Assembly: GCA_963812605.1 (NCBI GenBank)
Contig: CAWEWF010000010.1
Coordinates: forward strand, 1 to 64,000
Source of the DNA: an uncultured Verrucomicrobiae bacterium
GTDB lineage: Bacteria; Verrucomicrobiota; Verrucomicrobiia; Palsa-1439
DNA: 64,000 nucleotides
Direction: 5' to 3'
Each line of letters starts with the position of its first letter. Position 1 is the stretch's first letter. Positions 1 to 64,000 of this stretch are shown piece by piece. The translations under genes were made by a program, and so were the position numbers. The notes under the pieces were generated by a model, which searched no databases, had not been told where the DNA came from, and was given only the letters and a program-made list of their open reading frames with translations.

Positions 1-248
1 GCTCCGCTCCGATCTGGCGACACCAACGCCGCCATCCGCCGCCTTCACATCTTCCTTGATTTTCAGATTCTGGACTTGGCGGCAATGCCGCAGACTGAAA
101 TTGTCACTAGTACATTGGGACGGGTGAAGTATTATCGTACTTTATTCCCCTATACCAGCATCGGCTCTAACACGGAGATCATATTATCTGTTGTGGGAAC
201 GAAGTAACGCATGATATGCAGATTCCAAAGTAGTCCACTACCATAAAA

Positions 249-273
249 TGGGCTCCCCGCGCGGACTCGAACC
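249..273 (-). other. tRNA 3'-end remnant (Asn-like), probable att scar of an integrative element
   Basis: Minus strand reads GGTTCGAGTCCGCGCGGGGAGCCCA (T-loop, acceptor 3' strand, CCA). The 5' side of the T-stem and the rest of the cloverleaf are absent. Confidence 0.55.
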
Positions 274-320
274 TGTGCAAATCCGCGATCCAAGGCAAGC
301 AAACTGGAAACCATTTAAGA

Positions 321-452
321 CAGGATGTGTTGCGGGTTTTTGTCCCAACCAAATTGAAAATGCCCCCAAAGTCGCAACCGTTCCTGTCTTTTCAGGTGTC
401 AACTCGCAACAGATTCACTACAACTGGCAACACTTTGGCCCTTTGATTGCGA
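321..452. repeat. 132-bp multi-box repeat, copy A
   Basis: Aligns without gaps to 5282-5413 (79/132 identical by hand count). Identity is concentrated in boxes such as TCGCAWC..TTCCTGTC, TCGCAWCAGATTCA and GCAWCACTTTGGC. Confidence 0.75.
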
Positions 453-639
453 GTATCCATACCCAAAACTCAACCAGCGCATGCCCGCTATCCCCCGTCT
501 GGACAATTGGCGGGATTTTGGGTAGCCTCCTAGTTCATTCGGTCAGGCTTGTCGCAACGTAAGACATGACCAGTTTTTGGCGTGACGTTTCGTTCGCCAA
601 ATTGTCCAAATTCAGCAATCAACGGTTCTCAATCAGCCA

Positions 640-1977
640 ATGGCCATCTCTAAGAATCGTGGAAGGCTCATCCTCCTCTCTATTGTCGTCCTGATCTTGG
701 TCGGACTGGCTTGGGCGGCGTTTTTCCGGAAGAAGGAAGCCGTCATCACTGTCCAGACGGAAAAAGTAAAGCGGCGCAACCTAACCGAAGTGGTGGTGGC
801 CAACGGAAAAATCCAGCCCGTCCTCCAGGTCAAGATCAGTCCGGAAGTGAGCGGTGAGATAGTAGAGTTGCCCGTCAAAGAGGGCCAGCAGGTCCAGAAG
901 GGCGATTTGATCCTGAAGATCAAGCCGGATGAGTATCTCGCCAACCGCAACGTGGCAGAGGCGAATTACCAGTCCTCATTGGCCAGCCGCGCGACTGCCG
1001 AGGCGAATTTGCGAAAGGCGGAAGCAGACTACAACCGCACGAAGGGCCTGTTCGGAGCCAAACTCCTCCCACAAAACCAGTTTGACCAGGATCGGGCGAT
1101 ATTTGATGTCGCCGTGGCGCAACTCACGAATGCCGCCGATCAGGTGGAGATGGCGAAGGCGTCACTGGCCAGCGCAGAGCAGGAACTCGCCAAGACCACC
1201 ATCTTGTCTCCACTTACGGGCACCATCAGCAAGTTGAATTCACAACTTGGAGAGCGGGTTTTGGGAACGGTCCAGAATGTCGGGACCGAGATTATGACCA
1301 TTGCTGACTTGAATCAAATGGAAGCGCGGGTAGATGTCGGTGAGATCGATGTTGTTTTGGTCCGGCCGGGGCAAAGGACGCGGTTGGAAGTGGATGCGTT
1401 CAAAGATCGCAAGTTCAACGGGATCGTCACAGACATCGCAAATTCCTCGAAAACCTCTGGAGTGGGTAGTACCACCACAAGCAGTCAGACACAAGAGGCG
1501 ACGAAGTTTGAGGTGCGCATCCGTTTTGGCGAGCAGGAGGCGTTCCGCCCCGGCATGTCCGTCAGCGCCGAGATTGAGACCCGCTATTGCACTAACGTGC
1601 TGACTGTGCCCATGGCCAGCGTTACGACGCGCGCGGCAAAGCCACCTGAGAAAATGGGCGCCTCTGGCAAGGACACGGCCAAAAAAAGCGATAACAACTC
1701 GGCTCTGTCCGCCGACCTGCCCAACTCCGCGCCCTCGGAAAAGAAGTCCAAGGAGGCGTCCGCGCCGGGGGAGGTCGTATTCGTGGTCGAGGGAAATCAC
1801 GTGAAAGTGGTACCGGTGAAGATCGGGATCAGTGATGACAATTATTGGGAGATAACCGAGGGTGTTACCGAGGGACAGGAGGTGGTCGCGGGCGGGTACC
1901 GGGCCATAAGCCGCGACTTGGAAGACGGCAAAAAGATCCGCAAAGGCCAGTCTACTGATATGGAGCCAAAGATGTAA
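640..1977 (+). CDS. Efflux periplasmic adaptor subunit (MacA/HlyD family)
   Basis: N-terminal TM anchor, lipoyl-like ISPEVSGEIVELPVKEGQQVQKGD motif, coiled coil, FRPGMSV motif; followed by an ABC ATPase and permeases. Confidence 0.92.
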   Translation: MAISKNRGRLILLSIVVLILVGLAWAAFFRKKEAVITVQTEKVKRRNLTEVVVANGKIQPVLQVKISPEVSGEIVELPVKEGQQVQKGDLILKIKPDEYLANRNVAEANYQSSLASRATAEANLRKAEADYNRTKGLFGAKLLPQNQFDQDRAIFDVAVAQLTNAADQVEMAKASLASAEQELAKTTILSPLTGTISKLNSQLGERVLGTVQNVGTEIMTIADLNQMEARVDVGEIDVVLVRPGQRTRLEVDAFKDRKFNGIVTDIANSSKTSGVGSTTTSSQTQEATKFEVRIRFGEQEAFRPGMSVSAEIETRYCTNVLTVPMASVTTRAAKPPEKMGASGKDTAKKSDNNSALSADLPNSAPSEKKSKEASAPGEVVFVVEGNHVKVVPVKIGISDDNYWEITEGVTEGQEVVAGGYRAISRDLEDGKKIRKGQSTDMEPKM

Positions 1978-1979
1978 CG

Positions 1980-2727
1980 GTGGCATTGATCCACTTCCAA
2001 AATATTTCGCGGCGTTACCAAATGGGGGCGGAAACCATCCACGCCCTGCGTGACGTGTCGCTCGAAATCCAGCGCGGCGAATACGTCGCCATTATGGGGC
2101 CGTTCGGGCTCTGGCAAGTCCACGTTGATGAATCTCATCGGCTGCCTCGACACGCCGACATCAGGCCGATATGACCTAAATGGTATCAACGTCAGCGAAA
2201 TGGACGACAATCAGCTTGCCGAAGTCCGCAACCGCGAGATCGGGTTTATGTTTCAGACTTTCAACCTGTTGCCGCGATCCCACGCACTGCACAATGTCGA
2301 ATTGCCCCTCATTTACGCGGGTTTGCCGTCACACGAACGTCGCAAGATCGCGTTGGATGCGCTGACACAGGTAGGCCTGGCTGATCGAATCCATCACAAG
2401 CCCAACGAACTCTCCGGTGGCCAGCGCCAGCGCGTGGCGGTCGCACGCGCGCTTGTCAACAAGCCATCGATTCTTCTGGCGGACGAGCCGACAGGGAACC
2501 TCGACTCCAGGACCGGCGCCGAGATCATGGCGTTGTTTGGGGAACTTTCTCAAAAAGGCAACACAATCATTGTCGTCACACACGAAGAAGAGGTGGCCCG
2601 TCATGCCCACCGCATCATCCGAATTCGCGACGGGTTAATCGCCAGCGATGAACCACAGGCCGACAGCGATGCCACACGCCAGAAGACCATTTTCGGGCGT
2701 TCCCCTTGTCACCGGCAACTCGTCCCC
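1980..2727 (+). CDS. ABC transporter ATP-binding protein (MacB/LolD type), frameshift near 2100
   Basis: Walker A split across frames (IMGP / SGSGKST), LSGGQRQR signature, [16 protein letters not shown]. It runs in frame into the permease as assembled, so the end is approximate. Confidence 0.85.
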
Positions 2728-3960
2728 ATGAATTTGTTCGCCGAAATGCGTGAAGGCTTTGGCATCTCGTGGGACGCGATCCGGGCCAACAAAATGCGCT
2801 CGGTGCTCACCACGCTCGGGATTGTGATTGGCATAGTCACCGTCACGCTCATGGGCACCGCCATCGAGGGTTTGAATGGGGCATTTCTAAACAGCATCTC
2901 GGTGCTGGGCGCGGACGTGTTCTACGTCGAGCGTCAAAATTGGCTGACCAATACCCAGAATGATTGGCTTCGGCAACAAAAACGCCGTCCGATCAGTCTG
3001 GCGGACTCGGAGTCCCTCGCCCGACAACTGACGCTCGCCGCAGCGGTGGCTCCCACCGCGTATGCGGATGCCACCGTGAAGTACAAGAACCACAGTTCCA
3101 ACCGTGTCAGCATCCTCGGCACCAGTGATGAGTATTTTCCCGTCAGCGGCGTCGGTATTTCGCAGGGCCGTTCTCTTTCCGCGACCGAAGCCAATGGAGG
3201 CCGCCCCGTCTGCGTCATTGGCACACAAGTAGCAACCAATCTATTTCCGCACGAGGAGCCACTGGGCAACCGAATCAAGATTGGTGCCCAATCGTTTGAG
3301 GTCATCGGCGTGCTTGAACGACAGGGAACGTTCCTCGGCGTGTTCAGTCTGGACAATCGCATCATCATTCCCTTGCAGCAGTTCAGGGCGAATTTTGTGA
3401 GCAACCCTGAGATCCAGATTCAGATCAAAGCCGCCGATGTTGTCCAGCTGGACGAAGCGCGCGAGGAATTACGCCAGACGATGCGACGGATCCGTCGGGT
3501 CGCGCCCGATCAGCCTGACGATTTTGCGATCAACCAACAGGATCAGTTCGTCAAAATGTTCCATCGCCTGGCGGGCACAATCGCTGTCGTCGGGTTGTTG
3601 ATCACCGCCCTTTCGCTGTTCGTCGGCGGCATTGGCATCATGAACATTATGTTCGTTTCGGTCGCCGAACGAACGCGCGAAATCGGCATCCGCAAGGCCA
3701 TCGGCGCCAAGCGGCGCGCGATCCTCCTGCAGTTTCTTATCGAGGCCGCTTGCATTTGTGTGTTGGGCGGATTGATCGCCCTGAGCATTGCGTGGCCGTT
3801 GACCCTGGCCGTTCGCAAATGGTTTTTACCTGCGACCATGTCGTGGACCATCGTCGGCATTGCGTTGCTCATGTCGCTGGTGACTGGCTTGGTCTCCGGC
3901 TTCGTGCCCGCATGGAGGGCGGCGCGCTTGGATCCCGTGGACTCATTGCGAAGCGAATGA
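2728..3960 (+). CDS. ABC transporter permease (MacB-like, FtsX domain)
   Basis: [16 protein letters not shown]; [28 protein letters not shown]; [17 protein letters not shown]. Confidence 0.92.
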
Positions 3961-5215
3961 AGGTTCACAAACCAACGCTGCTGCTCGCGAAACCGGAGAG
4001 AGCTGTTCCATGGCCCTGGGTGCCCTGGCGGCGCACAAGCTGAGGTCCGCACTCACGGTGCTCGGCGTACTCATCGGTGTGTTTTCGATCATTCTGGTAA
4101 TGACGACGATGCGCGCGTTGAAGGCCAACATTGAACGGGAGATGAGCCAGTTGGGCAGCCAGACTTTTGCCGTCCAGAAGTGGCCGGCGATCTATTTCGG
4201 CGGTCCGGAAGGCTTTGAGAAATTCTGGCGGCGCAGGAACATCACGCTCGCCCACGGACGCGAGGTGCAGGAAAAGGCCACGCTGGCCGGCAACGTGGGC
4301 GTCGAAGCCAATCTTTGGGGCGGCCAGGTGGAGACGCGCTATCAAAAGACCCCACCCACAGTCCAATTGCTTGGCGAAACACCGGGGAGTTTCCCGGCGC
4401 GCAACTGGATCCTGGCCGGTGGCAGGGCCCTGACGGAACCGGACGTGGAGAATGCCCGCGACGTGTGCGTCTTGGGTGATGGGCTGGCGAAAACCATCTT
4501 TCCGTTCGGTTCGTCCGTCGGGGGACGCCTGAAGATCAACGGAGTCAATTATACCGTGGCCGGCGTCCTCGCGCCCAAGGGTGGTGCCATCTCTGGCGAG
4601 CAGGATAATTTCGCGGTAATCCCGATCACGACCGCGCTGAATCGGTTTGGCCGGTTTCGCAGCCTCACGATCCTTGTCCAAGCACGCGATGCGGCGAACT
4701 ACGACGACACCGTTGAGCAGGTCCGTGGTATCCTTCGCGTCGCCCGCAAAGTCCCGCCGCGGGCTACAGACGACTTTGAACTGTTTTCCAATGACTCGCT
4801 GATCACACAGTTCAACACGTTCACGAAGGCCGTGCGCATTGGTGTTTCGGTTGTCACTCCATAGCGCTGATTGCCGCGGGCATCGGCATCATGAACATCA
4901 TGCTAGTTTCCGTCACGGAACGGACACGCGAGATCGGTGTCCGCCGGGCCGTGGGCGCGAAGAAACGGAACATCCTGATGCAATTTGTCGTGGAGGCGGT
5001 TCTGCTCTGCGAAATCGGTGGGGTCATCGGTGTACTTCTGGGCATCGGTAGCGGGTATGTGGCGGCCCGGTATCTGAAGGTCCCGCCCGGTAATTCCGTT
5101 CGACTGGGCGGTCCTCGGCCTGATGATTTGCTCAATCGTGGGCATCGTTTTCGGTACCTACCCGGCATGGAAAGCGGCGAACCTCGACCCTATCGAATCT
5201 TTGCGCTACGAGTAA
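3957..5215 (+). CDS. Second ABC transporter permease (frameshifted)
   Basis: [15 protein letters not shown] ... [23 protein letters not shown] ... [17 protein letters not shown], spread over several frames. Confidence 0.85.
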
Positions 5216-5281
5216 TCACCGCAGAAATCTGCCGGAGTTGCGATCTGCACGGAATCTCCTCTGGATTGTTGCGAACCGTGT

Positions 5282-5413
5282 CAGGAACTGTTGCGAAATC
5301 GCCACCCCGGCAAATCGAATTGAGGCGTTTGTTCGCATCACTTCCTGTCATTTCGACCCCTGTTTCGCATCAGATTCAATGAAGTTCGCATCACTTTGGC
5401 GCTTCTGATGCGA
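5282..5413. repeat. 132-bp multi-box repeat, copy B
   Basis: Direct diverged copy of 321-452. GTTCGCATCACTT occurs twice (5331, 5384) and an inverted TGATGCGAAC sits at 5406. Extra GTTGCGA boxes lie just upstream at 5237 and 5268. Confidence 0.75.
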
Positions 5414-5446
5414 ACCGGCGAGGGTCTGCCTAGGGGCAATCGGAAA

Positions 5447-6133
5447 TCAGATGCCGGCGCCAATTTCGGCGTGAACCATTAGCGGGACGGTGTCGATGGT
5501 TGCCGTCGCACGGCTCGTTTTCATCGTGCGCTTGGCCAACTGCTCCATCGCCGCCACTCCTTGGCGAGCTTTATCGTCACAAACATCGGCGTAGACGGCT
5601 GTGGTCGATGGGCGACTGTGACCCAGTTGTTTCTGCACCAAGCGCAAGTCCTGACTGGCTTCGTACAACAAAGTTGCCGCCGTATGCCTCGCGTCGTGCA
5701 GTCGGTGTTGGGGGCAGTAGCGATTCCACCTGCGCCACAGGGCGCTACGATTTAAACGCTCGGAGCGTTTTGTGCGGAGCAAGTGAGCATCTGGATGAAG
5801 CTCGCCGATCTGGTCTTTCCATCGCAGGAACCACCGCAAATCCTTCTTCAACTCCGGGCCGATCCTGACCACACGGCCTTTGTTACCCTTCCCGTGACGC
5901 ACCAGCAATTCGCTGTGCGAGTAGCCGATGTGGCAGTCGGTCACCATCAGGTCGCAGATCTCCGACGCTCGCAGTCCGGAGAACAGTGACAGGCGGATGA
6001 TCAGCCAGTCGCGGACGGCCTGACGGCGACCCTTCGCCACGCCCAGAGAGCGCAACTCCTCGGCGCGGCGCAGCAGTTTCCCGACTTCCTCCTTCGCCAG
6101 ATAGCGATCAGGTGTCAGCGTCCATTCGTTCAT
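5447..6133 (-). CDS. Tyrosine recombinase/integrase, catalytic domain only
   Basis: SGLRASE (R), HGKGNK (K), HDARH (HxxR), LGHS (H), TAVY (Y). At 228 aa there is no room for an N-terminal core-binding or arm domain. Confidence 0.92.
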   Translation of the reverse strand: MNEWTLTPDRYLAKEEVGKLLRRAEELRSLGVAKGRRQAVRDWLIIRLSLFSGLRASEICDLMVTDCHIGYSHSELLVRHGKGNKGRVVRIGPELKKDLRWFLRWKDQIGELHPDAHLLRTKRSERLNRSALWRRWNRYCPQHRLHDARHTAATLLYEASQDLRLVQKQLGHSRPSTTAVYADVCDDKARQGVAAMEQLAKRTMKTSRATATIDTVPLMVHAEIGAGI

Positions 6134-7098
6134 TTGAGTGCCTCCTGAAACAGTGCGCGTGCCTTGTCCGTCGCCACACGTCCGCGCGGCGTGCGCTGGA
6201 CGTAGCCTTCACGCAAAAGAAAGGGCTCGATTGCGCCGGTTACAGTCTCGAGGTTTTCTTCCAGTGCGCTCGCCAGCGCCTCCGCTCCGACCGGCTCCTC
6301 GGATCCGACGAGACGCTCCAAATACTCACGGTCCGTCCTCGTCAGCCCGTTCTGATCGACACCCTTCAAGTCAAAAGCCAGGCGGACCAGCTCGCCCGTT
6401 GCCACGTCGCCATCACCCTGGACGACATCACGCACCCAGTACAGGTTCGACACCGCCGTGCGGGCGGTGCCGCGGGACCTCTTCGCGATCTCCGCCGCGA
6501 GTTCGGGCAGCAACGCGAAGGCGAGTTTCTCCGCCACGCCGCTGACAATCCGCTCAAGGTCTTCCACTGAGTACGGTTCCAACTCGATGACCTGGCGGAA
6601 GCGACTGCGGAGTGGTGCGGTGGTTAGTCCTAAAAGAGTTGTGGCGCCGACAAGTGTGAACGGCGGCAACCGATGCGTCTTCGTCGCCTGCTGTCCCTGG
6701 CGAATCCCGAGTTGCTTGACCAAATCGTCGAACCCTTTCTCGCTCGTGGTGACCGTGCCGTCTTCCATTGCAGGATAGAGAATTTCTTCCACTTTTCTCG
6801 GTAATGCGTGCAATTCATCAACAAAAAGGGTGTCGTTGGTCTTCAACTGCATCAGATGATGAGTCATGTCGCTTGTCGTCTTCACCGCTGAACCAATCAT
6901 CTCGACCAGGCGCCCGTTCATCTCGTGCGCCAGGATGCGCGCCAGTGTGGTTTTGCCAAGACCCGGAGGCCCGCTCATCAACAAATGTGGCACCGGCTCG
7001 CCCCTGCGCTTGGCCGCAGAGATCAGCACCTGCAGAATCCGGCGGGCGGACGCTTGCCCGACGAAATCAGCCAAGCTGGTTGGACGGATGTTATTCAT
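6130..7098 (-). CDS. ruvB: RuvB-like Holliday junction branch-migration AAA+ ATPase (orphan copy)
   Basis: IRPTSLADFVGQ, GPPGLGKTTLA, FVDELH, EEILYPAMED, PPFTLVGATT, PLRSRF, IEPFLLREGYVQRTPRGR. Confidence 0.9.
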   Translation of the reverse strand: MNNIRPTSLADFVGQASARRILQVLISAAKRRGEPVPHLLMSGPPGLGKTTLARILAHEMNGRLVEMIGSAVKTTSDMTHHLMQLKTNDTLFVDELHALPRKVEEILYPAMEDGTVTTSEKGFDDLVKQLGIRQGQQATKTHRLPPFTLVGATTLLGLTTAPLRSRFRQVIELEPYSVEDLERIVSGVAEKLAFALLPELAAEIAKRSRGTARTAVSNLYWVRDVVQGDGDVATGELVRLAFDLKGVDQNGLTRTDREYLERLVGSEEPVGAEALASALEENLETVTGAIEPFLLREGYVQRTPRGRVATDKARALFQEALK

Positions 7099-7200
7099 AT
7101 TCTAGAATTGAGGAGGCGACGGCTGTACCCTTTCAGGTCCCCGATTTTCAGTCGAGGAGTACCACGACTGTCGCGAGAGTCACCGCCGCCTCCATCATTG

Positions 7201-7392
7201 TTACCGGTTATCGCGACGGTCGGTTGGTGACGCCGTCGGCACCGTCTGGAAGCGAACCCAACTGATCTGCGCAGCGGGAACGCGCGCCTTAATTATATTC
7301 AGCGCGCTTTGGGTTGAGGTGTTGCTGAAGCTTTCGGTCGTGTAGCCGATTCCCATTTTGGGCGCTGAGTAGTGAATTTCGGTGATGTTCAT
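7201..7392 (-). CDS. Small hypothetical protein (63 aa)
   Basis: Strong RBS (GAAAGGAG) upstream of the ATG; co-oriented with ruvB and the recombinase. Confidence 0.55.
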   Translation of the reverse strand: MNITEIHYSAPKMGIGYTTESFSNTSTQSALNIIKARVPAAQISWVRFQTVPTASPTDRRDNR

Positions 7393-7503
7393 AATTGCTC
7401 CTTTCTTATGCCCCCAAGCATGTCATGTTTCGCCCGAACGTCCATGGCAGAGGTTGATTTTTGTTTCAAGAATACTTGGGGAGGCACTTTCATCGTTCAC
7501 TTG

Positions 7504-7823
7504 TCACTGCCCCGGCACGAGGCGTTGTTTGGCTTCCTCCAGCACCTGCCTCGGCACGGGGCCAGCCTGCCACACGGGTTGCCCTGCAGAGCGTTTCTCG
7601 TAGCCACTGAAGTAGATGTCCCCGTCAAACCAGACCTCGACATAGCAGGCGTCCATATCAACCTGCTTGCCGCGAGGACGGTTCGCGACCACGACAATAT
7701 CTTTGCCCTTCAGCAACGACTCCAAGTGATCGCTCCACGCCAGCCATTGGCACCACTGGCCGCGGAAGGCGCAGTGACCGAAGGATTGGTCGAGGGCTTG
7801 CAACGAGGATGAGAGGGCGCACC
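7504..7823 (-). pseudogene. Hypothetical protein, 5' end cut by the IS
   Basis: The frame stays open up to the IS left end at 7824, with no convincing start codon. Confidence 0.45.
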
Positions 7824-7918
7824 TGTCCTAACAACCGGATCGTGAGACCGGAATTCTTGGGAAACAGGGTAACACTTCAAAGCAGTGGTTTAAGGAAAGA
7901 ACCACAAGGAGTGTTACC

Positions 7919-9325
7919 ATGGAGAGGACTCACAAGTTAGAAGGCAAGCAGAGGAAGACCTGCCCCCCGAGGGGGGCAGCGCGGCGCGGCAGTCAGCCCT
8001 ATCCCGTCGAACTGCGACTGAAGGCGGTCAAGCTGCGGCTGGAGGAAGGCTACCCGTTGGAACTGGTGGCCCGTGAAGCCGGGATCGGCCAGAGTACGCT
8101 ATCGAAGTGGATCGATCGCTACCAGCAGCACGGGGAAGCCGGGTTACAGCCACTGATCGGCGGTCCCAAAGCCGGCGCGCCCAAGGTGGCGGCCGCAGTC
8201 AAATCGCGGATCACCGCGTTGAAACAACAGCATCCCCACTTCGGCGTGAAGAGGATCGCCCAGGTGCTGCGGCGGGTGTTGTTTCTGCCGGGCAGTCACG
8301 AGACGGTGCGGCGGACGTTGCATCAGCAACGGCTGATGACGAAGACGAAAAGGAAGGTGTCGAAGAACCCACCGAAGCCGCGGTTCTTCGAGCGCAGCAC
8401 GCCCAACCAGATGTGGCAGAGCGACATCTTCACGTTCCGGCTCGGTGGCAAGAATGCCTACCTGATCGGGTTCATCGATGACCACTCGCGCTACATCGTC
8501 GGGCTGGATCTGTTCCGCAGCCAGACTGCCGAGCACGTATTGGAACTCTACCGCACCGCGGTGGCAGAGTACGGCGTGCCCAAGGAAATGCTCACCGACA
8601 ACGGGCGGCAGTATGCGACGTGGCGCGGCAAGACGCGGTTTCAACAGGAGTTACAAAAAGACCGTGTCCACCACATCCGCAGCTCTCCCCATCACCCGAT
8701 GACGTTGGGCAAGATCGAGCGGTTCTGGAAAACGATCTGGGAAGACTTCCTGGTGCGGGCGCAGTTTGACAGCTTCGAGCAGGCCCGCGAACGGGTGCGG
8801 TTGTGGGTCAAATACTACAACCACAAACGTCCGCACCAGTCGTTGGATGGGCTATTCCCGGCCGACCGGTTCTTCGCCATCGCGAAGGAACTGCGCGCCG
8901 TGATTGAGCGCGGCATCGCCGACAACATCCAGGAGCTGGCGTTGCGTGGTCAACCCCAAGAACCCTTCTACATGGTCGGCCGGCTCGGCCAGCAATCGGT
9001 GGTGATCCGCGCCGAGAAAGGCCAGGTGAAGATGCATCTCGACGGCGAAGAGACCTCGTTGAATCAAGAACTCACGTACAACCTGAAAGGAGAACCTCAT
9101 GACGACAGAAACCAAACCCAAAAAGGAACTGAAGGTGTACAATGCCCACCAACGAGCGCAGGCGGTGCTCTCGGTGTGGACGGAGCGGCGCCAGCGCGGA
9201 AGTGTGCCGGCAACTGGGAATCAACAGCACGCTGTTGGCCCAGTGGCAGGACCGGGCGATGGTCGGGATGCTGGACGCGTTGCAACCGCGCAGTCTGCCG
9301 GAACAACAACTGGGTCCGGCGTTGA
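7919..9325 (+). CDS. IS481-family-like transposase (HTH + integrase core)
   Basis: N-terminal HTH; DDE triad WQSD, LTDNG, GKIER; YNHKRPHQSL. The C-terminal end is uncertain because it overlaps the next gene. Confidence 0.88.
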   Translation: MERTHKLEGKQRKTCPPRGAARRGSQPYPVELRLKAVKLRLEEGYPLELVAREAGIGQSTLSKWIDRYQQHGEAGLQPLIGGPKAGAPKVAAAVKSRITALKQQHPHFGVKRIAQVLRRVLFLPGSHETVRRTLHQQRLMTKTKRKVSKNPPKPRFFERSTPNQMWQSDIFTFRLGGKNAYLIGFIDDHSRYIVGLDLFRSQTAEHVLELYRTAVAEYGVPKEMLTDNGRQYATWRGKTRFQQELQKDRVHHIRSSPHHPMTLGKIERFWKTIWEDFLVRAQFDSFEQARERVRLWVKYYNHKRPHQSLDGLFPADRFFAIAKELRAVIERGIADNIQELALRGQPQEPFYMVGRLGQQSVVIRAEKGQVKMHLDGEETSLNQELTYNLKGEPHDDRNQTQKGTEGVQCPPTSAGGALGVDGAAPARKCAGNWESTARCWPSGRTGRWSGCWTRCNRAVCRNNNWVRR

Positions 9326-9453
9326 CGAGCAAACTGGAGCGACTGCTGGCGCGCCAGAGTCTGGCCCAGGAGGGCAAGCTCTCGAAACTGGAGAAGCGTC
9401 TGGCCCGGCTGCCGTCGGAGCCGCCAGCGTCGTCACCGTCCAAGGAGAAATAA
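9099..9453 (+). CDS. Small HTH protein of the IS (frameshift near 9192)
   Basis: RBS AAAGGAG; MTTETKPKK..AQAVLSVWTERR joins SAEVCRQLGINSTLLAQWQDRA in another frame. Confidence 0.65.
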
Positions 9454-9480
9454 CGCCGGCGCTTGACGAACCGGAGGGGC

Positions 9481-9822
9481 ATGAATCCGAACCAACACCC
9501 GAACCCCCAGGAGGCACTGGCCCGGCAACGGGCGGCGCTGATTGTGGGGGTGCAGAGCGGCCAGATCACCGCGAGCGAAGCGGCGCAGCAATTGGGCATC
9601 TCCCGCAAGACCTATTACCAGTGGGAGAAGCGGGCGCTGGCGGCGTTGGTGGAAGCGATGCGCGACCGGCCGGGTGGTCGCCCGGCGACGCCGACCAATC
9701 CCGCGCAGGAAAAGCTCCACCAACAGACGCAGCAGTTGCAGGAGCAAGTCCAGGTGCTGGAACAAACGCTGGCGATTCGCCAACAACTGGCGGAACTGGA
9801 GCGCCCTAAAAAAAACTCCTGA
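9481..9822 (+). CDS. HTH protein (OrfA-like) of the IS
   Basis: ITASEAAQQLGISRKTYYQWEKR HTH, GRP motif, coiled coil; RBS GGAGG; ends at an A9 run. Confidence 0.75.
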   Translation: MNPNQHPNPQEALARQRAALIVGVQSGQITASEAAQQLGISRKTYYQWEKRALAALVEAMRDRPGGRPATPTNPAQEKLHQQTQQLQEQVQVLEQTLAIRQQLAELERPKKNS

Positions 9823-9832
9823 GAGCGCCACC

Positions 9833-10875
9833 ATGATCGTGATCCAACTGCAAACACTGCACGAGCAAGCCGTCCAACCGTATCGCCCGCTGTGTGTGGC
9901 GGCGACGATGCCCTACGCGACCTTCATGCGCTGGAAAGGGCGGCTGGCGCGTGGCCTGCCGGTGCTCCAAAAGCCCGGCCCCAAGCCAGTTGGCTCATTG
10001 GACTTGGCCGGCTTGCAAACGCGGTTGCGCCTGCTGGAACATGGTCCCCGCCGCAGTCACGGCGCAACCGCTCTGTATGCCCAACATCGCTCGCAGATCT
10101 CACGGCGCAGTTTCCACAAGTTGGTGGAAGAAACGCGCCGCCAGATTCTGCGTGAACGCGAAGCCGACCGGCGGAGCGTCCACTGGCAAGTGCCCGGCAC
10201 CATCTGGTCGGTGGACCCCACGGAGTTGGTGCTCGTGCGGGATGGAGCCCGGCAGAAACTCCCTATGCTACCGGTGCTCGACCTGGCTTCGCGCTACAAG
10301 TTCGCGCCGCTCGTAGACGAGCGCTTCACGGGTGAATTGGTCGCGGCTCGACTCGACGAGTTGTTCGCCCAGCACGGCCCTCCGCTGGTGCTCAAGCGCG
10401 ACAACGGCAGCAACCTCAACAGCGAAGCCGTGAACGCCGTGCTCAGCCGGTGGCTGGTGATCCCGCTGAACTCACCGCCGTACTACCCTCCCTACAACGG
10501 CGGCATCGAACGTGCCCAGCGCGAACTCAAAGCGGCGTTGCGCCCCGGCTCCTGGCCCACCCGGCCAGCGACGTCGCTGGACTGGCCGCGTTGACCGTCC
10601 ATGAACTCAATCACCGGCCCCGTCGCTGTCTGCGGGGCGTCACGGCCTGCGAGCAGTTTGCCGGTGCAAAGCGGAACCTGTGCGGCTATACTCGCCGCAG
10701 GAGAAAGGAAATGTTTGAGCAGATCAGCGGATTGGCCATGAAGATCATGCTGGAACAGCCCGTTCGCACCCAAGGACACGCCGACGCCGCGTGGCGTCGA
10801 GCCGTGGAAACCTGGTTACAACAACAAGAGATCATTACGATCTCAGAACCCAAAAGTGTTACCCAGTTCTCATGA
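9833..10875 (+). CDS. Second DDE integrase-core transposase (frameshift near 10545)
   Basis: WSVD, VLDLASRY, LKRDNGS, PPYNGGIER; continues as ELNHRPRRCL in the 10450-10875 frame. Confidence 0.8.
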
Positions 10876-10906
10876 AAACTGGTCTCATAAATAGGTTGTC
10901 CCTACA

Positions 10907-11307
10907 GTCTCCGAAGGCATATTTGGCTACCACGCCTGGCGTAGAATCAGGAACCTTTGTTATGGTCATCGCCTCATTAGGAATGATCGGAATGTCTGGA
11001 ATCAGTGCAAATTTATATTTACCTTTACCAACGGGACGAATAATCCACACTTTCTTGCCTTTGGCCAAGCAACAATTTTGTCGGGGAGATTCGCTCGATA
11101 TCGGAAACTATAAACTAGATCGCCCAAATTCTTGGGAAGAGGGATGCTTAATTTTTTTGCGCACGCCTCAAATTCAGCCCTCTCAAATGCTACCTCGCGG
11201 GCGCCCTTCTTGTACTTGGCGAAGAAGATGTCTTCGATTATCGCAGCGTATCGATTTGGTTTCTTAGGTTTTGCCTGAAATGTATTCTGCATGTTTTCTT
11301 TGACCAT
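10907..11307 (-). pseudogene. Probable restriction endonuclease, 3' part removed at the IS
   Basis: PKNLGDLVYSFRYR ... TKVPDSTPGVVAKYAFGD stops at the IS end; lies directly downstream of a methyltransferase; visibly lower GC. Confidence 0.6.
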
Positions 11308-11331
11308 AAGTTCCTCTGCTTGCTTTTGGGA

Positions 11332-12174
11332 CTAACCAGTAACCGAGACCGTGCCCGGCCACCGGAGAATAACAACTTCCTCTCTAAGTTGCTCCTTCGT
11401 TGCGGTTGCTAGTCGGGTGCGATACAAATCTATCCCGACGACTTCGTAGCCAATCGATTTCGCGATACTAGCCAAAAGCTGACCAGTCCTGACCATAATG
11501 CGCAAATAAGAGGCTTGGTCCCCAACGACGTAAGCCAATTGCGCTCCGGGGCGTAAGACTGAACGAAGATCGAGGAGATGCCTATTCATCCCGCCAAAGT
11601 ACAACTGTGTGACCCGCGCGTATAGTTTTTCAAAACCTGAAGTCTTCCCAAGCTCAATTCGGCGAGCCTCAATGGCATGTGCAATCCGTTGGATTTCTTC
11701 GTGATCTCTCACCAGGCGGTCATCTGTATCGCTCTTATAAACACTTCGCGTATTCGATCTCACTAACATTTGCTTTAGCGAGCGCAGGTCTCCGTTCGTC
11801 TGAATAAATCCCAACACTACGGATTCTAGTCGCGTCGTTCGGGTGTAATCCTTTTCATTCGGGTAGGGTGGTGACGTAATAACAAAGTCGATAGAGTTCG
11901 GTTGGAGTATCGAAGCTAAATCCCTTGCGTCCGCCCGAAAAACTTTAGATGAAGTCTGGGCGTGCGACCGGAGAGTTGGCAAGTCATTTGCGATATTGCT
12001 CACAGCAGCGAGCCACACGCTAAGAACAGAAGCGTCCAGCTTTATTTCTCCAACCCCGACTTCAGGCCCAAAATGCAGATTACCGATTCTCGTTACCAAC
12101 GCGTTAGCAAGAGCGAGCCGCTCGTGTCCAATAAAGTGTTCATCCACATTTTCCGTCAGTGTCTCCAATAGCAC
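11332..12174 (-). pseudogene. DNA amino-methyltransferase (SPPY, N4-C type), N-terminally truncated
   Basis: DFVITSPPYPNEKDY (motif IV) and LRPGAQLAYVVGD are present; no FxGxG SAM-binding motif in the remaining ORF. Confidence 0.75.
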
Positions 12175-12403
12175 TAAGGTCTTATGCAGTGGCAGAGGGC
12201 TAAGGGGAAAGGAGTCCAGAGGGAAACTGGGACGGCGCTTTGTCCCTGTGTCCCTTTGGTCGGTGGTGGGGAGCGGGGCGCACGGGTGAACAACAAAACG
12301 GACACTAAACGAGTTAGAAAGGGTATCGTTGAGTAAAGTCGATTATGCTTGATTCGCCAATGAAATCAGGCATTATGTGAGTGCAATCGCGGCGGGAAAA
12401 GGC

Positions 12404-12429
12404 CGATTCTCACACCCGCCTCCAAATTT
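12404..12429 (+). other. tRNA-Cys-like 3' remnant (att-like), copy 1
   Basis: CGATTCTCACACCCGCCTCCA gives a T-loop end, an acceptor strand ending CGCC, a U discriminator and CCA; near-copy at 37831. Confidence 0.5.
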
Positions 12430-12686
12430 TGCGAGTGGTTGCCCTCGGCCAAGATCATCGAGATCCAACAGTTCACCCCCTTGGAGTGGGCCGGGTCATG
12501 TCAGGCTCGATCAGCGCAAGCCGCGTAACGTGGCTGATTGAAGCCTCAGCGTTGAGATTTGAACCGTACTGACCAGCCGGCCAATTCCTCCGCGCCGCTT
12601 TGAGTGCTTTCCATCGGGCGCGGTGCCGCCGCGATCCTCTCCGTCGTAAATATGGTTTTGAGCCAGGTTGCCACGGCCGCGGCTGG

Positions 12687-14123
12687 TCAAGGTAGTTCAC
12701 GAATCTTTACATTGCGGAAAGAAACTTCGCTGCCGTGTTCCTGCAACAAAATATGTCCATCCGCCCATTCGCCGAAATCGGGGATGTTTTTGAATTTGCT
12801 TTTGGCAACCGCGTCGCGGAACGCAGCCGATCCGCGCTCACATTCCACGGTCTTCTCGCCGTTAAGCCAGAACTCAACGTGCCTGCCCTGCGACAAAATC
12901 CGCGCGTGATTCCATTCCCCGACCGGCATGACTTTTTTATCGGCGGGCGCGGGAATCAAATCATAAAGCGAACCCAGCGTGCGGTCGCCGTCGCGGCCCA
13001 GCTTGGCGTCCGGATGATGCGCGTCGTCGAGAATCTGAAATTCCATGCCGATGGCCGAGCCGACGGCAGCGTTCGTGCCGGTCGTCGGATCCACCGGCGA
13101 CAGGTTGGGTTGCACAAAAATCTTGATGCCGCTGTTACAACCGATGGTGGTCTTGAAATCCGCGACCAGTTCAAAATTCGCGTAGCGTTTGCGCGTGATG
13201 ATGTCGCCACCACCGGCGGACTCCTCACCGCCGTTTTCGCGGACGGTCAGCACCCCGTCGTGAATCTCCCAGCCCTTTGCAGGAAAGTCTTCTGACCTGG
13301 CACTGCGCCAGCCGTTCGAAGTTTTGCCATCCCAGAGCAATTGCCAGCCGTCGGCTTTTTCCTGTTCGGTCAGCGTGTTGGGCGCGGCGCCGGCGGAATC
13401 CGATTTGATTTCGCGGAGGCGGAGGTTGCGGAAGCGAACTTTCAGCCCGACCTTGTTCGGATCCTGGCCGATGCCGTGAACCTGTAAGCCAATGATACCG
13501 TGCAGCGTGAGGCTGTCATTGATCTCAGCGCGCGCCACGCCGTTCAGCCAGGTCTTGATGGACGGGCCGTCCGCGACGATGCGGAGCTTGTTCCATTCCC
13601 CGTTCTTGCTGATGGCGCGGCCCTGTTCGGAGAACGCCAGGCCCTGCTTGCCCGTTTCGCCATCGGCGGGAAACAGCCAGCCGCGCCGCGCCTCGTCGTA
13701 AATGCCCGCCGTCCACATCCGGCCGCGCGCCACGTCCATGTCAATTTCACACTGGTAGCCGTGAATGCGATCCGCGGCGACCTTGATTTCCTTGCCGTCA
13801 ATGTTTAGCGTCCGCGCCTCGGGAAAAACCTCGCTGCGGATTTGCACGCCGGAATTCAGCAGGGGGTCGCACTGGTACTCCAGTTCCAGCTCAAAATTTC
13901 CATAGGGTTGCCGGGTGCAGAGAAAACTGTTACCCGTGTTGGAAACCGATTCGCCGGTCAACACGCCGTCTGCAACGGTGTATTTTGCCCGGCCGCTGTG
14001 CTCTTCCCAGCCGTCGAGATTTTTTCCGTTGAACAAGTTGACCCAGCCGTCCTGCGCCAGAACCGGCCGCGCCGCGAGCAAGGTTGCCATGATAAACGAT
14101 GACAGGAGATTGCTTACTTTCAT
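12687..14123 (-). CDS. Tandem DUF1080 (3-keto-disaccharide hydrolase-like) secreted protein
   Basis: Signal peptide; two LFNGKNLDGW / LWDGKTSNGW ... NSG ... LQxHG ... FRN domains. Confidence 0.88.
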   Translation of the reverse strand: MKVSNLLSSFIMATLLAARPVLAQDGWVNLFNGKNLDGWEEHSGRAKYTVADGVLTGESVSNTGNSFLCTRQPYGNFELELEYQCDPLLNSGVQIRSEVFPEARTLNIDGKEIKVAADRIHGYQCEIDMDVARGRMWTAGIYDEARRGWLFPADGETGKQGLAFSEQGRAISKNGEWNKLRIVADGPSIKTWLNGVARAEINDSLTLHGIIGLQVHGIGQDPNKVGLKVRFRNLRLREIKSDSAGAAPNTLTEQEKADGWQLLWDGKTSNGWRSARSEDFPAKGWEIHDGVLTVRENGGEESAGGGDIITRKRYANFELVADFKTTIGCNSGIKIFVQPNLSPVDPTTGTNAAVGSAIGMEFQILDDAHHPDAKLGRDGDRTLGSLYDLIPAPADKKVMPVGEWNHARILSQGRHVEFWLNGEKTVECERGSAAFRDAVAKSKFKNIPDFGEWADGHILLQEHGSEVSFRNVKIRELP

Positions 14124-14315
14124 TTGATGAGAAGAATAATGTGGACAGGGTCAAAAGTCGATTCCGGCAGCGACTGATCCCTGGTTTCCGGCGGGACCGG
14201 CGGCGATCATCCCATTGACCAAATGAATGAAACCGGGATATTGTCACCGCACGGAGCCAATGCCGCCGGCCTTTGGTCCCGGCCCCGACTGGCGACGCGA
14301 CTGCACCAAGCGAAA

Positions 14316-15317
14316 ATGAGCAACAAACTTACCAGGCGGGACTTTATTAAGGGTGCATCTGTCTTGCCCTTTAGCGCCGCAGGCATCGGAATGGGGACCG
14401 TTTCGGCCATGGCCTTCGAGCCGATCAAAAGGGTGGGCGCCTCGGCGCTCAAGGTTTCTTGCAACGCCTACTCTTTTAACAAGCTGCTGAACGACCATCT
14501 TCAGGGCCGCGGCGCGGGCATCAGTCTGTTCGACCTCGCCGCTTTTTGCGCGAAACAGAATTTCGACGGCTTCGATGTCACGGGTTATTTTTTCCCCGGC
14601 TATGAGCAGGATGGCCCGGGTGTGCCCACCGACAAATATATTTTCGAGCTGAAGCGGCGAGCGTTCGATCTCGGTCTCGGCATCAGCGGCACGGGTATAC
14701 GGAATAATATCACCGTGGCGGACAAGACAGCGCGCGCCAAAGACGCGCAGCGCATCAAGAATTGGGTAGAGGTCGCGGGCAAGTTGGGCGCGCCTGTGCT
14801 GCGGGTGTTTGCCGACACCCAGATGCCTGGGCAGACGTGGCAAACCGTGTCGAAGGGCGCGACACGCGATCAGGTGGAGGAATGGATCGCCGCTGATATT
14901 CGCGAGTGCGCTGACCACGCCGCAAAATTCGGCGTGATCATCGGCGTCCAAAACCACGGTGATTTTGTGAAGACCGCCGACAACCTGATCAGCCTCCTCA
15001 AACGCATTGATTCGCCGTGGTGCGGCGCCATCGTGGACACCGGCAAGTTCCAAGCGGCCGACCCGTATGCGGAGATTGCGAAGGCCGCGCCCTACGCGGT
15101 AAACTGGCAGATCAAGCAGAGTCCGTTGGGCGTGGAAGCCGAAGATGCCAGTCCCACCGACCTGAAACGATTGGTACATATCGTCCGCGACTCCGGCTAT
15201 CGTGGCTATCTTCCGATTGAGACCTTGTCTCCGCCTGGCGGCGGGAACTATGATCCTTTCGTAGTGGTGCCGAAATTTCTCAAGGAACTTCGCGAGGCCA
15301 TCGCTGCAACTGCGTAA
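14316..15317 (+). CDS. Tat-exported sugar phosphate isomerase/epimerase (xylose isomerase-like TIM barrel)
   Basis: TRRDFIK Tat motif; LGAPVLRVF, QNHGDF, DTGKF, GYRGYLPIE. Confidence 0.85.
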   Translation: MSNKLTRRDFIKGASVLPFSAAGIGMGTVSAMAFEPIKRVGASALKVSCNAYSFNKLLNDHLQGRGAGISLFDLAAFCAKQNFDGFDVTGYFFPGYEQDGPGVPTDKYIFELKRRAFDLGLGISGTGIRNNITVADKTARAKDAQRIKNWVEVAGKLGAPVLRVFADTQMPGQTWQTVSKGATRDQVEEWIAADIRECADHAAKFGVIIGVQNHGDFVKTADNLISLLKRIDSPWCGAIVDTGKFQAADPYAEIAKAAPYAVNWQIKQSPLGVEAEDASPTDLKRLVHIVRDSGYRGYLPIETLSPPGGGNYDPFVVVPKFLKELREAIAATA

Positions 15318-15459
15318 CTGAGCCAGCGTCGCCAGAAGCGGTGCGGTGTGAATCGTCATGAGGCGGACTGCTCAAGCACTCCTCTGTGAAGATGGCGGCT
15401 TGACGCGGATGAGTTTTTACACAATACAGGAATACGCAAGCAACAGAAAGGGTTATCAA

Positions 15460-15768
15460 ATGGCTTTTGTCGTGACCGAACCGTGTGTGGGATGCAAATA
15501 CACTGATTGCGTAGAGGTTTGTCCGGTTAACTGCTTCTACGAAGCAGAGGACCGTCTCTACATCAATGCCGACGAATGTATCGATTGTACGGCATGTGTT
15601 CCTGTCTGCCCCGTTGAAGCAATTTTTGCCGAAAGCGACGTTCCTGAGAAATGGAAGAGCTTCATTGAGGAGAACCGGGTCAAAGCGAGCCAGTTCCCCA
15701 ATATCACAGTCAAAAAGGAGGCACTCGGCAGAGACAAGCCAGAGTGCAAAGCTGGTTACAAGAAGTAG
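15460..15768 (+). CDS. 7Fe/8Fe ferredoxin (FdxA type)
   Basis: CVGCKYTDCVEVCPVNCF and CIDCTACVPVCP motifs. Confidence 0.92.
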   Translation: MAFVVTEPCVGCKYTDCVEVCPVNCFYEAEDRLYINADECIDCTACVPVCPVEAIFAESDVPEKWKSFIEENRVKASQFPNITVKKEALGRDKPECKAGYKK

Positions 15769-15873
15769 CTGCCAGTTGAGCGGTCCCTCGATGCTGTCTG
15801 TGCCACCTCGCCTTGCCGTCGAACGCGTGGCATACTGACGGCAGAAACCCAACCTGCGAAAGGACGGTACATC

Positions 15874-16167
15874 ATGGCCAGCTACATCGCATTGTTCCAG
15901 TTGACCGATCAAGGCATCCGCAGCGTCAAAGACACCACCAAGCGCGCGGCAACCATGACCGAAATGGCGTCGAGAATGGGCGCGAAAGTCGTGGACATTT
16001 TTTGGACGCTTGGCCCGTACGACGGTGTACTCATCGCGGAGGCACCCGACGACGAGACGATGACCGCGTTCGCGATCAAGGTCAGCTCGTTCGGCAACGT
16101 AAAGACGCTGACCCTGCGCGCGTTCCGTGCCAACGAGATGGATGGGATCCTGAGCAAGATCAAGTAG
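15874..16167 (+). CDS. GYD domain-containing protein
   Basis: 97 aa; TDQGIRSVKD, WTLGPYD, EAPDDE, GNVKTLTLRAF. Confidence 0.88.
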   Translation: MASYIALFQLTDQGIRSVKDTTKRAATMTEMASRMGAKVVDIFWTLGPYDGVLIAEAPDDETMTAFAIKVSSFGNVKTLTLRAFRANEMDGILSKIK

Positions 16168-16232
16168 CGCAGCTCTTGTCCATCGCCCACGAATTGCCGC
16201 AAGCTCGAAGAGATACGCAGTTCCCGGCCCGC

Positions 16233-17174
16233 TTACATCAGCTCTTCGATCAATGCCTTGGCGATTTGGGGATCAACACCCAGTCGGCGGTGGGCCAACG
16301 GGCCGCCTTCGGCCAGGACAGGTTCGAGTTCGTCGAGCGCGGGGATCCCGTTTTGCCTCCAGAACAGGCCGACGGGGATTTCGTCACCCCACTGGCAAGC
16401 CCGCTCCATGGCGGCGTGGAAATCGGCCGGGTCGTGGCCGAGTTCTTCGAGGCTTTTGACGCGCGGCCGGAACCATTGGTAGGTGTTGTCCTTGTTGTAC
16501 GTCACACACGGGCTGAAGACGTCAATGAGGGCAAAGCCGCGGTGTTGGATGCCGCCCTTGATGAGTTCGACGAGCTGTTTTTGCTGGCCGCTAAAGCCGC
16601 GGGCCACGTAGGTGGCCCCGCCGGCAAGAGCCAAGGCGAGCGGGTTGATGGGGCGCTCCACATTGCCGAACGGCGTGCTCTTGGTTTTCATGCCAGCCAC
16701 GCTGGTCGGCGAACACTGGCCGGTGGTCAGGCCGTAAATCTGGTTGTTCATGACGAGGTAGGTCAGGTCGTAGTTGCGCCGCATGCAATGGACGAAATGA
16801 TTGCCGCCGATGCCATAGCCGTCGCCATCACCGCCGGTGGCGATGACCTTCAAGCTGTGGTTGCCCAATTGAACGCCGCTGGCCACGGCCACCGCGCGCC
16901 CGTGGAGCGTGTGCATGCCGTAGGTGTTGATGAAGCCGGGCAGATTCGAGGAGCAGCCGATGCCGCTGATGACAATGACTTCGTGTGGTTGAAGCCCCAG
17001 TTCGGCCAGCGCCAACTGCAACGACGCGAGCACGCTGAAGTCGCCGCAACCGGGACACCAGTCGGGGTCAATCTTGCCCTTAAAATCCTTGGCGGTGGGC
17101 CGGGCACCCGGCGATTTGACTTCGGGGATTGCGGTCACGGGCGGTGGAGTCGAGGCGCGAGTTTCGGCTGGCAT
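16233..17174 (-). CDS. korB: 2-oxoacid:ferredoxin oxidoreductase beta subunit
   Basis: WCPGCGDF, SGIGCSS, GGDGD..NN TPP motif, SPCVTYN. Confidence 0.92.
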   Translation of the reverse strand: MPAETRASTPPPVTAIPEVKSPGARPTAKDFKGKIDPDWCPGCGDFSVLASLQLALAELGLQPHEVIVISGIGCSSNLPGFINTYGMHTLHGRAVAVASGVQLGNHSLKVIATGGDGDGYGIGGNHFVHCMRRNYDLTYLVMNNQIYGLTTGQCSPTSVAGMKTKSTPFGNVERPINPLALALAGGATYVARGFSGQQKQLVELIKGGIQHRGFALIDVFSPCVTYNKDNTYQWFRPRVKSLEELGHDPADFHAAMERACQWGDEIPVGLFWRQNGIPALDELEPVLAEGGPLAHRRLGVDPQIAKALIEELM

Positions 17175-17184
17175 GGTGGTCTCC

Positions 17185-18987
17185 TTACACAATGTATTCG
17201 TGGACGGGCACGTACACCTTGGTGGTGCGAGCCAGGATTTGTTTCACGCCGTTGACGATGTGATGCGGCATGAACGGCTCGCCATCGTATTTGCGGATGT
17301 GGCCGGTGGGGACGAAGCTGGTTTCGGAGCGCAGGTAGCGGGCGAATTGTCCGCTGTAGTTGTTCTCCACGATAATGGTCGTCTGGCATTTCGACAGGGT
17401 CGACAGGATGTCGTCGGCATGCAGCGGGACGAGCCATTTAACCTGCAGGTTGTTGGCCACGATGCCTTCTTCACCGGCGAGTTTCTCGCACGCTTCACGG
17501 ATAACGCCCTGGGTCGAGCCCCAGCCGATGAGTGTAACCGACGCTTTGGCGGGGCCGAACAGCTTCGGTGGTCCGATGAGCTGCTGCACGCCCTGCATCT
17601 TGCGCATCCGTTTTTCGTGCATGGCCTGGCGCTTGTGCGGGTGGGTGAACTCGTCGCTGATGAGCACGCCGTCTTCCTCGTGTTCATCGGTGGCGACGAC
17701 ATGGACGTAACCGGGCGTGCCGGGCAGGGCACGCGGCGACACGCCGCTTTCGGTGATCTTGAAACGCTTGTAGCCGCCTTCGGGCGGTGGCGTTTCACCG
17801 TCGCCGTTGCCGTGCCAACCGATGATTTCGCCGCGGTCAATCGGTGGACTGAAATTGAATTCGTTCGGCTCCACGCTTGAGCGGCCTTCGGACAGCAACA
17901 AGTCGGTCAGCACGATGCCGGGACATTGGAATTTTTCGACGAGGTTGAACAATTCAGTGATTGTGTTAAAGCAGTCGGGAATGCTCGTCGGGGCGACGAT
18001 CACGCGCGGGTAATCGCCCTGGCCCGCGCCCAGGACCTGCCAGAGGTCGCCCTGCTCGGTTTTGGTGGGGACACCCGTTGCCGGGCCCGCGCGCTGAACA
18101 TCAATACAAACCACCGGAATTTCCATCATTGCCGCCGCGCCGAGCGCTTCCGTCATCAGGGCGAAGCCGCCCCCCGAGGTGGCACACATGGCCCGACACC
18201 CCGTGTGCGCCGCGCCGATGGCCATGTTAATGACGCCGATCTCGTCTTCGACCTGACGGACCATGATACCCAGTTTGCGCGCGTTGCGAGCCATCCAGTG
18301 CAACACGCCCGTGGCCGGACTCATCGGGTAGGCGCAGTAGAACTTCACGCCGGCGGCGGCCCCGCCCATGGCCAGCACCTGGTTGCCTTCGACGAACGCG
18401 TAGCGCTTGCCGGTGTCGGGAAGGGGATTGGCGAACGCTTTGAAGTGTCCGGCGGCGTGATCGTAGCCCGCGCGCGCCACCCCGACGTTTTCGGCGATGA
18501 CCGCATCGCCCTTCCTGGCGAATTGTCGCGCGAGGATGTCTTCGAGCAATTGGAAATCGATGCCCAGCATCTGGAGTAGCGCTCCGAGCGCGATGGTGTT
18601 TTGCACGTTCGGGATTTTGCTCGTCCCGGCCAGCTCACGAACCGGCAATTGGCACATCTGTACGCCTTCGTTGGCCGTGCCCGGCTTAATCTTCTCGCCG
18701 TCGTACAGGCACACACCACCCGCGCGCAGGTGTTTCAGATGGCGATTTACCGTGTCCTGGTTCAGGGGGATCAGCGCGTCGATCTTGTCACCCATGCTGC
18801 CGACCCGATCGACGCAGGCCCGCAGGATCAGGAAAATATGTCCGCCGCGAATGATGGACTGGTAGGCGTTGTACGCGTTTAGATGAAGACCGCGCCGCAC
18901 AAGAATTCTGGCCAGAATATCTCCCGGGGTGGCAATACCCTGCCCAGCCGCGCCGCCGATTCCGACTGCAAAATCGATTCTGCCCAT
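17185..18987 (-). CDS. korA: 2-oxoacid:ferredoxin oxidoreductase alpha subunit
   Basis: GGAAGQGI, YPMSPAT, EDEIG, TSGGGFALM, QRAGPATG. Confidence 0.92.
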   Translation of the reverse strand: MGRIDFAVGIGGAAGQGIATPGDILARILVRRGLHLNAYNAYQSIIRGGHIFLILRACVDRVGSMGDKIDALIPLNQDTVNRHLKHLRAGGVCLYDGEKIKPGTANEGVQMCQLPVRELAGTSKIPNVQNTIALGALLQMLGIDFQLLEDILARQFARKGDAVIAENVGVARAGYDHAAGHFKAFANPLPDTGKRYAFVEGNQVLAMGGAAAGVKFYCAYPMSPATGVLHWMARNARKLGIMVRQVEDEIGVINMAIGAAHTGCRAMCATSGGGFALMTEALGAAAMMEIPVVCIDVQRAGPATGVPTKTEQGDLWQVLGAGQGDYPRVIVAPTSIPDCFNTITELFNLVEKFQCPGIVLTDLLLSEGRSSVEPNEFNFSPPIDRGEIIGWHGNGDGETPPPEGGYKRFKITESGVSPRALPGTPGYVHVVATDEHEEDGVLISDEFTHPHKRQAMHEKRMRKMQGVQQLIGPPKLFGPAKASVTLIGWGSTQGVIREACEKLAGEEGIVANNLQVKWLVPLHADDILSTLSKCQTTIIVENNYSGQFARYLRSETSFVPTGHIRKYDGEPFMPHHIVNGVKQILARTTKVYVPVHEYIV

Positions 18988-19285
18988 GGCTGCTCCTTCT
19001 GGCGAAGCGACAAGCCCGGATAGATCTTACAAACTGTTGCGTCGAATGCCGACCCGTCGCCTCAGCGCAACCCGATACTGCGTTTTTTCGGAGAAAAAGA
19101 CAAGCACTAACCCAACCTTTATTGGTGGGCTGGAACCGGCGCGTCCATGTATCGGTCGGGCAAACCCCGTATGCAAGCTGCTCCAGGCTTTAGAAAATCG
19201 GATCAGGTTCGCTACGGCACCAGCCGCACGCGGTAGCGGCTGAACTGGCGTTCGAGCTCGCCGGATCCCGAGCCGAGAGGCTGTT

Positions 19286-19783
19286 TTACTCGGACTTCTT
19301 GGGAGACGGCGGAGGTATGGGTTTGGCGTAAGAGCCCGGACGAATCGTAACGGGGCCGGACTGCAACACCCCGGCGGCGTATTCCGGTTTCATCCTTTTT
19401 GACATGCCACCACGCTCCTTGCCGCTGGAGCCCTTGGGCGCCGTACGGAGCATCCCCTGATCCGCTTGTGCGGCTCCGAGAGGCGCAACCTTGGCGAGAC
19501 CCGATTCGTAGCGAAGCTCTACCGAGCCAAAGCGAATGGATGCGCCATCCTTGAGTTTCACCGCCATGATCTGCTCGCCATTCACGAAAGTGCCATTGGC
19601 GGATTTGAAGTCGTGCAATTGATAATTGTCCCCGTCACGCACCAGAATTCCGTGTCGCCTGGAGACGTTGGTATCCTGGATGCAAATGGAGTTTTCAGGA
19701 GTTCGACCAATCGTGATAAGATTTTCCGTCAGCTCAACCGTTGCAGCGAGCGAAACCGGTGAGAGTATGTGTAGCTTTGGCAT
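19286..19783 (-). CDS. FHA domain protein
   Basis: IGR..., VSRRHG, SANGTFVNG FHA motifs. Confidence 0.85.
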   Translation of the reverse strand: MPKLHILSPVSLAATVELTENLITIGRTPENSICIQDTNVSRRHGILVRDGDNYQLHDFKSANGTFVNGEQIMAVKLKDGASIRFGSVELRYESGLAKVAPLGAAQADQGMLRTAPKGSSGKERGGMSKRMKPEYAAGVLQSGPVTIRPGSYAKPIPPPSPKKSE

Positions 19784-19799
19784 GGGCGACCCGATTCAT

Positions 19800-19828
19800 A
19801 TTGTAGCGAAAGCGTGCGACGGAGTCAA
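19800..19828 (-). promoter_or_regulatory. Sigma70-type promoter of the FHA gene
   Basis: TTGACT-17bp-TACAAT on the minus strand. Confidence 0.6.
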
Positions 19829-19905
19829 TTATGAGCCGTGCTGACCGAGCGCAACCGTGGAAGGTCGCTTGAAATGACCTGCTTTTCGCGCGGTGCGGCA
19901 GTAAT

Positions 19906-19970
19906 TTGTAGGGCAAGCGGCTCGCTTGCCGTCGTTTATGGATATGGCAGGCGGGCCGCCTGCCCTACAA
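19906..19970. repeat. GTAG-type REP doublet
   Basis: GTAGGGCAAGCGGCTCGCTTGCC and its inverted partner GGCAGGCGGGCCGCCTGCCCTAC, each an internal hairpin. Confidence 0.7.
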
Positions 19971-20066
19971 TGCAGAAACACATCGACGAAGCCTGAATTC
20001 AAACTGACACACTACCGGGCCCGCGTAGTGACAGCGTTTCCAAAAACCGCTCAAACCGACCCGGTT

Positions 20067-20537
20067 TCACCCCCGCAACTCCACTGACTGGGCCTCCATC
20101 TTCTTCCCCACCACCCGCAACAATGCCACACTGATCGGCAAATTGAACCGCCTCGGGCCGGCACTGCCCGGATTGAGAAACAATACGCCATTCCTCTGAA
20201 CGGCTGATGGTCGGTGTGAATGCCCGCTGATGACAGCGGCGTAACCAGCCGCGGCAGCATGAAGGGAGAGATCATCAATGTTGTGGATGACGAAAATGCG
20301 AACCCCGTCAATTTCCAAAGTTCGGGTCTGGGGCAACCCTTGGGCCCAGATCCCAGCGTCGACATTTCCCCGAATCGCGACGACGGTGGCAATCTTCGCC
20401 AGTTCGTCGAGCACCTCTGGCTGGCCCACATCGCCGGCATGAACGATCAATTCCGAGCCTTGGAAAGCATCGACGGCTTCGGGACGCAACAGCCCGTGAG
20501 TATCGGAAATGACGCCAATGACGTGGAGCTGGTTCAT
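20067..20537 (-). CDS. Metallophosphoesterase (YfcE/MJ0936 family)
   Basis: ISDTHG, HAGD, RGNVD, GHSH, NPGSAG. Confidence 0.9.
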   Translation of the reverse strand: MNQLHVIGVISDTHGLLRPEAVDAFQGSELIVHAGDVGQPEVLDELAKIATVVAIRGNVDAGIWAQGLPQTRTLEIDGVRIFVIHNIDDLSLHAAAAGYAAVISGHSHRPSAVQRNGVLFLNPGSAGPRRFNLPISVALLRVVGKKMEAQSVELRG

Positions 20538-20592
20538 GCGTTGAAGTCTTTGCGATGGGGCGGCGATCAACTGAAAACAAAGGCTTGCGATT

Positions 20593-21369
20593 TCAATTGT
20601 GCTTCCACTCAACAGTAAATCCAGTCCCGCTTCCCGTGAGAGTGGATGGTTGCGCGAGAGTCGTATTGCTGATGGGATCTTCCATCGTCAGGCCTTCATT
20701 CTGCCACGAACCGTCATCGATCGGGCCCTCAACGCCCTGAATGGTCGCCGAACACTCCGTGAAGCTCACCGTTCCGAAATCCGCCAGGGAAAGAATGCGG
20801 TGGAAAAACGGGGCTTCGACGATCCATTCCGCGGAGGTGCCTTTGGCGGATCGCTTCTTCGTGATCGAAAACCCAACGTTTTGCGTGAGGTTGCTGATAC
20901 TGAGGACGAATTTGTTTTTGGCAATGGCCTGGACTTCCGCGCTGATCTGATCACCGGGCTGGACGGGAAACATCGTGAGCATGAATCCGGGCGCGGGGTA
21001 CATCTCGAACCACGCGTAGTACACCGGTGCCCCCGCGGTCCAATCCTGTTCGGTGCCGATCTGTTCCACGGTGTTGTCGGAACTGCCATCGATTCCCACC
21101 CAGGTCGCCGACGCGCTATCCAGCGCGCCCGAGGAAACGACGGTCGGCACCCGCCACGACCCCCGCACATCCGTCACGGAATGCTTCAGGGGAATTGAGA
21201 GATCCGTCGCCGCCACGTACCCGGCCCAGTTGAACGCCTTGCCCGAACCGTGGCGGATTACCGGCGCGAATCGTCGCTGAGGGGCGGAAGACAAATCGTG
21301 GCGATCAACCAGAAACAACAGCCACACGGAAATGATCAGTAGTGTGAGTAAAGTGCGCGCTCGTGTCAT
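20593..21369 (-). CDS. Glutamic peptidase family G1 (eqolisin-like), secreted
   Basis: NWAGY, WVGIDG, EQIGT (catalytic Q), YAWFEMYP, SAEWIVEAP (catalytic E). Confidence 0.88.
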   Translation of the reverse strand: MTRARTLLTLLIISVWLLFLVDRHDLSSAPQRRFAPVIRHGSGKAFNWAGYVAATDLSIPLKHSVTDVRGSWRVPTVVSSGALDSASATWVGIDGSSDNTVEQIGTEQDWTAGAPVYYAWFEMYPAPGFMLTMFPVQPGDQISAEVQAIAKNKFVLSISNLTQNVGFSITKKRSAKGTSAEWIVEAPFFHRILSLADFGTVSFTECSATIQGVEGPIDDGSWQNEGLTMEDPISNTTLAQPSTLTGSGTGFTVEWKHN

Positions 21370-21528
21370 GATTTCCAGACTTCAATGGTCGTTGATAGGA
21401 AACGCCAGAATACCACCCACGACCATGCTAACAAGCTGATTTCGGGCCTCGGCCCTCGCTCGGGTGCATCTTGACACTGCCACCGTTCGAGCCGGGGAAG
21501 ATGCAGCCACTGCGTTCTGTCGCCCTAC

Positions 21529-21588
21529 GGTGTAGCCGCGCCTCTATGAGGCGCGCTCCCCCACAGTTCATAGAGCCGTGGCTACACC
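21529..21588. repeat. GTAG-type REP-like inverted repeat
   Basis: GGTGTAGCCGCGCCTCTATGA ... TCATAGAGCCGTGGCTACACC (19/21 complementary). Confidence 0.6.
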
Positions 21589-21698
21589 ACACCCAATATG
21601 GTGGCAGTGCCAAGATGCGCTCGCCTGTACCGTCACGCGCTTGCTGTCTCCATAAATTCAAGAGATCAGGCAATTCTGTCATCCCGCCCATCAAGGGG

Positions 21699-24236
21699 CT
21701 ACGGCACCAGCCGCACCCGGTACTGGCGAATGGAATAGTTCATGGTGACGCCAACGTCCGTGTAGTTGGTTGTCGTGTCGCCGCTGACGTTGATGACGAT
21801 CGGCCCGCTGATGTCGGCAAATCCGTTGGTGCTGTAATTGCCCCCGGAGCTGGCTTGAACGGCATTGGTTCGCACGCCCGCCGTTTTCCAGGTGATCACC
21901 ACATTCGTACCTTGGAGCGCGATGGAGATGACGCGGAATACGGACGCCGGATCGACAGGATTGAGACCCAGCAAGAATTGGTTGGTATTACTGATTCCTT
22001 TACCCAGCGGATCGGCACCGGCTTGCGCCTGCGGGCAATTGGTGCAGCCGAAGTACGACATCTGCCATTGCTGGTAGGCCGACAATGGCACGGCCACCGC
22101 TTCATTGGAGTTGGTGCTTTCGGCGCCGGCATTGACTGCCGTGACGACATAATAGTAAGGCACCCCATTGGTTACACTGCCATCGGTGTAATTCGTATTG
22201 ACCAGCCCAGCGGTAATCGTTGTGTAAGCGCCGCCGCTCATCAGGGCGCGTTTGACATTATAGCCCGTCGCACCGAACGACGCGCTCCAACTCAATGCCA
22301 CCTGTCCGTCGCCCGCCGTCGCCGTCAATCCGGCCGGCGCGGCCGGCGCTATCGCCCCGCCAAACTGAAACCAGTTCAAGTTTCCAAGGCCGCTCGATCC
22401 ACTGAAAACAGCATACAGATCGTGCAGACCGCTGGCGCCCGATACTGATTCTTGAATGGTCTGCCAGGTTTGCCAACCACCGGTAGATGGGAGCGCGAAG
22501 GAGCTGATGATTGGTCCGGTCGGGCTGTCGAGATGGAGCGCCAGGGTGCCGCCCCCATAACCGGCCTCGCGCACACTGACATTGGTGAATCCCGCTTCGA
22601 AGTTCACATTCCGGTACACGGCATAATCGCCGCCGTCAGCATACCCCACATCGTAACCGCCCAGCGTATCGGTGGTCGTCTCCGTCTGCAGGCCGAAGGT
22701 GGTGTTGAAACTCGACGCCTGGAGTTGTAATGCCACCGGAAACTGATAACCACCGCTTTGTGTCCCGGTCCAGATAAAGGTTACTCCCGAGTAGGAGGCG
22801 AGCGTATAGGCGAACATCTTGCTCCCCCACTGCACCTGAAACGTATTACTGCTGGTCGTGTCATTAAAGGCCACCAGCACCTTCGAATTATCCGGGTTCA
22901 CAAAGGCGGCGCTGACGATCCCCGCGGCGTTCCCCGAGTAAACCCGGTAAGCGCCGGGCAGGACAAACTTACTGAAGTGTCCCAGGGTATAGTATTCAAT
23001 ATCAAAAGTAAGCGCGCCGGAGGAGCTGTTAATGGTCACCAGCGGGTTGCAGGTGCTGCAGCCGCCGTCGTGCGGACCATGGTTTTCGTCCAACGCGAGA
23101 CTCCATTTGACATAGGCCCTGCCCCAGTTTCGCATCACCTGGGTTATCTCCTCGAAGTCGTTCTTGACCACGTCACCCTCCCCGACTTCGCCGGAGTGTT
23201 CGGTCAGGTAATCTCCTTTGGTGGGATATTGGTTGGCCAGGGTAGTCATGACTCCAGGCGTGCCGCCGTATCCGTGCCAGGCGATGCCCCCGACCCGGCT
23301 CGAACCCAGCACAGTGGCGTCCGACAAAACCGTGTCGGGATAATCCGGCCGGTCCCAGTTGTGGTCATAGACCAAAACCTTGGTGGTGATATTGCTCGCC
23401 GCCAGGGCCGGCAGAATGTAGTCGCGCAGGATGGGCAATTGATTGGTGGCATCCATGGACATCCCGGGATAATCACCGGGCACGTACAACGGTTCATTCT
23501 GCAGAGAAATGTAACGGATTGGAATTCCCGCTGCCTGATAGGCCTGGATATATTTGACGAAATACTGCGCAAAGGGCGAGTACATGTTTGTCAGCAGCGA
23601 CCCGCCAACCATTGAACCCGAGGTCTTCATCCAACCCGGGGGACTCCACGGGTTGGCCATAATCGTGAGCTGCGGGTTGAGTTGCAGCGCCTGTTGAACC
23701 AGCGGAATAATGTCCGCTTGATCGTGCGCGACGGAAAAGGAAGTTAAGTTCGTGTCTGTCTGGCCGGACGGCAAGTCGTCGTAAGAATACTGAGAACGCG
23801 CGAGGTCCGATGCGCCCATCGGATTGCGCACGAAACTCACGCCGATGCCGTTGCCGCTGCGCGTGAAGAGGCTGTACATCGCGTTGCTCCGGGCCGAGGA
23901 CGTCGCCACCTCGTTTAGCAGGTAACCCGCCGAATCCGTAAACGAGGCGCCGAACCCCTCCACTTGCTGGTAGGTCTGCGTTTCATCGACGAACACGGGA
24001 TTGTTGCCGCCGCTGCCCGTGACGAACGTCACCGAGGCGACCGACTGCAATTTGTTGACCTGATCGTCGGTCGTAAGCCAGACGCTTACGGTTTGGGCTT
24101 CCGCTTCAGCGCCGGCGACCAACAGCAGAAGGAGGCATGCGAGGCCGAGACGCCAAAAGGGGGCCGTAGTGAACACTGATGTAATGGCTGCCAAGCTGTT
24201 GGACGGTTTCGTGGGTTGTTGTCGGAAAGCATTCAC
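21699..24236 (-). CDS. GH30 glycoside hydrolase (beta-1,6-glucanase-like) + CBM6 + Fn3 + C-terminal YRVRLVP domain
   Basis: GFGASFTDSA, NPWSPPGWMK, SLQNEP, YDHNWD, YLTEH; TGGWQTW CBM6; APAGLTATAGDGQV Fn3. The start is uncertain because the ORF-track start at 24257 overlaps a promoter. Confidence 0.9.
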   Translation of the reverse strand: MNAFRQQPTKPSNSLAAITSVFTTAPFWRLGLACLLLLLVAGAEAEAQTVSVWLTTDDQVNKLQSVASVTFVTGSGGNNPVFVDETQTYQQVEGFGASFTDSAGYLLNEVATSSARSNAMYSLFTRSGNGIGVSFVRNPMGASDLARSQYSYDDLPSGQTDTNLTSFSVAHDQADIIPLVQQALQLNPQLTIMANPWSPPGWMKTSGSMVGGSLLTNMYSPFAQYFVKYIQAYQAAGIPIRYISLQNEPLYVPGDYPGMSMDATNQLPILRDYILPALAASNITTKVLVYDHNWDRPDYPDTVLSDATVLGSSRVGGIAWHGYGGTPGVMTTLANQYPTKGDYLTEHSGEVGEGDVVKNDFEEITQVMRNWGRAYVKWSLALDENHGPHDGGCSTCNPLVTINSSSGALTFDIEYYTLGHFSKFVLPGAYRVYSGNAAGIVSAAFVNPDNSKVLVAFNDTTSSNTFQVQWGSKMFAYTLASYSGVTFIWTGTQSGGYQFPVALQLQASSFNTTFGLQTETTTDTLGGYDVGYADGGDYAVYRNVNFEAGFTNVSVREAGYGGGTLALHLDSPTGPIISSFALPSTGGWQTWQTIQESVSGASGLHDLYAVFSGSSGLGNLNWFQFGGAIAPAAPAGLTATAGDGQVALSWSASFGATGYNVKRALMSGGAYTTITAGLVNTNYTDGSVTNGVPYYYVVTAVNAGAESTNSNEAVAVPLSAYQQWQMSYFGCTNCPQAQAGADPLGKGISNTNQFLLGLNPVDPASVFRVISIALQGTNVVITWKTAGVRTNAVQASSGGNYSTNGFADISGPIVINVSGDTTTNYTDVGVTMNYSIRQYRVRLVP

Positions 24237-24242
24237 AACAAG

Positions 24243-24276
24243 TGATATCGATACCACAACTGACCGGAATTGTCAC
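24243..24276 (-). promoter_or_regulatory. Promoter with LacI-type operator for GH30
   Basis: Minus strand GTGACA-17bp-TATCGA; operator TGGTATCGATATCA overlaps the -10 region. Confidence 0.65.
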
Positions 24277-24346
24277 TCGCAATCTGTGGCCTAGGGTGAA
24301 GTTGGAGGGTAATTAGCCTGCGGTATCATTTTTTTTAAGATTGGGA

Positions 24347-24380
24347 TTGACAAGACCGGGGGTTTTTGGTATCGATACCT
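24347..24380 (+). promoter_or_regulatory. Promoter with LacI-type operator for the PEP-CTERM gene
   Basis: TTGACA-17bp-TATCGA; palindrome GGTATCGATACC at 24368-24379. Confidence 0.7.
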
Positions 24381-24438
24381 CCAGCGAGTCGGGAAGTACG
24401 GTGTGACGGGTAAACCAAATCTAAAGGGAGAAGCGAGC

Positions 24439-25245
24439 ATGAACAAAGTTCTATTGTTTATTGTTAGTTTGGTCAGCGCTGCCAGTTTGGCCTCTGCTGC
24501 CAATAATGTATCCTACACGGCAACAGCTGATCCGAATACTGCCCCGGATGCAGTCGATCAAAGTTCAAACCCAGTTGATGTTTGGACGTGCACATTTACC
24601 CCCGGTGCCACCGGCAGCGATGGTTCAGGAAGTTACTTCGGATCGCCGTTCGGACCACCGAATTTGGGCAATGCCTGGCAAATGTATAGTTATCAGAACT
24701 CCGGGACTGGAAATGGCGGAAGCGCGTTCGCCAACACTACGTTTGCCGGCGGAGCTTTGGCAATTGGACAGACGGTTTCGATCGGCTTTGAGATGCGAGC
24801 TCTCGACGCCCCGGGCGGTGGCACGAATTTGTCAATTAATGGGCAAGCCGGCCTTAGTTTGTTGAATGGCTCTGGTAACGCAATAACACTTGCGATTATT
24901 GGAGGTGGTCCCAACCATTATTATTATACCGATGGCGGATCCACTAATGCAAATGCGGGCCCCTTGGGTTATCAATACCAAAATCCGTTTGTTGTTGCCT
25001 TTACCGTTACAGGCCCGGGAACTTATAGCGCCATCGCGAGCAACGCGAACGGTACGGACAGTTGGAGTGGCACATTTGCCGGATCTCTTATTGGAATGCA
25101 AGTGTTCGATTCCAAAGGGGGCAATGGCAGCGATGTCGGATTCAATAATTTGGCGATTGTCCCTGAACCCGGCACACTCGGCCTTGTTATCGGCGGCTTG
25201 GTATTTCTCGGATATGCGTTCCGTCGTGGCGCTCGGCGCTCCTGA
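24439..25245 (+). CDS. PEP-CTERM sorting domain protein
   Basis: Signal peptide; C-terminal IVPEPGTLGLVIGGLVFLGYAFRRGARRS. Confidence 0.9.
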   Translation: MNKVLLFIVSLVSAASLASAANNVSYTATADPNTAPDAVDQSSNPVDVWTCTFTPGATGSDGSGSYFGSPFGPPNLGNAWQMYSYQNSGTGNGGSAFANTTFAGGALAIGQTVSIGFEMRALDAPGGGTNLSINGQAGLSLLNGSGNAITLAIIGGGPNHYYYTDGGSTNANAGPLGYQYQNPFVVAFTVTGPGTYSAIASNANGTDSWSGTFAGSLIGMQVFDSKGGNGSDVGFNNLAIVPEPGTLGLVIGGLVFLGYAFRRGARRS

Positions 25246-25391
25246 ACGGCGTATCCGCCAGTTGTCGACTTGCAGCCCAATCCGACCGGCGTGTCGGGTT
25301 GGGCTGTTGGTTCTCGACGATGGCTTCATCACCCTTCGGTCACTCAAGAAGCGTTGACACGGGAATATGCGCAATGCTATTGGCTGTAGAC

Positions 25392-26489
25392 ATGCGGGAC
25401 CACGAGACCGACAAGGTAACCATGGGCGACATCGCCCGCGCCAGCGGTGTTTCGCCGATGACGGTGTCCCGGGTGCTGAACAACAATCCATCCGTCAAGG
25501 AAGCGCATCGAAAACGAGTGCTGGCGGTGGCCAAGCGCTTGAATTATCACCTGGACATCATCGCGCGCCAGCTCCGTGCCCAGCACACGTTCCAACTCGG
25601 TGTCGTCGTCCCGTTCCGCGGGTTGGTGGGCACGTATTATTTCGGACAGATTCTCCAGGGGATTCAACAAGTCCTGACCGGGACGGATTACCATATCGCC
25701 CTGTACGACAGCCTGTCCGAGGACTTCAACGACATTCCCAAGTGCGTCAACCTCTGCCACGAGCGGCGGGTGAGTGGTCTGATTGTCGTCGCCCCGGGAT
25801 TTAGCGCCAAGTTTCCCAAGACCTTTGCCAGTTTGAAGATGCCGATCATCGTGATCGGCAGTTCCCTGGGTCGACAGGCGATCAGTTATGTCGATGTCGA
25901 TAACTACGGCGGTGCTTCCGTGATGACCGAACACCTGATTGGGCTGGGGCATACAAAAGTGGGGTTCGTCAGCGGCCGAGCCGACCTACGGGACGCCTCG
26001 CAACGCGAGTTGGGTTTCCGCAAGACGATGGAAAAACACGGGCTGCCGGTCGTGGAGGAATGGATCATTCAGGGTGAATATGAAGCCCGGAAAGCGTTTC
26101 AAGTTAGTATGAATTTGCTGGCCAAGAGCGATCGCCCGACGGCGATTTTCGCGGCGAACGACCAGATGGCGTATGGCGTCATCGACGCCGCCCGCATTCT
26201 GGGACTCCAGGTTCCCGAGGATCTTTCCGTCGGCGGGTTTGATGACATCCAGAGTTCGGCGGAGTTTGTCCCCGCGCTGACGACGGTCGGGCAACCTATG
26301 TTGGATCTGGGCCTGGTAGCGGCCCGCTATATTCTCGATGTTTTGTCCAAGCCGGGCACGGCGGTTCTACATCGGAAGCTGCCCGCCCAGTTGGTGACAC
26401 GCTCGTCGACCGCAATGCTGAATCCGCACCGTCAATCGGTCACCTCCGCCGTCCCCTTGTCGAAGATCTCCCGCATCGATCAGGGCTGA
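25392..26489 (+). CDS. LacI family transcriptional regulator
   Basis: TMGDIARASGVSPMTVSRVLN HTH; PTAIFAAND; VPEDLSVGGFDD. Confidence 0.93.
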   Translation: MRDHETDKVTMGDIARASGVSPMTVSRVLNNNPSVKEAHRKRVLAVAKRLNYHLDIIARQLRAQHTFQLGVVVPFRGLVGTYYFGQILQGIQQVLTGTDYHIALYDSLSEDFNDIPKCVNLCHERRVSGLIVVAPGFSAKFPKTFASLKMPIIVIGSSLGRQAISYVDVDNYGGASVMTEHLIGLGHTKVGFVSGRADLRDASQRELGFRKTMEKHGLPVVEEWIIQGEYEARKAFQVSMNLLAKSDRPTAIFAANDQMAYGVIDAARILGLQVPEDLSVGGFDDIQSSAEFVPALTTVGQPMLDLGLVAARYILDVLSKPGTAVLHRKLPAQLVTRSSTAMLNPHRQSVTSAVPLSKISRIDQG

Positions 26490-26576
26490 CCTGGTTTTCT
26501 CAGCGCGATTGCCAAGCGCTTCTTCGTACCCGCCGGAAACAAGCGTCAAAAAAACTGGAATTACACAACATTGTGG

Positions 26577-26610
26577 TTGACATACCCGGGGGAATTTGGT
26601 ATCGATACCA
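26577..26610 (+). promoter_or_regulatory. Promoter with perfect LacI-type operator
   Basis: TTGACA-17bp-TATCGA; 14-bp palindrome TGGTATCGATACCA at 26597-26610. Confidence 0.75.
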
Positions 26611-26653
26611 CAAGCTTAACGACAATCACGGGTCACGGGAAGGAATCAAGATT

Positions 26654-28514
26654 ATGATCAAAAGAATTTCCTTTTGCGCACTTTTCACGAGGCGGATGGC
26701 TCGCTTCGCGAGTACTGGAAACCAAGCCGGGCGAACCGGTCTCCATGCGAGACAGGGGCTGGTAAAACCGTTGTTGGGCGGCATGTTGCTGGCGGCGTTG
26801 GTTCTGGCCTCGTCCTCCAGCCAGGCTACGCTAATTACGTACGAAGGTTTTGCCTACACTCCCACCGGCCCCCTGACCCTCGATGGACAGCCCAATAACG
26901 GCACACAAGCCTCCAACGGCTGGGACAATGTTACCTGGGGACAGTTCCTCGGCGGCGCGACAAGTTATACTGTCACCAACGGGAGTCTTACGGATCCCAC
27001 CGCGACACTTTTCGCGCGTTCCAATAGTGTGTTTACGACAGGAGGATTTGCGGGACGCTTCTTCACGACACCGGCGAATTGGGCCACACCGGGCATACCC
27101 ATGTACTTCAGTATCCTCATCCAACCGGCGAATACACCGGCGACGAATCATTATTACGGTCTGCAAATATTCAGCAACGGCGGCAATACCGGAGTCGGAC
27201 ACGATCTTTTTGCTGGCAAGAATGGTTCCGGCCTTAACTGGGGCCTCGAATACTCTACGAACTTCATCTCCGGCAACACGACCAGTACGGTCCCTGTCGA
27301 CGCCTATTCCAGCACGCCGGCAACGGCGAACCAAACCGTCTTCTTGGTGGTGCGCGTCGATTTTAATTTCGGGTCCCCCGATGTTTTCACCCTCTATGTG
27401 AATCCGACGCCGGGTGGCGCCGAACCGGCCGTCGCCAGCGCCATACTAACCAATGATATTGGCACGCAGAACGGCCTCGCTCTGAACTCGGGCAATGGGG
27501 GCCACGCCTTTTTCGATGAAATCCGCCTCGGTGGGACCTTTGCGTCAGTGACGCCAACAACGTTTGCGGCGGACCCGAATCTATTTACCTATGAAGCGTT
27601 TGCGTACCCGAGTTTTGGCACGGCGACTCTCAATGGCCAGCCCACCGATGGCACACAAGGCTCGAACGGGTGGGACACTGTTACGTGGGGACAATTCCTC
27701 GGCGGCGCGAGTTCCTACTTGATTGGCCACGGTAGTCTTGCCGATCCCTCCGGCCAGCTCCTGACCAGCGGTAATTATACATACACCACGAATGGTTTCG
27801 CGGGGCGCTATAATGTTTACACGGGTCTGCCCGGGCATACGAATGCGATCCCGACGTACTACAGCTTCCTGATACGGCCTGACAATCTGGGTGCCACCAA
27901 TAGCATCGCCTATCTGCAGATTTTCGGACAGCCGAATGGAAATGATCTGCTTGCCGGGAAGCTTACTGGAAGCACTTTCTGGGGGCTTCAATCTGGAACC
28001 AACCTGGGGCAGGCGTTTTCCACCGTGCAAGCTGTATCGAACCAAACCACGTTCCTGGTGGTGCGCGGCAATTATGTTCAGGGTGGCGCCTCCACGTTCC
28101 TGCTCTATGTAAACCCGATGCCGGGCGCACCGGAACCTGCCACACCGGATGCGACGGTTTCATTCAATATCGAAACTCAGAATGGAGCTCGCTTTCAATA
28201 CGCAGAACGGGGCCGCGGCCAGCTTCGACGAGATCCGCGTCGGCACAAACTATGCCGATGTCACGCCGGCGGTAGCGGTGGTCGCGAATCCGTTCGTCAT
28301 CACGTCGATCCAGCTCCTGGGCGGTACGAACGCGGTGATCAGCTTCACCACAACGTCTACCAACGTTTATAGCGTGGAGGCGAACAGCGACCTCGTCACC
28401 GGTACGTGGACCACGGTAGCCAGTGGCATCCTGGGAACTGGCGGGATTGTCCAAAGTACGAATGCGGTGCCCCCCGGCACCTTGATGAAGTTCTATCGTG
28501 CCCGGCACCCCTGA
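26654..28514 (+). CDS. Secreted protein with two tandem ~250-aa domains and a C-terminal FYRARHP tail (frameshift near 28190)
   Basis: Repeats TYExFAY..GQP..GTQxSNGWDxVTWGQFLGGA ... FDEIRxG; signal peptide. Confidence 0.75.
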
Positions 28515-28737
28515 ACACGGCAATGACGATGTCGTGGCAAGAAACCGAAATGTGGAGCGCAGTTGTGATGGACAGAAAATCGAACATGCAACAATTAAGC
28601 CTCGTTCATGACCCGGTGAACTGCTGCTCAACTGCGCTCCAGCTTCCTTGCGTATTTTCCTCGGCAATCGGATGCAGACGCAACCCGTAAAGCATAATCA
28701 CAACAGGATTCCCGGGGGATCCGTCGATAACACTTCC

Positions 28738-30138
28738 ATGGATTCCACCATCGCGCCCAGTAAACTCACGGATAAAGCGCCACGCGGCCTTGGCCGCAAT
28801 CGGGCCAGTCGCAGCTATTCCTTTCCCAAGACCTTTGCTTGGGGAGCGGCCACGGCGGCGGCGCAAATCGAAGGCGCTGCCCTCGAGGATGGCAAGGGGG
28901 AGTCAATCTGGGACCGGTTCGCCAGGGTGCGGAAGATCGATGCGCCGACGATCGCGTGCGACCACTATCATCGCTATCGCGAGGATGTCGCCTTGCTGCG
29001 GCAACTCGGCGTCGCCAACTACCGATTTTCCGTCGCGTGGCCGAGGATCATTCCCCGGGGTGACGGTGAGTCGAACCCCAGGGGTTTTGATTTCTATGAT
29101 CGGCTGATTGATGCGCTCCTGGAAGCCGGTATCACACCGTGGGTAACGTTGTACCATTGGGACCTGCCCCAGACGCTCGAAGAGCGCGGGGGCTGGCGAG
29201 TGCGTTCCACACCGCAAGCCTTTGCGAAGTACGCCCAACTGGTGGTTCAGCGCTTCGGTGATCGCGTCAAACACTGGATGACCTTGAACGAGATCCTGCG
29301 TTTTGTGCCCTGCGGGTATGGCTACGGTTGTGATGCGCCGGGGGCGACGGAATCAGCTGCGGTCGTCAATCAGGCTTATCACCACACGCTTCTGGCCCAT
29401 GGATATGCTGTCGAAGCGGTTCGCGAGTATGGCGGCAAAAGCGCTTGCGTCGGTCTCGTTCACAATCCGCCCGCTCCGGTACCGGTAACGGAAACGCCGG
29501 GGGACATTGCCGCCGCGCGCACGGAGTATACGCGGCACACCGCGCAACTCATGGGGCCGTTGTTCCTCGGTGACTACCCGGCAGCCTTTCTGGAAGCCGC
29601 CGGTGCGGACGCGCCGCAGGTGGCGTCGGGCGATCTGGCGTTGATCTCGCAGAAGACGGACTTCCTGGGATTGAATGTCTATTATGGCGACTTCGTCCGT
29701 GGGACGGCTGACGGCCAGGTGGAAAGGATCGCCCTTCCGGCCCAGTATCCCAAGGCAGACATTTCCTGGCTGAACATCACGCCGCAGGCCATCTATTGGG
29801 CGATCCGGCACGCCCGCGAGGTGTACGGGGTGTCGACGTTTTACATTACCGAAAACGGCGTGCCCTATACGGATCAGGTCCAGCCGAACGGAGAGATTCA
29901 TGACCTCGGTCGTCGTGAGTATTTGAGAAACCACTTGATTTCACTGCATCGCGCCATCCAGGAGGGATTTGACGTTCGGGGCTACTTCTTGTGGTCACTG
30001 TTGGACAATTACGAATGGGCGGAAGGATACGCCAAGCGGTTTGGCATTGTGCATGTCGATTATGAAACGTTGCGGCGAACGCCCAAACTCAGCGCGTATT
30101 GGTATTCGAAAGTGATTGAATCGAACGCCGTTGTGTAA
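28738..30138 (+). CDS. GH1 beta-glucosidase
   Basis: FAWGAATAAAQIEG, TLYHWDLP, TLNE, ITENG, DNYEWAEGY; start approximate. Confidence 0.93.
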   Translation: MDSTIAPSKLTDKAPRGLGRNRASRSYSFPKTFAWGAATAAAQIEGAALEDGKGESIWDRFARVRKIDAPTIACDHYHRYREDVALLRQLGVANYRFSVAWPRIIPRGDGESNPRGFDFYDRLIDALLEAGITPWVTLYHWDLPQTLEERGGWRVRSTPQAFAKYAQLVVQRFGDRVKHWMTLNEILRFVPCGYGYGCDAPGATESAAVVNQAYHHTLLAHGYAVEAVREYGGKSACVGLVHNPPAPVPVTETPGDIAAARTEYTRHTAQLMGPLFLGDYPAAFLEAAGADAPQVASGDLALISQKTDFLGLNVYYGDFVRGTADGQVERIALPAQYPKADISWLNITPQAIYWAIRHAREVYGVSTFYITENGVPYTDQVQPNGEIHDLGRREYLRNHLISLHRAIQEGFDVRGYFLWSLLDNYEWAEGYAKRFGIVHVDYETLRRTPKLSAYWYSKVIESNAVV

Positions 30139-30194
30139 GCGTTCAGACATAGATGATTCAGAACGACCAGATGATCATGAGATGGAGGCAGGAC

Positions 30195-30932
30195 ATGAAT
30201 GAGAAACATGACAAGCGGACGTCGGCATCCACGACAGGAAATTGTCGGCGAATCGGCTTTACGTTAATCGAACTACTCGTGGTCATTGCCATTATCGGTA
30301 TCCTGGCGGCGATGTTGTTGCCCGCGCTGAACAAGGCGCGCGCGACCGCCAAAAAAGCTTCCTGCCTGAGCAACGTGAAGCAGATCACGTTGGCTTGCAT
30401 CATGTACGCGGACGACAATGACGAACAACTGCCGATTGGCATAACCTACAGTTGGGAATCGCCCACGTATCTCAAAAATACCGACGGTACGCTGGTAACC
30501 AACTTCTATCAGGACGTCATTGCCCCGCAAATAGCCAATATCCAGAATCATATCTCCCAGGTTTTCAAGTGTCCGGCGGCGAGGACATTGCCGGCTGCGT
30601 ATGGCACCGATCTTCTGACGCTCACGAACGCGACCGATTATCGGTACAACAGTTACGAGTCGTGCCATAATCCCAACCAGTTTAATTCGCCCGCCCACGG
30701 TTCACCGCCAGGTCGCCGGCTCAGCAACGTCGCCAACCCCTCGGCCGCGGTCCTGCTGGCTGACGTGGTGTTTCCGAACTGGCCGGCGAGCATTTTTCCG
30801 CACGATGGGATCAACTGTGGGTTCGTGGACGGCCACGCGGAGTGGGTATCGACTCCGAACTACTTTGCGCAAGTTACCCCGGGCGGCGGCGACAACATGT
30901 ACGCGAAGTTCTGGACCAAGGGCTGGCATTAG
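30195..30932 (+). CDS. Prepilin-type N-terminal cleavage/methylation protein with an H-X9-DG-like C-terminal motif
   Basis: [32 protein letters not shown]; [14 protein letters not shown]. Confidence 0.9.
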
Positions 30933-30936
30933 TGAA

Positions 30937-31539
30937 ATGAATCGTCGTGGAAACTGGACAGTTGCCTTGGGATGCCTGCTGGTTCCGGCGGGCGTTGTCT
31001 CGGCCAAGGTTGCGATTCTCGATGATGTCGTCCCTCCCGCGCTGGTGAATCCCTCGTTTGAAGATCCGGGGAACGCGCCGGACCGGGCGGCCGGTTGGGG
31101 ACGGTGGGGTCAGTGGATGAATCGCGAGGAGGGATGGACGCCGGTCCACAGCGGGCATTGTCTCTTGGGATACCATCACTGGGAAATTACCGATGCGAAT
31201 ACATCGGGTATCTATCAAGATGTCGAGCACGTGGTCAAGGGCACGGGGTACACGTTCGGCATCTACGCCAATCTGGACAAGGCCAAGAACCCCGCGCGTG
31301 ACGCGTTCACAATCGAATTGCGGCTGGAATCGACCGTCGACGGTCGACAGCAGATAGTGGCCTCAAAGCTTTACAGGGTGGCCGACCTCGCACCAGATCG
31401 TTGGGAGAAGCTCGCCGTCTCGGGCGCTCCCGCTAATGCCTCGTTACGGGTGTTGGTGATCGTAACGCCGTCACCCCAGAATGGGACACGCGGGGGAGCC
31501 CTCAGATTCGACGACGCATTTCTCGAAGTTGCTGGTTGA
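30937..31539 (+). CDS. Secreted carbohydrate-binding-like (galactose-binding fold) protein
   Basis: Signal peptide; LVNPSFED ... GIYQDV ... FDDAFL pattern. Confidence 0.6.
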   Translation: MNRRGNWTVALGCLLVPAGVVSAKVAILDDVVPPALVNPSFEDPGNAPDRAAGWGRWGQWMNREEGWTPVHSGHCLLGYHHWEITDANTSGIYQDVEHVVKGTGYTFGIYANLDKAKNPARDAFTIELRLESTVDGRQQIVASKLYRVADLAPDRWEKLAVSGAPANASLRVLVIVTPSPQNGTRGGALRFDDAFLEVAG

Positions 31540-31672
31540 ACTACGTTTGGACAACATCATGAACGTTTCACGACGAGCGTTTGCAAGGTCTCGCATTGAG
31601 GAGGGCCCTTACCAAACGATGCCACTACAATCGTCTATCTTTCCTGTAGCACGCAGAACAATAGGGAAATTG

Positions 31673-34600
31673 ATGAACCGTTCAAGATTCGGCCTGGTCG
31701 GAGCTGTGATTGCGAGCGCGCTCGTTTGTTCGGCGAGCGCCACGACGCCAGATCCGTTCCTGGCGGCCAACGGCCTCAACATCCGCAATGGTCACGGTGC
31801 CGGCGATATCGTCCCGCTGCACGGCACGAACCTCGGTGGTTGGCTGCTGATGGAAAGCTGGATGTGTCCCATGGATTCGTCCGGGCTGCCGGACCATTAC
31901 TCCGCCGTCCAGACGCTCGTGAACCGCTCCGGGTTCGGGGTTACCACGGAGGAGAGCCTGATTCGGACGTATCAGGACACGTGGATCATGACCAATGACC
32001 TCGACAATATCCGGGCGTTGGGCATGAATCTGGTGCGTGTGCCGATCATGTGGACCGACCTCCAGCGGCTGGATGGCACGTGGCGCGCCGACGCCTTTGA
32101 CAGGCTCGACTGGGTCGTCAGCAACGCCTGGCAACGCGGAATTTACACACTCCTTGATTTGCACGGCGTTCCCGGCGGTGTAAGTTCGTCGCAAAGCGCC
32201 GGCGTGGAGAACCTGAATGCCTACTGGACAAATACCGCCTACCAGACCCAAACAATGCTCATCTGGTCCAATCTGGCTGCTCATTACGTGGGCAATCCCG
32301 CCGTGGCCGGGTACGACTTGATCAATGAGCCGTACGGCGCGCCCACGCAAAACGCGATCTGGGTTGCGTACAATAGCCTGTACCAGACAGTCCGGGCCGT
32401 GGATCCCGATCACATCATTATGATGGAGGGAACCTGGAGCGGGACCGGTACCACCGGTGAGCAATTGAACTGGCAGTGGGATGTTCTGCCGGCTCCCAGC
32501 GTGTACAACTGGAGCAATGTTGTTTACCAGATGCACGCCTACGCCGGTTCAAGCAGCGCTGTACAAGGAGAGGTCAACAAGCAAACGAGCGACTTCCTGA
32601 ACCATCAATCGTGGAATGTTCCGGACTTCATCGGGGAGTTCCAGGGTTATGGCACCGGGTCGGCCTGGCAATACGCGGTCACGCAGTTCAATGCGAACGG
32701 CATCAGCTGGGCCAATTGGGCCTATAAGGCCATCAACGGCACGGTCGGGGATTCCTGGGGCATTTATGACCCGGTCAGTAGCAGCAGCCCCAGCAAACCA
32801 AACCTTCAAAGCAATTTATCCAACATCATTTCCAATGACTGGTCGCAGTGGAAGACCGCCACGGCGTTCGGGATAACTTCGTATCTCAAGCAATATCTGG
32901 GGGAACCGCTCGCCGTCGCGGATTCTTACACCGCCACGTCGGGTGTGACCTTGGCAGTCAGCAGCGGCTCGGGAGTGCTGGCCAACGATCTGGACATCAA
33001 CAACGGCCAGTCCGGCATTCGAGCTCACCGCCGTGTTGGTAAACGGTCCGACAAACGGTCAGTTGACCCTCAACCCGGACGGATCGTTTTCCTACACCTC
33101 AACGGCCGGCTTCAGCGGTACCGACACGTTTCGTTACAGGGATTACGACGGGTACGCCGATTCCGTGAATATTGTGACCGTAACGATTCAAGTGACCTCG
33201 GCCGGAGTCCCTCCCGGCTGGAGCGATGAAGACATCGGATCACCCAGCCCGGCAGGCCAAGGTCAGTACAGCTCCGGCACGGGCATTTGGACGATGTCCG
33301 GCGGTGGCGGTTCAGGTATCGGAGGCACAGCGGATGAATTCAACTATCTCTGGGAGGATTACTCCGGCGACGGCATCCTGATCGCCGAAGTGACTTCCTT
33401 ACAGAATACCGATCCCGCCGCCAGGGCGGGCGTGATGTTTCGGAGCGACGACAGCGCCAGTTCCGCCTTTGCCGACGTGGTGATCCTCCCGGGCAACATC
33501 GTCAACTTTGAATGGCGTAGTCACAATGGCGCGCAAGTCAATTCCGTGCAGGTAACTGGCGTCGCGGCTCCTCTCTGGGTGATGCTCATCCGCAGTGGTG
33601 GCAGCAGCTTCTCCGGGTATTATTCCACGGACGGGACCAATTGGGTGCAGATCGGAACCACGCAGATAGTCAGTGGATTGAGCACGGTTGTTCTGGCCGG
33701 CCTGGCGGTCACTTCTCACAGCGCCAGCCAACTCGCCACCGCAACCTTTACGAATGTCAGCGTGGCGCCGCCGACGGCCTGGCAGCAATGGCAGACGCAG
33801 TATTTTGGCAGCATCATCAATCCCCTTGCGGCACCGGACGTGGATGCGGACGGCGATGGCCAGTCCAACTTTGAGGAGTTTCTGGCGGGCACGGACCCGA
33901 CCAATGCAGCGTCGTATTTTCACATCACCTCGATCACGCCTCAAGGCAGCAATCTTGGTATTGCGTGGATGTGTGGCGGTGGAACGACGAACGTGCTGCA
34001 GGCGGCCACGAGCGTTAACGGGACGTATTCCAACGTCAGCCCAAACATCATCATTGCGGGGAGCGGAATCACAACAACCAATTATCTCGATACGGGATCA
34101 CTGACGGTAGTGAGTGGGGGAGCCTCCGACAATGCCTCAGATCCCGCGTACACCGGGGGCAACTTCAACGGGGCCAATGGGGGCACTGGATTCGGGCCTT
34201 GGGTGGTTGGTCCCACGAACAATACGAGCAACGCCCTCTGGTTCATCGCTTCATCGACGACGAACGGAGTTAACCCTTCTGGCGGGATCGACAGCGCGGG
34301 TGGCAAGTCCTGGGGTTCTTTCGCCAATAACGGCGGGACGGGCACCGCCGTCCGTGCGTTTTCTGCCGGAGCGCTGGTTGTAGGCCAGACCTTCACGTTG
34401 GACATGGATAATGGGTACGTCGAATCCGCGGATAGCGTGGGTTTCGATCTGCAGAACGCCTCTGGGCAGACCCTGCTGGAGATTAACTATATCGGCATGA
34501 ATCCGGGAGGGAGCTACGGCTCGATTGATGGGACGGGAACGCACAGTCTGGGGGTTCCCTACACGGACGGAGGAGTGCATATTTTGATCACGCTGACATC

Positions 34601-34856
34601 CGCGACGACTTACTCGGCGAGCTTGAAGCCCGCGGGCGGATCGACGGTGAATGTCACTGGGACGCTGATTAATCCTGTGGGGGGCCAGGGGATCAGCCAA
34701 ATTCGGTTGTTCGACAACAACGTAGCGGCGGGCAACGCGGGCTCGCATTGGGATGTGTTCTGGAATAACTTCAACGTGAGCAGCGTGACGAACACCGTGA
34801 ACACTGGCGTCCTTAACGCCGCCACCCGTTACTATCGCGTGCTCCTCGTGCCATAG
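31673..34856 (+). CDS. Multidomain GH5 glycoside hydrolase + Ig-like + ConA-like + C-terminal YYRVLLVP domain (frameshift near 33025)
   Basis: GTNLGGWLLMESW, LDLHGVPG, DLINEP, IGEF; GVLANDLD..GQLTLNPDGSFSY; ARAGVMFR. Confidence 0.87.
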
Positions 34857-34897
34857 CCAAAACACATCCGAATGATAATCGTCAGAACCTGCGCACG

Positions 34898-35855
34898 ATG
34901 ATCGCTACGATTTTGCTACCGACTTTTTCAGTCACGGCACAAACTTCTCGCCACGTCACCCCGAACGGCTTCGAGAATACAGGCGATTCAAGCCCCTATG
35001 GGGACGCGTTCGTAAAGAAGGGCATTCCGTATATCGCCAATCCGCACCCGCGCCAAACCTTCGACCTCTACCTGCCCAAGAACAAGCAGTCAGGGCTCAG
35101 TACGTTGATTTTTTGGATACACGGCGGCGCGTGGATGCTCAGCAACAAGGACTGGAACAACGTCAAGTACCTCGTCAAACAGGGCTACGCTCTCGCCAGT
35201 GTGGACTATCGCTTGAGCGGGGACGCCATATTTCCGGCGCAGATCCGGGATTGCAACACGGCCCTGAATTTTATCCTTGCCCACGCAGATTCGTATGGGA
35301 TTGACCCCGAACATTTCGTTGTGGGTGGCGCTTCCGCCGGTGGCTATCTGGCCCTGCTCCTGGGATTGGCGCGAAACGAAAAGGCGTTTGGCGCCGACCC
35401 ATCGCTCAAACCGTTCGCGATCCTCGATTTTATCGGGCCGACCGACCTCACCTCCCTCCTTGACGAATTGGGCCCGGGACACAGTCACGACGTGCTGGAA
35501 GACGCCCAACAACGTCTCCTGGGCGGCCCGACGAGTAATCATCTGGACATGGCGCGCGCAGCCAGCCCCATCGCCTACGTAAATCCCGGGAATCCGCCGT
35601 GTGTTAATCTTGCACGGTGACAAGGATGATCTGGTACCCTACCAGCAAAGCGAGCGACTGCATTCACGGCTTGACCAGGCCGGAATAAGAAATCAACTGA
35701 TTACCGTCAAAGGCGCGGGCCACGACGGTCCGATGTTCGAGACACCTGAAATTCAAGAGAAGGTCATCTCTTTCCTCCAGGAATCGGCCGGAGTGGACGC
35801 TGATGATCCTTCTCTAAAGCGAGTCGCGATTGTTGCGGCGCTGGTCTTTTCCTGA
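34898..35855 (+). CDS. Alpha/beta-hydrolase esterase (frameshift near 35600)
   Basis: HGGAW, GASAG nucleophile, LILHGDKDDLVP, GAGH; exact stop uncertain. Confidence 0.85.
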
Positions 35856-37691
35856 TGTTATCGCTCTCCGCGTGGGGCGCCAACGCCGACATCCACCAGA
35901 CAGACGGCACTTCCACCGCTCCACGCCAACGGTGGGGCGATTGTGGATGACCACGGGCAGCCGGTGATTCTACGCGGATGTAATTTGGGCAACTGGCTAC
36001 TCAATGAACTGTGGATGATGGATATGGCGCGTCCGGACGATCCGAAGGACCACTGGCAAATCGAAGAGTTGCTACAGCAGCGCTTCGGTGCCGAGGAGAA
36101 GGAGCGTTTGCTCGCCCTCTACCGGGAGAATTGGATCAAGCCGCGGGATTTCGACATCATCAAGTCGTGGGGTTTTAATGTGGTGCGATTGCCTTTCTAC
36201 TACGACCTGCTCGAAGACGATGCCGCGCCAGGGCAGCTTCGTCCGGACGCTTTCAAATGGTTGGATCGCGCCATCAATATGGCCACAACGGCGGGTGTTT
36301 ATGTGATTTTGGACCTGCATGGCGCGCCTGGAGGCCAGAGCACCGACCAGTGTACCGGACACGGCGGCCAGAATAAGCTCTGGCTGCCGGAGAACAGAAA
36401 GCGGACAGTATTTCTCTGGAAAGCAATGGCCGAGCACTATCGCGCCAACCCGACCATTGCCGCCTATGATTTGCTCAACGAACCCTATGGCAATCACGGA
36501 GATGAACCGTCCGACTCAATGCTCGTCACCACCATGGACGAATTGATCCATGCTGTTCGTGAAGTGGATCAAGAGCATTTGATTTTATGCGCGGGATCCA
36601 TTCGGGGAATAACGATGTTTGGCGCTCCCGCTTCGCGCGGATGGAAAAATGTCGGTTACACGGAACATTTCTACCCTGGCCTGTTTGGCGGCGTGCCGGT
36701 AGTGGAAACACACGCCCGGTTTATCAGTCTTAATTTACGGGCCAAGATGGCGTTGATTCAGCACTGGAAGACGCCTTTCCTGGCTGGAGAGTTTAATGTG
36801 GTCTTCGATAAGGCAGGCGGTCCGGCCATGATGCGGCGCTATTATGACATCTTTGCCTCGCATGGATGGGCGGCCACGATGTGGACGTACAAGATGGTCA
36901 AACACCAGGGCGGAACGTTATCCGGATAATTGGTATATGGTGACCAACCTCGACGATCTCAAGATCCCCCACTTCCGCACGGATACCAAGGAGGAAATCG
37001 AGAGTTTCTTCCGAAGCCTCGGAACAATGGAGTATGCCCAGGACGACGAATTGCGCAGTGCGCTGACAAGCAGCCCGCCGCCCGCCCTGACGCTGCAGGA
37101 GTACCCGTTTATCTCCGGCCGGCCCCGCAGGATCGTTTGCCGGTCGATTGGGAGGGTAAGGATTTGGGCGAACCGTTTGTCAAAGGCGGCCAGCGGGTTC
37201 TGGCCAAAGATCAGATGGAGATTTTTGGCGCAGGGAGCGATGTCTTCGAGGGCAACGATCAATGTCGTTTCGTTTCACAGAAGGCAACGGATCGCTTTGA
37301 ACTAAGCGCGAGTCTTGCCCCGCCGGTTGACACCCACATGTACGCCAAAGCGGGGCTTATGTATCGCACCGGTCTCAATGCCGATGCGCCGATTGTCATC
37401 GTGAATTTGATTCCCGACGGTACGTGCACGTTCGCGTACCGGCGAACGGCGGGGGCGCGCATCACTGAAAACAGCCTGGCGCCTGCTGGGCGAACACACA
37501 GCATTCGTCTCGTCCGCAATGGCGTTCGGTTTGAGGCCACCGCTCTCGACGGTGATGGCCAATCATTGGCCATGCAGTCCGTCGATCTACCCGACCTTGC
37601 CAGCATAAAAGGCAATGTCGGCCTTTTTGTTCTGAGCCACGAAGCTTTGCTCCTCAGTAAGGCGACCTTTTCCAATATTCAATTCCACTAA
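35803..37691 (+). CDS. Second GH5 glycoside hydrolase with a C-terminal ConA-like domain (several frameshifts)
   Basis: GCNLGNWLLNELW, LDLHGAPG, DLLNEP, AGEF; YAKAGLMYR domain; start approximate. Confidence 0.82.
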
Positions 37692-37830
37692 TCATCACAT
37701 GAAAACTGGACCGCATCGTACAGACTTCGGTGAACGCCGTCCGGTACGATCCGGGGTTTTCGGTGGATGCTTGGCTGATTATCGCCAGGATGGGGAGCAG
37801 GTCAGTAAATAAGTATCGAATGGACAGTGA

Positions 37831-37855
37831 TCGATTCTCGCCCCGCCTCCAATTT
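37831..37855 (+). other. tRNA-Cys-like 3' remnant (att-like), copy 2
   Basis: TCGATTCTCGCCCCGCCTCCAATTT, a near-direct repeat of 12404-12429. Confidence 0.5.
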
Positions 37856-37858
37856 CGT

Positions 37859-38125
37859 CTAGCGTCTTTTTCTCTTTGAGGAATTTGCCCGCTTACGCTT
37901 TCGTCCAGGTGGTTGTCTGCCTCGCTTCCTGGATGTTGTGCCCTGTCGCCGACTGGAAGGCTTTTTCTTTGCGTTCTTGGCTGTTCTCTTCCGCTGGTTT
38001 CTGGTCTTTGCAGTCGACCGCGTGGACTTGGTGCGCGTCTTGCCTTTCGGTTTGGCCGTTGCAGTTCTCTTTACTGCAGGTGCCTCTTTCGGTCCAACTG
38101 AAGATTCAAGCCGACGCCGCTCCAC
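37859..38125 (-). CDS. Lys/Arg-rich basic low-complexity protein
   Basis: Strong K/R/T/S bias resembling histone-like tails; start uncertain. Confidence 0.4.
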   Translation of the reverse strand: MERRRLESSVGPKEAPAVKRTATAKPKGKTRTKSTRSTAKTRNQRKRTAKNAKKKPSSRRQGTTSRKRGRQPPGRKRKRANSSKRKRR

Positions 38126-38447
38126 TCCTCTTGACCTTTGTCAGATGATTTGGATTCTCGAAGAAAATCAGCAGCCTGTGGGCGGGAGTGGTTCGAATGA
38201 ATGGCAACTTGCTGTCATGGTTTAGCTCGGCGTCCCAGACCGTCTGGTCTTCTGTATAAAGCTGCTCAATGCAGCGTCAATGCCGGTTGAAACTGTTCCT
38301 CCGGAAAATGCCTGGCCATGAGAGCCAGCACTTGTTGGCCTTCACTGGTCTGCTCCAATTGATCTTTATTCACCATGACATTTACCCCTTTCGCTTTTCC
38401 CGTAGGCGAAATCCGCTGTCGGCTTTTAAATCTTTAAGCGGCAGTAG

Positions 38448-38552
38448 TTAGCGACAAACCAGCAACACGACGATGACGATAACAAGAAGCAAGCCCGCCC
38501 CACCTCCAACATAAAAGAAACTGCCCAATACCGTGAAAAACAGGAGATCCAT
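38448..38552 (-). CDS. Small membrane protein (34 aa; DUF3309-like)
   Basis: MDLLFFTVLGSFFYVGGGAGLLLVIVIVVLLVCR with RBS GAAAGAAGG; below the ORF-track size cutoff. Confidence 0.55.
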   Translation of the reverse strand: MDLLFFTVLGSFFYVGGGAGLLLVIVIVVLLVCR

Positions 38553-38705
38553 GGTCAACCTTCTTTCAGTTTCGATGGCAAATCATTTATCATCGATTTA
38601 CCCCGAATATATTCCCTTCCTGCCGTACTCAGCTATGGGGCTGGAACCTGATATTCGATTAGGTGATTTCCCTAGCGAATAGGCCCGGTCAAGATTCTAA
38701 AACTG

Positions 38706-41700
38706 TCATGAATAGTAACGTCTTAGCGGTGTGGAAAGTCTGCCAATGGTCAGCGACTGCTCGATTACGCGCTGAGGTACGGTGCTCGTGGCATCGAAGC
38801 ATACAATTTCCGGCCTCAAGCGAGGCGATGACAATTCCGTTCTGCAAGAGGATACGATTGTTGGAAATCGATGGAATGCGCGGGCCAGGTGTCAGAATCC
38901 CAACAAGGTTTAACGATCAGCGGCGCTCAATCAGGATCAGCGCCTCGTCTTCGGAGGTGTTGCGCATGGCCCTAACATTCCCGATTGCTTCCGAAAGAGC
39001 AAACTGTTCGCCACTCACGCCACCAACGAAATGACCTCTGCCACTTCGCCGCTCGCTTCCAGGCGGCGATAAACGCGACCCAGATCGAACCACGAAACCT
39101 CCAGCGATTCACGCTCCAGCAGCCGCCGAAACACTACGCCATAGCGGCGCAACAGGACGCGGGCAAACATTGCTATTGCCGCATCACGATTTGCGCAGGC
39201 GTATCGTCGGGATGGAGATCCGAGGGTAAGGCTTCCAACAGGGTCACCGCCCGGCGAATTCCACTCGTGATTGGTTGTGTCTCCGCTTTCGCTCACGTTC
39301 CCGAATGAGCCCGCTCTGTATCCGGGAAAATCAAAAGGGCGCGTAACACTTCAGAACTTCGCGGTCACCCAACCTTGCGTCACCAGTTCACCCAGGGCTT
39401 GTTGGACCGCGATGCCCAAAGACCGGTTCTTCGAACGATTTCTCCAAAGAACAGGGCGCCCGACTCCAGGAATGCCTTCAGGACCAACTCCGTGTCCGCC
39501 GATAATTCCGGCAGAGGCATTTCACGCAAGGCCGTCCAATGGGATAGATGGTCGCGCGCGAACAGGGAAATAGGGCTTGATCGCAAAGGCGCAAAAGCGC
39601 GGATCATCCGGCCATGGGGCGCCGACAACCTGCCCCAGCCGATGCGTCCAGTAAAACAAAGCCGGTCAAGCCATCGGGCTGATATTCCTTCACTCGAAGC
39701 GCGAGAATGGCGGGTTCCCACGCGGCCAGCCGGCGGATTCATAACCGTCGAGTAATTCCAGCACGCATTCCGTGCCTTCCGGTTCCTTCAACGCGATGAT
39801 CGGTGTCCGCTCGCTGCCAGGCTATCAGGAAGCGCTGAAAATCCGTCAGGGACACCGGCTGTATCTCGGCCCGCAATCGATTGAGGGTGAGTCGATGGAT
39901 GCGAGCCAGCAGTCGGCGGCTGCACCATTCGAGCATCGCAGCGCCCGGATGGAATTTCCCGCGCAATACAAATCCCTCCGATTCGAGCGCCAGCAAAGAC
40001 CTATCAATTTCGCGCTTGGGCAATTGAAAGAAATTCACCAGGGATTCTGCGGTAACGGGACCCACCACTTCCATCCGTCCGCGCACCAACTCGCGCACTG
40101 CGTCTTCCCGCTTCCAATGGCGGTTCAGCTCCGATTCTGGCGGATGCAACAGTGGTTTGACAGCCAGCAGGATAAACCTCGGCCACCATCGGCAAGCGCT
40201 CCGCAGCGATCCAAAACGAACGGAAATTCAACGCACCGGCGCGCTTTTCAACGGCAAGCTCCTTCAATAATGAAGCCGCTTCCGGGGAACATCTGACCGC
40301 TTCGTCTTCGGTCATGACACCCAGAAGCAGGAGCGCTTCATGTAATTCGTCGGCATTCGTCGCGCGCGGCCACGCCTCCTGGCAGACGTGCTCGATCGCC
40401 CTCGGCGTCAAGCGCCCCGAGACCATTTTCCATCGTCGACTCGGTCGCTCGCCGGGTATAAACGGCTTGCGTGCGACGCTCTTCCAACGGCGCATTATCG
40501 AGAAAGGCGTAGGGTCGCGCGTTGAGGATCTCATGTGCCAACAAGGAGGGTTCCGGTAAATCACGCGCCAGACAGCGCACCTCGTGATTTTCAATCCGAC
40601 GCAATAGCGCTTCCAAAGCTTCGATGTCCATCGCCTCTGTCAGGCAATCTTCGATTGTTTGTTTTACCAGTGGGTGGTCGGGGATCTCACGGTCCCCGGC
40701 GATGTTCTCCGAGGCAGGCGAGTTGATCGGGAAAAACAGCGGCCAGCAGGTTTTCCGATTCCATTCGTTGCAAGGGAGCGGGGATTTTGTGGCCGCCACG
40801 CTGACGAGGCAGCGCCAGCGAGCGCGTCGCATTCCAGCGCCAGCGAATCGGAAACATCGGCGCGTCCAGCAACGCCTGGATCAACAGTTCCCGCACTGTT
40901 TTGCTGTTCAAATACTGAAAGACTTCGTCCAGCGCGAACGAATGTTGCGTACCCAACGACAAGACGATGGCATCGTCTGTGGCAGCGGCCTGCAATTCGA
41001 AGTTAAAAGACCGGGAGAATCGTTTTCGGAGCGCGAGCCCCCAGGCGCGATTGAGCCGCGCCCCAAAAAGCGAGTGGACGACCAGTTGCATCCCCCCGGA
41101 TTCGTCGAAGAACCGCTCCAACACAATTGTATTTTGGGAAGGAAGCACACCCAGGGCTTTATACGCGGCGCTAAAATAAAGGGCCATTTGTCGGGCGGCG
41201 GATTCTGGAATATTTGTTTGGTCTATCAGCCAGTAGGCCACAGCCTCTTCGGGCTGGCCGGCCCGTTCAACGACCTTTTGAATATCTTCTCGAAGCTCGG
41301 AGACCGCGTGGGAAAGCTCGGCGGTTCGCGCCGCTCCTTCGCCCAGCCAAAAGGGGATTCCCGGCGGCTGGCCGTGCGCGTCCTCAACCCGGACCGTGCC
41401 GGCGTTAATCCCCAGTATTTTCCAGGAGGCGTTTCCCAGTTGGAAAATATCTCCCGCCATGCTTTCCACCGCAAAGTCTTCGTTGACAGTACCCACGAAG
41501 GTTTCGCTCGGTTCAACCACGACGCGATAATCTGAATTATCCGGGATGGCGCCGCCCGAGGTGAGAGCGGTCAACCGGGCTCCGCGTCGTCCGCGGAGGC
41601 GATGATTGATCTCGTCGTGATGGATCAGCGCGCCGCGCCGCCCTCGTTTTGTGCTGAAACCCTCCGCCAACATCCGCACCACTTGATCGAATTCCTGCCG

Positions 41701-43042
41701 GCCAAGATCGCGGTAGGGGTACGCCGACCGCATCAGTTCATACAGGGCCTGCTCATTCCAATCTTCGGAAGCAGCGGACGCGACAATCTGTTGGGAAAGC
41801 ACGTCCAGCGGCTTTTGTGGAATGAATAAACGATCCAATATGCCCTGCTTTACGCAATGGATCAGGGCCACGCATTCGACGAGTTCGTCACGGGTCAAGG
41901 GAAACAAACGTCCCTTGGGCACACCGCCCCGCCTGTGCTCGGCTCGACCTACGCGCTGTAGAAGCGTGGCGATGGAACGCGTTGTTCCAATTTGACAGAC
42001 GAGATCGACAGAACCGATATCAATGCCCAGTTCCAACGAAGAAGTGGCCACCAATGCCTTGAGTTCCCCTTGTTTGAGCCGGTTCTCCGCGTCCAGGCGG
42101 AGCTTCGCGGAGAGGCTTCCATGATGCGACGTTACCTTGTCCTTGCCGAGCCGCTCGCAAAGTTGGTGCGCCACGCGCTCGGCCAGCCGTCGCGTATTGA
42201 CGAAAACCAATGTGGTGCGATGCGCTTCGATCAGGGAAACCAGTCGCTGATAGACTTCGGCCCAAACTTCATTCGACATGACCGCTTCCAAAGGCGACCC
42301 GGGAAGTTCGAGAGCGAGATCCAGCGCGCGCAGATGTCCTGCGTCAACAATTGCGCAATGCGGACCGCCATTTTGGTCAAGATGGTTTGTTCCGACGAGG
42401 AATTTGGCAACCTCCTCAATCGGTTTTTGGGTGGCGGATAGCCCGATTCGTTGTAGGGGTCCTTCTACCAGCGCCTCCAGTCGCGCCATGCTGAGCGCCA
42501 AATGCGAACCGCGTCGGTTCGCCACCACCGCGTGGATTTCGTCCACGATAAGTGCGCGGACGGTGGCGAGCATCTTACGACCAGATTGCGACGTGCAGAA
42601 GCAAGTACAGGGACTCTGGCGTGGTCACGAGGATATGGGGAGGCCGCTTCGCGATAGCTTGGCGTTTCTTCGCGGGCGTGTCCCCCGTACGGACTTCCGC
42701 GCGCACTTCGATATCCTGGCCTTCCGCGTTTTGAATCGCCATCCGGATCGCCGCCAGGGGCTCCTCCAAATTCTTGTGGATGTCGTTGCTGAGCGCCTTA
42801 AGAGGCGATACGTAAACAATGTGGGTTTCATCCTGGAGCGTTCCGTTCAGGCCCTTTCGAAACAAAACGTCCAACGACGCCAAAAACGCGGCAAGTGTTT
42901 TACCGGAACCCGTGGGCGCCGCGATCAGGGTATGTTGCCCGGATTGGATGGCCGGCCATCCCTGGCTCTGGGCTTCCGTGGGCGTCCCGAACTTCCCCTC
43001 AAACCATCGGGCGATCGCTGGATGAAAAGTCCACCGCTGCAT
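38706..43042 (-). CDS. lhr: Lhr-family DEAD/DEAH helicase, multiply frameshifted
   Basis: [66 protein letters not shown] across at least 7 frame pieces. Confidence 0.85.
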
Positions 43043-43144
43043 TGGGCATTGTACTCCTGGTGAGCCCAAATTTCAAAATACTCGCGAGTGGCACTGGAAT
43101 ACTTCCTGAGCGCAATCTGCATTGTTCTCCCAGCAAGCCGTCCA

Positions 43145-44689
43145 CTAACCGTCGGTTCCCATTCGAGTAGCATCGACGAACTGTTCGGTGTTGTCGTCGA
43201 TCGCGCGGCCGTGACGGCCCAGCGACTGGTGGATGTAGAGTCGTTGCGGCGTTGGCTTGGCGGTTGGCGCAGGAGGTAATCCAATTTCATATCGGACTGG
43301 TAGCTGATGATCGGCCATTTGCAAACGCGAGTCGTACACGCTGTTGAACTTCCACAAAGACTTGAAAAAGTTGGTTTGGCCGCGCATCAGGTGACGCGCC
43401 ACAATTCCCGCCACCGATTTCAAGGAAGCCAATCCGAGATGTTTCTTATTGAGCACCTGCTGGGTCTTGACGAGCTCCGCGTAGAATTTCTCCAGCGGCA
43501 GACGGGTGGGGAGAACCGCGTGCTGAATATCAAAGAGTCGATAATCGCGCGTGGTCAATCGCCGCGATTCCGTATGCCAGGTTTCCGTGCCCGGATAGGG
43601 AGTATTCACGCTGATGTTCACAATTTCCGGGACTTCCAGACACCATTGGCGAAGAACCGCGAAGCGGTGCTCATCCCAGTCAGGATCGGCGATGATGTTG
43701 ATGGCCACCATCAACCCCAGGGATCGCGCGTATTCCAGCGCTTCAAAATTATGGCTGAGGCTCACCCGTTTGCGATATTTCTTAAGCCCTTCCGCATCAA
43801 TGGCCTCCAGGCCGAGGAACATATATTCCAGCCCAATGCTTTTCCAGAACTTGAAAACTTCCTTGTTGCGCAAGAGGACATCGCCGCGGGTTTCCAGGTA
43901 GTAGCGTTTACGAATTCCCTGGCGGGCGATGGCTTCGCCGATTTCCATTCCATGTTCGGAGTGAATAAAAGCGACATCATCGACGATGAAGACCCCCGGC
44001 TCCTTGACGCGCGCGAGATCTTCGACCGCGCGGGCCGGGCTAATGGTGCGGTAATTGCGGCCGTAGAACGTCCACGCGCTGCAAAAAGCGCAATCCCACG
44101 GACAGCCGCGCGAGAACTCAATGGAGGCGCAGGGATCGAGTATTCCCAGGGAAATACTTTCGGCGATGCGGAAGAAGATCTCGCGCCGGCAGTACGTTAT
44201 CGAGATCTTTTACGAATTGTGGCGGCGGTCCGCATCCCTCCCGGGTAACAACGCCAGGAATTTGAGAAATGGAATGGCGATCCTGTTCGATCGCTTCCAA
44301 CAAAGCGGGGATTACCGCCTCGCCTTCACCTTTGACGACACAATCAATCGCGCCATCACCGTGCTCGAGGAATTCTTTCGCGATAAAGGACGCGCTGTGC
44401 CCTCCCACGAGGACGAAACTATTCGGCAGCCGGAGCGCGGCGAGTTTACATAAATCAACGATCTCCGGTACATTGGCGAGGTAGTTGCAAGAGAACGCAA
44501 TCACATCCGGTCGCCATTGATCGAGGAGAGTGCCATACTCTTTGTGGGTTGCGACCTGTAAATCCAGCAAACGAACTTCGTGTCCGGACCGGCGGCAACT
44601 TCCCCGATCAATTCCAGTCCCAATGGTTCCAAACGAAGGAAAACCCTGGTGTACATCAGGGCGCTGGGATGGATAACGAGGAATTTCAT
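43145..44689 (-). CDS. hpnR: Hopanoid C-3 methylase (B12-binding radical SAM), frameshifted
   Basis: MYTRVFLRLEPLGLE, SCNYLANVPEI, RGCPWDCAFC (CxxxCxxC), TPYPGTETW, YRLFDIQHAVLPT. Confidence 0.85.
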
Positions 44690-44707
44690 GAGGTTTCTGG
44701 CAGCAAT

Positions 44708-45724
44708 TCAAGATGCCGTGACACGGGATTTTGTCAGCAAAAGATTTGGATTCGGCAGCGACGATTTTTGGAACCACTGGATGGAATCAAGGGCAATCGC
44801 TTCCAAGGGTGTGCGTGCGCTCCACCCCAATTCCCGCGCCGCTTTCGAAAAATCAAACCACTGTCGTCGTCGCGCATGCGCCGCTGTTTCCCGACAAATC
44901 CACTCGCTGCCGATCACCTCGCCCACCCGCGGCGAGTGTGATGATGGACTGTGGCAGGGGGAAGCGTGGGGCCGGGCGTTGGGTCAAGCGTGCCAATAAC
45001 TGAAGAAATTCATCGAGCCGCACATTGTGATGACCGAGTAAATAGCGCTCAGCCGTTCGACCGCGTTCCGCAACCGCCACGATCCCATCCGCCAAATCCG
45101 GCACATGAATAAAATTCAACCCCACGCGAGCACCGAAAGGGAACCGGTTCCGCAAGTAATCCTGTACGATTCGCCCCGTCGGTGTCGGCCCCTCATCTCC
45201 CGCACCCAGCGGGCTGGTTGGCTGGCAATGGTCAGCGGCAACCCGCGGCGCGCGGCTTCCAACGCAAGCAGCTCGGCGCGCCACTTGGAATGCCGTTACG
45301 ACTCTCGTGCGTCGACATTCGCCGGAAAATCGCCCTCGGTTAGTAGTTCGCAATTGCCTTCCAGCACACCGCAGGAACTTACGTGCACGAACTGCTGAAT
45401 GCCATTTCTCTCAGCAGCCTCCAGCAGGTATTTCGTGCCGGAAACGTTTGTTTCCTCGTTCACCCGTCGCGTCTTGCGCCCAAACTGAAATGTTGCGCCC
45501 AGATGAATTACCCTGTCACAGCCTGTCATCGCCCTTGCGACACTGCTGGAGTCGCAGAGATCTCCGCGCGCAATGATTACTTGATCTCCAAATAGCCGTC
45601 GGGCCTTCTCGGGCGCGCGGCAGAATACGCGCACCCGCGCGTCCAGGGAGAGTAACCGACGCACCACGTGGCGGCCGATAAAACCGGTAGCGCCTGTGAC
45701 TAGGAATTGGCCTGATGTGGACAT
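44708..45724 (-). CDS. NAD-dependent epimerase/dehydratase, HpnA-like (frameshifted)
   Basis: LVTGATGFIG, HVSS, GAGDEGPTPTG, FSKAARELGW; directly upstream of hpnR. Confidence 0.78.
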
Positions 45725-46117
45725 TGCCGAAGTTGTTCTCCCACCATGCTCTCAGTTTCACAAAGAATAGGGGCTCCTGGAAATAAGAACAACTGGAAGA
45801 ACTCCGAAATTTATCTCGGAAACTCGCCTAGATGCCCAAGTCGGAGTCAAAGATGGAAGAGACCACCTGCCAAAGCCTGCATCCGGGTTGATAAACTCTG
45901 CCCTCGAGTGTTACCTGTATTTCACAGGCCACCGCCCCTGATGAAACCATGTTTTCAAGGAACTGGCTACCGGTCCCCCGTCACCCGATTCAGCAAAAGT
46001 CGCAGTTCTGTTTGTAGTATTTCCCTAGGTGGCGATGGGGCAGGTGTCCGATTGTCTGAAAGCGCGTCGTTTCATATCTTGAAAGAGGAAGAAGCATTCG
46101 AACAGATTGGCGCGCCA

Positions 46118-47028
46118 GTGAACAAACCAAAACCGAAGGCGATATATCATTTGATGGAGGAGACTGCAATTGCCTGCTTTAAGAATGGCGTGCCGCGTCT
46201 GGGCGCTTCCCTGTCCTATTACACCCTCTTTGCCATCGCTCCTCTCTTCGTAATCGCCCTGGCGGTTGCCGCTTTCGCTTTTGGGCAGGAGGCAGCGCGC
46301 CACGAATTGTTCGGACAGTTGTCTGCGTTGGTTGGGAAGGAAGGGGGACAAGCCCTCGAAGCGGTCATTGCGGCCGCCAATAAGCCAAAGGCCGTGCACT
46401 GGCCACAACCGTGGCGGTTGTCATGTTATTCATCGGCGCCACGGGCGTATTTGTTGAATTGCAACAAGCCCTCAATATCATTTGGAATGTCACGCGAAGG
46501 CCGCAGCATGGTCTCAGGCGCTTGATCAAAGACCGAATGCTCTCCTTTTCTCTGGTGCTCGGGATTGGCTTTTTGCTTTTGGTGTCCCTCGTTGTGAGCG
46601 CGATGCTCGCTGCGCTGGGCGGGCTGCTCAATGGCATGATCCCCGGTGAAGTCCTGATTCTAGGGGCAATTAACTTTTTCATCTCACTCGGCGTCATCAC
46701 CATCCTGTTCGCGATGATCTTTAAGGCCCTCCCGGATGTGTCGATTGCCTGGAGGGACGTTTCCGTGGGCGCATTCCTCACGGCCGTACTCTTCAATGTT
46801 GGAAAGTTTCTGTTTGGCTTCTACCTGGGAAGAAGCGGAGTGGCTTCGGCGTATGGGGCGGCCGGGGCATTGGTCATTGTTTTGTTATGGGTCTACTACT
46901 CCACGCAAATCCTGCTCTTTGGCGCCCAGTTCACCCGTATTTATGCAAACCGGTACGGTTTACACGCCAGGCCAGCGTCCGGCGCGAAACCAATCTCCCA
47001 TTCGCGAGCAACGCAATCGATTCCCTGA
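46118..47028 (+). CDS. YihY/BrkB family membrane protein (frameshift near 46400)
   Basis: LGASLSYYTLFAIAP, ELQQALNIIW, SAYGAAGALVIVLLWVYYS. Confidence 0.88.
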
Positions 47029-47034
47029 ACCGTC

Positions 47035-47853
47035 ATGGACACAAACACAACCCAGCAAATCGCGTTTGGCTTGGAGGGGCCTCCCTGGTTGCGGTGGGAG
47101 TTCCTGGGCAACCAGGTGTGGCAATACTTGGTCTTTTTTGGATATGTGGTCGCGGCGGTCGTTCTGTCCAAATTAGTGGACATCCTTTTACGCCGCGCTT
47201 TCAAGACCTCTGGTCAACCTGTCAAGACCGGGATTACTGAAAGACTTTTGCGGGTACTCCGCATTCCCCTTAAGATTACGGTGTTTATCTTTCTGCTGCA
47301 TTTGGGCGTGCGACCCATGAACAAACCGACTTGGCTGCAAGAATATCTGGACCACGGGTTCGGCATTTTGATTGCGATTGCCATCACGTATGCGGCCGTT
47401 AAATCCGTCGATTTCGGCTTTGAAATGGCCCGAGAACATCTGCGGACCCGTGCGCGCCGCACTCAGGACCCGATTCTGCTTCTATTGGAGAGAGCGGCGA
47501 GAATTTTCGTCATCGGCGTGGCGATTCTCGTCACAGCGGACAACAATGGAATCAAAGTTGGCGGTGTGCTTGCCAGTGTCGGACTTACAGGCCTGGCGGT
47601 GGCCCTGGCTGCCCAGGAAACACTTTCCAATTTTCTCGGTTCCATTGTCATTCTTACCGACAGCCCATTTTTTGTTGGCGACCGGGTTAAAATCGACACC
47701 TTCGAGGGGACCGTCGAGCATATTGGAATTCGCAGTACGCGACTCCAGACTGCCGATGGAAATATCGTCACGATACCCAACCGCACGGTCGCGGGCACTG
47801 CCGTGATAAACTATTCAAAAACCGCGCAGCAATTAACTTCGCAGGGACAATGA
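47035..47853 (+). CDS. Small-conductance mechanosensitive channel family protein
   Basis: GLAVALAAQETLSNF, PFFVGDRV, GTVEHIGIRST, TIPN. Confidence 0.9.
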   Translation: MDTNTTQQIAFGLEGPPWLRWEFLGNQVWQYLVFFGYVVAAVVLSKLVDILLRRAFKTSGQPVKTGITERLLRVLRIPLKITVFIFLLHLGVRPMNKPTWLQEYLDHGFGILIAIAITYAAVKSVDFGFEMAREHLRTRARRTQDPILLLLERAARIFVIGVAILVTADNNGIKVGGVLASVGLTGLAVALAAQETLSNFLGSIVILTDSPFFVGDRVKIDTFEGTVEHIGIRSTRLQTADGNIVTIPNRTVAGTAVINYSKTAQQLTSQGQ

Positions 47854-47992
47854 AAAGCCGAACGGTCAAATCGGCGATCCTGAAAATCATTTGGCTGTTA
47901 GGAAGGCGCCCTATGCAAGAATTCGCCTTTGTCCAATTGTCGACGACCCAATAATAATCCATAATCCGCCGCATTGCAGCCAAGGAGAATTT

Positions 47993-48432
47993 ATGATGGC
48001 AACAGGTGGCGATACAGAGTTGGCGGTTCGGGTAGCAAACCGACCCGGTGCTGAAGGTCGAATTTTGTCCATGATGGCGGACAACAGTGTCAATGTTCTG
48101 GCGCTGTGTTCCTACAGCGCCGGAGATCAATTGGTGGTCTTGCTCGTCCCGGACAAACCGCGGCTGGCCAAGCAGGCGCTGATTAGCACCGGGTTTGATT
48201 GCCGGCTTAATTCCATCGTGACCGCGAAGGTGCAGAACCGGATCGGGGCCCTGGCGGACTCGGAGCGCAATTGAAGGCGGCTGGTATTGAAATCCTTTAC
48301 TCGTATGCCTCGTACAACGAAACCGGGGAAATTTTTGTGGTGTTCAAAACCAGTGACGACGTTCTGGCGCATCAGACCTTGGAGGAAACCCGCGAGGGCC
48401 CCGCGAGGGCGCGCATGCAGGATGCCGCTTAA
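47993..48432 (+). CDS. Tandem ACT-domain protein (frameshift near 48260)
   Basis: VANRPG..., VQNRIGALA..., AGIEILYSYAS. Confidence 0.65.
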
Positions 48433-48569
48433 ACCGATTCGCCGGTGTTCGCAGGAACCCTCACTAGGAAAAAGCCTCAAGACACCTGCGGTCTTTACCT
48501 AACAGACAGTCAGCACACCAACCGATTGCGTAATCGTTGAAATGAGAAGAGCATTATCACCAACAGCCC

Positions 48570-49484
48570 ATGAAGATGACCGGCCTACGGGACGATGTAT
48601 TCGTCGCGGTGCGAGTGCGGCGGGCGCGGCTTGTTGTTCTCAGCTTTCCATTGCTACTATTGGCCTTTGAAGCGGCGGCCCAGTCGCCGGCGACGGATCT
48701 GTCTGTGGATGAGTTGGTAAAGCGGACGGCCGCCCACGAGCTGGATGCATCAGTGTTCCCGGGTTACTATCAATATAGTCTTGAAGAGCGCACCGCGCGC
48801 GGTCCTGAAACCCACGAAGTCATTGAAACCCGAAGCTGGACGATTGAACGCCTGGTTCTTAAGAATGGGCGACCTCTCGCAAGGGTGGAGCAGGAGCGAG
48901 AGGAACGGCGTTTGCGGAATCTTTTAACGAGTCCGGCGCGGCTTCAAGCATTTCAACGGGAACAATTGTCGCGTAAGGAACGCCTGCGAGCGTTCATCGC
49001 GGCGTTTCCGCAAGCATTTTCCTGCCAGTATGATGACGCGGCGCAGGAAAATCCGCCCCAGGGATTCGTTCGGTTGCGGTTTCATCCCAATCCCCGGTTC
49101 ATTTGCCGCTCATGGGAGTTGCGACCGTTACAGGGAATGGAAGGCACTTTGTTAATCGAGCCCACGGCTGCGCGTTTGGCGTGGATGGATGCCAGGTTCT
49201 TCCGGGACGTGGATTTCGGCGGAGGACTTCTGGGTCGGATTGACCGCGGAGGGACGTTCCAATTTGAACAACAACCTTTGGGAGACAATCATTGGGCGAT
49301 CACAACCCTGGCGATGCATTTCAACAAGCGGGTGTTCCTGGCCAATATTCGCGTGGATTCGGTTACAAAAACGAGTGCCTTCCGCTGCGTACCCAAAGAC
49401 ATGAGTTTACAACAGGGGGTGCAACGATTGCTGGAGCAAACTCAACCAACAGTTGCCTTGCGGGAGTCAAAACAGCCCCGATAG
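48570..49484 (+). CDS. Secreted hypothetical protein
   Basis: Signal-like N-terminus; 304-aa ORF containing DVDFGGGLLGRIDRGG. Confidence 0.65.
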   Translation: MKMTGLRDDVFVAVRVRRARLVVLSFPLLLLAFEAAAQSPATDLSVDELVKRTAAHELDASVFPGYYQYSLEERTARGPETHEVIETRSWTIERLVLKNGRPLARVEQEREERRLRNLLTSPARLQAFQREQLSRKERLRAFIAAFPQAFSCQYDDAAQENPPQGFVRLRFHPNPRFICRSWELRPLQGMEGTLLIEPTAARLAWMDARFFRDVDFGGGLLGRIDRGGTFQFEQQPLGDNHWAITTLAMHFNKRVFLANIRVDSVTKTSAFRCVPKDMSLQQGVQRLLEQTQPTVALRESKQPR

Positions 49485-49515
49485 GTTTTTTCCACGCGAC
49501 CGCTTTCGAAGAGTT

Positions 49516-50574
49516 TCAACCGCGGCGATCCACTTCAACCGGGGGCTTTGCGGAAGTTTCCCTGACTGTCAGATGCGACGGAAGCAGCACATCCATGAGG
49601 CTTTCGTCCTCTGAATCGGCGCGCTTCAGCAACAGTTCCGCGGCGGTCACTCCGATTTTTTCCGGGTCGGCATGCGCGCCCGTAATTTGGGGATGTTCCT
49701 CCACGCAAACACGCGTGGCATCCACGGCGACCACGCTGATTTCTTCCGGCACATGCCATCCGTTTTGCATCAGGCAATTAATCACCCCGCGGGCCATCAA
49801 ACCGTTGGCGCAGATCCAGGCGGTGGGAAAATTCTTGCGGGAGATTTGTTCCAGCATGATTTCCCCGGCTTTCCATCCACCGAGGCGGTCGCCAAGCTCG
49901 ACGTTCATCGTGAATTTGTCAGCCAGTTTCAAGTCGTGCTGACCCAGGGCCTCAATCAATCCGGCGCGGCGGCGAATATTATAATGAAGCCCCTTGTCGC
50001 CGGCGACCCAGGCAAACTGGCGGTGTCCCAGTTCCGCCAGATGAGCCACCAAAAGACTTAACGCCTGCTTTTCGTTGGGCATCACCGAATGGCAGATTCC
50101 AGGGTAGCTCACGGATATGGCCACGAGATTCGGCTGCACCGCTTTGATGGCTTTCAGGAATTTCTCGTCCACCTGCCCGAGAATTGCCAGGCCAAAGACC
50201 TGGTTTTGCCGGAGCTTTTGTTGCACGGTGCGAACGCCAAGATCATCTTCCGATCCCAAAAATACCGAGTGGTAACCATGCGCCAGCAGGCCTGCATGCA
50301 GTCCATGTTGGACATGGCTGAAGAAATTGCTCTGGGTATGCAGCCGCAGCCCGCTGCGCAATATGAACCCCACGTTTGTAACCAGGGCGCCGTTGCCGTT
50401 CAACTGCATGCCCTTGGGCCGGTATCCGATCTTGAGCGCGTGGTCCCAAATCCGCTGGTAGGAATCCGGGTTGATGTTTTCCCGCTTCCCGTTCAGAACC
50501 ATGGAAACCAATGCCTGGGAAACATTCAGGTCATGGGCGATGCGCTGTTGCGAAACAGTCTCCTTTTTCTTCAC
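49516..50574 (-). CDS. LacI family transcriptional regulator
   Basis: SQQRIAHDLNVSQALVSMVLNG HTH; PTAWICAN; VPEEISVV. Confidence 0.9.
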   Translation of the reverse strand: MKKKETVSQQRIAHDLNVSQALVSMVLNGKRENINPDSYQRIWDHALKIGYRPKGMQLNGNGALVTNVGFILRSGLRLHTQSNFFSHVQHGLHAGLLAHGYHSVFLGSEDDLGVRTVQQKLRQNQVFGLAILGQVDEKFLKAIKAVQPNLVAISVSYPGICHSVMPNEKQALSLLVAHLAELGHRQFAWVAGDKGLHYNIRRRAGLIEALGQHDLKLADKFTMNVELGDRLGGWKAGEIMLEQISRKNFPTAWICANGLMARGVINCLMQNGWHVPEEISVVAVDATRVCVEEHPQITGAHADPEKIGVTAAELLLKRADSEDESLMDVLLPSHLTVRETSAKPPVEVDRRG

Positions 50575-50648
50575 GGCAAGGAATTTAGTCCAATAACAGG
50601 GCGGTTGAAAGGAGAAAGTGCCGACGGCTGCGCCAGTTTATAATCTTT

Positions 50649-50683
50649 CCACTTGCAAGTGGGCCGAATACTTGATAAGTATT
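50649..50683. promoter_or_regulatory. Two palindromes in the divergent promoter
   Basis: CCACTTGCAAGTGG (50649-50662) and AATACTT-GAT-AAGTATT (50667-50683). Confidence 0.5.
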
Positions 50684-50685
50684 AA

Positions 50686-51702
50686 ATGATGTCGAACCAT
50701 CGCGCCATTGTTGCCTTGAGTGACCTTGAGGCCGCCGATTTTCTTCCCGGTCCGCTCTGGGAGGAATTGGAAGAACTCCTGCCCGGATACCGCCGTATCC
50801 GCCTCCCGTTGACCGGCGCGGACGATTGGGAGCGACTCTGGCGCGGGTCTCCGGCGGACATTCTCATTTCCGCGTGGCAAACGCCCTCCCTTAACTCCAC
50901 TTTGCAGCCGGCGGATTTAAAGCCGTTACAGTACGTTTGCCACCTGGCGGGCACCATTCGCAAACTTATCCCCCGGGAGTTGATCGAGCAGGGGCTGGTG
51001 GTCACGAATTGGGGAGGTTCAATCAGCGCGACCGTTGCCGAATGCACGCTGATGCTGATCTTGATGGCTTTGCGGCGCGCCTCGTACTGGGCTGTGGCCA
51101 TGCATCGGGACGGGGCCTGGAAAGACGGGAACACCTACACCCAAAGTTTGCTGGGCCGGCGCATAGGAATTCATGGCTTCGGCTCGATTAGCCAGTGCCT
51201 GGTCCCGATGCTGCGGCCGTTTACCTCGCAAATTCAGGCCTTTTCACCGAGTATGCCGGACGAGATTTTCTCCAGCCATGGCGTGAAACGTCTGGCGTCG
51301 CTGGAGGAGTTGTTTGCCGAATCGGACGTGGTGGTGGAGTTGGCCGCGGCAACGCCGGAGAATTATCATATCGTGACGGAAAGTCATCTGCGCATGATTC
51401 CCGAAGGCGGCGCGTTTGTAAACGTGGCGCGCGGTTGTGTGGTGGATGGCGACGGACTGCTCCGTGTCGCACGCGAAGGTCGGCTGCAAATTGCGCTCGA
51501 TGTTTTCGAAGAAGAACCGTTGCCGGTCAATTCACCCTTGCGCGGATTGCCGAACGTCACGCTCCTGCCCCACCTCGGCGGGCCCACGCGCGACCGGCGT
51601 CGCGATGCCGGGGCGTTCGCATTGAAGAATCTTCGGGCCTTTTTGCGCGGGGACCCACTGGACGCCGTTGTGACCTTGGAGGTTTATGACCGATCCAGTT
51701 AG
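50686..51702 (+). CDS. D-isomer specific 2-hydroxyacid dehydrogenase family protein
   Basis: IGIHGFGSI, FVNVARG, ALDVFEEEP, LLPHLGG. Confidence 0.9.
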   Translation: MMSNHRAIVALSDLEAADFLPGPLWEELEELLPGYRRIRLPLTGADDWERLWRGSPADILISAWQTPSLNSTLQPADLKPLQYVCHLAGTIRKLIPRELIEQGLVVTNWGGSISATVAECTLMLILMALRRASYWAVAMHRDGAWKDGNTYTQSLLGRRIGIHGFGSISQCLVPMLRPFTSQIQAFSPSMPDEIFSSHGVKRLASLEELFAESDVVVELAAATPENYHIVTESHLRMIPEGGAFVNVARGCVVDGDGLLRVAREGRLQIALDVFEEEPLPVNSPLRGLPNVTLLPHLGGPTRDRRRDAGAFALKNLRAFLRGDPLDAVVTLEVYDRSS

Positions 51703-52570
51703 CGCCAGCGGCCTTTCGTGGGGCGCGTCGACCCTCGGTTGCGCGGAGTTCTCCCTTCCGGAAGTCTGCGAACTTCTCAGTGAGTTTGATCTTCACGAGC
51801 TGGAGGTTCGCGCTCTGGACGGGCGTGTGGATTTGCCGCAATGGGCGGTGGATGCGGGCTGGCCGCACCAGCGGGCAACCGCATTGCTGGCGAAGCATCA
51901 AATCCGACTCCGTGTCGCGGGCTCTTCCTTCAAACTCGTCGACAACGATGGGAAGTCCCGGGCCGAGATGTTGGCGTTCTGCCAGTGGGCCGATTCCTGG
52001 GGCGCGCCGTACGTCCGCGCTTTTGGCGGCGGCACCTGGGGGCAGCCGCTAAACGAAGCGGATTACGAGCGAGCGGCCCGGACGGTTGCGTGGTGGCAAC
52101 AGGAAAAAAAACTGCGCGGCTGGCGGGTTGAACTGTTGCTCGAAACGCACGACGGATTCTCCGCGTCAGCCCCCTGTCGCAAGCTGCTCACCCGATTGCA
52201 TGAACCGATCGGCATCATCTGGGATTCACATCACACCTGGCGGCTCGGCGGCGAAGCGCCGCGCGAATCGTGGTCGCAACTCTCCCCGTGGATTCGTCAC
52301 GTTCACATCAAGGACAGCATTGCCAAAGCCTCAGCGCGGCATCCGTACACGTACGTTCTACCCGGTGAGGGCGAAATGCCACTGGGACAAATCGTCGATC
52401 TGCTTACCGAGCACCGATTCGCGGGAGCCGTTTCGCTGGAATGGGAGCGTCTCTGGCATCCGTATCTGCCGCCGTTGCGCGAGGCGTTGACGCGATTGGA
52501 AGCCCAGCCGTGGTTTGTGACCTCTGTGAAAGCTGTCAATGAACACCAATCTCCTGTCATCGCCCGTTAA
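51686..52570 (+). CDS. Sugar phosphate isomerase/epimerase (TIM barrel)
   Basis: LLETHD, IWDSHH, HVHIKD, SLEWE metal motifs. Confidence 0.87.
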   Translation: MTDPVSASGLSWGASTLGCAEFSLPEVCELLSEFDLHELEVRALDGRVDLPQWAVDAGWPHQRATALLAKHQIRLRVAGSSFKLVDNDGKSRAEMLAFCQWADSWGAPYVRAFGGGTWGQPLNEADYERAARTVAWWQQEKKLRGWRVELLLETHDGFSASAPCRKLLTRLHEPIGIIWDSHHTWRLGGEAPRESWSQLSPWIRHVHIKDSIAKASARHPYTYVLPGEGEMPLGQIVDLLTEHRFAGAVSLEWERLWHPYLPPLREALTRLEAQPWFVTSVKAVNEHQSPVIAR

Positions 52571-54478
52571 TTCTCCCGCAACAATTCCGTATGTTCCCGT
52601 AAATACGCCAACGGTGGGCACTTACGAATGGTGGCGTTCCGCTGCCGAAGATCTTCTTGTTCCGCTGGTTGCGCTGATGAAACCCGGCAAGGCGGATTTG
52701 CCATTACGCGGGCAAGCCAGCAATCATGGCGCGCAAGCCGACCGCCTCGAGTCCTTTGCCCGCCCGTGCCTGTTGGCAGCCCATTGGTTGGTGAGCGAAC
52801 CGGGCGCGGCCGAGAAACTTTCCCGCAATGAGGTTGCAACATGGTTCCAGCGCGGATTGGTGATGGGCACCGACCCTTCCGGTCCGGATCCTGGGGGCCA
52901 ACGGCCAATCACCACCAGCACACCGTCGAAATGGCGGCGCTGACCCTGGCACTGCAAATTGCCCGCCCGTTCCTGTGGGAGCCGTTGTCGAACCGGAGCG
53001 CGAGCAGGTGGCGCGGTGGTTCGCCAGCATTCGCGGTGCGGGGTTGCATCGCAACAACCACATGTTTTTCAGCGTGATGACACTCGCCTTCCTGAATCAG
53101 GAGGGCTTTGCCCGGAGTAGCGACGCGCCCGTGATCCGCCATTTGCTGGACGTGCTCGAAAGTATGGCGCTGGGCGGCGGATGGTTCATCGACGGGATGA
53201 ATGAGACGGTGGATTACTACCAAGCCTACGCCTTTCATTATTACGGACAATGGTGGGCCAGACTTTATGGTTATACCGACCCCAAACGCGCCCGCCGTTG
53301 GAAAGATTGGACCCGCCAGTTTCTTAAGGATTACATCCATTTCTTTGCCGCCAGTGGCGAGAATCCTCCGTTCGGACGGTCGCAATGCTACCGGTTTGCT
53401 GCCTCAGCGCCGTTTGGTCTCGCGGAATTTTGCGGCGTGTCGGCGGTGCCGCCAGGGCAGGCCCGGCGAGTCTGCACGCGCAACCTGGATTTCTTTCTCC
53501 GTCGCCACCCGTTGCAGAAGCAAGGGGCGTTGTCTCTCGGCTGGACCGACGAATTTCCGGAAGATCACCGAGGCTTACAGTTGCGCCGCCTCCGCGTATT
53601 GGGCCGCGAAAGGATTTGCCCCGTTGCTGCTGTCATCCAAACACCGTTTTTGGCAGGCGAAGGAAGAACAACTCCCGTCTGAAAAATCTGATTTCCAGGT
53701 AGCCGTGCCGCAAACCGGATTGGTCGTGCGCAGTCATGACGGCGAAATCGAGGTCTTGAACAACGCCAATGGGATCAACGTGGGCAACATGGAGTTCGGC
53801 ACGTGGAAATGGGGCAAATTGAGTTTCCGCTCCGGCATCTGTGGCGAGCTCGCACCGTCCCCCACGCGTTATCCACTGGACGCGGCGCTTACGGCAGAAT
53901 TCGCGAACGGCTCGATTTATGGTCGTCACCAATGTCAGCCCATTGCCGTGACAGCGGATCATTGCGCGTCGGTGTACGGTTTGGGCGACCGGTTGAGCCA
54001 GAACCACGCCAGTGTGGAAACATATGTCTGGTGGAAGGGGGGCTGGCAGTTCCAGTGGCATCGCGTGCTCGCTTATCAACCGGCCATCTTTCGCCTGGGC
54101 ACGTATAGTTTGCCGCTGAAAGATGCCGCGCACCGCGAACTGACGATTCCCGGGGGTTTTGGACGCGCCCATACCGCTGAAGTAGGCGTGGCCATCCAGC
54201 CATTGCTGGGTTTCCCGCACATCAAGGCGCACGAGTCCGATCCGGAACGCCGCACGCACATTCTCGCCTGGCATTCGCTCATTCTGACGGCGGAAACGGA
54301 AAAGATCGACGGCGAGCAGCACTTGATGGCCCTGGTTGCGGTTGGGAGGACCGACAAGGAACGCACCCCTTGGAAGGTCCAGTCCAGTTCCGAGGGGAAA
54401 CTGACGCTGCGCCATCCGGCGCTCGGTGAATGGCATCTGGTACACCCCGAATTACCGCTATTGTCCGCCATAGGTTGA
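52539..54478 (+). CDS. DUF2264 / GH154-like protein (three frameshifts)
   Basis: ADRLESFARP, GTDP, QHTVEMA, NNHMFF, GGGWFIDG, DYYQAYAFH, FGRSQCYRFA, YWAAKGF. Confidence 0.75.
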
Positions 54479-54807
54479 CAATTTATTAGTCCGCTTGATA
54501 ATTATGATTCTCCGATTGGCCGATGGTGGAGGACTTGACACGCGGCAACGGGCCAACCTCTCCACCAAATTGATGAATTACCTCCTGCGGCACGGGAAAC
54601 GCTATGGAGAATTGTTCGCATGGAGAGATTCGAAAAACAGGAAAGAATTCGCTTGCATTTCCCGGCGGGCCCCCGTTAATATTTATAAAGATAGAAGACC
54701 GGGAAGGCTCGTTCTTCACGGCGGGAATCGTAGACGCGCTGGTTGGCAAAGCGCTTGGGAACCCAGGAGCAATACTGATGCTCCTTAAACGGCAAGGGAT
54801 GGATAAC

Positions 54808-57781
54808 ATGACTCAGTTGCAAGCTTTCACCCGGATACCTCGGAAACCAACTCCAACCCTCCTTGCAGCCATCATGGCTATCGGATTGCTGGCCGGTGCC
54901 TCGCGCGGTCTGGCGGTCACCATGACCTGGACGAATGGGAACGACGTTTGGAGCAGCCCGACTGCCTGGACGACCAACCAGGCCACCGGCATTGATCCCG
55001 TTGGGCTAACCAACGTCACTTGCTCGGCGGGCGATGTTTCCAACGTCACCGCCACCTGCGTCGGCGGCACGGGTGGTTTCCCTGGAACGGGTGACACGGG
55101 TATGTTCACGAACCTCACGAATCCCAACGTCACTGTCACCAGCTCCACGAACCTCAGCGCCCTGGTTTTCTCGAATGCGTTGGTCACGATGAGTGCCGGC
55201 GTGTCGACGTTGACCGTCACCGGCGCACTCAGGATTGCGACCGACGGTTCTACCAGCGCGACGCTCTATTGGGGGGGCGGGACACTCGCCGTCACGAATG
55301 GAGGCCCGGCTAATGTCCAAGTTGGTACCGGCAGCAACTCTTTTGGCGTTTTGATCGTGACCAATGGAACGGTGATCTATGACCAGAACACTCCTCCCAG
55401 CGTAAGTTTCACAGCTTTTAGCATCGGCAGCGTTGCATCGGCCGGCAAGGTCGTCATCAGCGGTACCGGCGTCGTCACGAATCGCCTTGGAGGGCAAGCC
55501 ACCTTGAACATGTGCGGCAGCCCCACAGCGACCAGCCAATTGATCATTACCAACGGCGGCAAGCTGTTTGGGCAAGGCGCAACGCAGTGCAAGTCGAACA
55601 GTCTGATCCTCGTTTCGGATCCAGGCAGCCTTATATCCAACATCGACACGGCCCCACTCACCGGCAACGGTGTCATCACCATTGGGAGTGGCAACCTGGC
55701 GGGACCCGGCAGCCTGTTGATCGTCAGCAATGGCGCGACAGTATGGGGGCAAGGTACGATCTCCTTCGGCAGAGGCGGTTCCTTTAATACCGGGATGGTC
55801 TGCGGAGCGGGGTCTAAATTGATCGCGGGGCCGACCGGGGGTTTCGTCATTGGCATCACAGGTGGCGCCGGCAACGCTCTGGTTGTTTATAACGGCGGAT
55901 ATCTCAACTCCGGCGGCACCTTTGAAGTCCCCGACGGTGCTCCTTGTCCCAGCAACTCATTTCAAATGGGCGGGGTGGGAGCGATGAGCACCGGCGTGGT
56001 GGTCCACGTTAAAAATAATTCGGGCTCACTGTTCGTTCGATCATCGTGACGAACGCGGTGTTGACCGCGCAGTCAGATAGAAATCGAGGGGGGTCCCACC
56101 AACACCCTGGCTGTCTTGTCCAACGGGACACTCATCTTCAGTAATCAATTTGCCGCGTCCGCCACGTTAACGAATGTCCTGATGGTCGAAAGCTTTACCG
56201 CTGGCGGCGGCAATGCTGTCACAATCAACGCGGGCACTATCAACGCCGTCAGCGGCAGCAACATCTCCCAGATCGTCATTGGATCCAGCGGAAGCCCGGT
56301 GCCGCCCAATGACCATTACCAACGGGGGCAAACTCCTATCGGAATTGGTCGAGATCGGTTCTAGCAGCTCGTATAATACCGGAGTTGTCGCCGGGGTTGG
56401 ATCGGTTTGGTCGAACTTCACCGCCGGAGTCAGCTATATCAACTCAAATAAGATAGCTGTCGGTGTCGGCAGCACGGTGAGTGGCACCCACAACTACTTG
56501 GCTGTTCGTGATGGCGCGAGCCTTGTCAATAACGGCGATCTGCCGATTGGTGACGACGCCTCTTCCACGCTCAACTCGGTCGTCTTCGGCGGTCACGGGG
56601 CGCCCGCCGTGATCATTAACAGTGGAAGCATAAATGTTGGCGCTACCGCCGGGTCGACTGGAAACTCGCTAACAATTTCGAATGCCAGTTTGAATTGCAA
56701 TGAACTCGACGTCGGCGCCGGCACCAACAGGATCAATAACTCGCTTGCCTTTAACGGCGGTACAATCTCCGCCACCTTTGTTGAGATCGGAGGGACAAAC
56801 ACAATTGTCTTCACCGCCGGTACTCTCAGCGCCGGGGGTTCGTTGTTCCATTCCACCGCCAACAATGGCAATGGCGTGGTCGTCGGCGATGGCGTCAGTG
56901 CCGCCTACTACGACATGGCCGCAGGTGGAACGGGCTATCATCAATTTGACTGCCCCGGTCTCGTGGTCACCAACGGCGCTTCCCTGCGCGGCAACGGCAC
57001 GCTTGTCGGCACTGTGAAGGTGCTCGGCACGTTTGTGCCGGGATTCGCCAATGCTGTCGGCTCGATTTTCAGCAGCAATAGCCTTACGTTTGGAAATTCC
57101 GCCGTGCTGGACTACGACCTGGGAACCAATAGTGATTCGGTGACGGTCAGCAACAATCTGGCATTGGGCGGTACGCTCAACATCACCGATGCCGGCGGAT
57201 TTGGCCCTGGTGGCTACACCCTGTTCACGTACGTTGGTTCCGTGAGCGGCACGCTGACCGTCGGCGCCACGCCCAACGGCAGTTTGATCTACGCCATTAA
57301 CACGAACACTATCGGCGCGGTGATCCTGCAAGTGACCGGCGGCAGCGATCCATTCACGACCTGGCAGACACATTACTTCACCGGCAGCCCCTTAAATTCA
57401 GCCCCCGGCGCGGATCCACTCGGCAAGGGCATGAGCAACACCAATCAGTTTCTGGCGGGATTCAATCCCACCAACGCGGCGGCGTACGTCCATATCACCA
57501 GTATCTCCAGGACAAACAGCGGTGCTGATATCCGGGTAGACTACCTGGGCGCCAGCGGCGATAGCACCTATTCGCCGGGCTTCGCGTCCCGCACCAACGT
57601 GCTGGAGTTCACCACGGGCACAGCCAACGGCAGCTACAACAGCAACAACTTCGCCAGCACCGGTGTCAGCAACATCCTCGGCGGCGGTGTTGGACTTGGC
57701 ACGTTAACGAACATGGTTGATCCGGGTGGGGCGACCAACACGCCGTCGCGGTACTATCGGGTTCGCGTGCTGGTACCGTAA
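54808..57781 (+). CDS. Large secreted Gly/Thr/Asn-rich beta-helix-like protein with a C-terminal YYRVRVLVP domain (frameshifts near 56040 and 56310)
   Basis: Signal peptide, autotransporter-passenger-like repeats, LALGGTLNITDAGGFGPGGYTLF, shared C-terminal domain. Confidence 0.75.
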
Positions 57782-57815
57782 CATGCTCACGGACAGTTTC
57801 TAGTGCTGTTGAATT

Positions 57816-59538
57816 ATGCGTCCCAATCGGGCCACGTTCGCCTTGGTTCTCTCGGTGCCGCTCTGGCTCGCCGGCGCGACGTCGTGGGCGCTTGACCCCA
57901 GCCAGCCGCCCAGCGGCAACTTTGATTTAAGCCATTGGAAGCTTCAACTCCCCACTTTAAACGGCGTCCTCACCTGTTCCGCCGGAAGCGTGGATGAGGT
58001 AAAACCCGGCGCAGCTGGCAGGCTTTACCAACACGTATTTTTACACCGGATCAGATGGCTCGATGGTTTTCTGGGCGCCGATCAACGGCGCGACGACGAG
58101 TGGTACCACGAATCCGCGCTCCGAATTGCGCGAGGAATTGTCTCCTGGTTCCGACAGCCTGAACTGGATCCTCTCCGGCACACATATTCTGGACGGGCAG
58201 TGCAAGGTGCTGCAGGTGTCCAGCGCCAAGAAAGTCATCATCGGTCAAATCCACGGTGAAAGCGGCGCCGCCCTGCCAACAGTCAAAATCTACTACAGCA
58301 ACGGCAGGGCCTACGGGACCGTCAAGACCAACTCAACTGACGACAGCAGTGACTTTCAGTTTCCGTCTGTGACCGTGGCATTGAGCAATAGTATCACGTA
58401 CGAAATCAAGGTCGTGAACGGCCTCATTTCGGTCGCAATCAACGGCAAGACCAATTCGCTACAACGTTTTCCAGTCCGACCCGAATTACACGAATGAAAC
58501 GCAGTATTTCAAAGCCGGGGATTATTGTCAGGACTTCTCGTGCTCAAACCCGTCCAACGATGGCACAAGGGTTGCGTTTTACGCCGTGACCCTGTTCCAC
58601 GCGCCGAGCATCACCAACCAGCCCGCCAGCCAGAGCGTTACGGCGGGCAGCAATGTGACCTTCTCGGTAGGCGCGCTCGGCAACCCGCCGCTGAAGTACA
58701 CCTGGCGGTTGAACAGCACACCCATTAACAATGCGACCAACGCCACGCTTGCGATTCCGAATGCGCAGCTCGACCAACGCCGGCACATACTCGGTAATTG
58801 TCACCGATCTTGTCGGCAGCGTCACCAGCAGCAACGCCACGTTGACCGTGAACACGCCTGCGCCCGTGGCCAGTTTCACGGCCAGTCCAACCAATGGAGC
58901 GGCGCCATTGAATGTGAGCTTCACGGACAACTCATCCGGTTCAATCACCGGCTGGGCCTGGGTGTTTGGCAACGGCAATACCTCGACCAGTCAGAGCCCG
59001 CTTAATAGTTATACGAACCCCGGCGCTTACACGGTGCGGGAGATCGTTAGCGGCGCGGGCGGGTCCGCTACCAGCACGGTGGCAAATTTGATCGGCGTCT
59101 ATGACCCGTTTGCGTGGTGGCAGCTCCAGTATTTCGGCAGCACCAACAACAACGCGAACACTGCACCCGGGCGGGGACTACACCGGTACCGGCATGAGCA
59201 ACACGAACAAGTTCCTGGCCAGCTTCAACCCGACGAACCCGGCGGCGTACCTGCACATCCTGAGCATTACCAACGCAAATGGCACGGACATCAACGTGAT
59301 TTATCTGGGGGCCAATGGCGACAGCACCTGGTCGCCGGGCATTGCGTCGCGCACGAACGTGTTGGAGTTCACTGTGGGCCTGAGCGATGGCAGCTACTCG
59401 AGCAACTTCGTAAGTGCCAACGTAACCAATATTCTCGGTGGGGGGACCGGCGCCGGTATCGTGACGAACATGATCGATGCAGGCGGCGCGACCAATGCGC
59501 CCTCGCGGTACTACCGGGTCCGCGTGTTGGTGCCATGA
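57816..59538 (+). CDS. PL7 polysaccharide lyase + Ig + PKD + C-terminal YYRVRVLVP domain (several frameshifts)
   Basis: FDLSHWKLQLP, NPRSELRE, IIGQIH, YFKAGDY; PSITNQP Ig; APLNVSFTD..WVFGNG PKD. Confidence 0.85.
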
Positions 59539-59677
59539 ACTTTACGTGTTAGAGTGCAGCCGTGAGGACGGAACGGCAAATAAACCGAAAAAACAAAGCC
59601 GCGTGTAAAGGGCGGTTGAAAAGTGCGGCGGGTGAGCGTGGCGGTCCAAAAGTGCGGCATCCTGATAGAACAGGAGG

Positions 59678-61183
59678 ATGTATCGCAATATGGAACTATG
59701 GACCGAGATTCGTCGACGAGTGCTGGTAGAGGGTGTCAGTAAACGGCAGATTCTCCGGGAAACGGGGATGCATTGGAGCACCCTCAAGAAGATTCTCACG
59801 AATAGTGCGCCGCCGGGGTATCGCCAAAGCCAACCACGTCCCCAACCCAAAATCGGACCGTATCGGGACCGCATTCAGCAGATCCTGATGGCCGACCGCG
59901 AACTTCCCCGTAAGCAGCGCCATACCGCCAAACGCATTTGGGAGCGGCTTCAAGAAGAAGGCTACACCGGCGGTTACACTGCCGTGAAGGAGGCGGTGCG
60001 GGAGACTGAGCAGCAGAACCAGGAGGTGTTTATCCCGTTGGTGCATCGGCCGGGCGAGGCGCAGGTGGACTTTGGTGAGGCGTTGGTGCGGCTGGGCGGC
60101 AAGTTGCGCGTGGTGAAGTTCTTCCTGATGGCGCTGCCCTACAGCGACGCGTTCTTTGTGATGGCCTTTGAGCGGGAATGCACGGAGACCTTTGGGGAAG
60201 GTCACGTGCAGGCGTTCCACTTCTTCGGTGGCGTGCCGCGGCGGATCAGCTACGACAACACGCGCATCGCGGTGACGCAGATCATCGGGACAGGACGGGC
60301 GCGCAAGCTCACCACGGGGTTCTTGCAACTCCAGAGTCATTACCTGTTTGCGCACCATTTCTGCCGGGTCCGGCGGGCCAACGAGAAGGGCGTGGTCGAG
60401 GGTGGTGTGAAGTTTGCGCGGCTGAACTTCTTCGTGCCGGTCCCGCAGGTGCGCGACTTCGACGAACTCAACACCTATCTGCTCCGATGCAGCCAGGAGG
60501 ATCTGTCTCGGCGCTTGCGTGGACACACCGGGACGAAAGCGGAATTGCTGGCTCATGACCGGGAGGCGTTTCTGCCACTCCCGGCGGTGCCGTTCGTCGC
60601 CTGTCGGAACACGTCCACCACGGCCAGTTCGTTGTCACTGGTGCGATTCGACGACAACGATTACTCAGTGCCAGTGCGTCGGGCGCACCATCCGGTAGTG
60701 GTGCATGGGGACTACCGGGAAGTGGTCCTCTGTGCGGGCGGCCAGGAAGTGGCGCGACACCGGCGTATCTGGGAGCGGGAACAAGTCAGCTTTGAGCCGC
60801 TGCATTACTTGGCGTTGTTGGAGCGCAAACCCGGGGCGCTGGATCATGCCCGGCCGCTGGCCGGTTGGGAGTTACCCGAGTGTTTCGCCACGCTGCGGCG
60901 TCGTCTGGAGAACGAGCGGGCGGGCGACGGCACACGGGAATACATCCGGGTGTTGCGGTTGCTGGAGAAGCATTCCTTGGCCGAGGTTCGCCGGGCGGTC
61001 GAACAAGCCTTGCGGGTGGGTGCGGTGACCCGCGATGCCGTGGCCCAGTTTCTGTGGCCGCCAGAACCGTGGCGAGCCACCGTGTTTCGGCTCGATGGGT
61101 ATCCGCACCTGCGGCATGTACAGGTGGCCGCCGCGGATCTGAACGAGTATCGCAGCCTGCTGTGCGCGGGAGGTGTCCGATGA
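59678..61183 (+). CDS. istA: IS21 transposase IstA
   Basis: QVDFG, YDN, EKGVVE DDE; RKQRHTAKRI. Confidence 0.95.
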   Translation: MYRNMELWTEIRRRVLVEGVSKRQILRETGMHWSTLKKILTNSAPPGYRQSQPRPQPKIGPYRDRIQQILMADRELPRKQRHTAKRIWERLQEEGYTGGYTAVKEAVRETEQQNQEVFIPLVHRPGEAQVDFGEALVRLGGKLRVVKFFLMALPYSDAFFVMAFERECTETFGEGHVQAFHFFGGVPRRISYDNTRIAVTQIIGTGRARKLTTGFLQLQSHYLFAHHFCRVRRANEKGVVEGGVKFARLNFFVPVPQVRDFDELNTYLLRCSQEDLSRRLRGHTGTKAELLAHDREAFLPLPAVPFVACRNTSTTASSLSLVRFDDNDYSVPVRRAHHPVVVHGDYREVVLCAGGQEVARHRRIWEREQVSFEPLHYLALLERKPGALDHARPLAGWELPECFATLRRRLENERAGDGTREYIRVLRLLEKHSLAEVRRAVEQALRVGAVTRDAVAQFLWPPEPWRATVFRLDGYPHLRHVQVAAADLNEYRSLLCAGGVR

Positions 61184-61950
61184 GCAAGGAGCCCTCGACG
61201 CTATTGTTGGAGCATCATCTCAAGGCACTGAAACTGCCGACGATGCTGCGCGACTACACGGCGGTGGCGGCCGTCTGTAGTCAGGAGCGCAGCGTGTATG
61301 CGGAGTTTCTGCTGCGGTTGACGGAGCGGGAACTGATCGAACGGGAACGCCGCGCCGCCGAGCGTCGTCTCAAGGAGGCGCAGTTCCCCGTGGTCAAGAC
61401 GATCGACAGCTTCGACTTCACCGCGCAGCCCTCGCTCAACGCCGCCTTGGTGCGCGAGTTGTTAGGCGGAGAGTACCTCGTGGGCAAAGAGAACGTGCTG
61501 CTGGTCGGCAACCCGGGTACGGGCAAAACACATCTGGCGATTGCGTTGGGGTTCGCCGCTTGTGCCCAAGGCCGCCGCGTGCGCTTCAGCACGGTCACGG
61601 CGCTGGTGACGGTGTTGCTGGAAGCCCGCGAGGAACGGAGCCTGCAACGCATCTACCGCCAACTGGAGCGCGTGCACCTGCTGATCTTGGACGAGCTGGG
61701 GTATGTGCCCTTCTCCAAAGCCGGAGCGGAGTTGCTCTTTGACGTCGTCAGTCGCTGTTACGAGCGGACCAGTCTGATCGTGACGACGAATCTGCCGTTT
61801 GAGCAGTGGCCGGAAGTGCTGGGCAGCGAACGCCTGACCGGGGCGCTGCTGGATCGGCTGACGCATCGGGTGCACATCCTGGAAGCCAACGGGGAAAGTT
61901 ATCGGCTCAAACAAGCCAAAGCACGGCAGCGAAATAAACCACGCAACTGA
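61180..61950 (+). CDS. istB: IS21 ATPase IstB
   Basis: GNPGTGKTHLA, LILDELGY, TTNLPF, ALLDRLTH; ATGA overlap with istA. Confidence 0.95.
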   Translation: MSKEPSTLLLEHHLKALKLPTMLRDYTAVAAVCSQERSVYAEFLLRLTERELIERERRAAERRLKEAQFPVVKTIDSFDFTAQPSLNAALVRELLGGEYLVGKENVLLVGNPGTGKTHLAIALGFAACAQGRRVRFSTVTALVTVLLEAREERSLQRIYRQLERVHLLILDELGYVPFSKAGAELLFDVVSRCYERTSLIVTTNLPFEQWPEVLGSERLTGALLDRLTHRVHILEANGESYRLKQAKARQRNKPRN

Positions 61951-61956
61951 CCAGCG

Positions 61957-61987
61957 AAAAATTGCCCTTCCCCTCGGGGAAGGGCAA
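61957..61987 (-). terminator. Intrinsic terminator-like hairpin inside the IS21 right end
   Basis: TTGCCCTTCCCC-TC-GGGGAAGGGCAA, followed by a T run on the minus strand. Confidence 0.55.
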
Positions 61988-62116
61988 ACAGGAAACCAAC
62001 ACCCCTCTTTAACTCACACACACCCTTGACGCCGCCCACCGATTACAGTATCAACCAACCACTGGGTGCCGCACTTTTGGAGCGCCACCCGCTGCACTAT
62101 CTGACCGCCCTTTACA

Positions 62117-63642
62117 GCTTCGGCGTAGTCGGGGTCGATGCGCAGCGCCTGCTCCCAATGTCCGATTGCCTCCGACAGTTTACCCTGTCGAAGCAACGCT
62201 CCCGCCATATTATAGTGCACTGGGGCGGAATTGGGTTGGAACCGTAGCGCCTGCTCGAAATGCGCCGCCGCCTCCGGCACCTCGCCCAGTTCGAGCAGGG
62301 TGTTGCCCAGATTGTTGTGCGCCTCGGCGTAATCGGGCTTGAGCCGTAGTGCCATTTCGAAGTGCGAGATCGCCTCTCTTGGGTCACGCTGCTGAAATGC
62401 AACCCCAAGGCCGTTGTGCGCCACCCATGCCCTGGGATTTCTTTCGAGCGCGACGGTCCACAGCGTCTCTGGATCCCTGTAGATCTGGTTTTGGCGCCAA
62501 GTTAGTGAGGCCAACAGAACAACAACAACGGCGGCAAAGATTTGGATCATCCCACGGATCGCGCCCTGGCAAGCGCGGCACATTCGTGCTCCTGCGGCGA
62601 CAATGGGGGCGATGACTCCAATCAATGAAAAATAGAGGAAGCGGTCCGCCACCGGTGATACCGCCGCGTACGACATATTGATAACGCCCAACACCGGAAA
62701 AAGCATTGCGAGGAAATAACCGCTGGCGAACAGAAGCGGTCTACCCCAACCTTGGCGGTATCGCCAAAATATCCCGAGACATCCGAGCACGATCAAACTC
62801 GGCAGGCAGGCGAGGGGCGATGACATGTCGACTCTCCACTGGGGATAAATCGTCATCAGATGAACCGGCACCAGCGCCTTCCACAGATAGAACCAGCACG
62901 CCCATCCCGCGCCGGCCACGCGTAAGGCAAGACTCCTGTGGAGAATTTGCTGCGCCATCACTGTCCGGGACTGAAACCAAATGGTGACGAATCCCGTCGC
63001 CACTGAAAGCGCAAAAAACGGGAGCAATCGCAACAGGTCGGCGCGGCCAACCTTCCCTCTTCTCCACCACGCGCAGAGCAGCAGCACAACCGGCAGGGGG
63101 ACAACCGAAGTCTTGCTCAATAGAGCCAGCGTAAAGGTTCCCACCGCCAGCCAGTACCAGCGCCCGCGGCTCGTGTCTTCAAACCTCAGGTACCATAGAA
63201 GGGTCAACGCAAACAAGAACATCGAGAGCGTATTCTTTTGTTCGGCAATCCAGGCCACCGATTCCGCGTTGACGGGATGCACGGCAAACACTGCGGCGGC
63301 CAACCAGGCTGCCGGAATCTTGAGCCTCGCCATTACCCGCCACCAGAGCACCGCGTTCAACGCGTGCAGGACCACGTTGACCAGATGATAACCGAACGGT
63401 TTTTTTTGCCACACGCGCCACTCCAACCACCATGTCGTTGAGGTCAGCGGCCAGTAATCCGTGGGCTGCGTAGTGCACCAGAATCGATACAGGCCGTCGG
63501 ATGCCTTGATCAAGTGATTGTTCACCAAGAGATTGTCATCGTCCCAGACGAACCTGCACCGCAGCGCGGGGATATACGCCACGAGCGTCAGCAGGATGAT
63601 GAGAGCGGCACCTGCGCCCCATGATCTCCACACGTTCTTCAT
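62117..63642 (-). CDS. TMTC-like membrane glycosyltransferase with TPR repeats, C-terminus cut by IS21
   Basis: FVWDDD, YWPL, HPVNAESVAWI, ADRFLY, TPRs ending PDYAEA at the IS end. Confidence 0.85.
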
Positions 63643-63900
63643 CAAGTTCCCAACTAATTACCGAGCGCCGCATTTTGAACCAGGGTACGGAGTTTGTCTA
63701 TGCCCGGCGCTAAGAGGTCAAACTCGCGCGGCCAAATGGGCGGGCTGAATGACAAGGTACTGGAATCGTGTTCACAGTGGGTAGCGCACCGCCGGTGATC
63801 GGTTTTTCGTTGGGCGACGAACCGGAAGAAGTTAAAGTTGGTGCGACTGAACACCTGGCTGCACAACAGGGAAGAAAGCAGTCGCGCGACATCCTGAAAT

Positions 63901-63941
63901 GAATATTCCACACCGGCCCTTCGGGCCGGTGTGGAATATTC
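63901..63941. repeat. Perfect 19-bp inverted repeat
   Basis: GAATATTCCACACCGGCCC-TTC-GGGCCGGTGTGGAATATTC. Confidence 0.8.
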
Positions 63942-64000
63942 GGGCTGAACTCCAAGCCGTTGCTTCTGTCAACGCGAACGGCGGCTGCGTCTCAACATCC

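What the first reader, a model, noticed from the sequence alone, without database searches (positions are those of the whole stretch)
5447..7098. Minimal tyrosine recombinase coupled to an orphan RuvB with a remodelled RuvA-binding hairpin
Seen: the ruvB stop overlaps the recombinase start (ATGA at 6130-6133), and no ruvA or ruvC is in the window. The recombinase keeps all R-K-HxxR-H-Y residues but is catalytic domain only. Between YPAMED and PPFTL, the RuvB reads GTVTTSEKGFDDLVKQLGIRQGQQATKTHRL instead of the shorter LDIxIGxGPxARS-type hairpin. Known: that beta-hairpin is the RuvA-contact element of canonical RuvB, and tyrosine recombinases pass through a Holliday junction intermediate. Inference: a mobile element carrying its own RuvA-independent branch-migration motor dedicated to its recombinase (loosely analogous to FtsK driving XerCD). 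I do not recognise this as a named system.
Basis: partly seen in the sequence, partly recalled or inferred. Interest (0 to 1): 0.82.

Follow-up and report, generated by a model that had tools for sequence, protein, structure and literature searches.

The report
Private RuvB motor beside short recombinase
A soil Verrucomicrobia genome carries a compact, widely conserved module in which a second, remodelled copy of the RuvB DNA motor is always coupled to a stripped-down tyrosine recombinase and its own 160-base recombination site, a combination that has apparently not been described.

Summary
Window 5254-7457 (minus strand) is a conserved 2.2-kb module: 63-aa ORF, structured spacer, RuvB paralogue (322 aa), 4-base ATGA overlap, catalytic-domain-only tyrosine recombinase (228 aa), then a ~160-base multi-repeat site. 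The host has ordinary ruvB, ruvA and ruvC on another contig. The paralogue forms its own clade. All 32 members examined carry an 11-13 residue insert in the hairpin that canonical RuvB uses to bind RuvA, yet keep the ATPase motifs. In 14 of 14 distinct loci where DNA after the paralogue is available, the short recombinase follows directly. RuvA was found in 0 of 19 module loci and 21 of 39 canonical loci.

New here: the site has two co-varying inverted repeats plus accessory repeats. Its repeat motif comes in several types. Recombinase similarity tracks the type; RuvB similarity does not. Sites form co-oriented arrays after the recombinase, bracket ordinary cargo (here a macAB-like efflux operon), persist as orphans in recombinase-free relatives, and occur as hybrids swapped between the first two repeats.

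That RuvB acts as a RuvA-independent motor on the recombinase's junction is inference only. Five literature searches found no description.

The parts
300..457 (-). Site A: a complete ~160-base recombination-type site of a different repeat type (CTCGCAAC-like), with no recombinase beside it and the same orientation as site B
   Evidence: nhmmer E 5.2e-39; sequence-only CM 115 bits; the motif table shows R1-R5 of my 'type 2'
494..5223 (+). Cargo between the two sites: macA-like adaptor (640-1977), MacB-like ATPase/permease (2050-3960) and a second FtsX-type permease (4010-5215, read in three frames)
   Evidence: NCBIfam MacA 2.6e-37 and MacB 9.4e-136. The same block lies at other chromosomal places, with no sites nearby, in same-genus genomes. 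Frame breaks:
5260..5423 (-). Site B, the cognate site. In gene orientation: R1 (5405-5416), 10-12 base spacer, R2 (5384-5394), R3 (5363-5373), conserved block, R4 (5331-5341), conserved ~35-base loop, R5 (5288-5299), R6 (5266-5277). IR-I is R1/R2. IR-II is GACAGGAA+R4 against R5+TTCCTGTC
   Evidence: Covariation of both inverted repeats. Homology with L053 ends at 5254
5447..6133 (-). Catalytic-domain-only tyrosine recombinase (Rec), 228 aa
6130..7098 (-). RuvB paralogue (RuvB2), 322 aa. Full RuvB fold with an 11-residue insert (strand-helix-strand, residues ~115-143) in the pre-sensor-1 hairpin
7099..7200 (-). Conserved structured spacer between the 63-aa ORF and RuvB2: a long closing stem and three inner hairpins if read as RNA
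   Evidence: RNAalifold on 5 loci: 28 pairs, 6 with compensatory change. No Rfam family
7201..7392 (-). 63-aa ORF with a beta-beta-alpha-beta core (residues 2-50) and a Pro/Ser/Gly-rich tail; a small family found only with this module
   Evidence: homologues upstream of RuvB2 in L051, L052, L053, L055 and L061 and after Rec in L089. Only 7 representative clusters in 1.84 billion proteins. Model pLDDT 83. No fold match
7393..7457 (-). Upstream end of the DNA shared with other copies of the module (likely promoter region)
   Evidence: blastn homology with L053 runs to 7457 and with L052 to 7448
7821..10907 (+). Context only: a multi-copy insertion sequence with two rve-type transposase genes, inserted about 360 bases upstream of the module
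   Evidence: Pfam rve. A 94% copy lies at G000:C14:880358-883437 and there are copies in relatives

Best explanation
Window 5254-7457 is a self-contained site-specific recombination module. It comprises a Xer-like tyrosine recombinase reduced to its catalytic domain, a dedicated RuvB-family hexameric motor, a small accessory protein, and a ~160-base site directly after the recombinase gene. Shown: the genes are translationally coupled and always together. The motor keeps every ATPase motif and the whole RuvB fold, but its RuvA-docking hairpin is rebuilt. The site has a core inverted repeat (R1/R2, spacer 10-12 bases), a second long inverted repeat (around R4/R5), and further copies of the same 9-11 base motif. 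The motif differs between copies of the module, and recombinase similarity follows it. Inferred, fairly safe: the recombinase binds the repeats and exchanges strands between R1 and R2. Sites are swapped exactly there in hybrid sites. Sites also line up in the recombinase's orientation, with cargo such as the macAB-like operon between them. Inferred, speculative: RuvB2 does not recognise the motif and is freely exchanged between modules. It is recruited to the recombinase-DNA complex through its remodelled hairpin in place of RuvA. It then uses ATP to move or resolve the four-way junction that the recombinase makes, or the cruciform that the palindromes can form. This would supply directionality or the DNA grip that the missing core-binding domain normally gives.
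For: Pairing: Rec directly follows RuvB2 in L008 (= L022), L023, L051-L054, L056, L057, L059, L060 and L072 and in L082, L083 and L089. That is 14 of 14 distinct loci with downstream DNA; four more loci (L055, L058, L061, L067) end inside or at RuvB2. Rec was found in 0 of 49 canonical RuvB loci. The 4-base overlap is kept in every ORF pair listed. Contig lengths recur between the RuvB2 and Rec hit lists. Separate clade: 32 RuvB2 rows against 23 canonical rows, SH-aLRT 100. Insert: present in 32 of 32 and absent in 40 of 40 canonical sequences. It is the only large gap against solved P. aeruginosa RuvB. That hairpin, with helix alpha3, is the RuvA domain III contact (PMC9477746, passages read). 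ATPase residues K49, T50, D94, E95, E112, D113, T154, R166 and R213 are invariant in 35 of 35. The model has pLDDT 89 and TM 0.86-0.89 to RuvB structures. RuvA: 0 of 19 module loci plus the window, against 21 of 39 canonical loci. Site: E 1e-39, with only two copies in the assembly. IR-I is 81% paired with 8 of 11 pairs compensatory. IR-II is 72% paired with 9 of 18 compensatory. 0 of 500 shuffles reach this, and slid controls give 31-42%. Rec identity is 74-92% within a motif type and 57-73% between types. RuvB2 does not follow type: 82% between types and 66% within. Hybrids: L094 and the second site of L098 have a type-1 R1 joined to R2-R6 of another type. Arrays: all sites are co-oriented with Rec in the window, L051, L052, L082 and L085.
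Against: No experiment and no direct evidence of recombination exist. Reads and contigs from four public runs gave no usable junction. Nothing shows that RuvB2 touches Rec. RuvB2 and Rec have different histories. That fits a generic motor, but it equally fits two functions that merely share an operon. Two loci with Rec show no site by the profile: L057, with only 225 bases visible, and L089. In the 50%-identity subclade the site is recognisable only by eye. Sites A and B in the window are pure types, not hybrids, so the macAB block was not visibly inserted by an R1/R2 exchange. The same block sits without sites in relatives. Motif types and the word 'hybrid' are my own labels read from alignments: 16 sites are concordant, 2 clearly discordant and 4 ambiguous. 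Covarying inverted repeats cannot separate protein-binding half-sites from hairpin or cruciform DNA. The MAG is 90% complete, and the contig starts 300 bases from site A.
Confidence: 0.5

Rival explanations
1. RuvB2 is not a branch-migration motor here. It would be an AAA+ regulator or remodeller of the recombination complex, doing what IstB, TnsC and MuB (target capture) or ClpX (complex disassembly) do for transposases. It would load Rec on DNA, choose the target, or strip the product complex.
For: Rec lacks the domain that normally clamps DNA, so a loader is plausible. RuvB2 is exchangeable between modules of different specificity. A ClpX-like ATPase (NCBIfam ClpX 4.8e-40) sits just upstream of RuvB2 in L059, with BLAST relatives in the same family in L008 and L052. 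PHROGs gives a weak match of residues 150-292 to a 'DNA transposition protein' family (1.3e-10). The roles of IstB, TnsC, MuB and ClpX are recalled, not tested here.
Against: The whole RuvB architecture is kept at 40-46% identity to true RuvBs, including the C-terminal winged-helix head and the trans-acting residues. This argues that DNA translocation is retained.
Confidence: 0.2
2. The two genes serve a larger mobile replicon independently. Rec plus site would be a Xer/res-like multimer-resolution or integration system. RuvB2 would be the element's own recombination or replication-restart helper. Adjacency would reflect an operon, not a joint mechanism.
For: Other loci hold DNA-metabolism genes next to the module: an ATP-dependent ligase with a WGR domain, a ClpX-like ATPase and an HTH_36 protein. 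Core-plus-accessory-repeat sites are typical of resolution systems (recalled). RuvB2 and Rec have separate histories.
Against: The conserved DNA is only the 2.2-kb module, and the neighbours differ from locus to locus. No RuvB2-clade gene (over 48% identity) was found in 72,556 plasmid records, 50,697 phage records or the 80 loci kept from the IMG/VR viral contig collection. The strict 4-base coupling and the 14 of 14 pairing are stronger than usual for unrelated functions.
Confidence: 0.15
3. The sites are used as folded DNA, as single-strand hairpins or an extruded cruciform, in the manner of integron attC. The co-varying repeats would pair with each other rather than specify protein contacts. 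RuvB2 would extrude or migrate that four-way structure.
For: Two inverted repeats covary. Single-strand DNA folds give z -1.9 to -3.6 in 7 of 7 strands tried. Arrays hold sites of mixed sequence but the same architecture. Hybrids show exchange between unlike sites.
Against: R3 and R6, which have no pairing partner in the simple fold, change in step with the other repeats. Rec similarity follows the motif type. Both points are better explained by protein recognition of duplex DNA.
Confidence: 0.1
4. A decaying duplicate of ruvB that happens to lie beside an integrase remnant; no joint function.
For: An IS element, a frame-broken permease gene and a contig end lie nearby.
Against: Both ORFs are intact, with all catalytic residues invariant across the family. 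More than 100 protein clusters of each family exist. The pairing is universal.
Confidence: 0.03

Closest known systems
RuvAB Holliday-junction branch-migration motor
   Same: Same three-domain RuvB fold, ATPase motifs and 40-46% sequence identity.
   Different: It is a second copy in the genome and forms its own clade. The RuvA-binding pre-sensor-1 hairpin carries an 11-13 residue insert. It is never beside ruvA or ruvC and is always translationally coupled to a tyrosine recombinase.
XerCD-dif activated by the FtsK translocase
   Same: A Xer-like tyrosine recombinase whose reaction may be driven by a hexameric DNA motor. The nearest solved relatives of Rec are XerA, XerD and XerH.
   Different: FtsK is a RecA-fold cell-division protein that is not co-encoded with Xer. 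Here the motor is an AAA+ RuvB paralogue in the same operon. Rec lacks the N-terminal domain. The site is ~160 bases, not a 28-base dif (the dif length and FtsK facts are recalled).
Integrons (IntI, attI, attC cassette arrays)
   Same: The recombinase is followed by co-oriented, palindromic, sequence-variable sites with unrelated cargo between them. Hybrid sites occur.
   Different: The integron-integrase model scores 64 bits against a 265-bit cut-off. Cargo can be a 4.7-kb operon with its own upstream region, in either orientation. The sites are longer, with six repeats. A RuvB motor is part of the unit.
TnpI-IRS type resolution sites of Tn4430-like transposons, and arm-type sites of lambda-like att sites
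   Same: A core inverted repeat plus extra copies of the recombinase-binding motif on one side (recalled architecture, not tested here).
   Different: Those recombinases have an N-terminal DNA-binding domain and need no ATPase. No transposase or phage genes accompany this module.
AAA+ partners of DDE transposases (IstB, TnsC, MuB)
   Same: A dedicated AAA+ ATPase gene coupled to a recombinase gene in a compact mobile unit.
   Different: The ATPase clade and the recombinase chemistry (tyrosine, not DDE) are different. No such partner is known to me for tyrosine recombinases (recalled).

Membership tests
Housekeeping RuvB (NCBIfam NF000868 / TIGR00635) | RuvB_N, AAA lid and RuvB_C domains; RuvB fold | tested here: met
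   Pfam 1.1e-46, 3.2e-10 and 7.5e-19. Foldseek top hits are all RuvB, E 5e-35, TM 0.86-0.89
Housekeeping RuvB (NCBIfam NF000868 / TIGR00635) | Curated equivalog score | tested here: inconclusive
   NF000868: 309.4 bits, over its 282 cut-off. TIGR00635: 281.4 bits, under its 299.05 cut-off
Housekeeping RuvB (NCBIfam NF000868 / TIGR00635) | Walker A/B, sensor 1, arginine finger, sensor 2 and trans-acting Glu-Asp | tested here: met
   K49, T50, D94, E95, E112, D113, T154, R166 and R213 are invariant in 35 of 35. Motif names are recalled; the trans-acting residues are named in PMC9477746
Housekeeping RuvB (NCBIfam NF000868 / TIGR00635) | Canonical pre-sensor-1 hairpin that docks RuvA domain III | tested here: not met
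   An 11-13 residue insert and different sequence in 32 of 32 clade members, against 0 of 40 canonical sequences. It is the only large gap against solved RuvB. Binding itself is not testable here
Housekeeping RuvB (NCBIfam NF000868 / TIGR00635) | The genome's single orthologue, often near ruvA and ruvC | tested here: not met
   The host has another, canonical ruvB plus ruvA and ruvC on contig C1. Separate clade. RuvA in 0 of 19 module loci
Tyrosine recombinase (Pfam PF00589) | Catalytic domain with R, K, H-x-x-R, H and Y | tested here: met
   89 bits against a 27.1 cut-off. R55, K82, H146, R149, H172 and Y181 invariant in 35 of 35
Xer recombinases (XerC, XerD, XerA) | Curated family score and two-domain build with an N-terminal core-binding domain | tested here: not met
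   XerA 96 bits against 220; XerC 85.7 against 335; XerD 84.7 against 329.6. Matches cover only the C-terminal halves of the models. The alignment to solved XerA starts at its residue 116
Integron | IntI-type integrase | tested here: not met
   TIGR02249 64.2 bits against a 265 cut-off; NF011946 39.2 against 435
Integron | Array of co-oriented recombination sites separating promoterless cassettes next to the integrase | tested here: inconclusive
   Co-oriented arrays occur in 5 loci. However, cargo includes a whole operon, is in either orientation, and is also found without sites in relatives
Known anti-phage defence systems (PADLOC) | Match to a defence-system protein model | tested here: not met
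   Rec and the 63-aa ORF have no match. RuvB2 gives only generic P-loop matches at E 6e-07 or weaker

The most novel reading that the evidence does not exclude
This would be a previously unrecognised gene-capture and shuffling platform of Verrucomicrobiota and related phyla. It would be the functional counterpart of an integron but built differently. A tyrosine recombinase without a DNA clamp would work with a private RuvB motor on 160-base two-palindrome sites. The motor would replace RuvA-guided branch migration by recombinase-guided migration of a junction or cruciform. This would let unlike sites recombine and let whole operons, such as the macAB-like pump here, be taken up, lined up after the recombinase, and left behind as site-flanked cargo.
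Probability: 0.3. Interest if true: 0.9.

Novelty: new variant of a known kind. Interest (0 to 1): 0.8.

Why it matters
Tyrosine recombinases are thought to need no external energy. The one well-known exception is FtsK acting on XerCD, and it is not a dedicated partner. A recombinase that has shed its DNA-clamping domain and is invariably coupled to its own RuvB motor would be a new way of running and controlling the Holliday-junction step.

It also offers a natural experiment on what the RuvA-binding hairpin of RuvB does. The sites come in several specificities that track the recombinase, while the motor is interchangeable. The family could therefore yield sets of orthogonal recombinases with one shared helper. 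Ecologically, the site arrays point to an unnoticed route by which soil Verrucomicrobia move ordinary operons.

Tried and rejected
- **Co-fold of RuvB2 with Rec** (alignments A2 and A1): no verdict (median 0.30, mark 0.32). I do not use it either way.
- **63-aa ORF as a mimic of RuvA domain III or an excisionase:** Foldseek against the PDB gave no match at E 0.001 or better; the best was 0.037, to a phage virion protein. The wider structural library was not on the machine. The 63-aa ORF upstream of RuvB2 in L059 is not related to it (hhalign probability 0.3).
- **tRNA-linked att site:** bases 249-275 look like a tRNA 3' end. ARAGORN finds no tRNA in the window, and the fragment matches no tRNA of the assembly beyond 15 bases.
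- **Second site or half-site upstream of the 63-aa ORF**, which would flank the module: none found in 8 upstream regions (best E 0.58).
- **Empty-site comparison for the left flank:** window 1-242 has a homologue in G401 in another context, and the contig starts at base 1. No boundary could be drawn.
- **macAB as a site-borne cassette elsewhere:** in L081 and L090-L093 it has no sites nearby.
- **Direct evidence of recombination in public runs:** only assembled contigs were available. One run (X1) holds pieces identical to the window. One contig of an RNA library joins 393 to 5385, but out of register and with 31 bases on one side, so it most likely comes from a related site of another organism. 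I count it as nothing.
- **Rfam:** no family on 1-12000. Only a sub-threshold microRNA-family match (22.7 bits against a gathering score of 54) on 12000-20000.
- **Plasmid, phage and viral-contig collections:** RuvB hits reach at most 46% identity. In the viral loci there was no Rec and no site.
- **Literature:** searches (listings and abstracts seen) gave no paper that pairs a RuvB paralogue with a tyrosine recombinase. Supplements are closed and could hold such a mention.
Full report
**What is there.** On the minus strand of the window lie, in order:
- a 63-aa ORF (7392-7201);
- a 100-base spacer;
- a 322-aa RuvB-like gene (7098-6130);
- a 228-aa tyrosine recombinase (6133-5447).

The RuvB stop and the recombinase start share ATGA. 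Pfam finds all three RuvB domains in the first gene. In the second it finds only the catalytic domain of the integrase family. NCBIfam places the first just above one RuvB cut-off and just below the other. It places the second far below every Xer or integron cut-off, always matching only the C-terminal half of those models.

**Not the housekeeping RuvB.**
- The assembly (15 contigs, 90% complete) holds a canonical ruvB, ruvA and ruvC on contig C1.
- The window protein is about 42% identical to that host RuvB.
- With the hairpin columns removed, 32 window-type sequences and 23 canonical RuvBs fall on opposite sides of a branch with SH-aLRT 100 (quick IQ-TREE, LG+G4). The canonical set came from Verrucomicrobiota, Solirubrobacterales and Nitrospinota. 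I dropped 17 near-duplicate canonical rows before building the tree. The groups were first set by identity to the query, which is a caveat. The presence of the recombinase marks the same set independently.
- All 32 window-type sequences carry an 11-13 residue insert with a GF-x-DL-x-KQLG-like helix between the two hairpin strands. None of 40 canonical ones does.
- Against solved P. aeruginosa RuvB this is the only large gap.
- AlphaFold models the insert as strand 115-119, helix 123-129 and strand 139-143 at pLDDT about 60, inside an otherwise confident RuvB fold (mean pLDDT 89.3).
- Passages of PMC9477746 state that RuvA domain III binds exactly this pre-sensor-1 hairpin together with helix alpha3, and that binding there stimulates ATP hydrolysis.
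- The ATPase residues, including the trans-acting Glu-Asp and the arginine finger, are invariant in 35 of 35 family members.

So the motor looks active but re-wired at its regulatory dock.

**The pairing is a rule.**
- The protein database holds over 100 clusters at 57-88% identity to the window RuvB2. Nearly all are 319-330 aa and come from metagenomes or Verrucomicrobia MAGs.
- It likewise holds over 100 clusters of the short recombinase. Most are 216-248 aa and none in the list exceeds 280 aa. One comes from a Lentisphaerae MAG. Many contig lengths recur in both lists.
- In fetched DNA the recombinase follows RuvB2 within 0-24 bases in 14 of 14 distinct loci that continue past RuvB2. These are 11 from metagenome or genome scans (L022 is part of L008) and 3 from same-genus genomes. 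Four further loci end at or inside RuvB2.
- The 4-base overlap recurs in the ORF tables.
- No recombinase of this family lies in 49 canonical RuvB loci.
- RuvA was found in 0 of 19 module loci plus the window, and in 21 of 39 canonical loci.

**The site.** Directly after the recombinase gene lies a ~160-base element. It is conserved in architecture in the window, L051-L054, L060, L072, L082 and L083. By eye it is also present in the 50%-identity subclade (L008, L023, L059). In gene orientation it reads:
- R1;
- a 10-12 base spacer;
- R2 (inverted);
- R3;
- a conserved block ending GACAGGAA;
- R4;
- a conserved ~35-base loop;
- R5;
- TTCCTG;
- R6.

R1/R2 form one inverted repeat. GACAGGAA+R4 pairs with R5+TTCCTGTC to form a second. 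Both are kept through compensatory changes:
- overall 75% of cells are paired, against 31-42% when the partner columns are slid;
- 17 of 29 pairs show changes on both sides;
- 0 of 500 shuffles reach the observed values.

A profile of the site finds only two copies in the whole assembly: 5260-5418, next to the recombinase, and 300-457.

**Specificity types.** The repeated motif differs between copies of the module. The type labels are mine, read.

| Type | Motif | Where found next to the recombinase |
|---|---|---|
| 1 | TTCGCATCA | window, L053, L072 |
| 2 | CTCGCAACA | L051, L052, L060 |
| 3 | CTGAACAGA | L054 |
| 4 | AACGCAAGC | L082, L083 |

Recombinases are 74-92% identical within a type and 57-73% between types. 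RuvB2 ignores the types: L053 (type 1) and L052 (type 2) are 82% identical, while the window and L053 (both type 1) are 66% identical. The 63-aa protein ignores them too. I read this as follows. The recombinase reads the repeats. The motor is sequence-blind and is swapped freely between modules.

**Arrays, orphans, hybrids, cargo.** Site A in the window is a complete type-2 site in the same orientation as site B. The macAB-like operon lies exactly between them: homology with relatives' operons spans 494-5223.

Other loci show the same layout, and every site is co-oriented with the recombinase:
- L082 has recombinase, then sites of types 4, 3 and 2 and a partial site. Between them lie a 916-aa TPR protein and a BsuPI-domain protein.
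- L051 has two sites 780 bases apart.
- L052 has two adjacent sites.
- L085 has recombinase fragments and two sites around a GH28 gene (Pfam calls).

In the genus, 4 of 18 genomes have the recombinase. In contrast, 18 sites at E 1e-10 or better lie in 8 of 18 genomes, four of which lack the recombinase.

Two sites are clear hybrids. L094 and the second site of L098 have the type-1 upstream flank and R1 joined to R2-R6 of another type. This places past strand exchange between R1 and R2. Against that, 16 sites are concordant and 4 are ambiguous.

The macAB block itself sits at three other chromosomal places, without sites, in relatives. In G402 and G412 it lies between genes that are adjacent in this host. 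It is thus movable DNA. Its movement by this system is not shown.

**Distribution.**
- Only 3 of 401 genomes sampled across the phylum have a RuvB2-type hit. All other best hits are at most 47% identical.
- No member was found in the plasmid and phage collections or among the 80 loci kept from the viral-contig scan.
- DNA shared between copies is just 5254-7457 in window coordinates.
- Upstream neighbours vary: a ClpX-like ATPase, a ligase with a WGR domain, and here a 99-aa ORF followed by an IS element.

**How it probably works.** I take it as fairly safe that Rec binds the repeats and exchanges strands at R1/R2. The role of RuvB2 is inferred from what it has kept (the translocase) and what it has changed (the RuvA dock). 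It also rests on the fact that a tyrosine recombinase makes the very structure RuvB acts on.

My best guess is that a Rec-bound junction, or a cruciform of the palindromes, takes the place of RuvA-junction. Rec without its clamp domain would leave the DNA arms free for RuvB2 rings. ATP would then drive migration across the long spacer or make the reaction one-way.

The rivals cannot be excluded by computation: a loader or remodeller role, independent functions in one operon, and folded-DNA substrates.

**Comparison and novelty.** The module works most like XerCD with FtsK, and its arrays look most like an integron. It fails the membership tests of housekeeping RuvB, Xer and integron integrases (see table). 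Five full-text searches returned nothing that pairs a RuvB paralogue with a tyrosine recombinase. Databases name the proteins simply RuvB and integrase/XerD. I rate it a new variant of a known kind, with a fair chance of being more.

**Limits.**
- Everything rests on sequence comparison.
- The host is a 90%-complete MAG, and the window begins at a contig end.
- Type and hybrid calls are manual.

Noticed in passing
window 4010-5215: The second FtsX-type permease gene of the macAB-like operon reads in three frames, with breaks near 4856 and 5087. Orthologues in five relatives are intact at 401 aa. Related contigs in public runs carry one extra G at 4856 and one base fewer at 5086. This is either a true pseudogene or an assembly error.
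   Followed up: partly
window 7821-10907: A 3.1-kb insertion sequence with two rve-family genes (7919-9325, 9542-10594). It is present at 94% identity at G000:C14:880358-883437 and in several copies in same-genus genomes. It sits about 360 bases upstream of the module and may have cut the 99-aa ORF at 7504-7803.
   Followed up: partly
window 7099-7200 and the same place in L051, L052, L053, L061: A conserved structured spacer between the 63-aa ORF and RuvB2. It has a 12-pair closing stem and inner hairpins, with 6 pairs showing compensatory change. No Rfam family matches. It may be an attenuator or a translation control element.
   Followed up: partly
window 249-275: A 25-base stretch that reads like the T-arm and acceptor 3' end of a tRNA lies just outside site A. 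No whole tRNA is there, and none in the assembly matches it.
   Followed up: yes
window 12286-12430 and 12438-12542: Two short elements, of about 140 and 105 bases, recur at 79-92% identity at one or more places in many same-genus genomes. No RNA family matched. They lie where the variable region gives way to conserved chromosome.
   Followed up: no
window 15460-15749: A ~270-base element is found once in nearly every genome of the genus at 73-78% identity. A second copy lies in this host (C14:129334-129615). No Rfam match.
   Followed up: no
window 19901-20000: A 100-base repeat is present at 94-99% identity on contigs C4, C8, C9 (twice) and C14 of the same assembly.
   Followed up: no
window 11332-12174 and 11002-11307: A 280-aa type II DNA methyltransferase (PADLOC MTase_II 5.7e-24, motif SPPY) has no Pfam or NCBIfam hit. 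A 101-aa ORF of unknown family lies beside it. They may be a restriction-modification remnant.
   Followed up: partly
L059 4104-5768, L008 3987-5657, L052 1455-3083: A ~550-aa ClpX-like AAA+ protein (NCBIfam ClpX 4.8e-40, far under the cut-off) lies near or directly upstream of RuvB2 in three loci. This makes two AAA+ ATPases of the same superclade in one neighbourhood.
   Followed up: partly
L051 2625-4013, L055 4339-5727, L054 2498-3631, end of L067: An ATP-dependent DNA ligase-like protein with a WGR domain sits just upstream of the module in several metagenome loci.
   Followed up: no
L052 about 7895 and 8088; L053 4942: A 20-base perfect hairpin (GGTGGTAAGAATTTACCACC and variants) follows the site in some loci. 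It is absent from this host's assembly.
   Followed up: partly
L082 7062-10032, L086 8125-10612, L087 about 680-1550: A TPR-repeat gene with a type-2 site at its 3' end is shared, at about 70% identity, by three same-genus genomes. Two of them lack the recombinase. It looks like a gene-plus-site unit.
   Followed up: partly
G000:C14:750058-756692 (outside the window): A dense array of about 20 tRNA genes within 7 kb.
   Followed up: no
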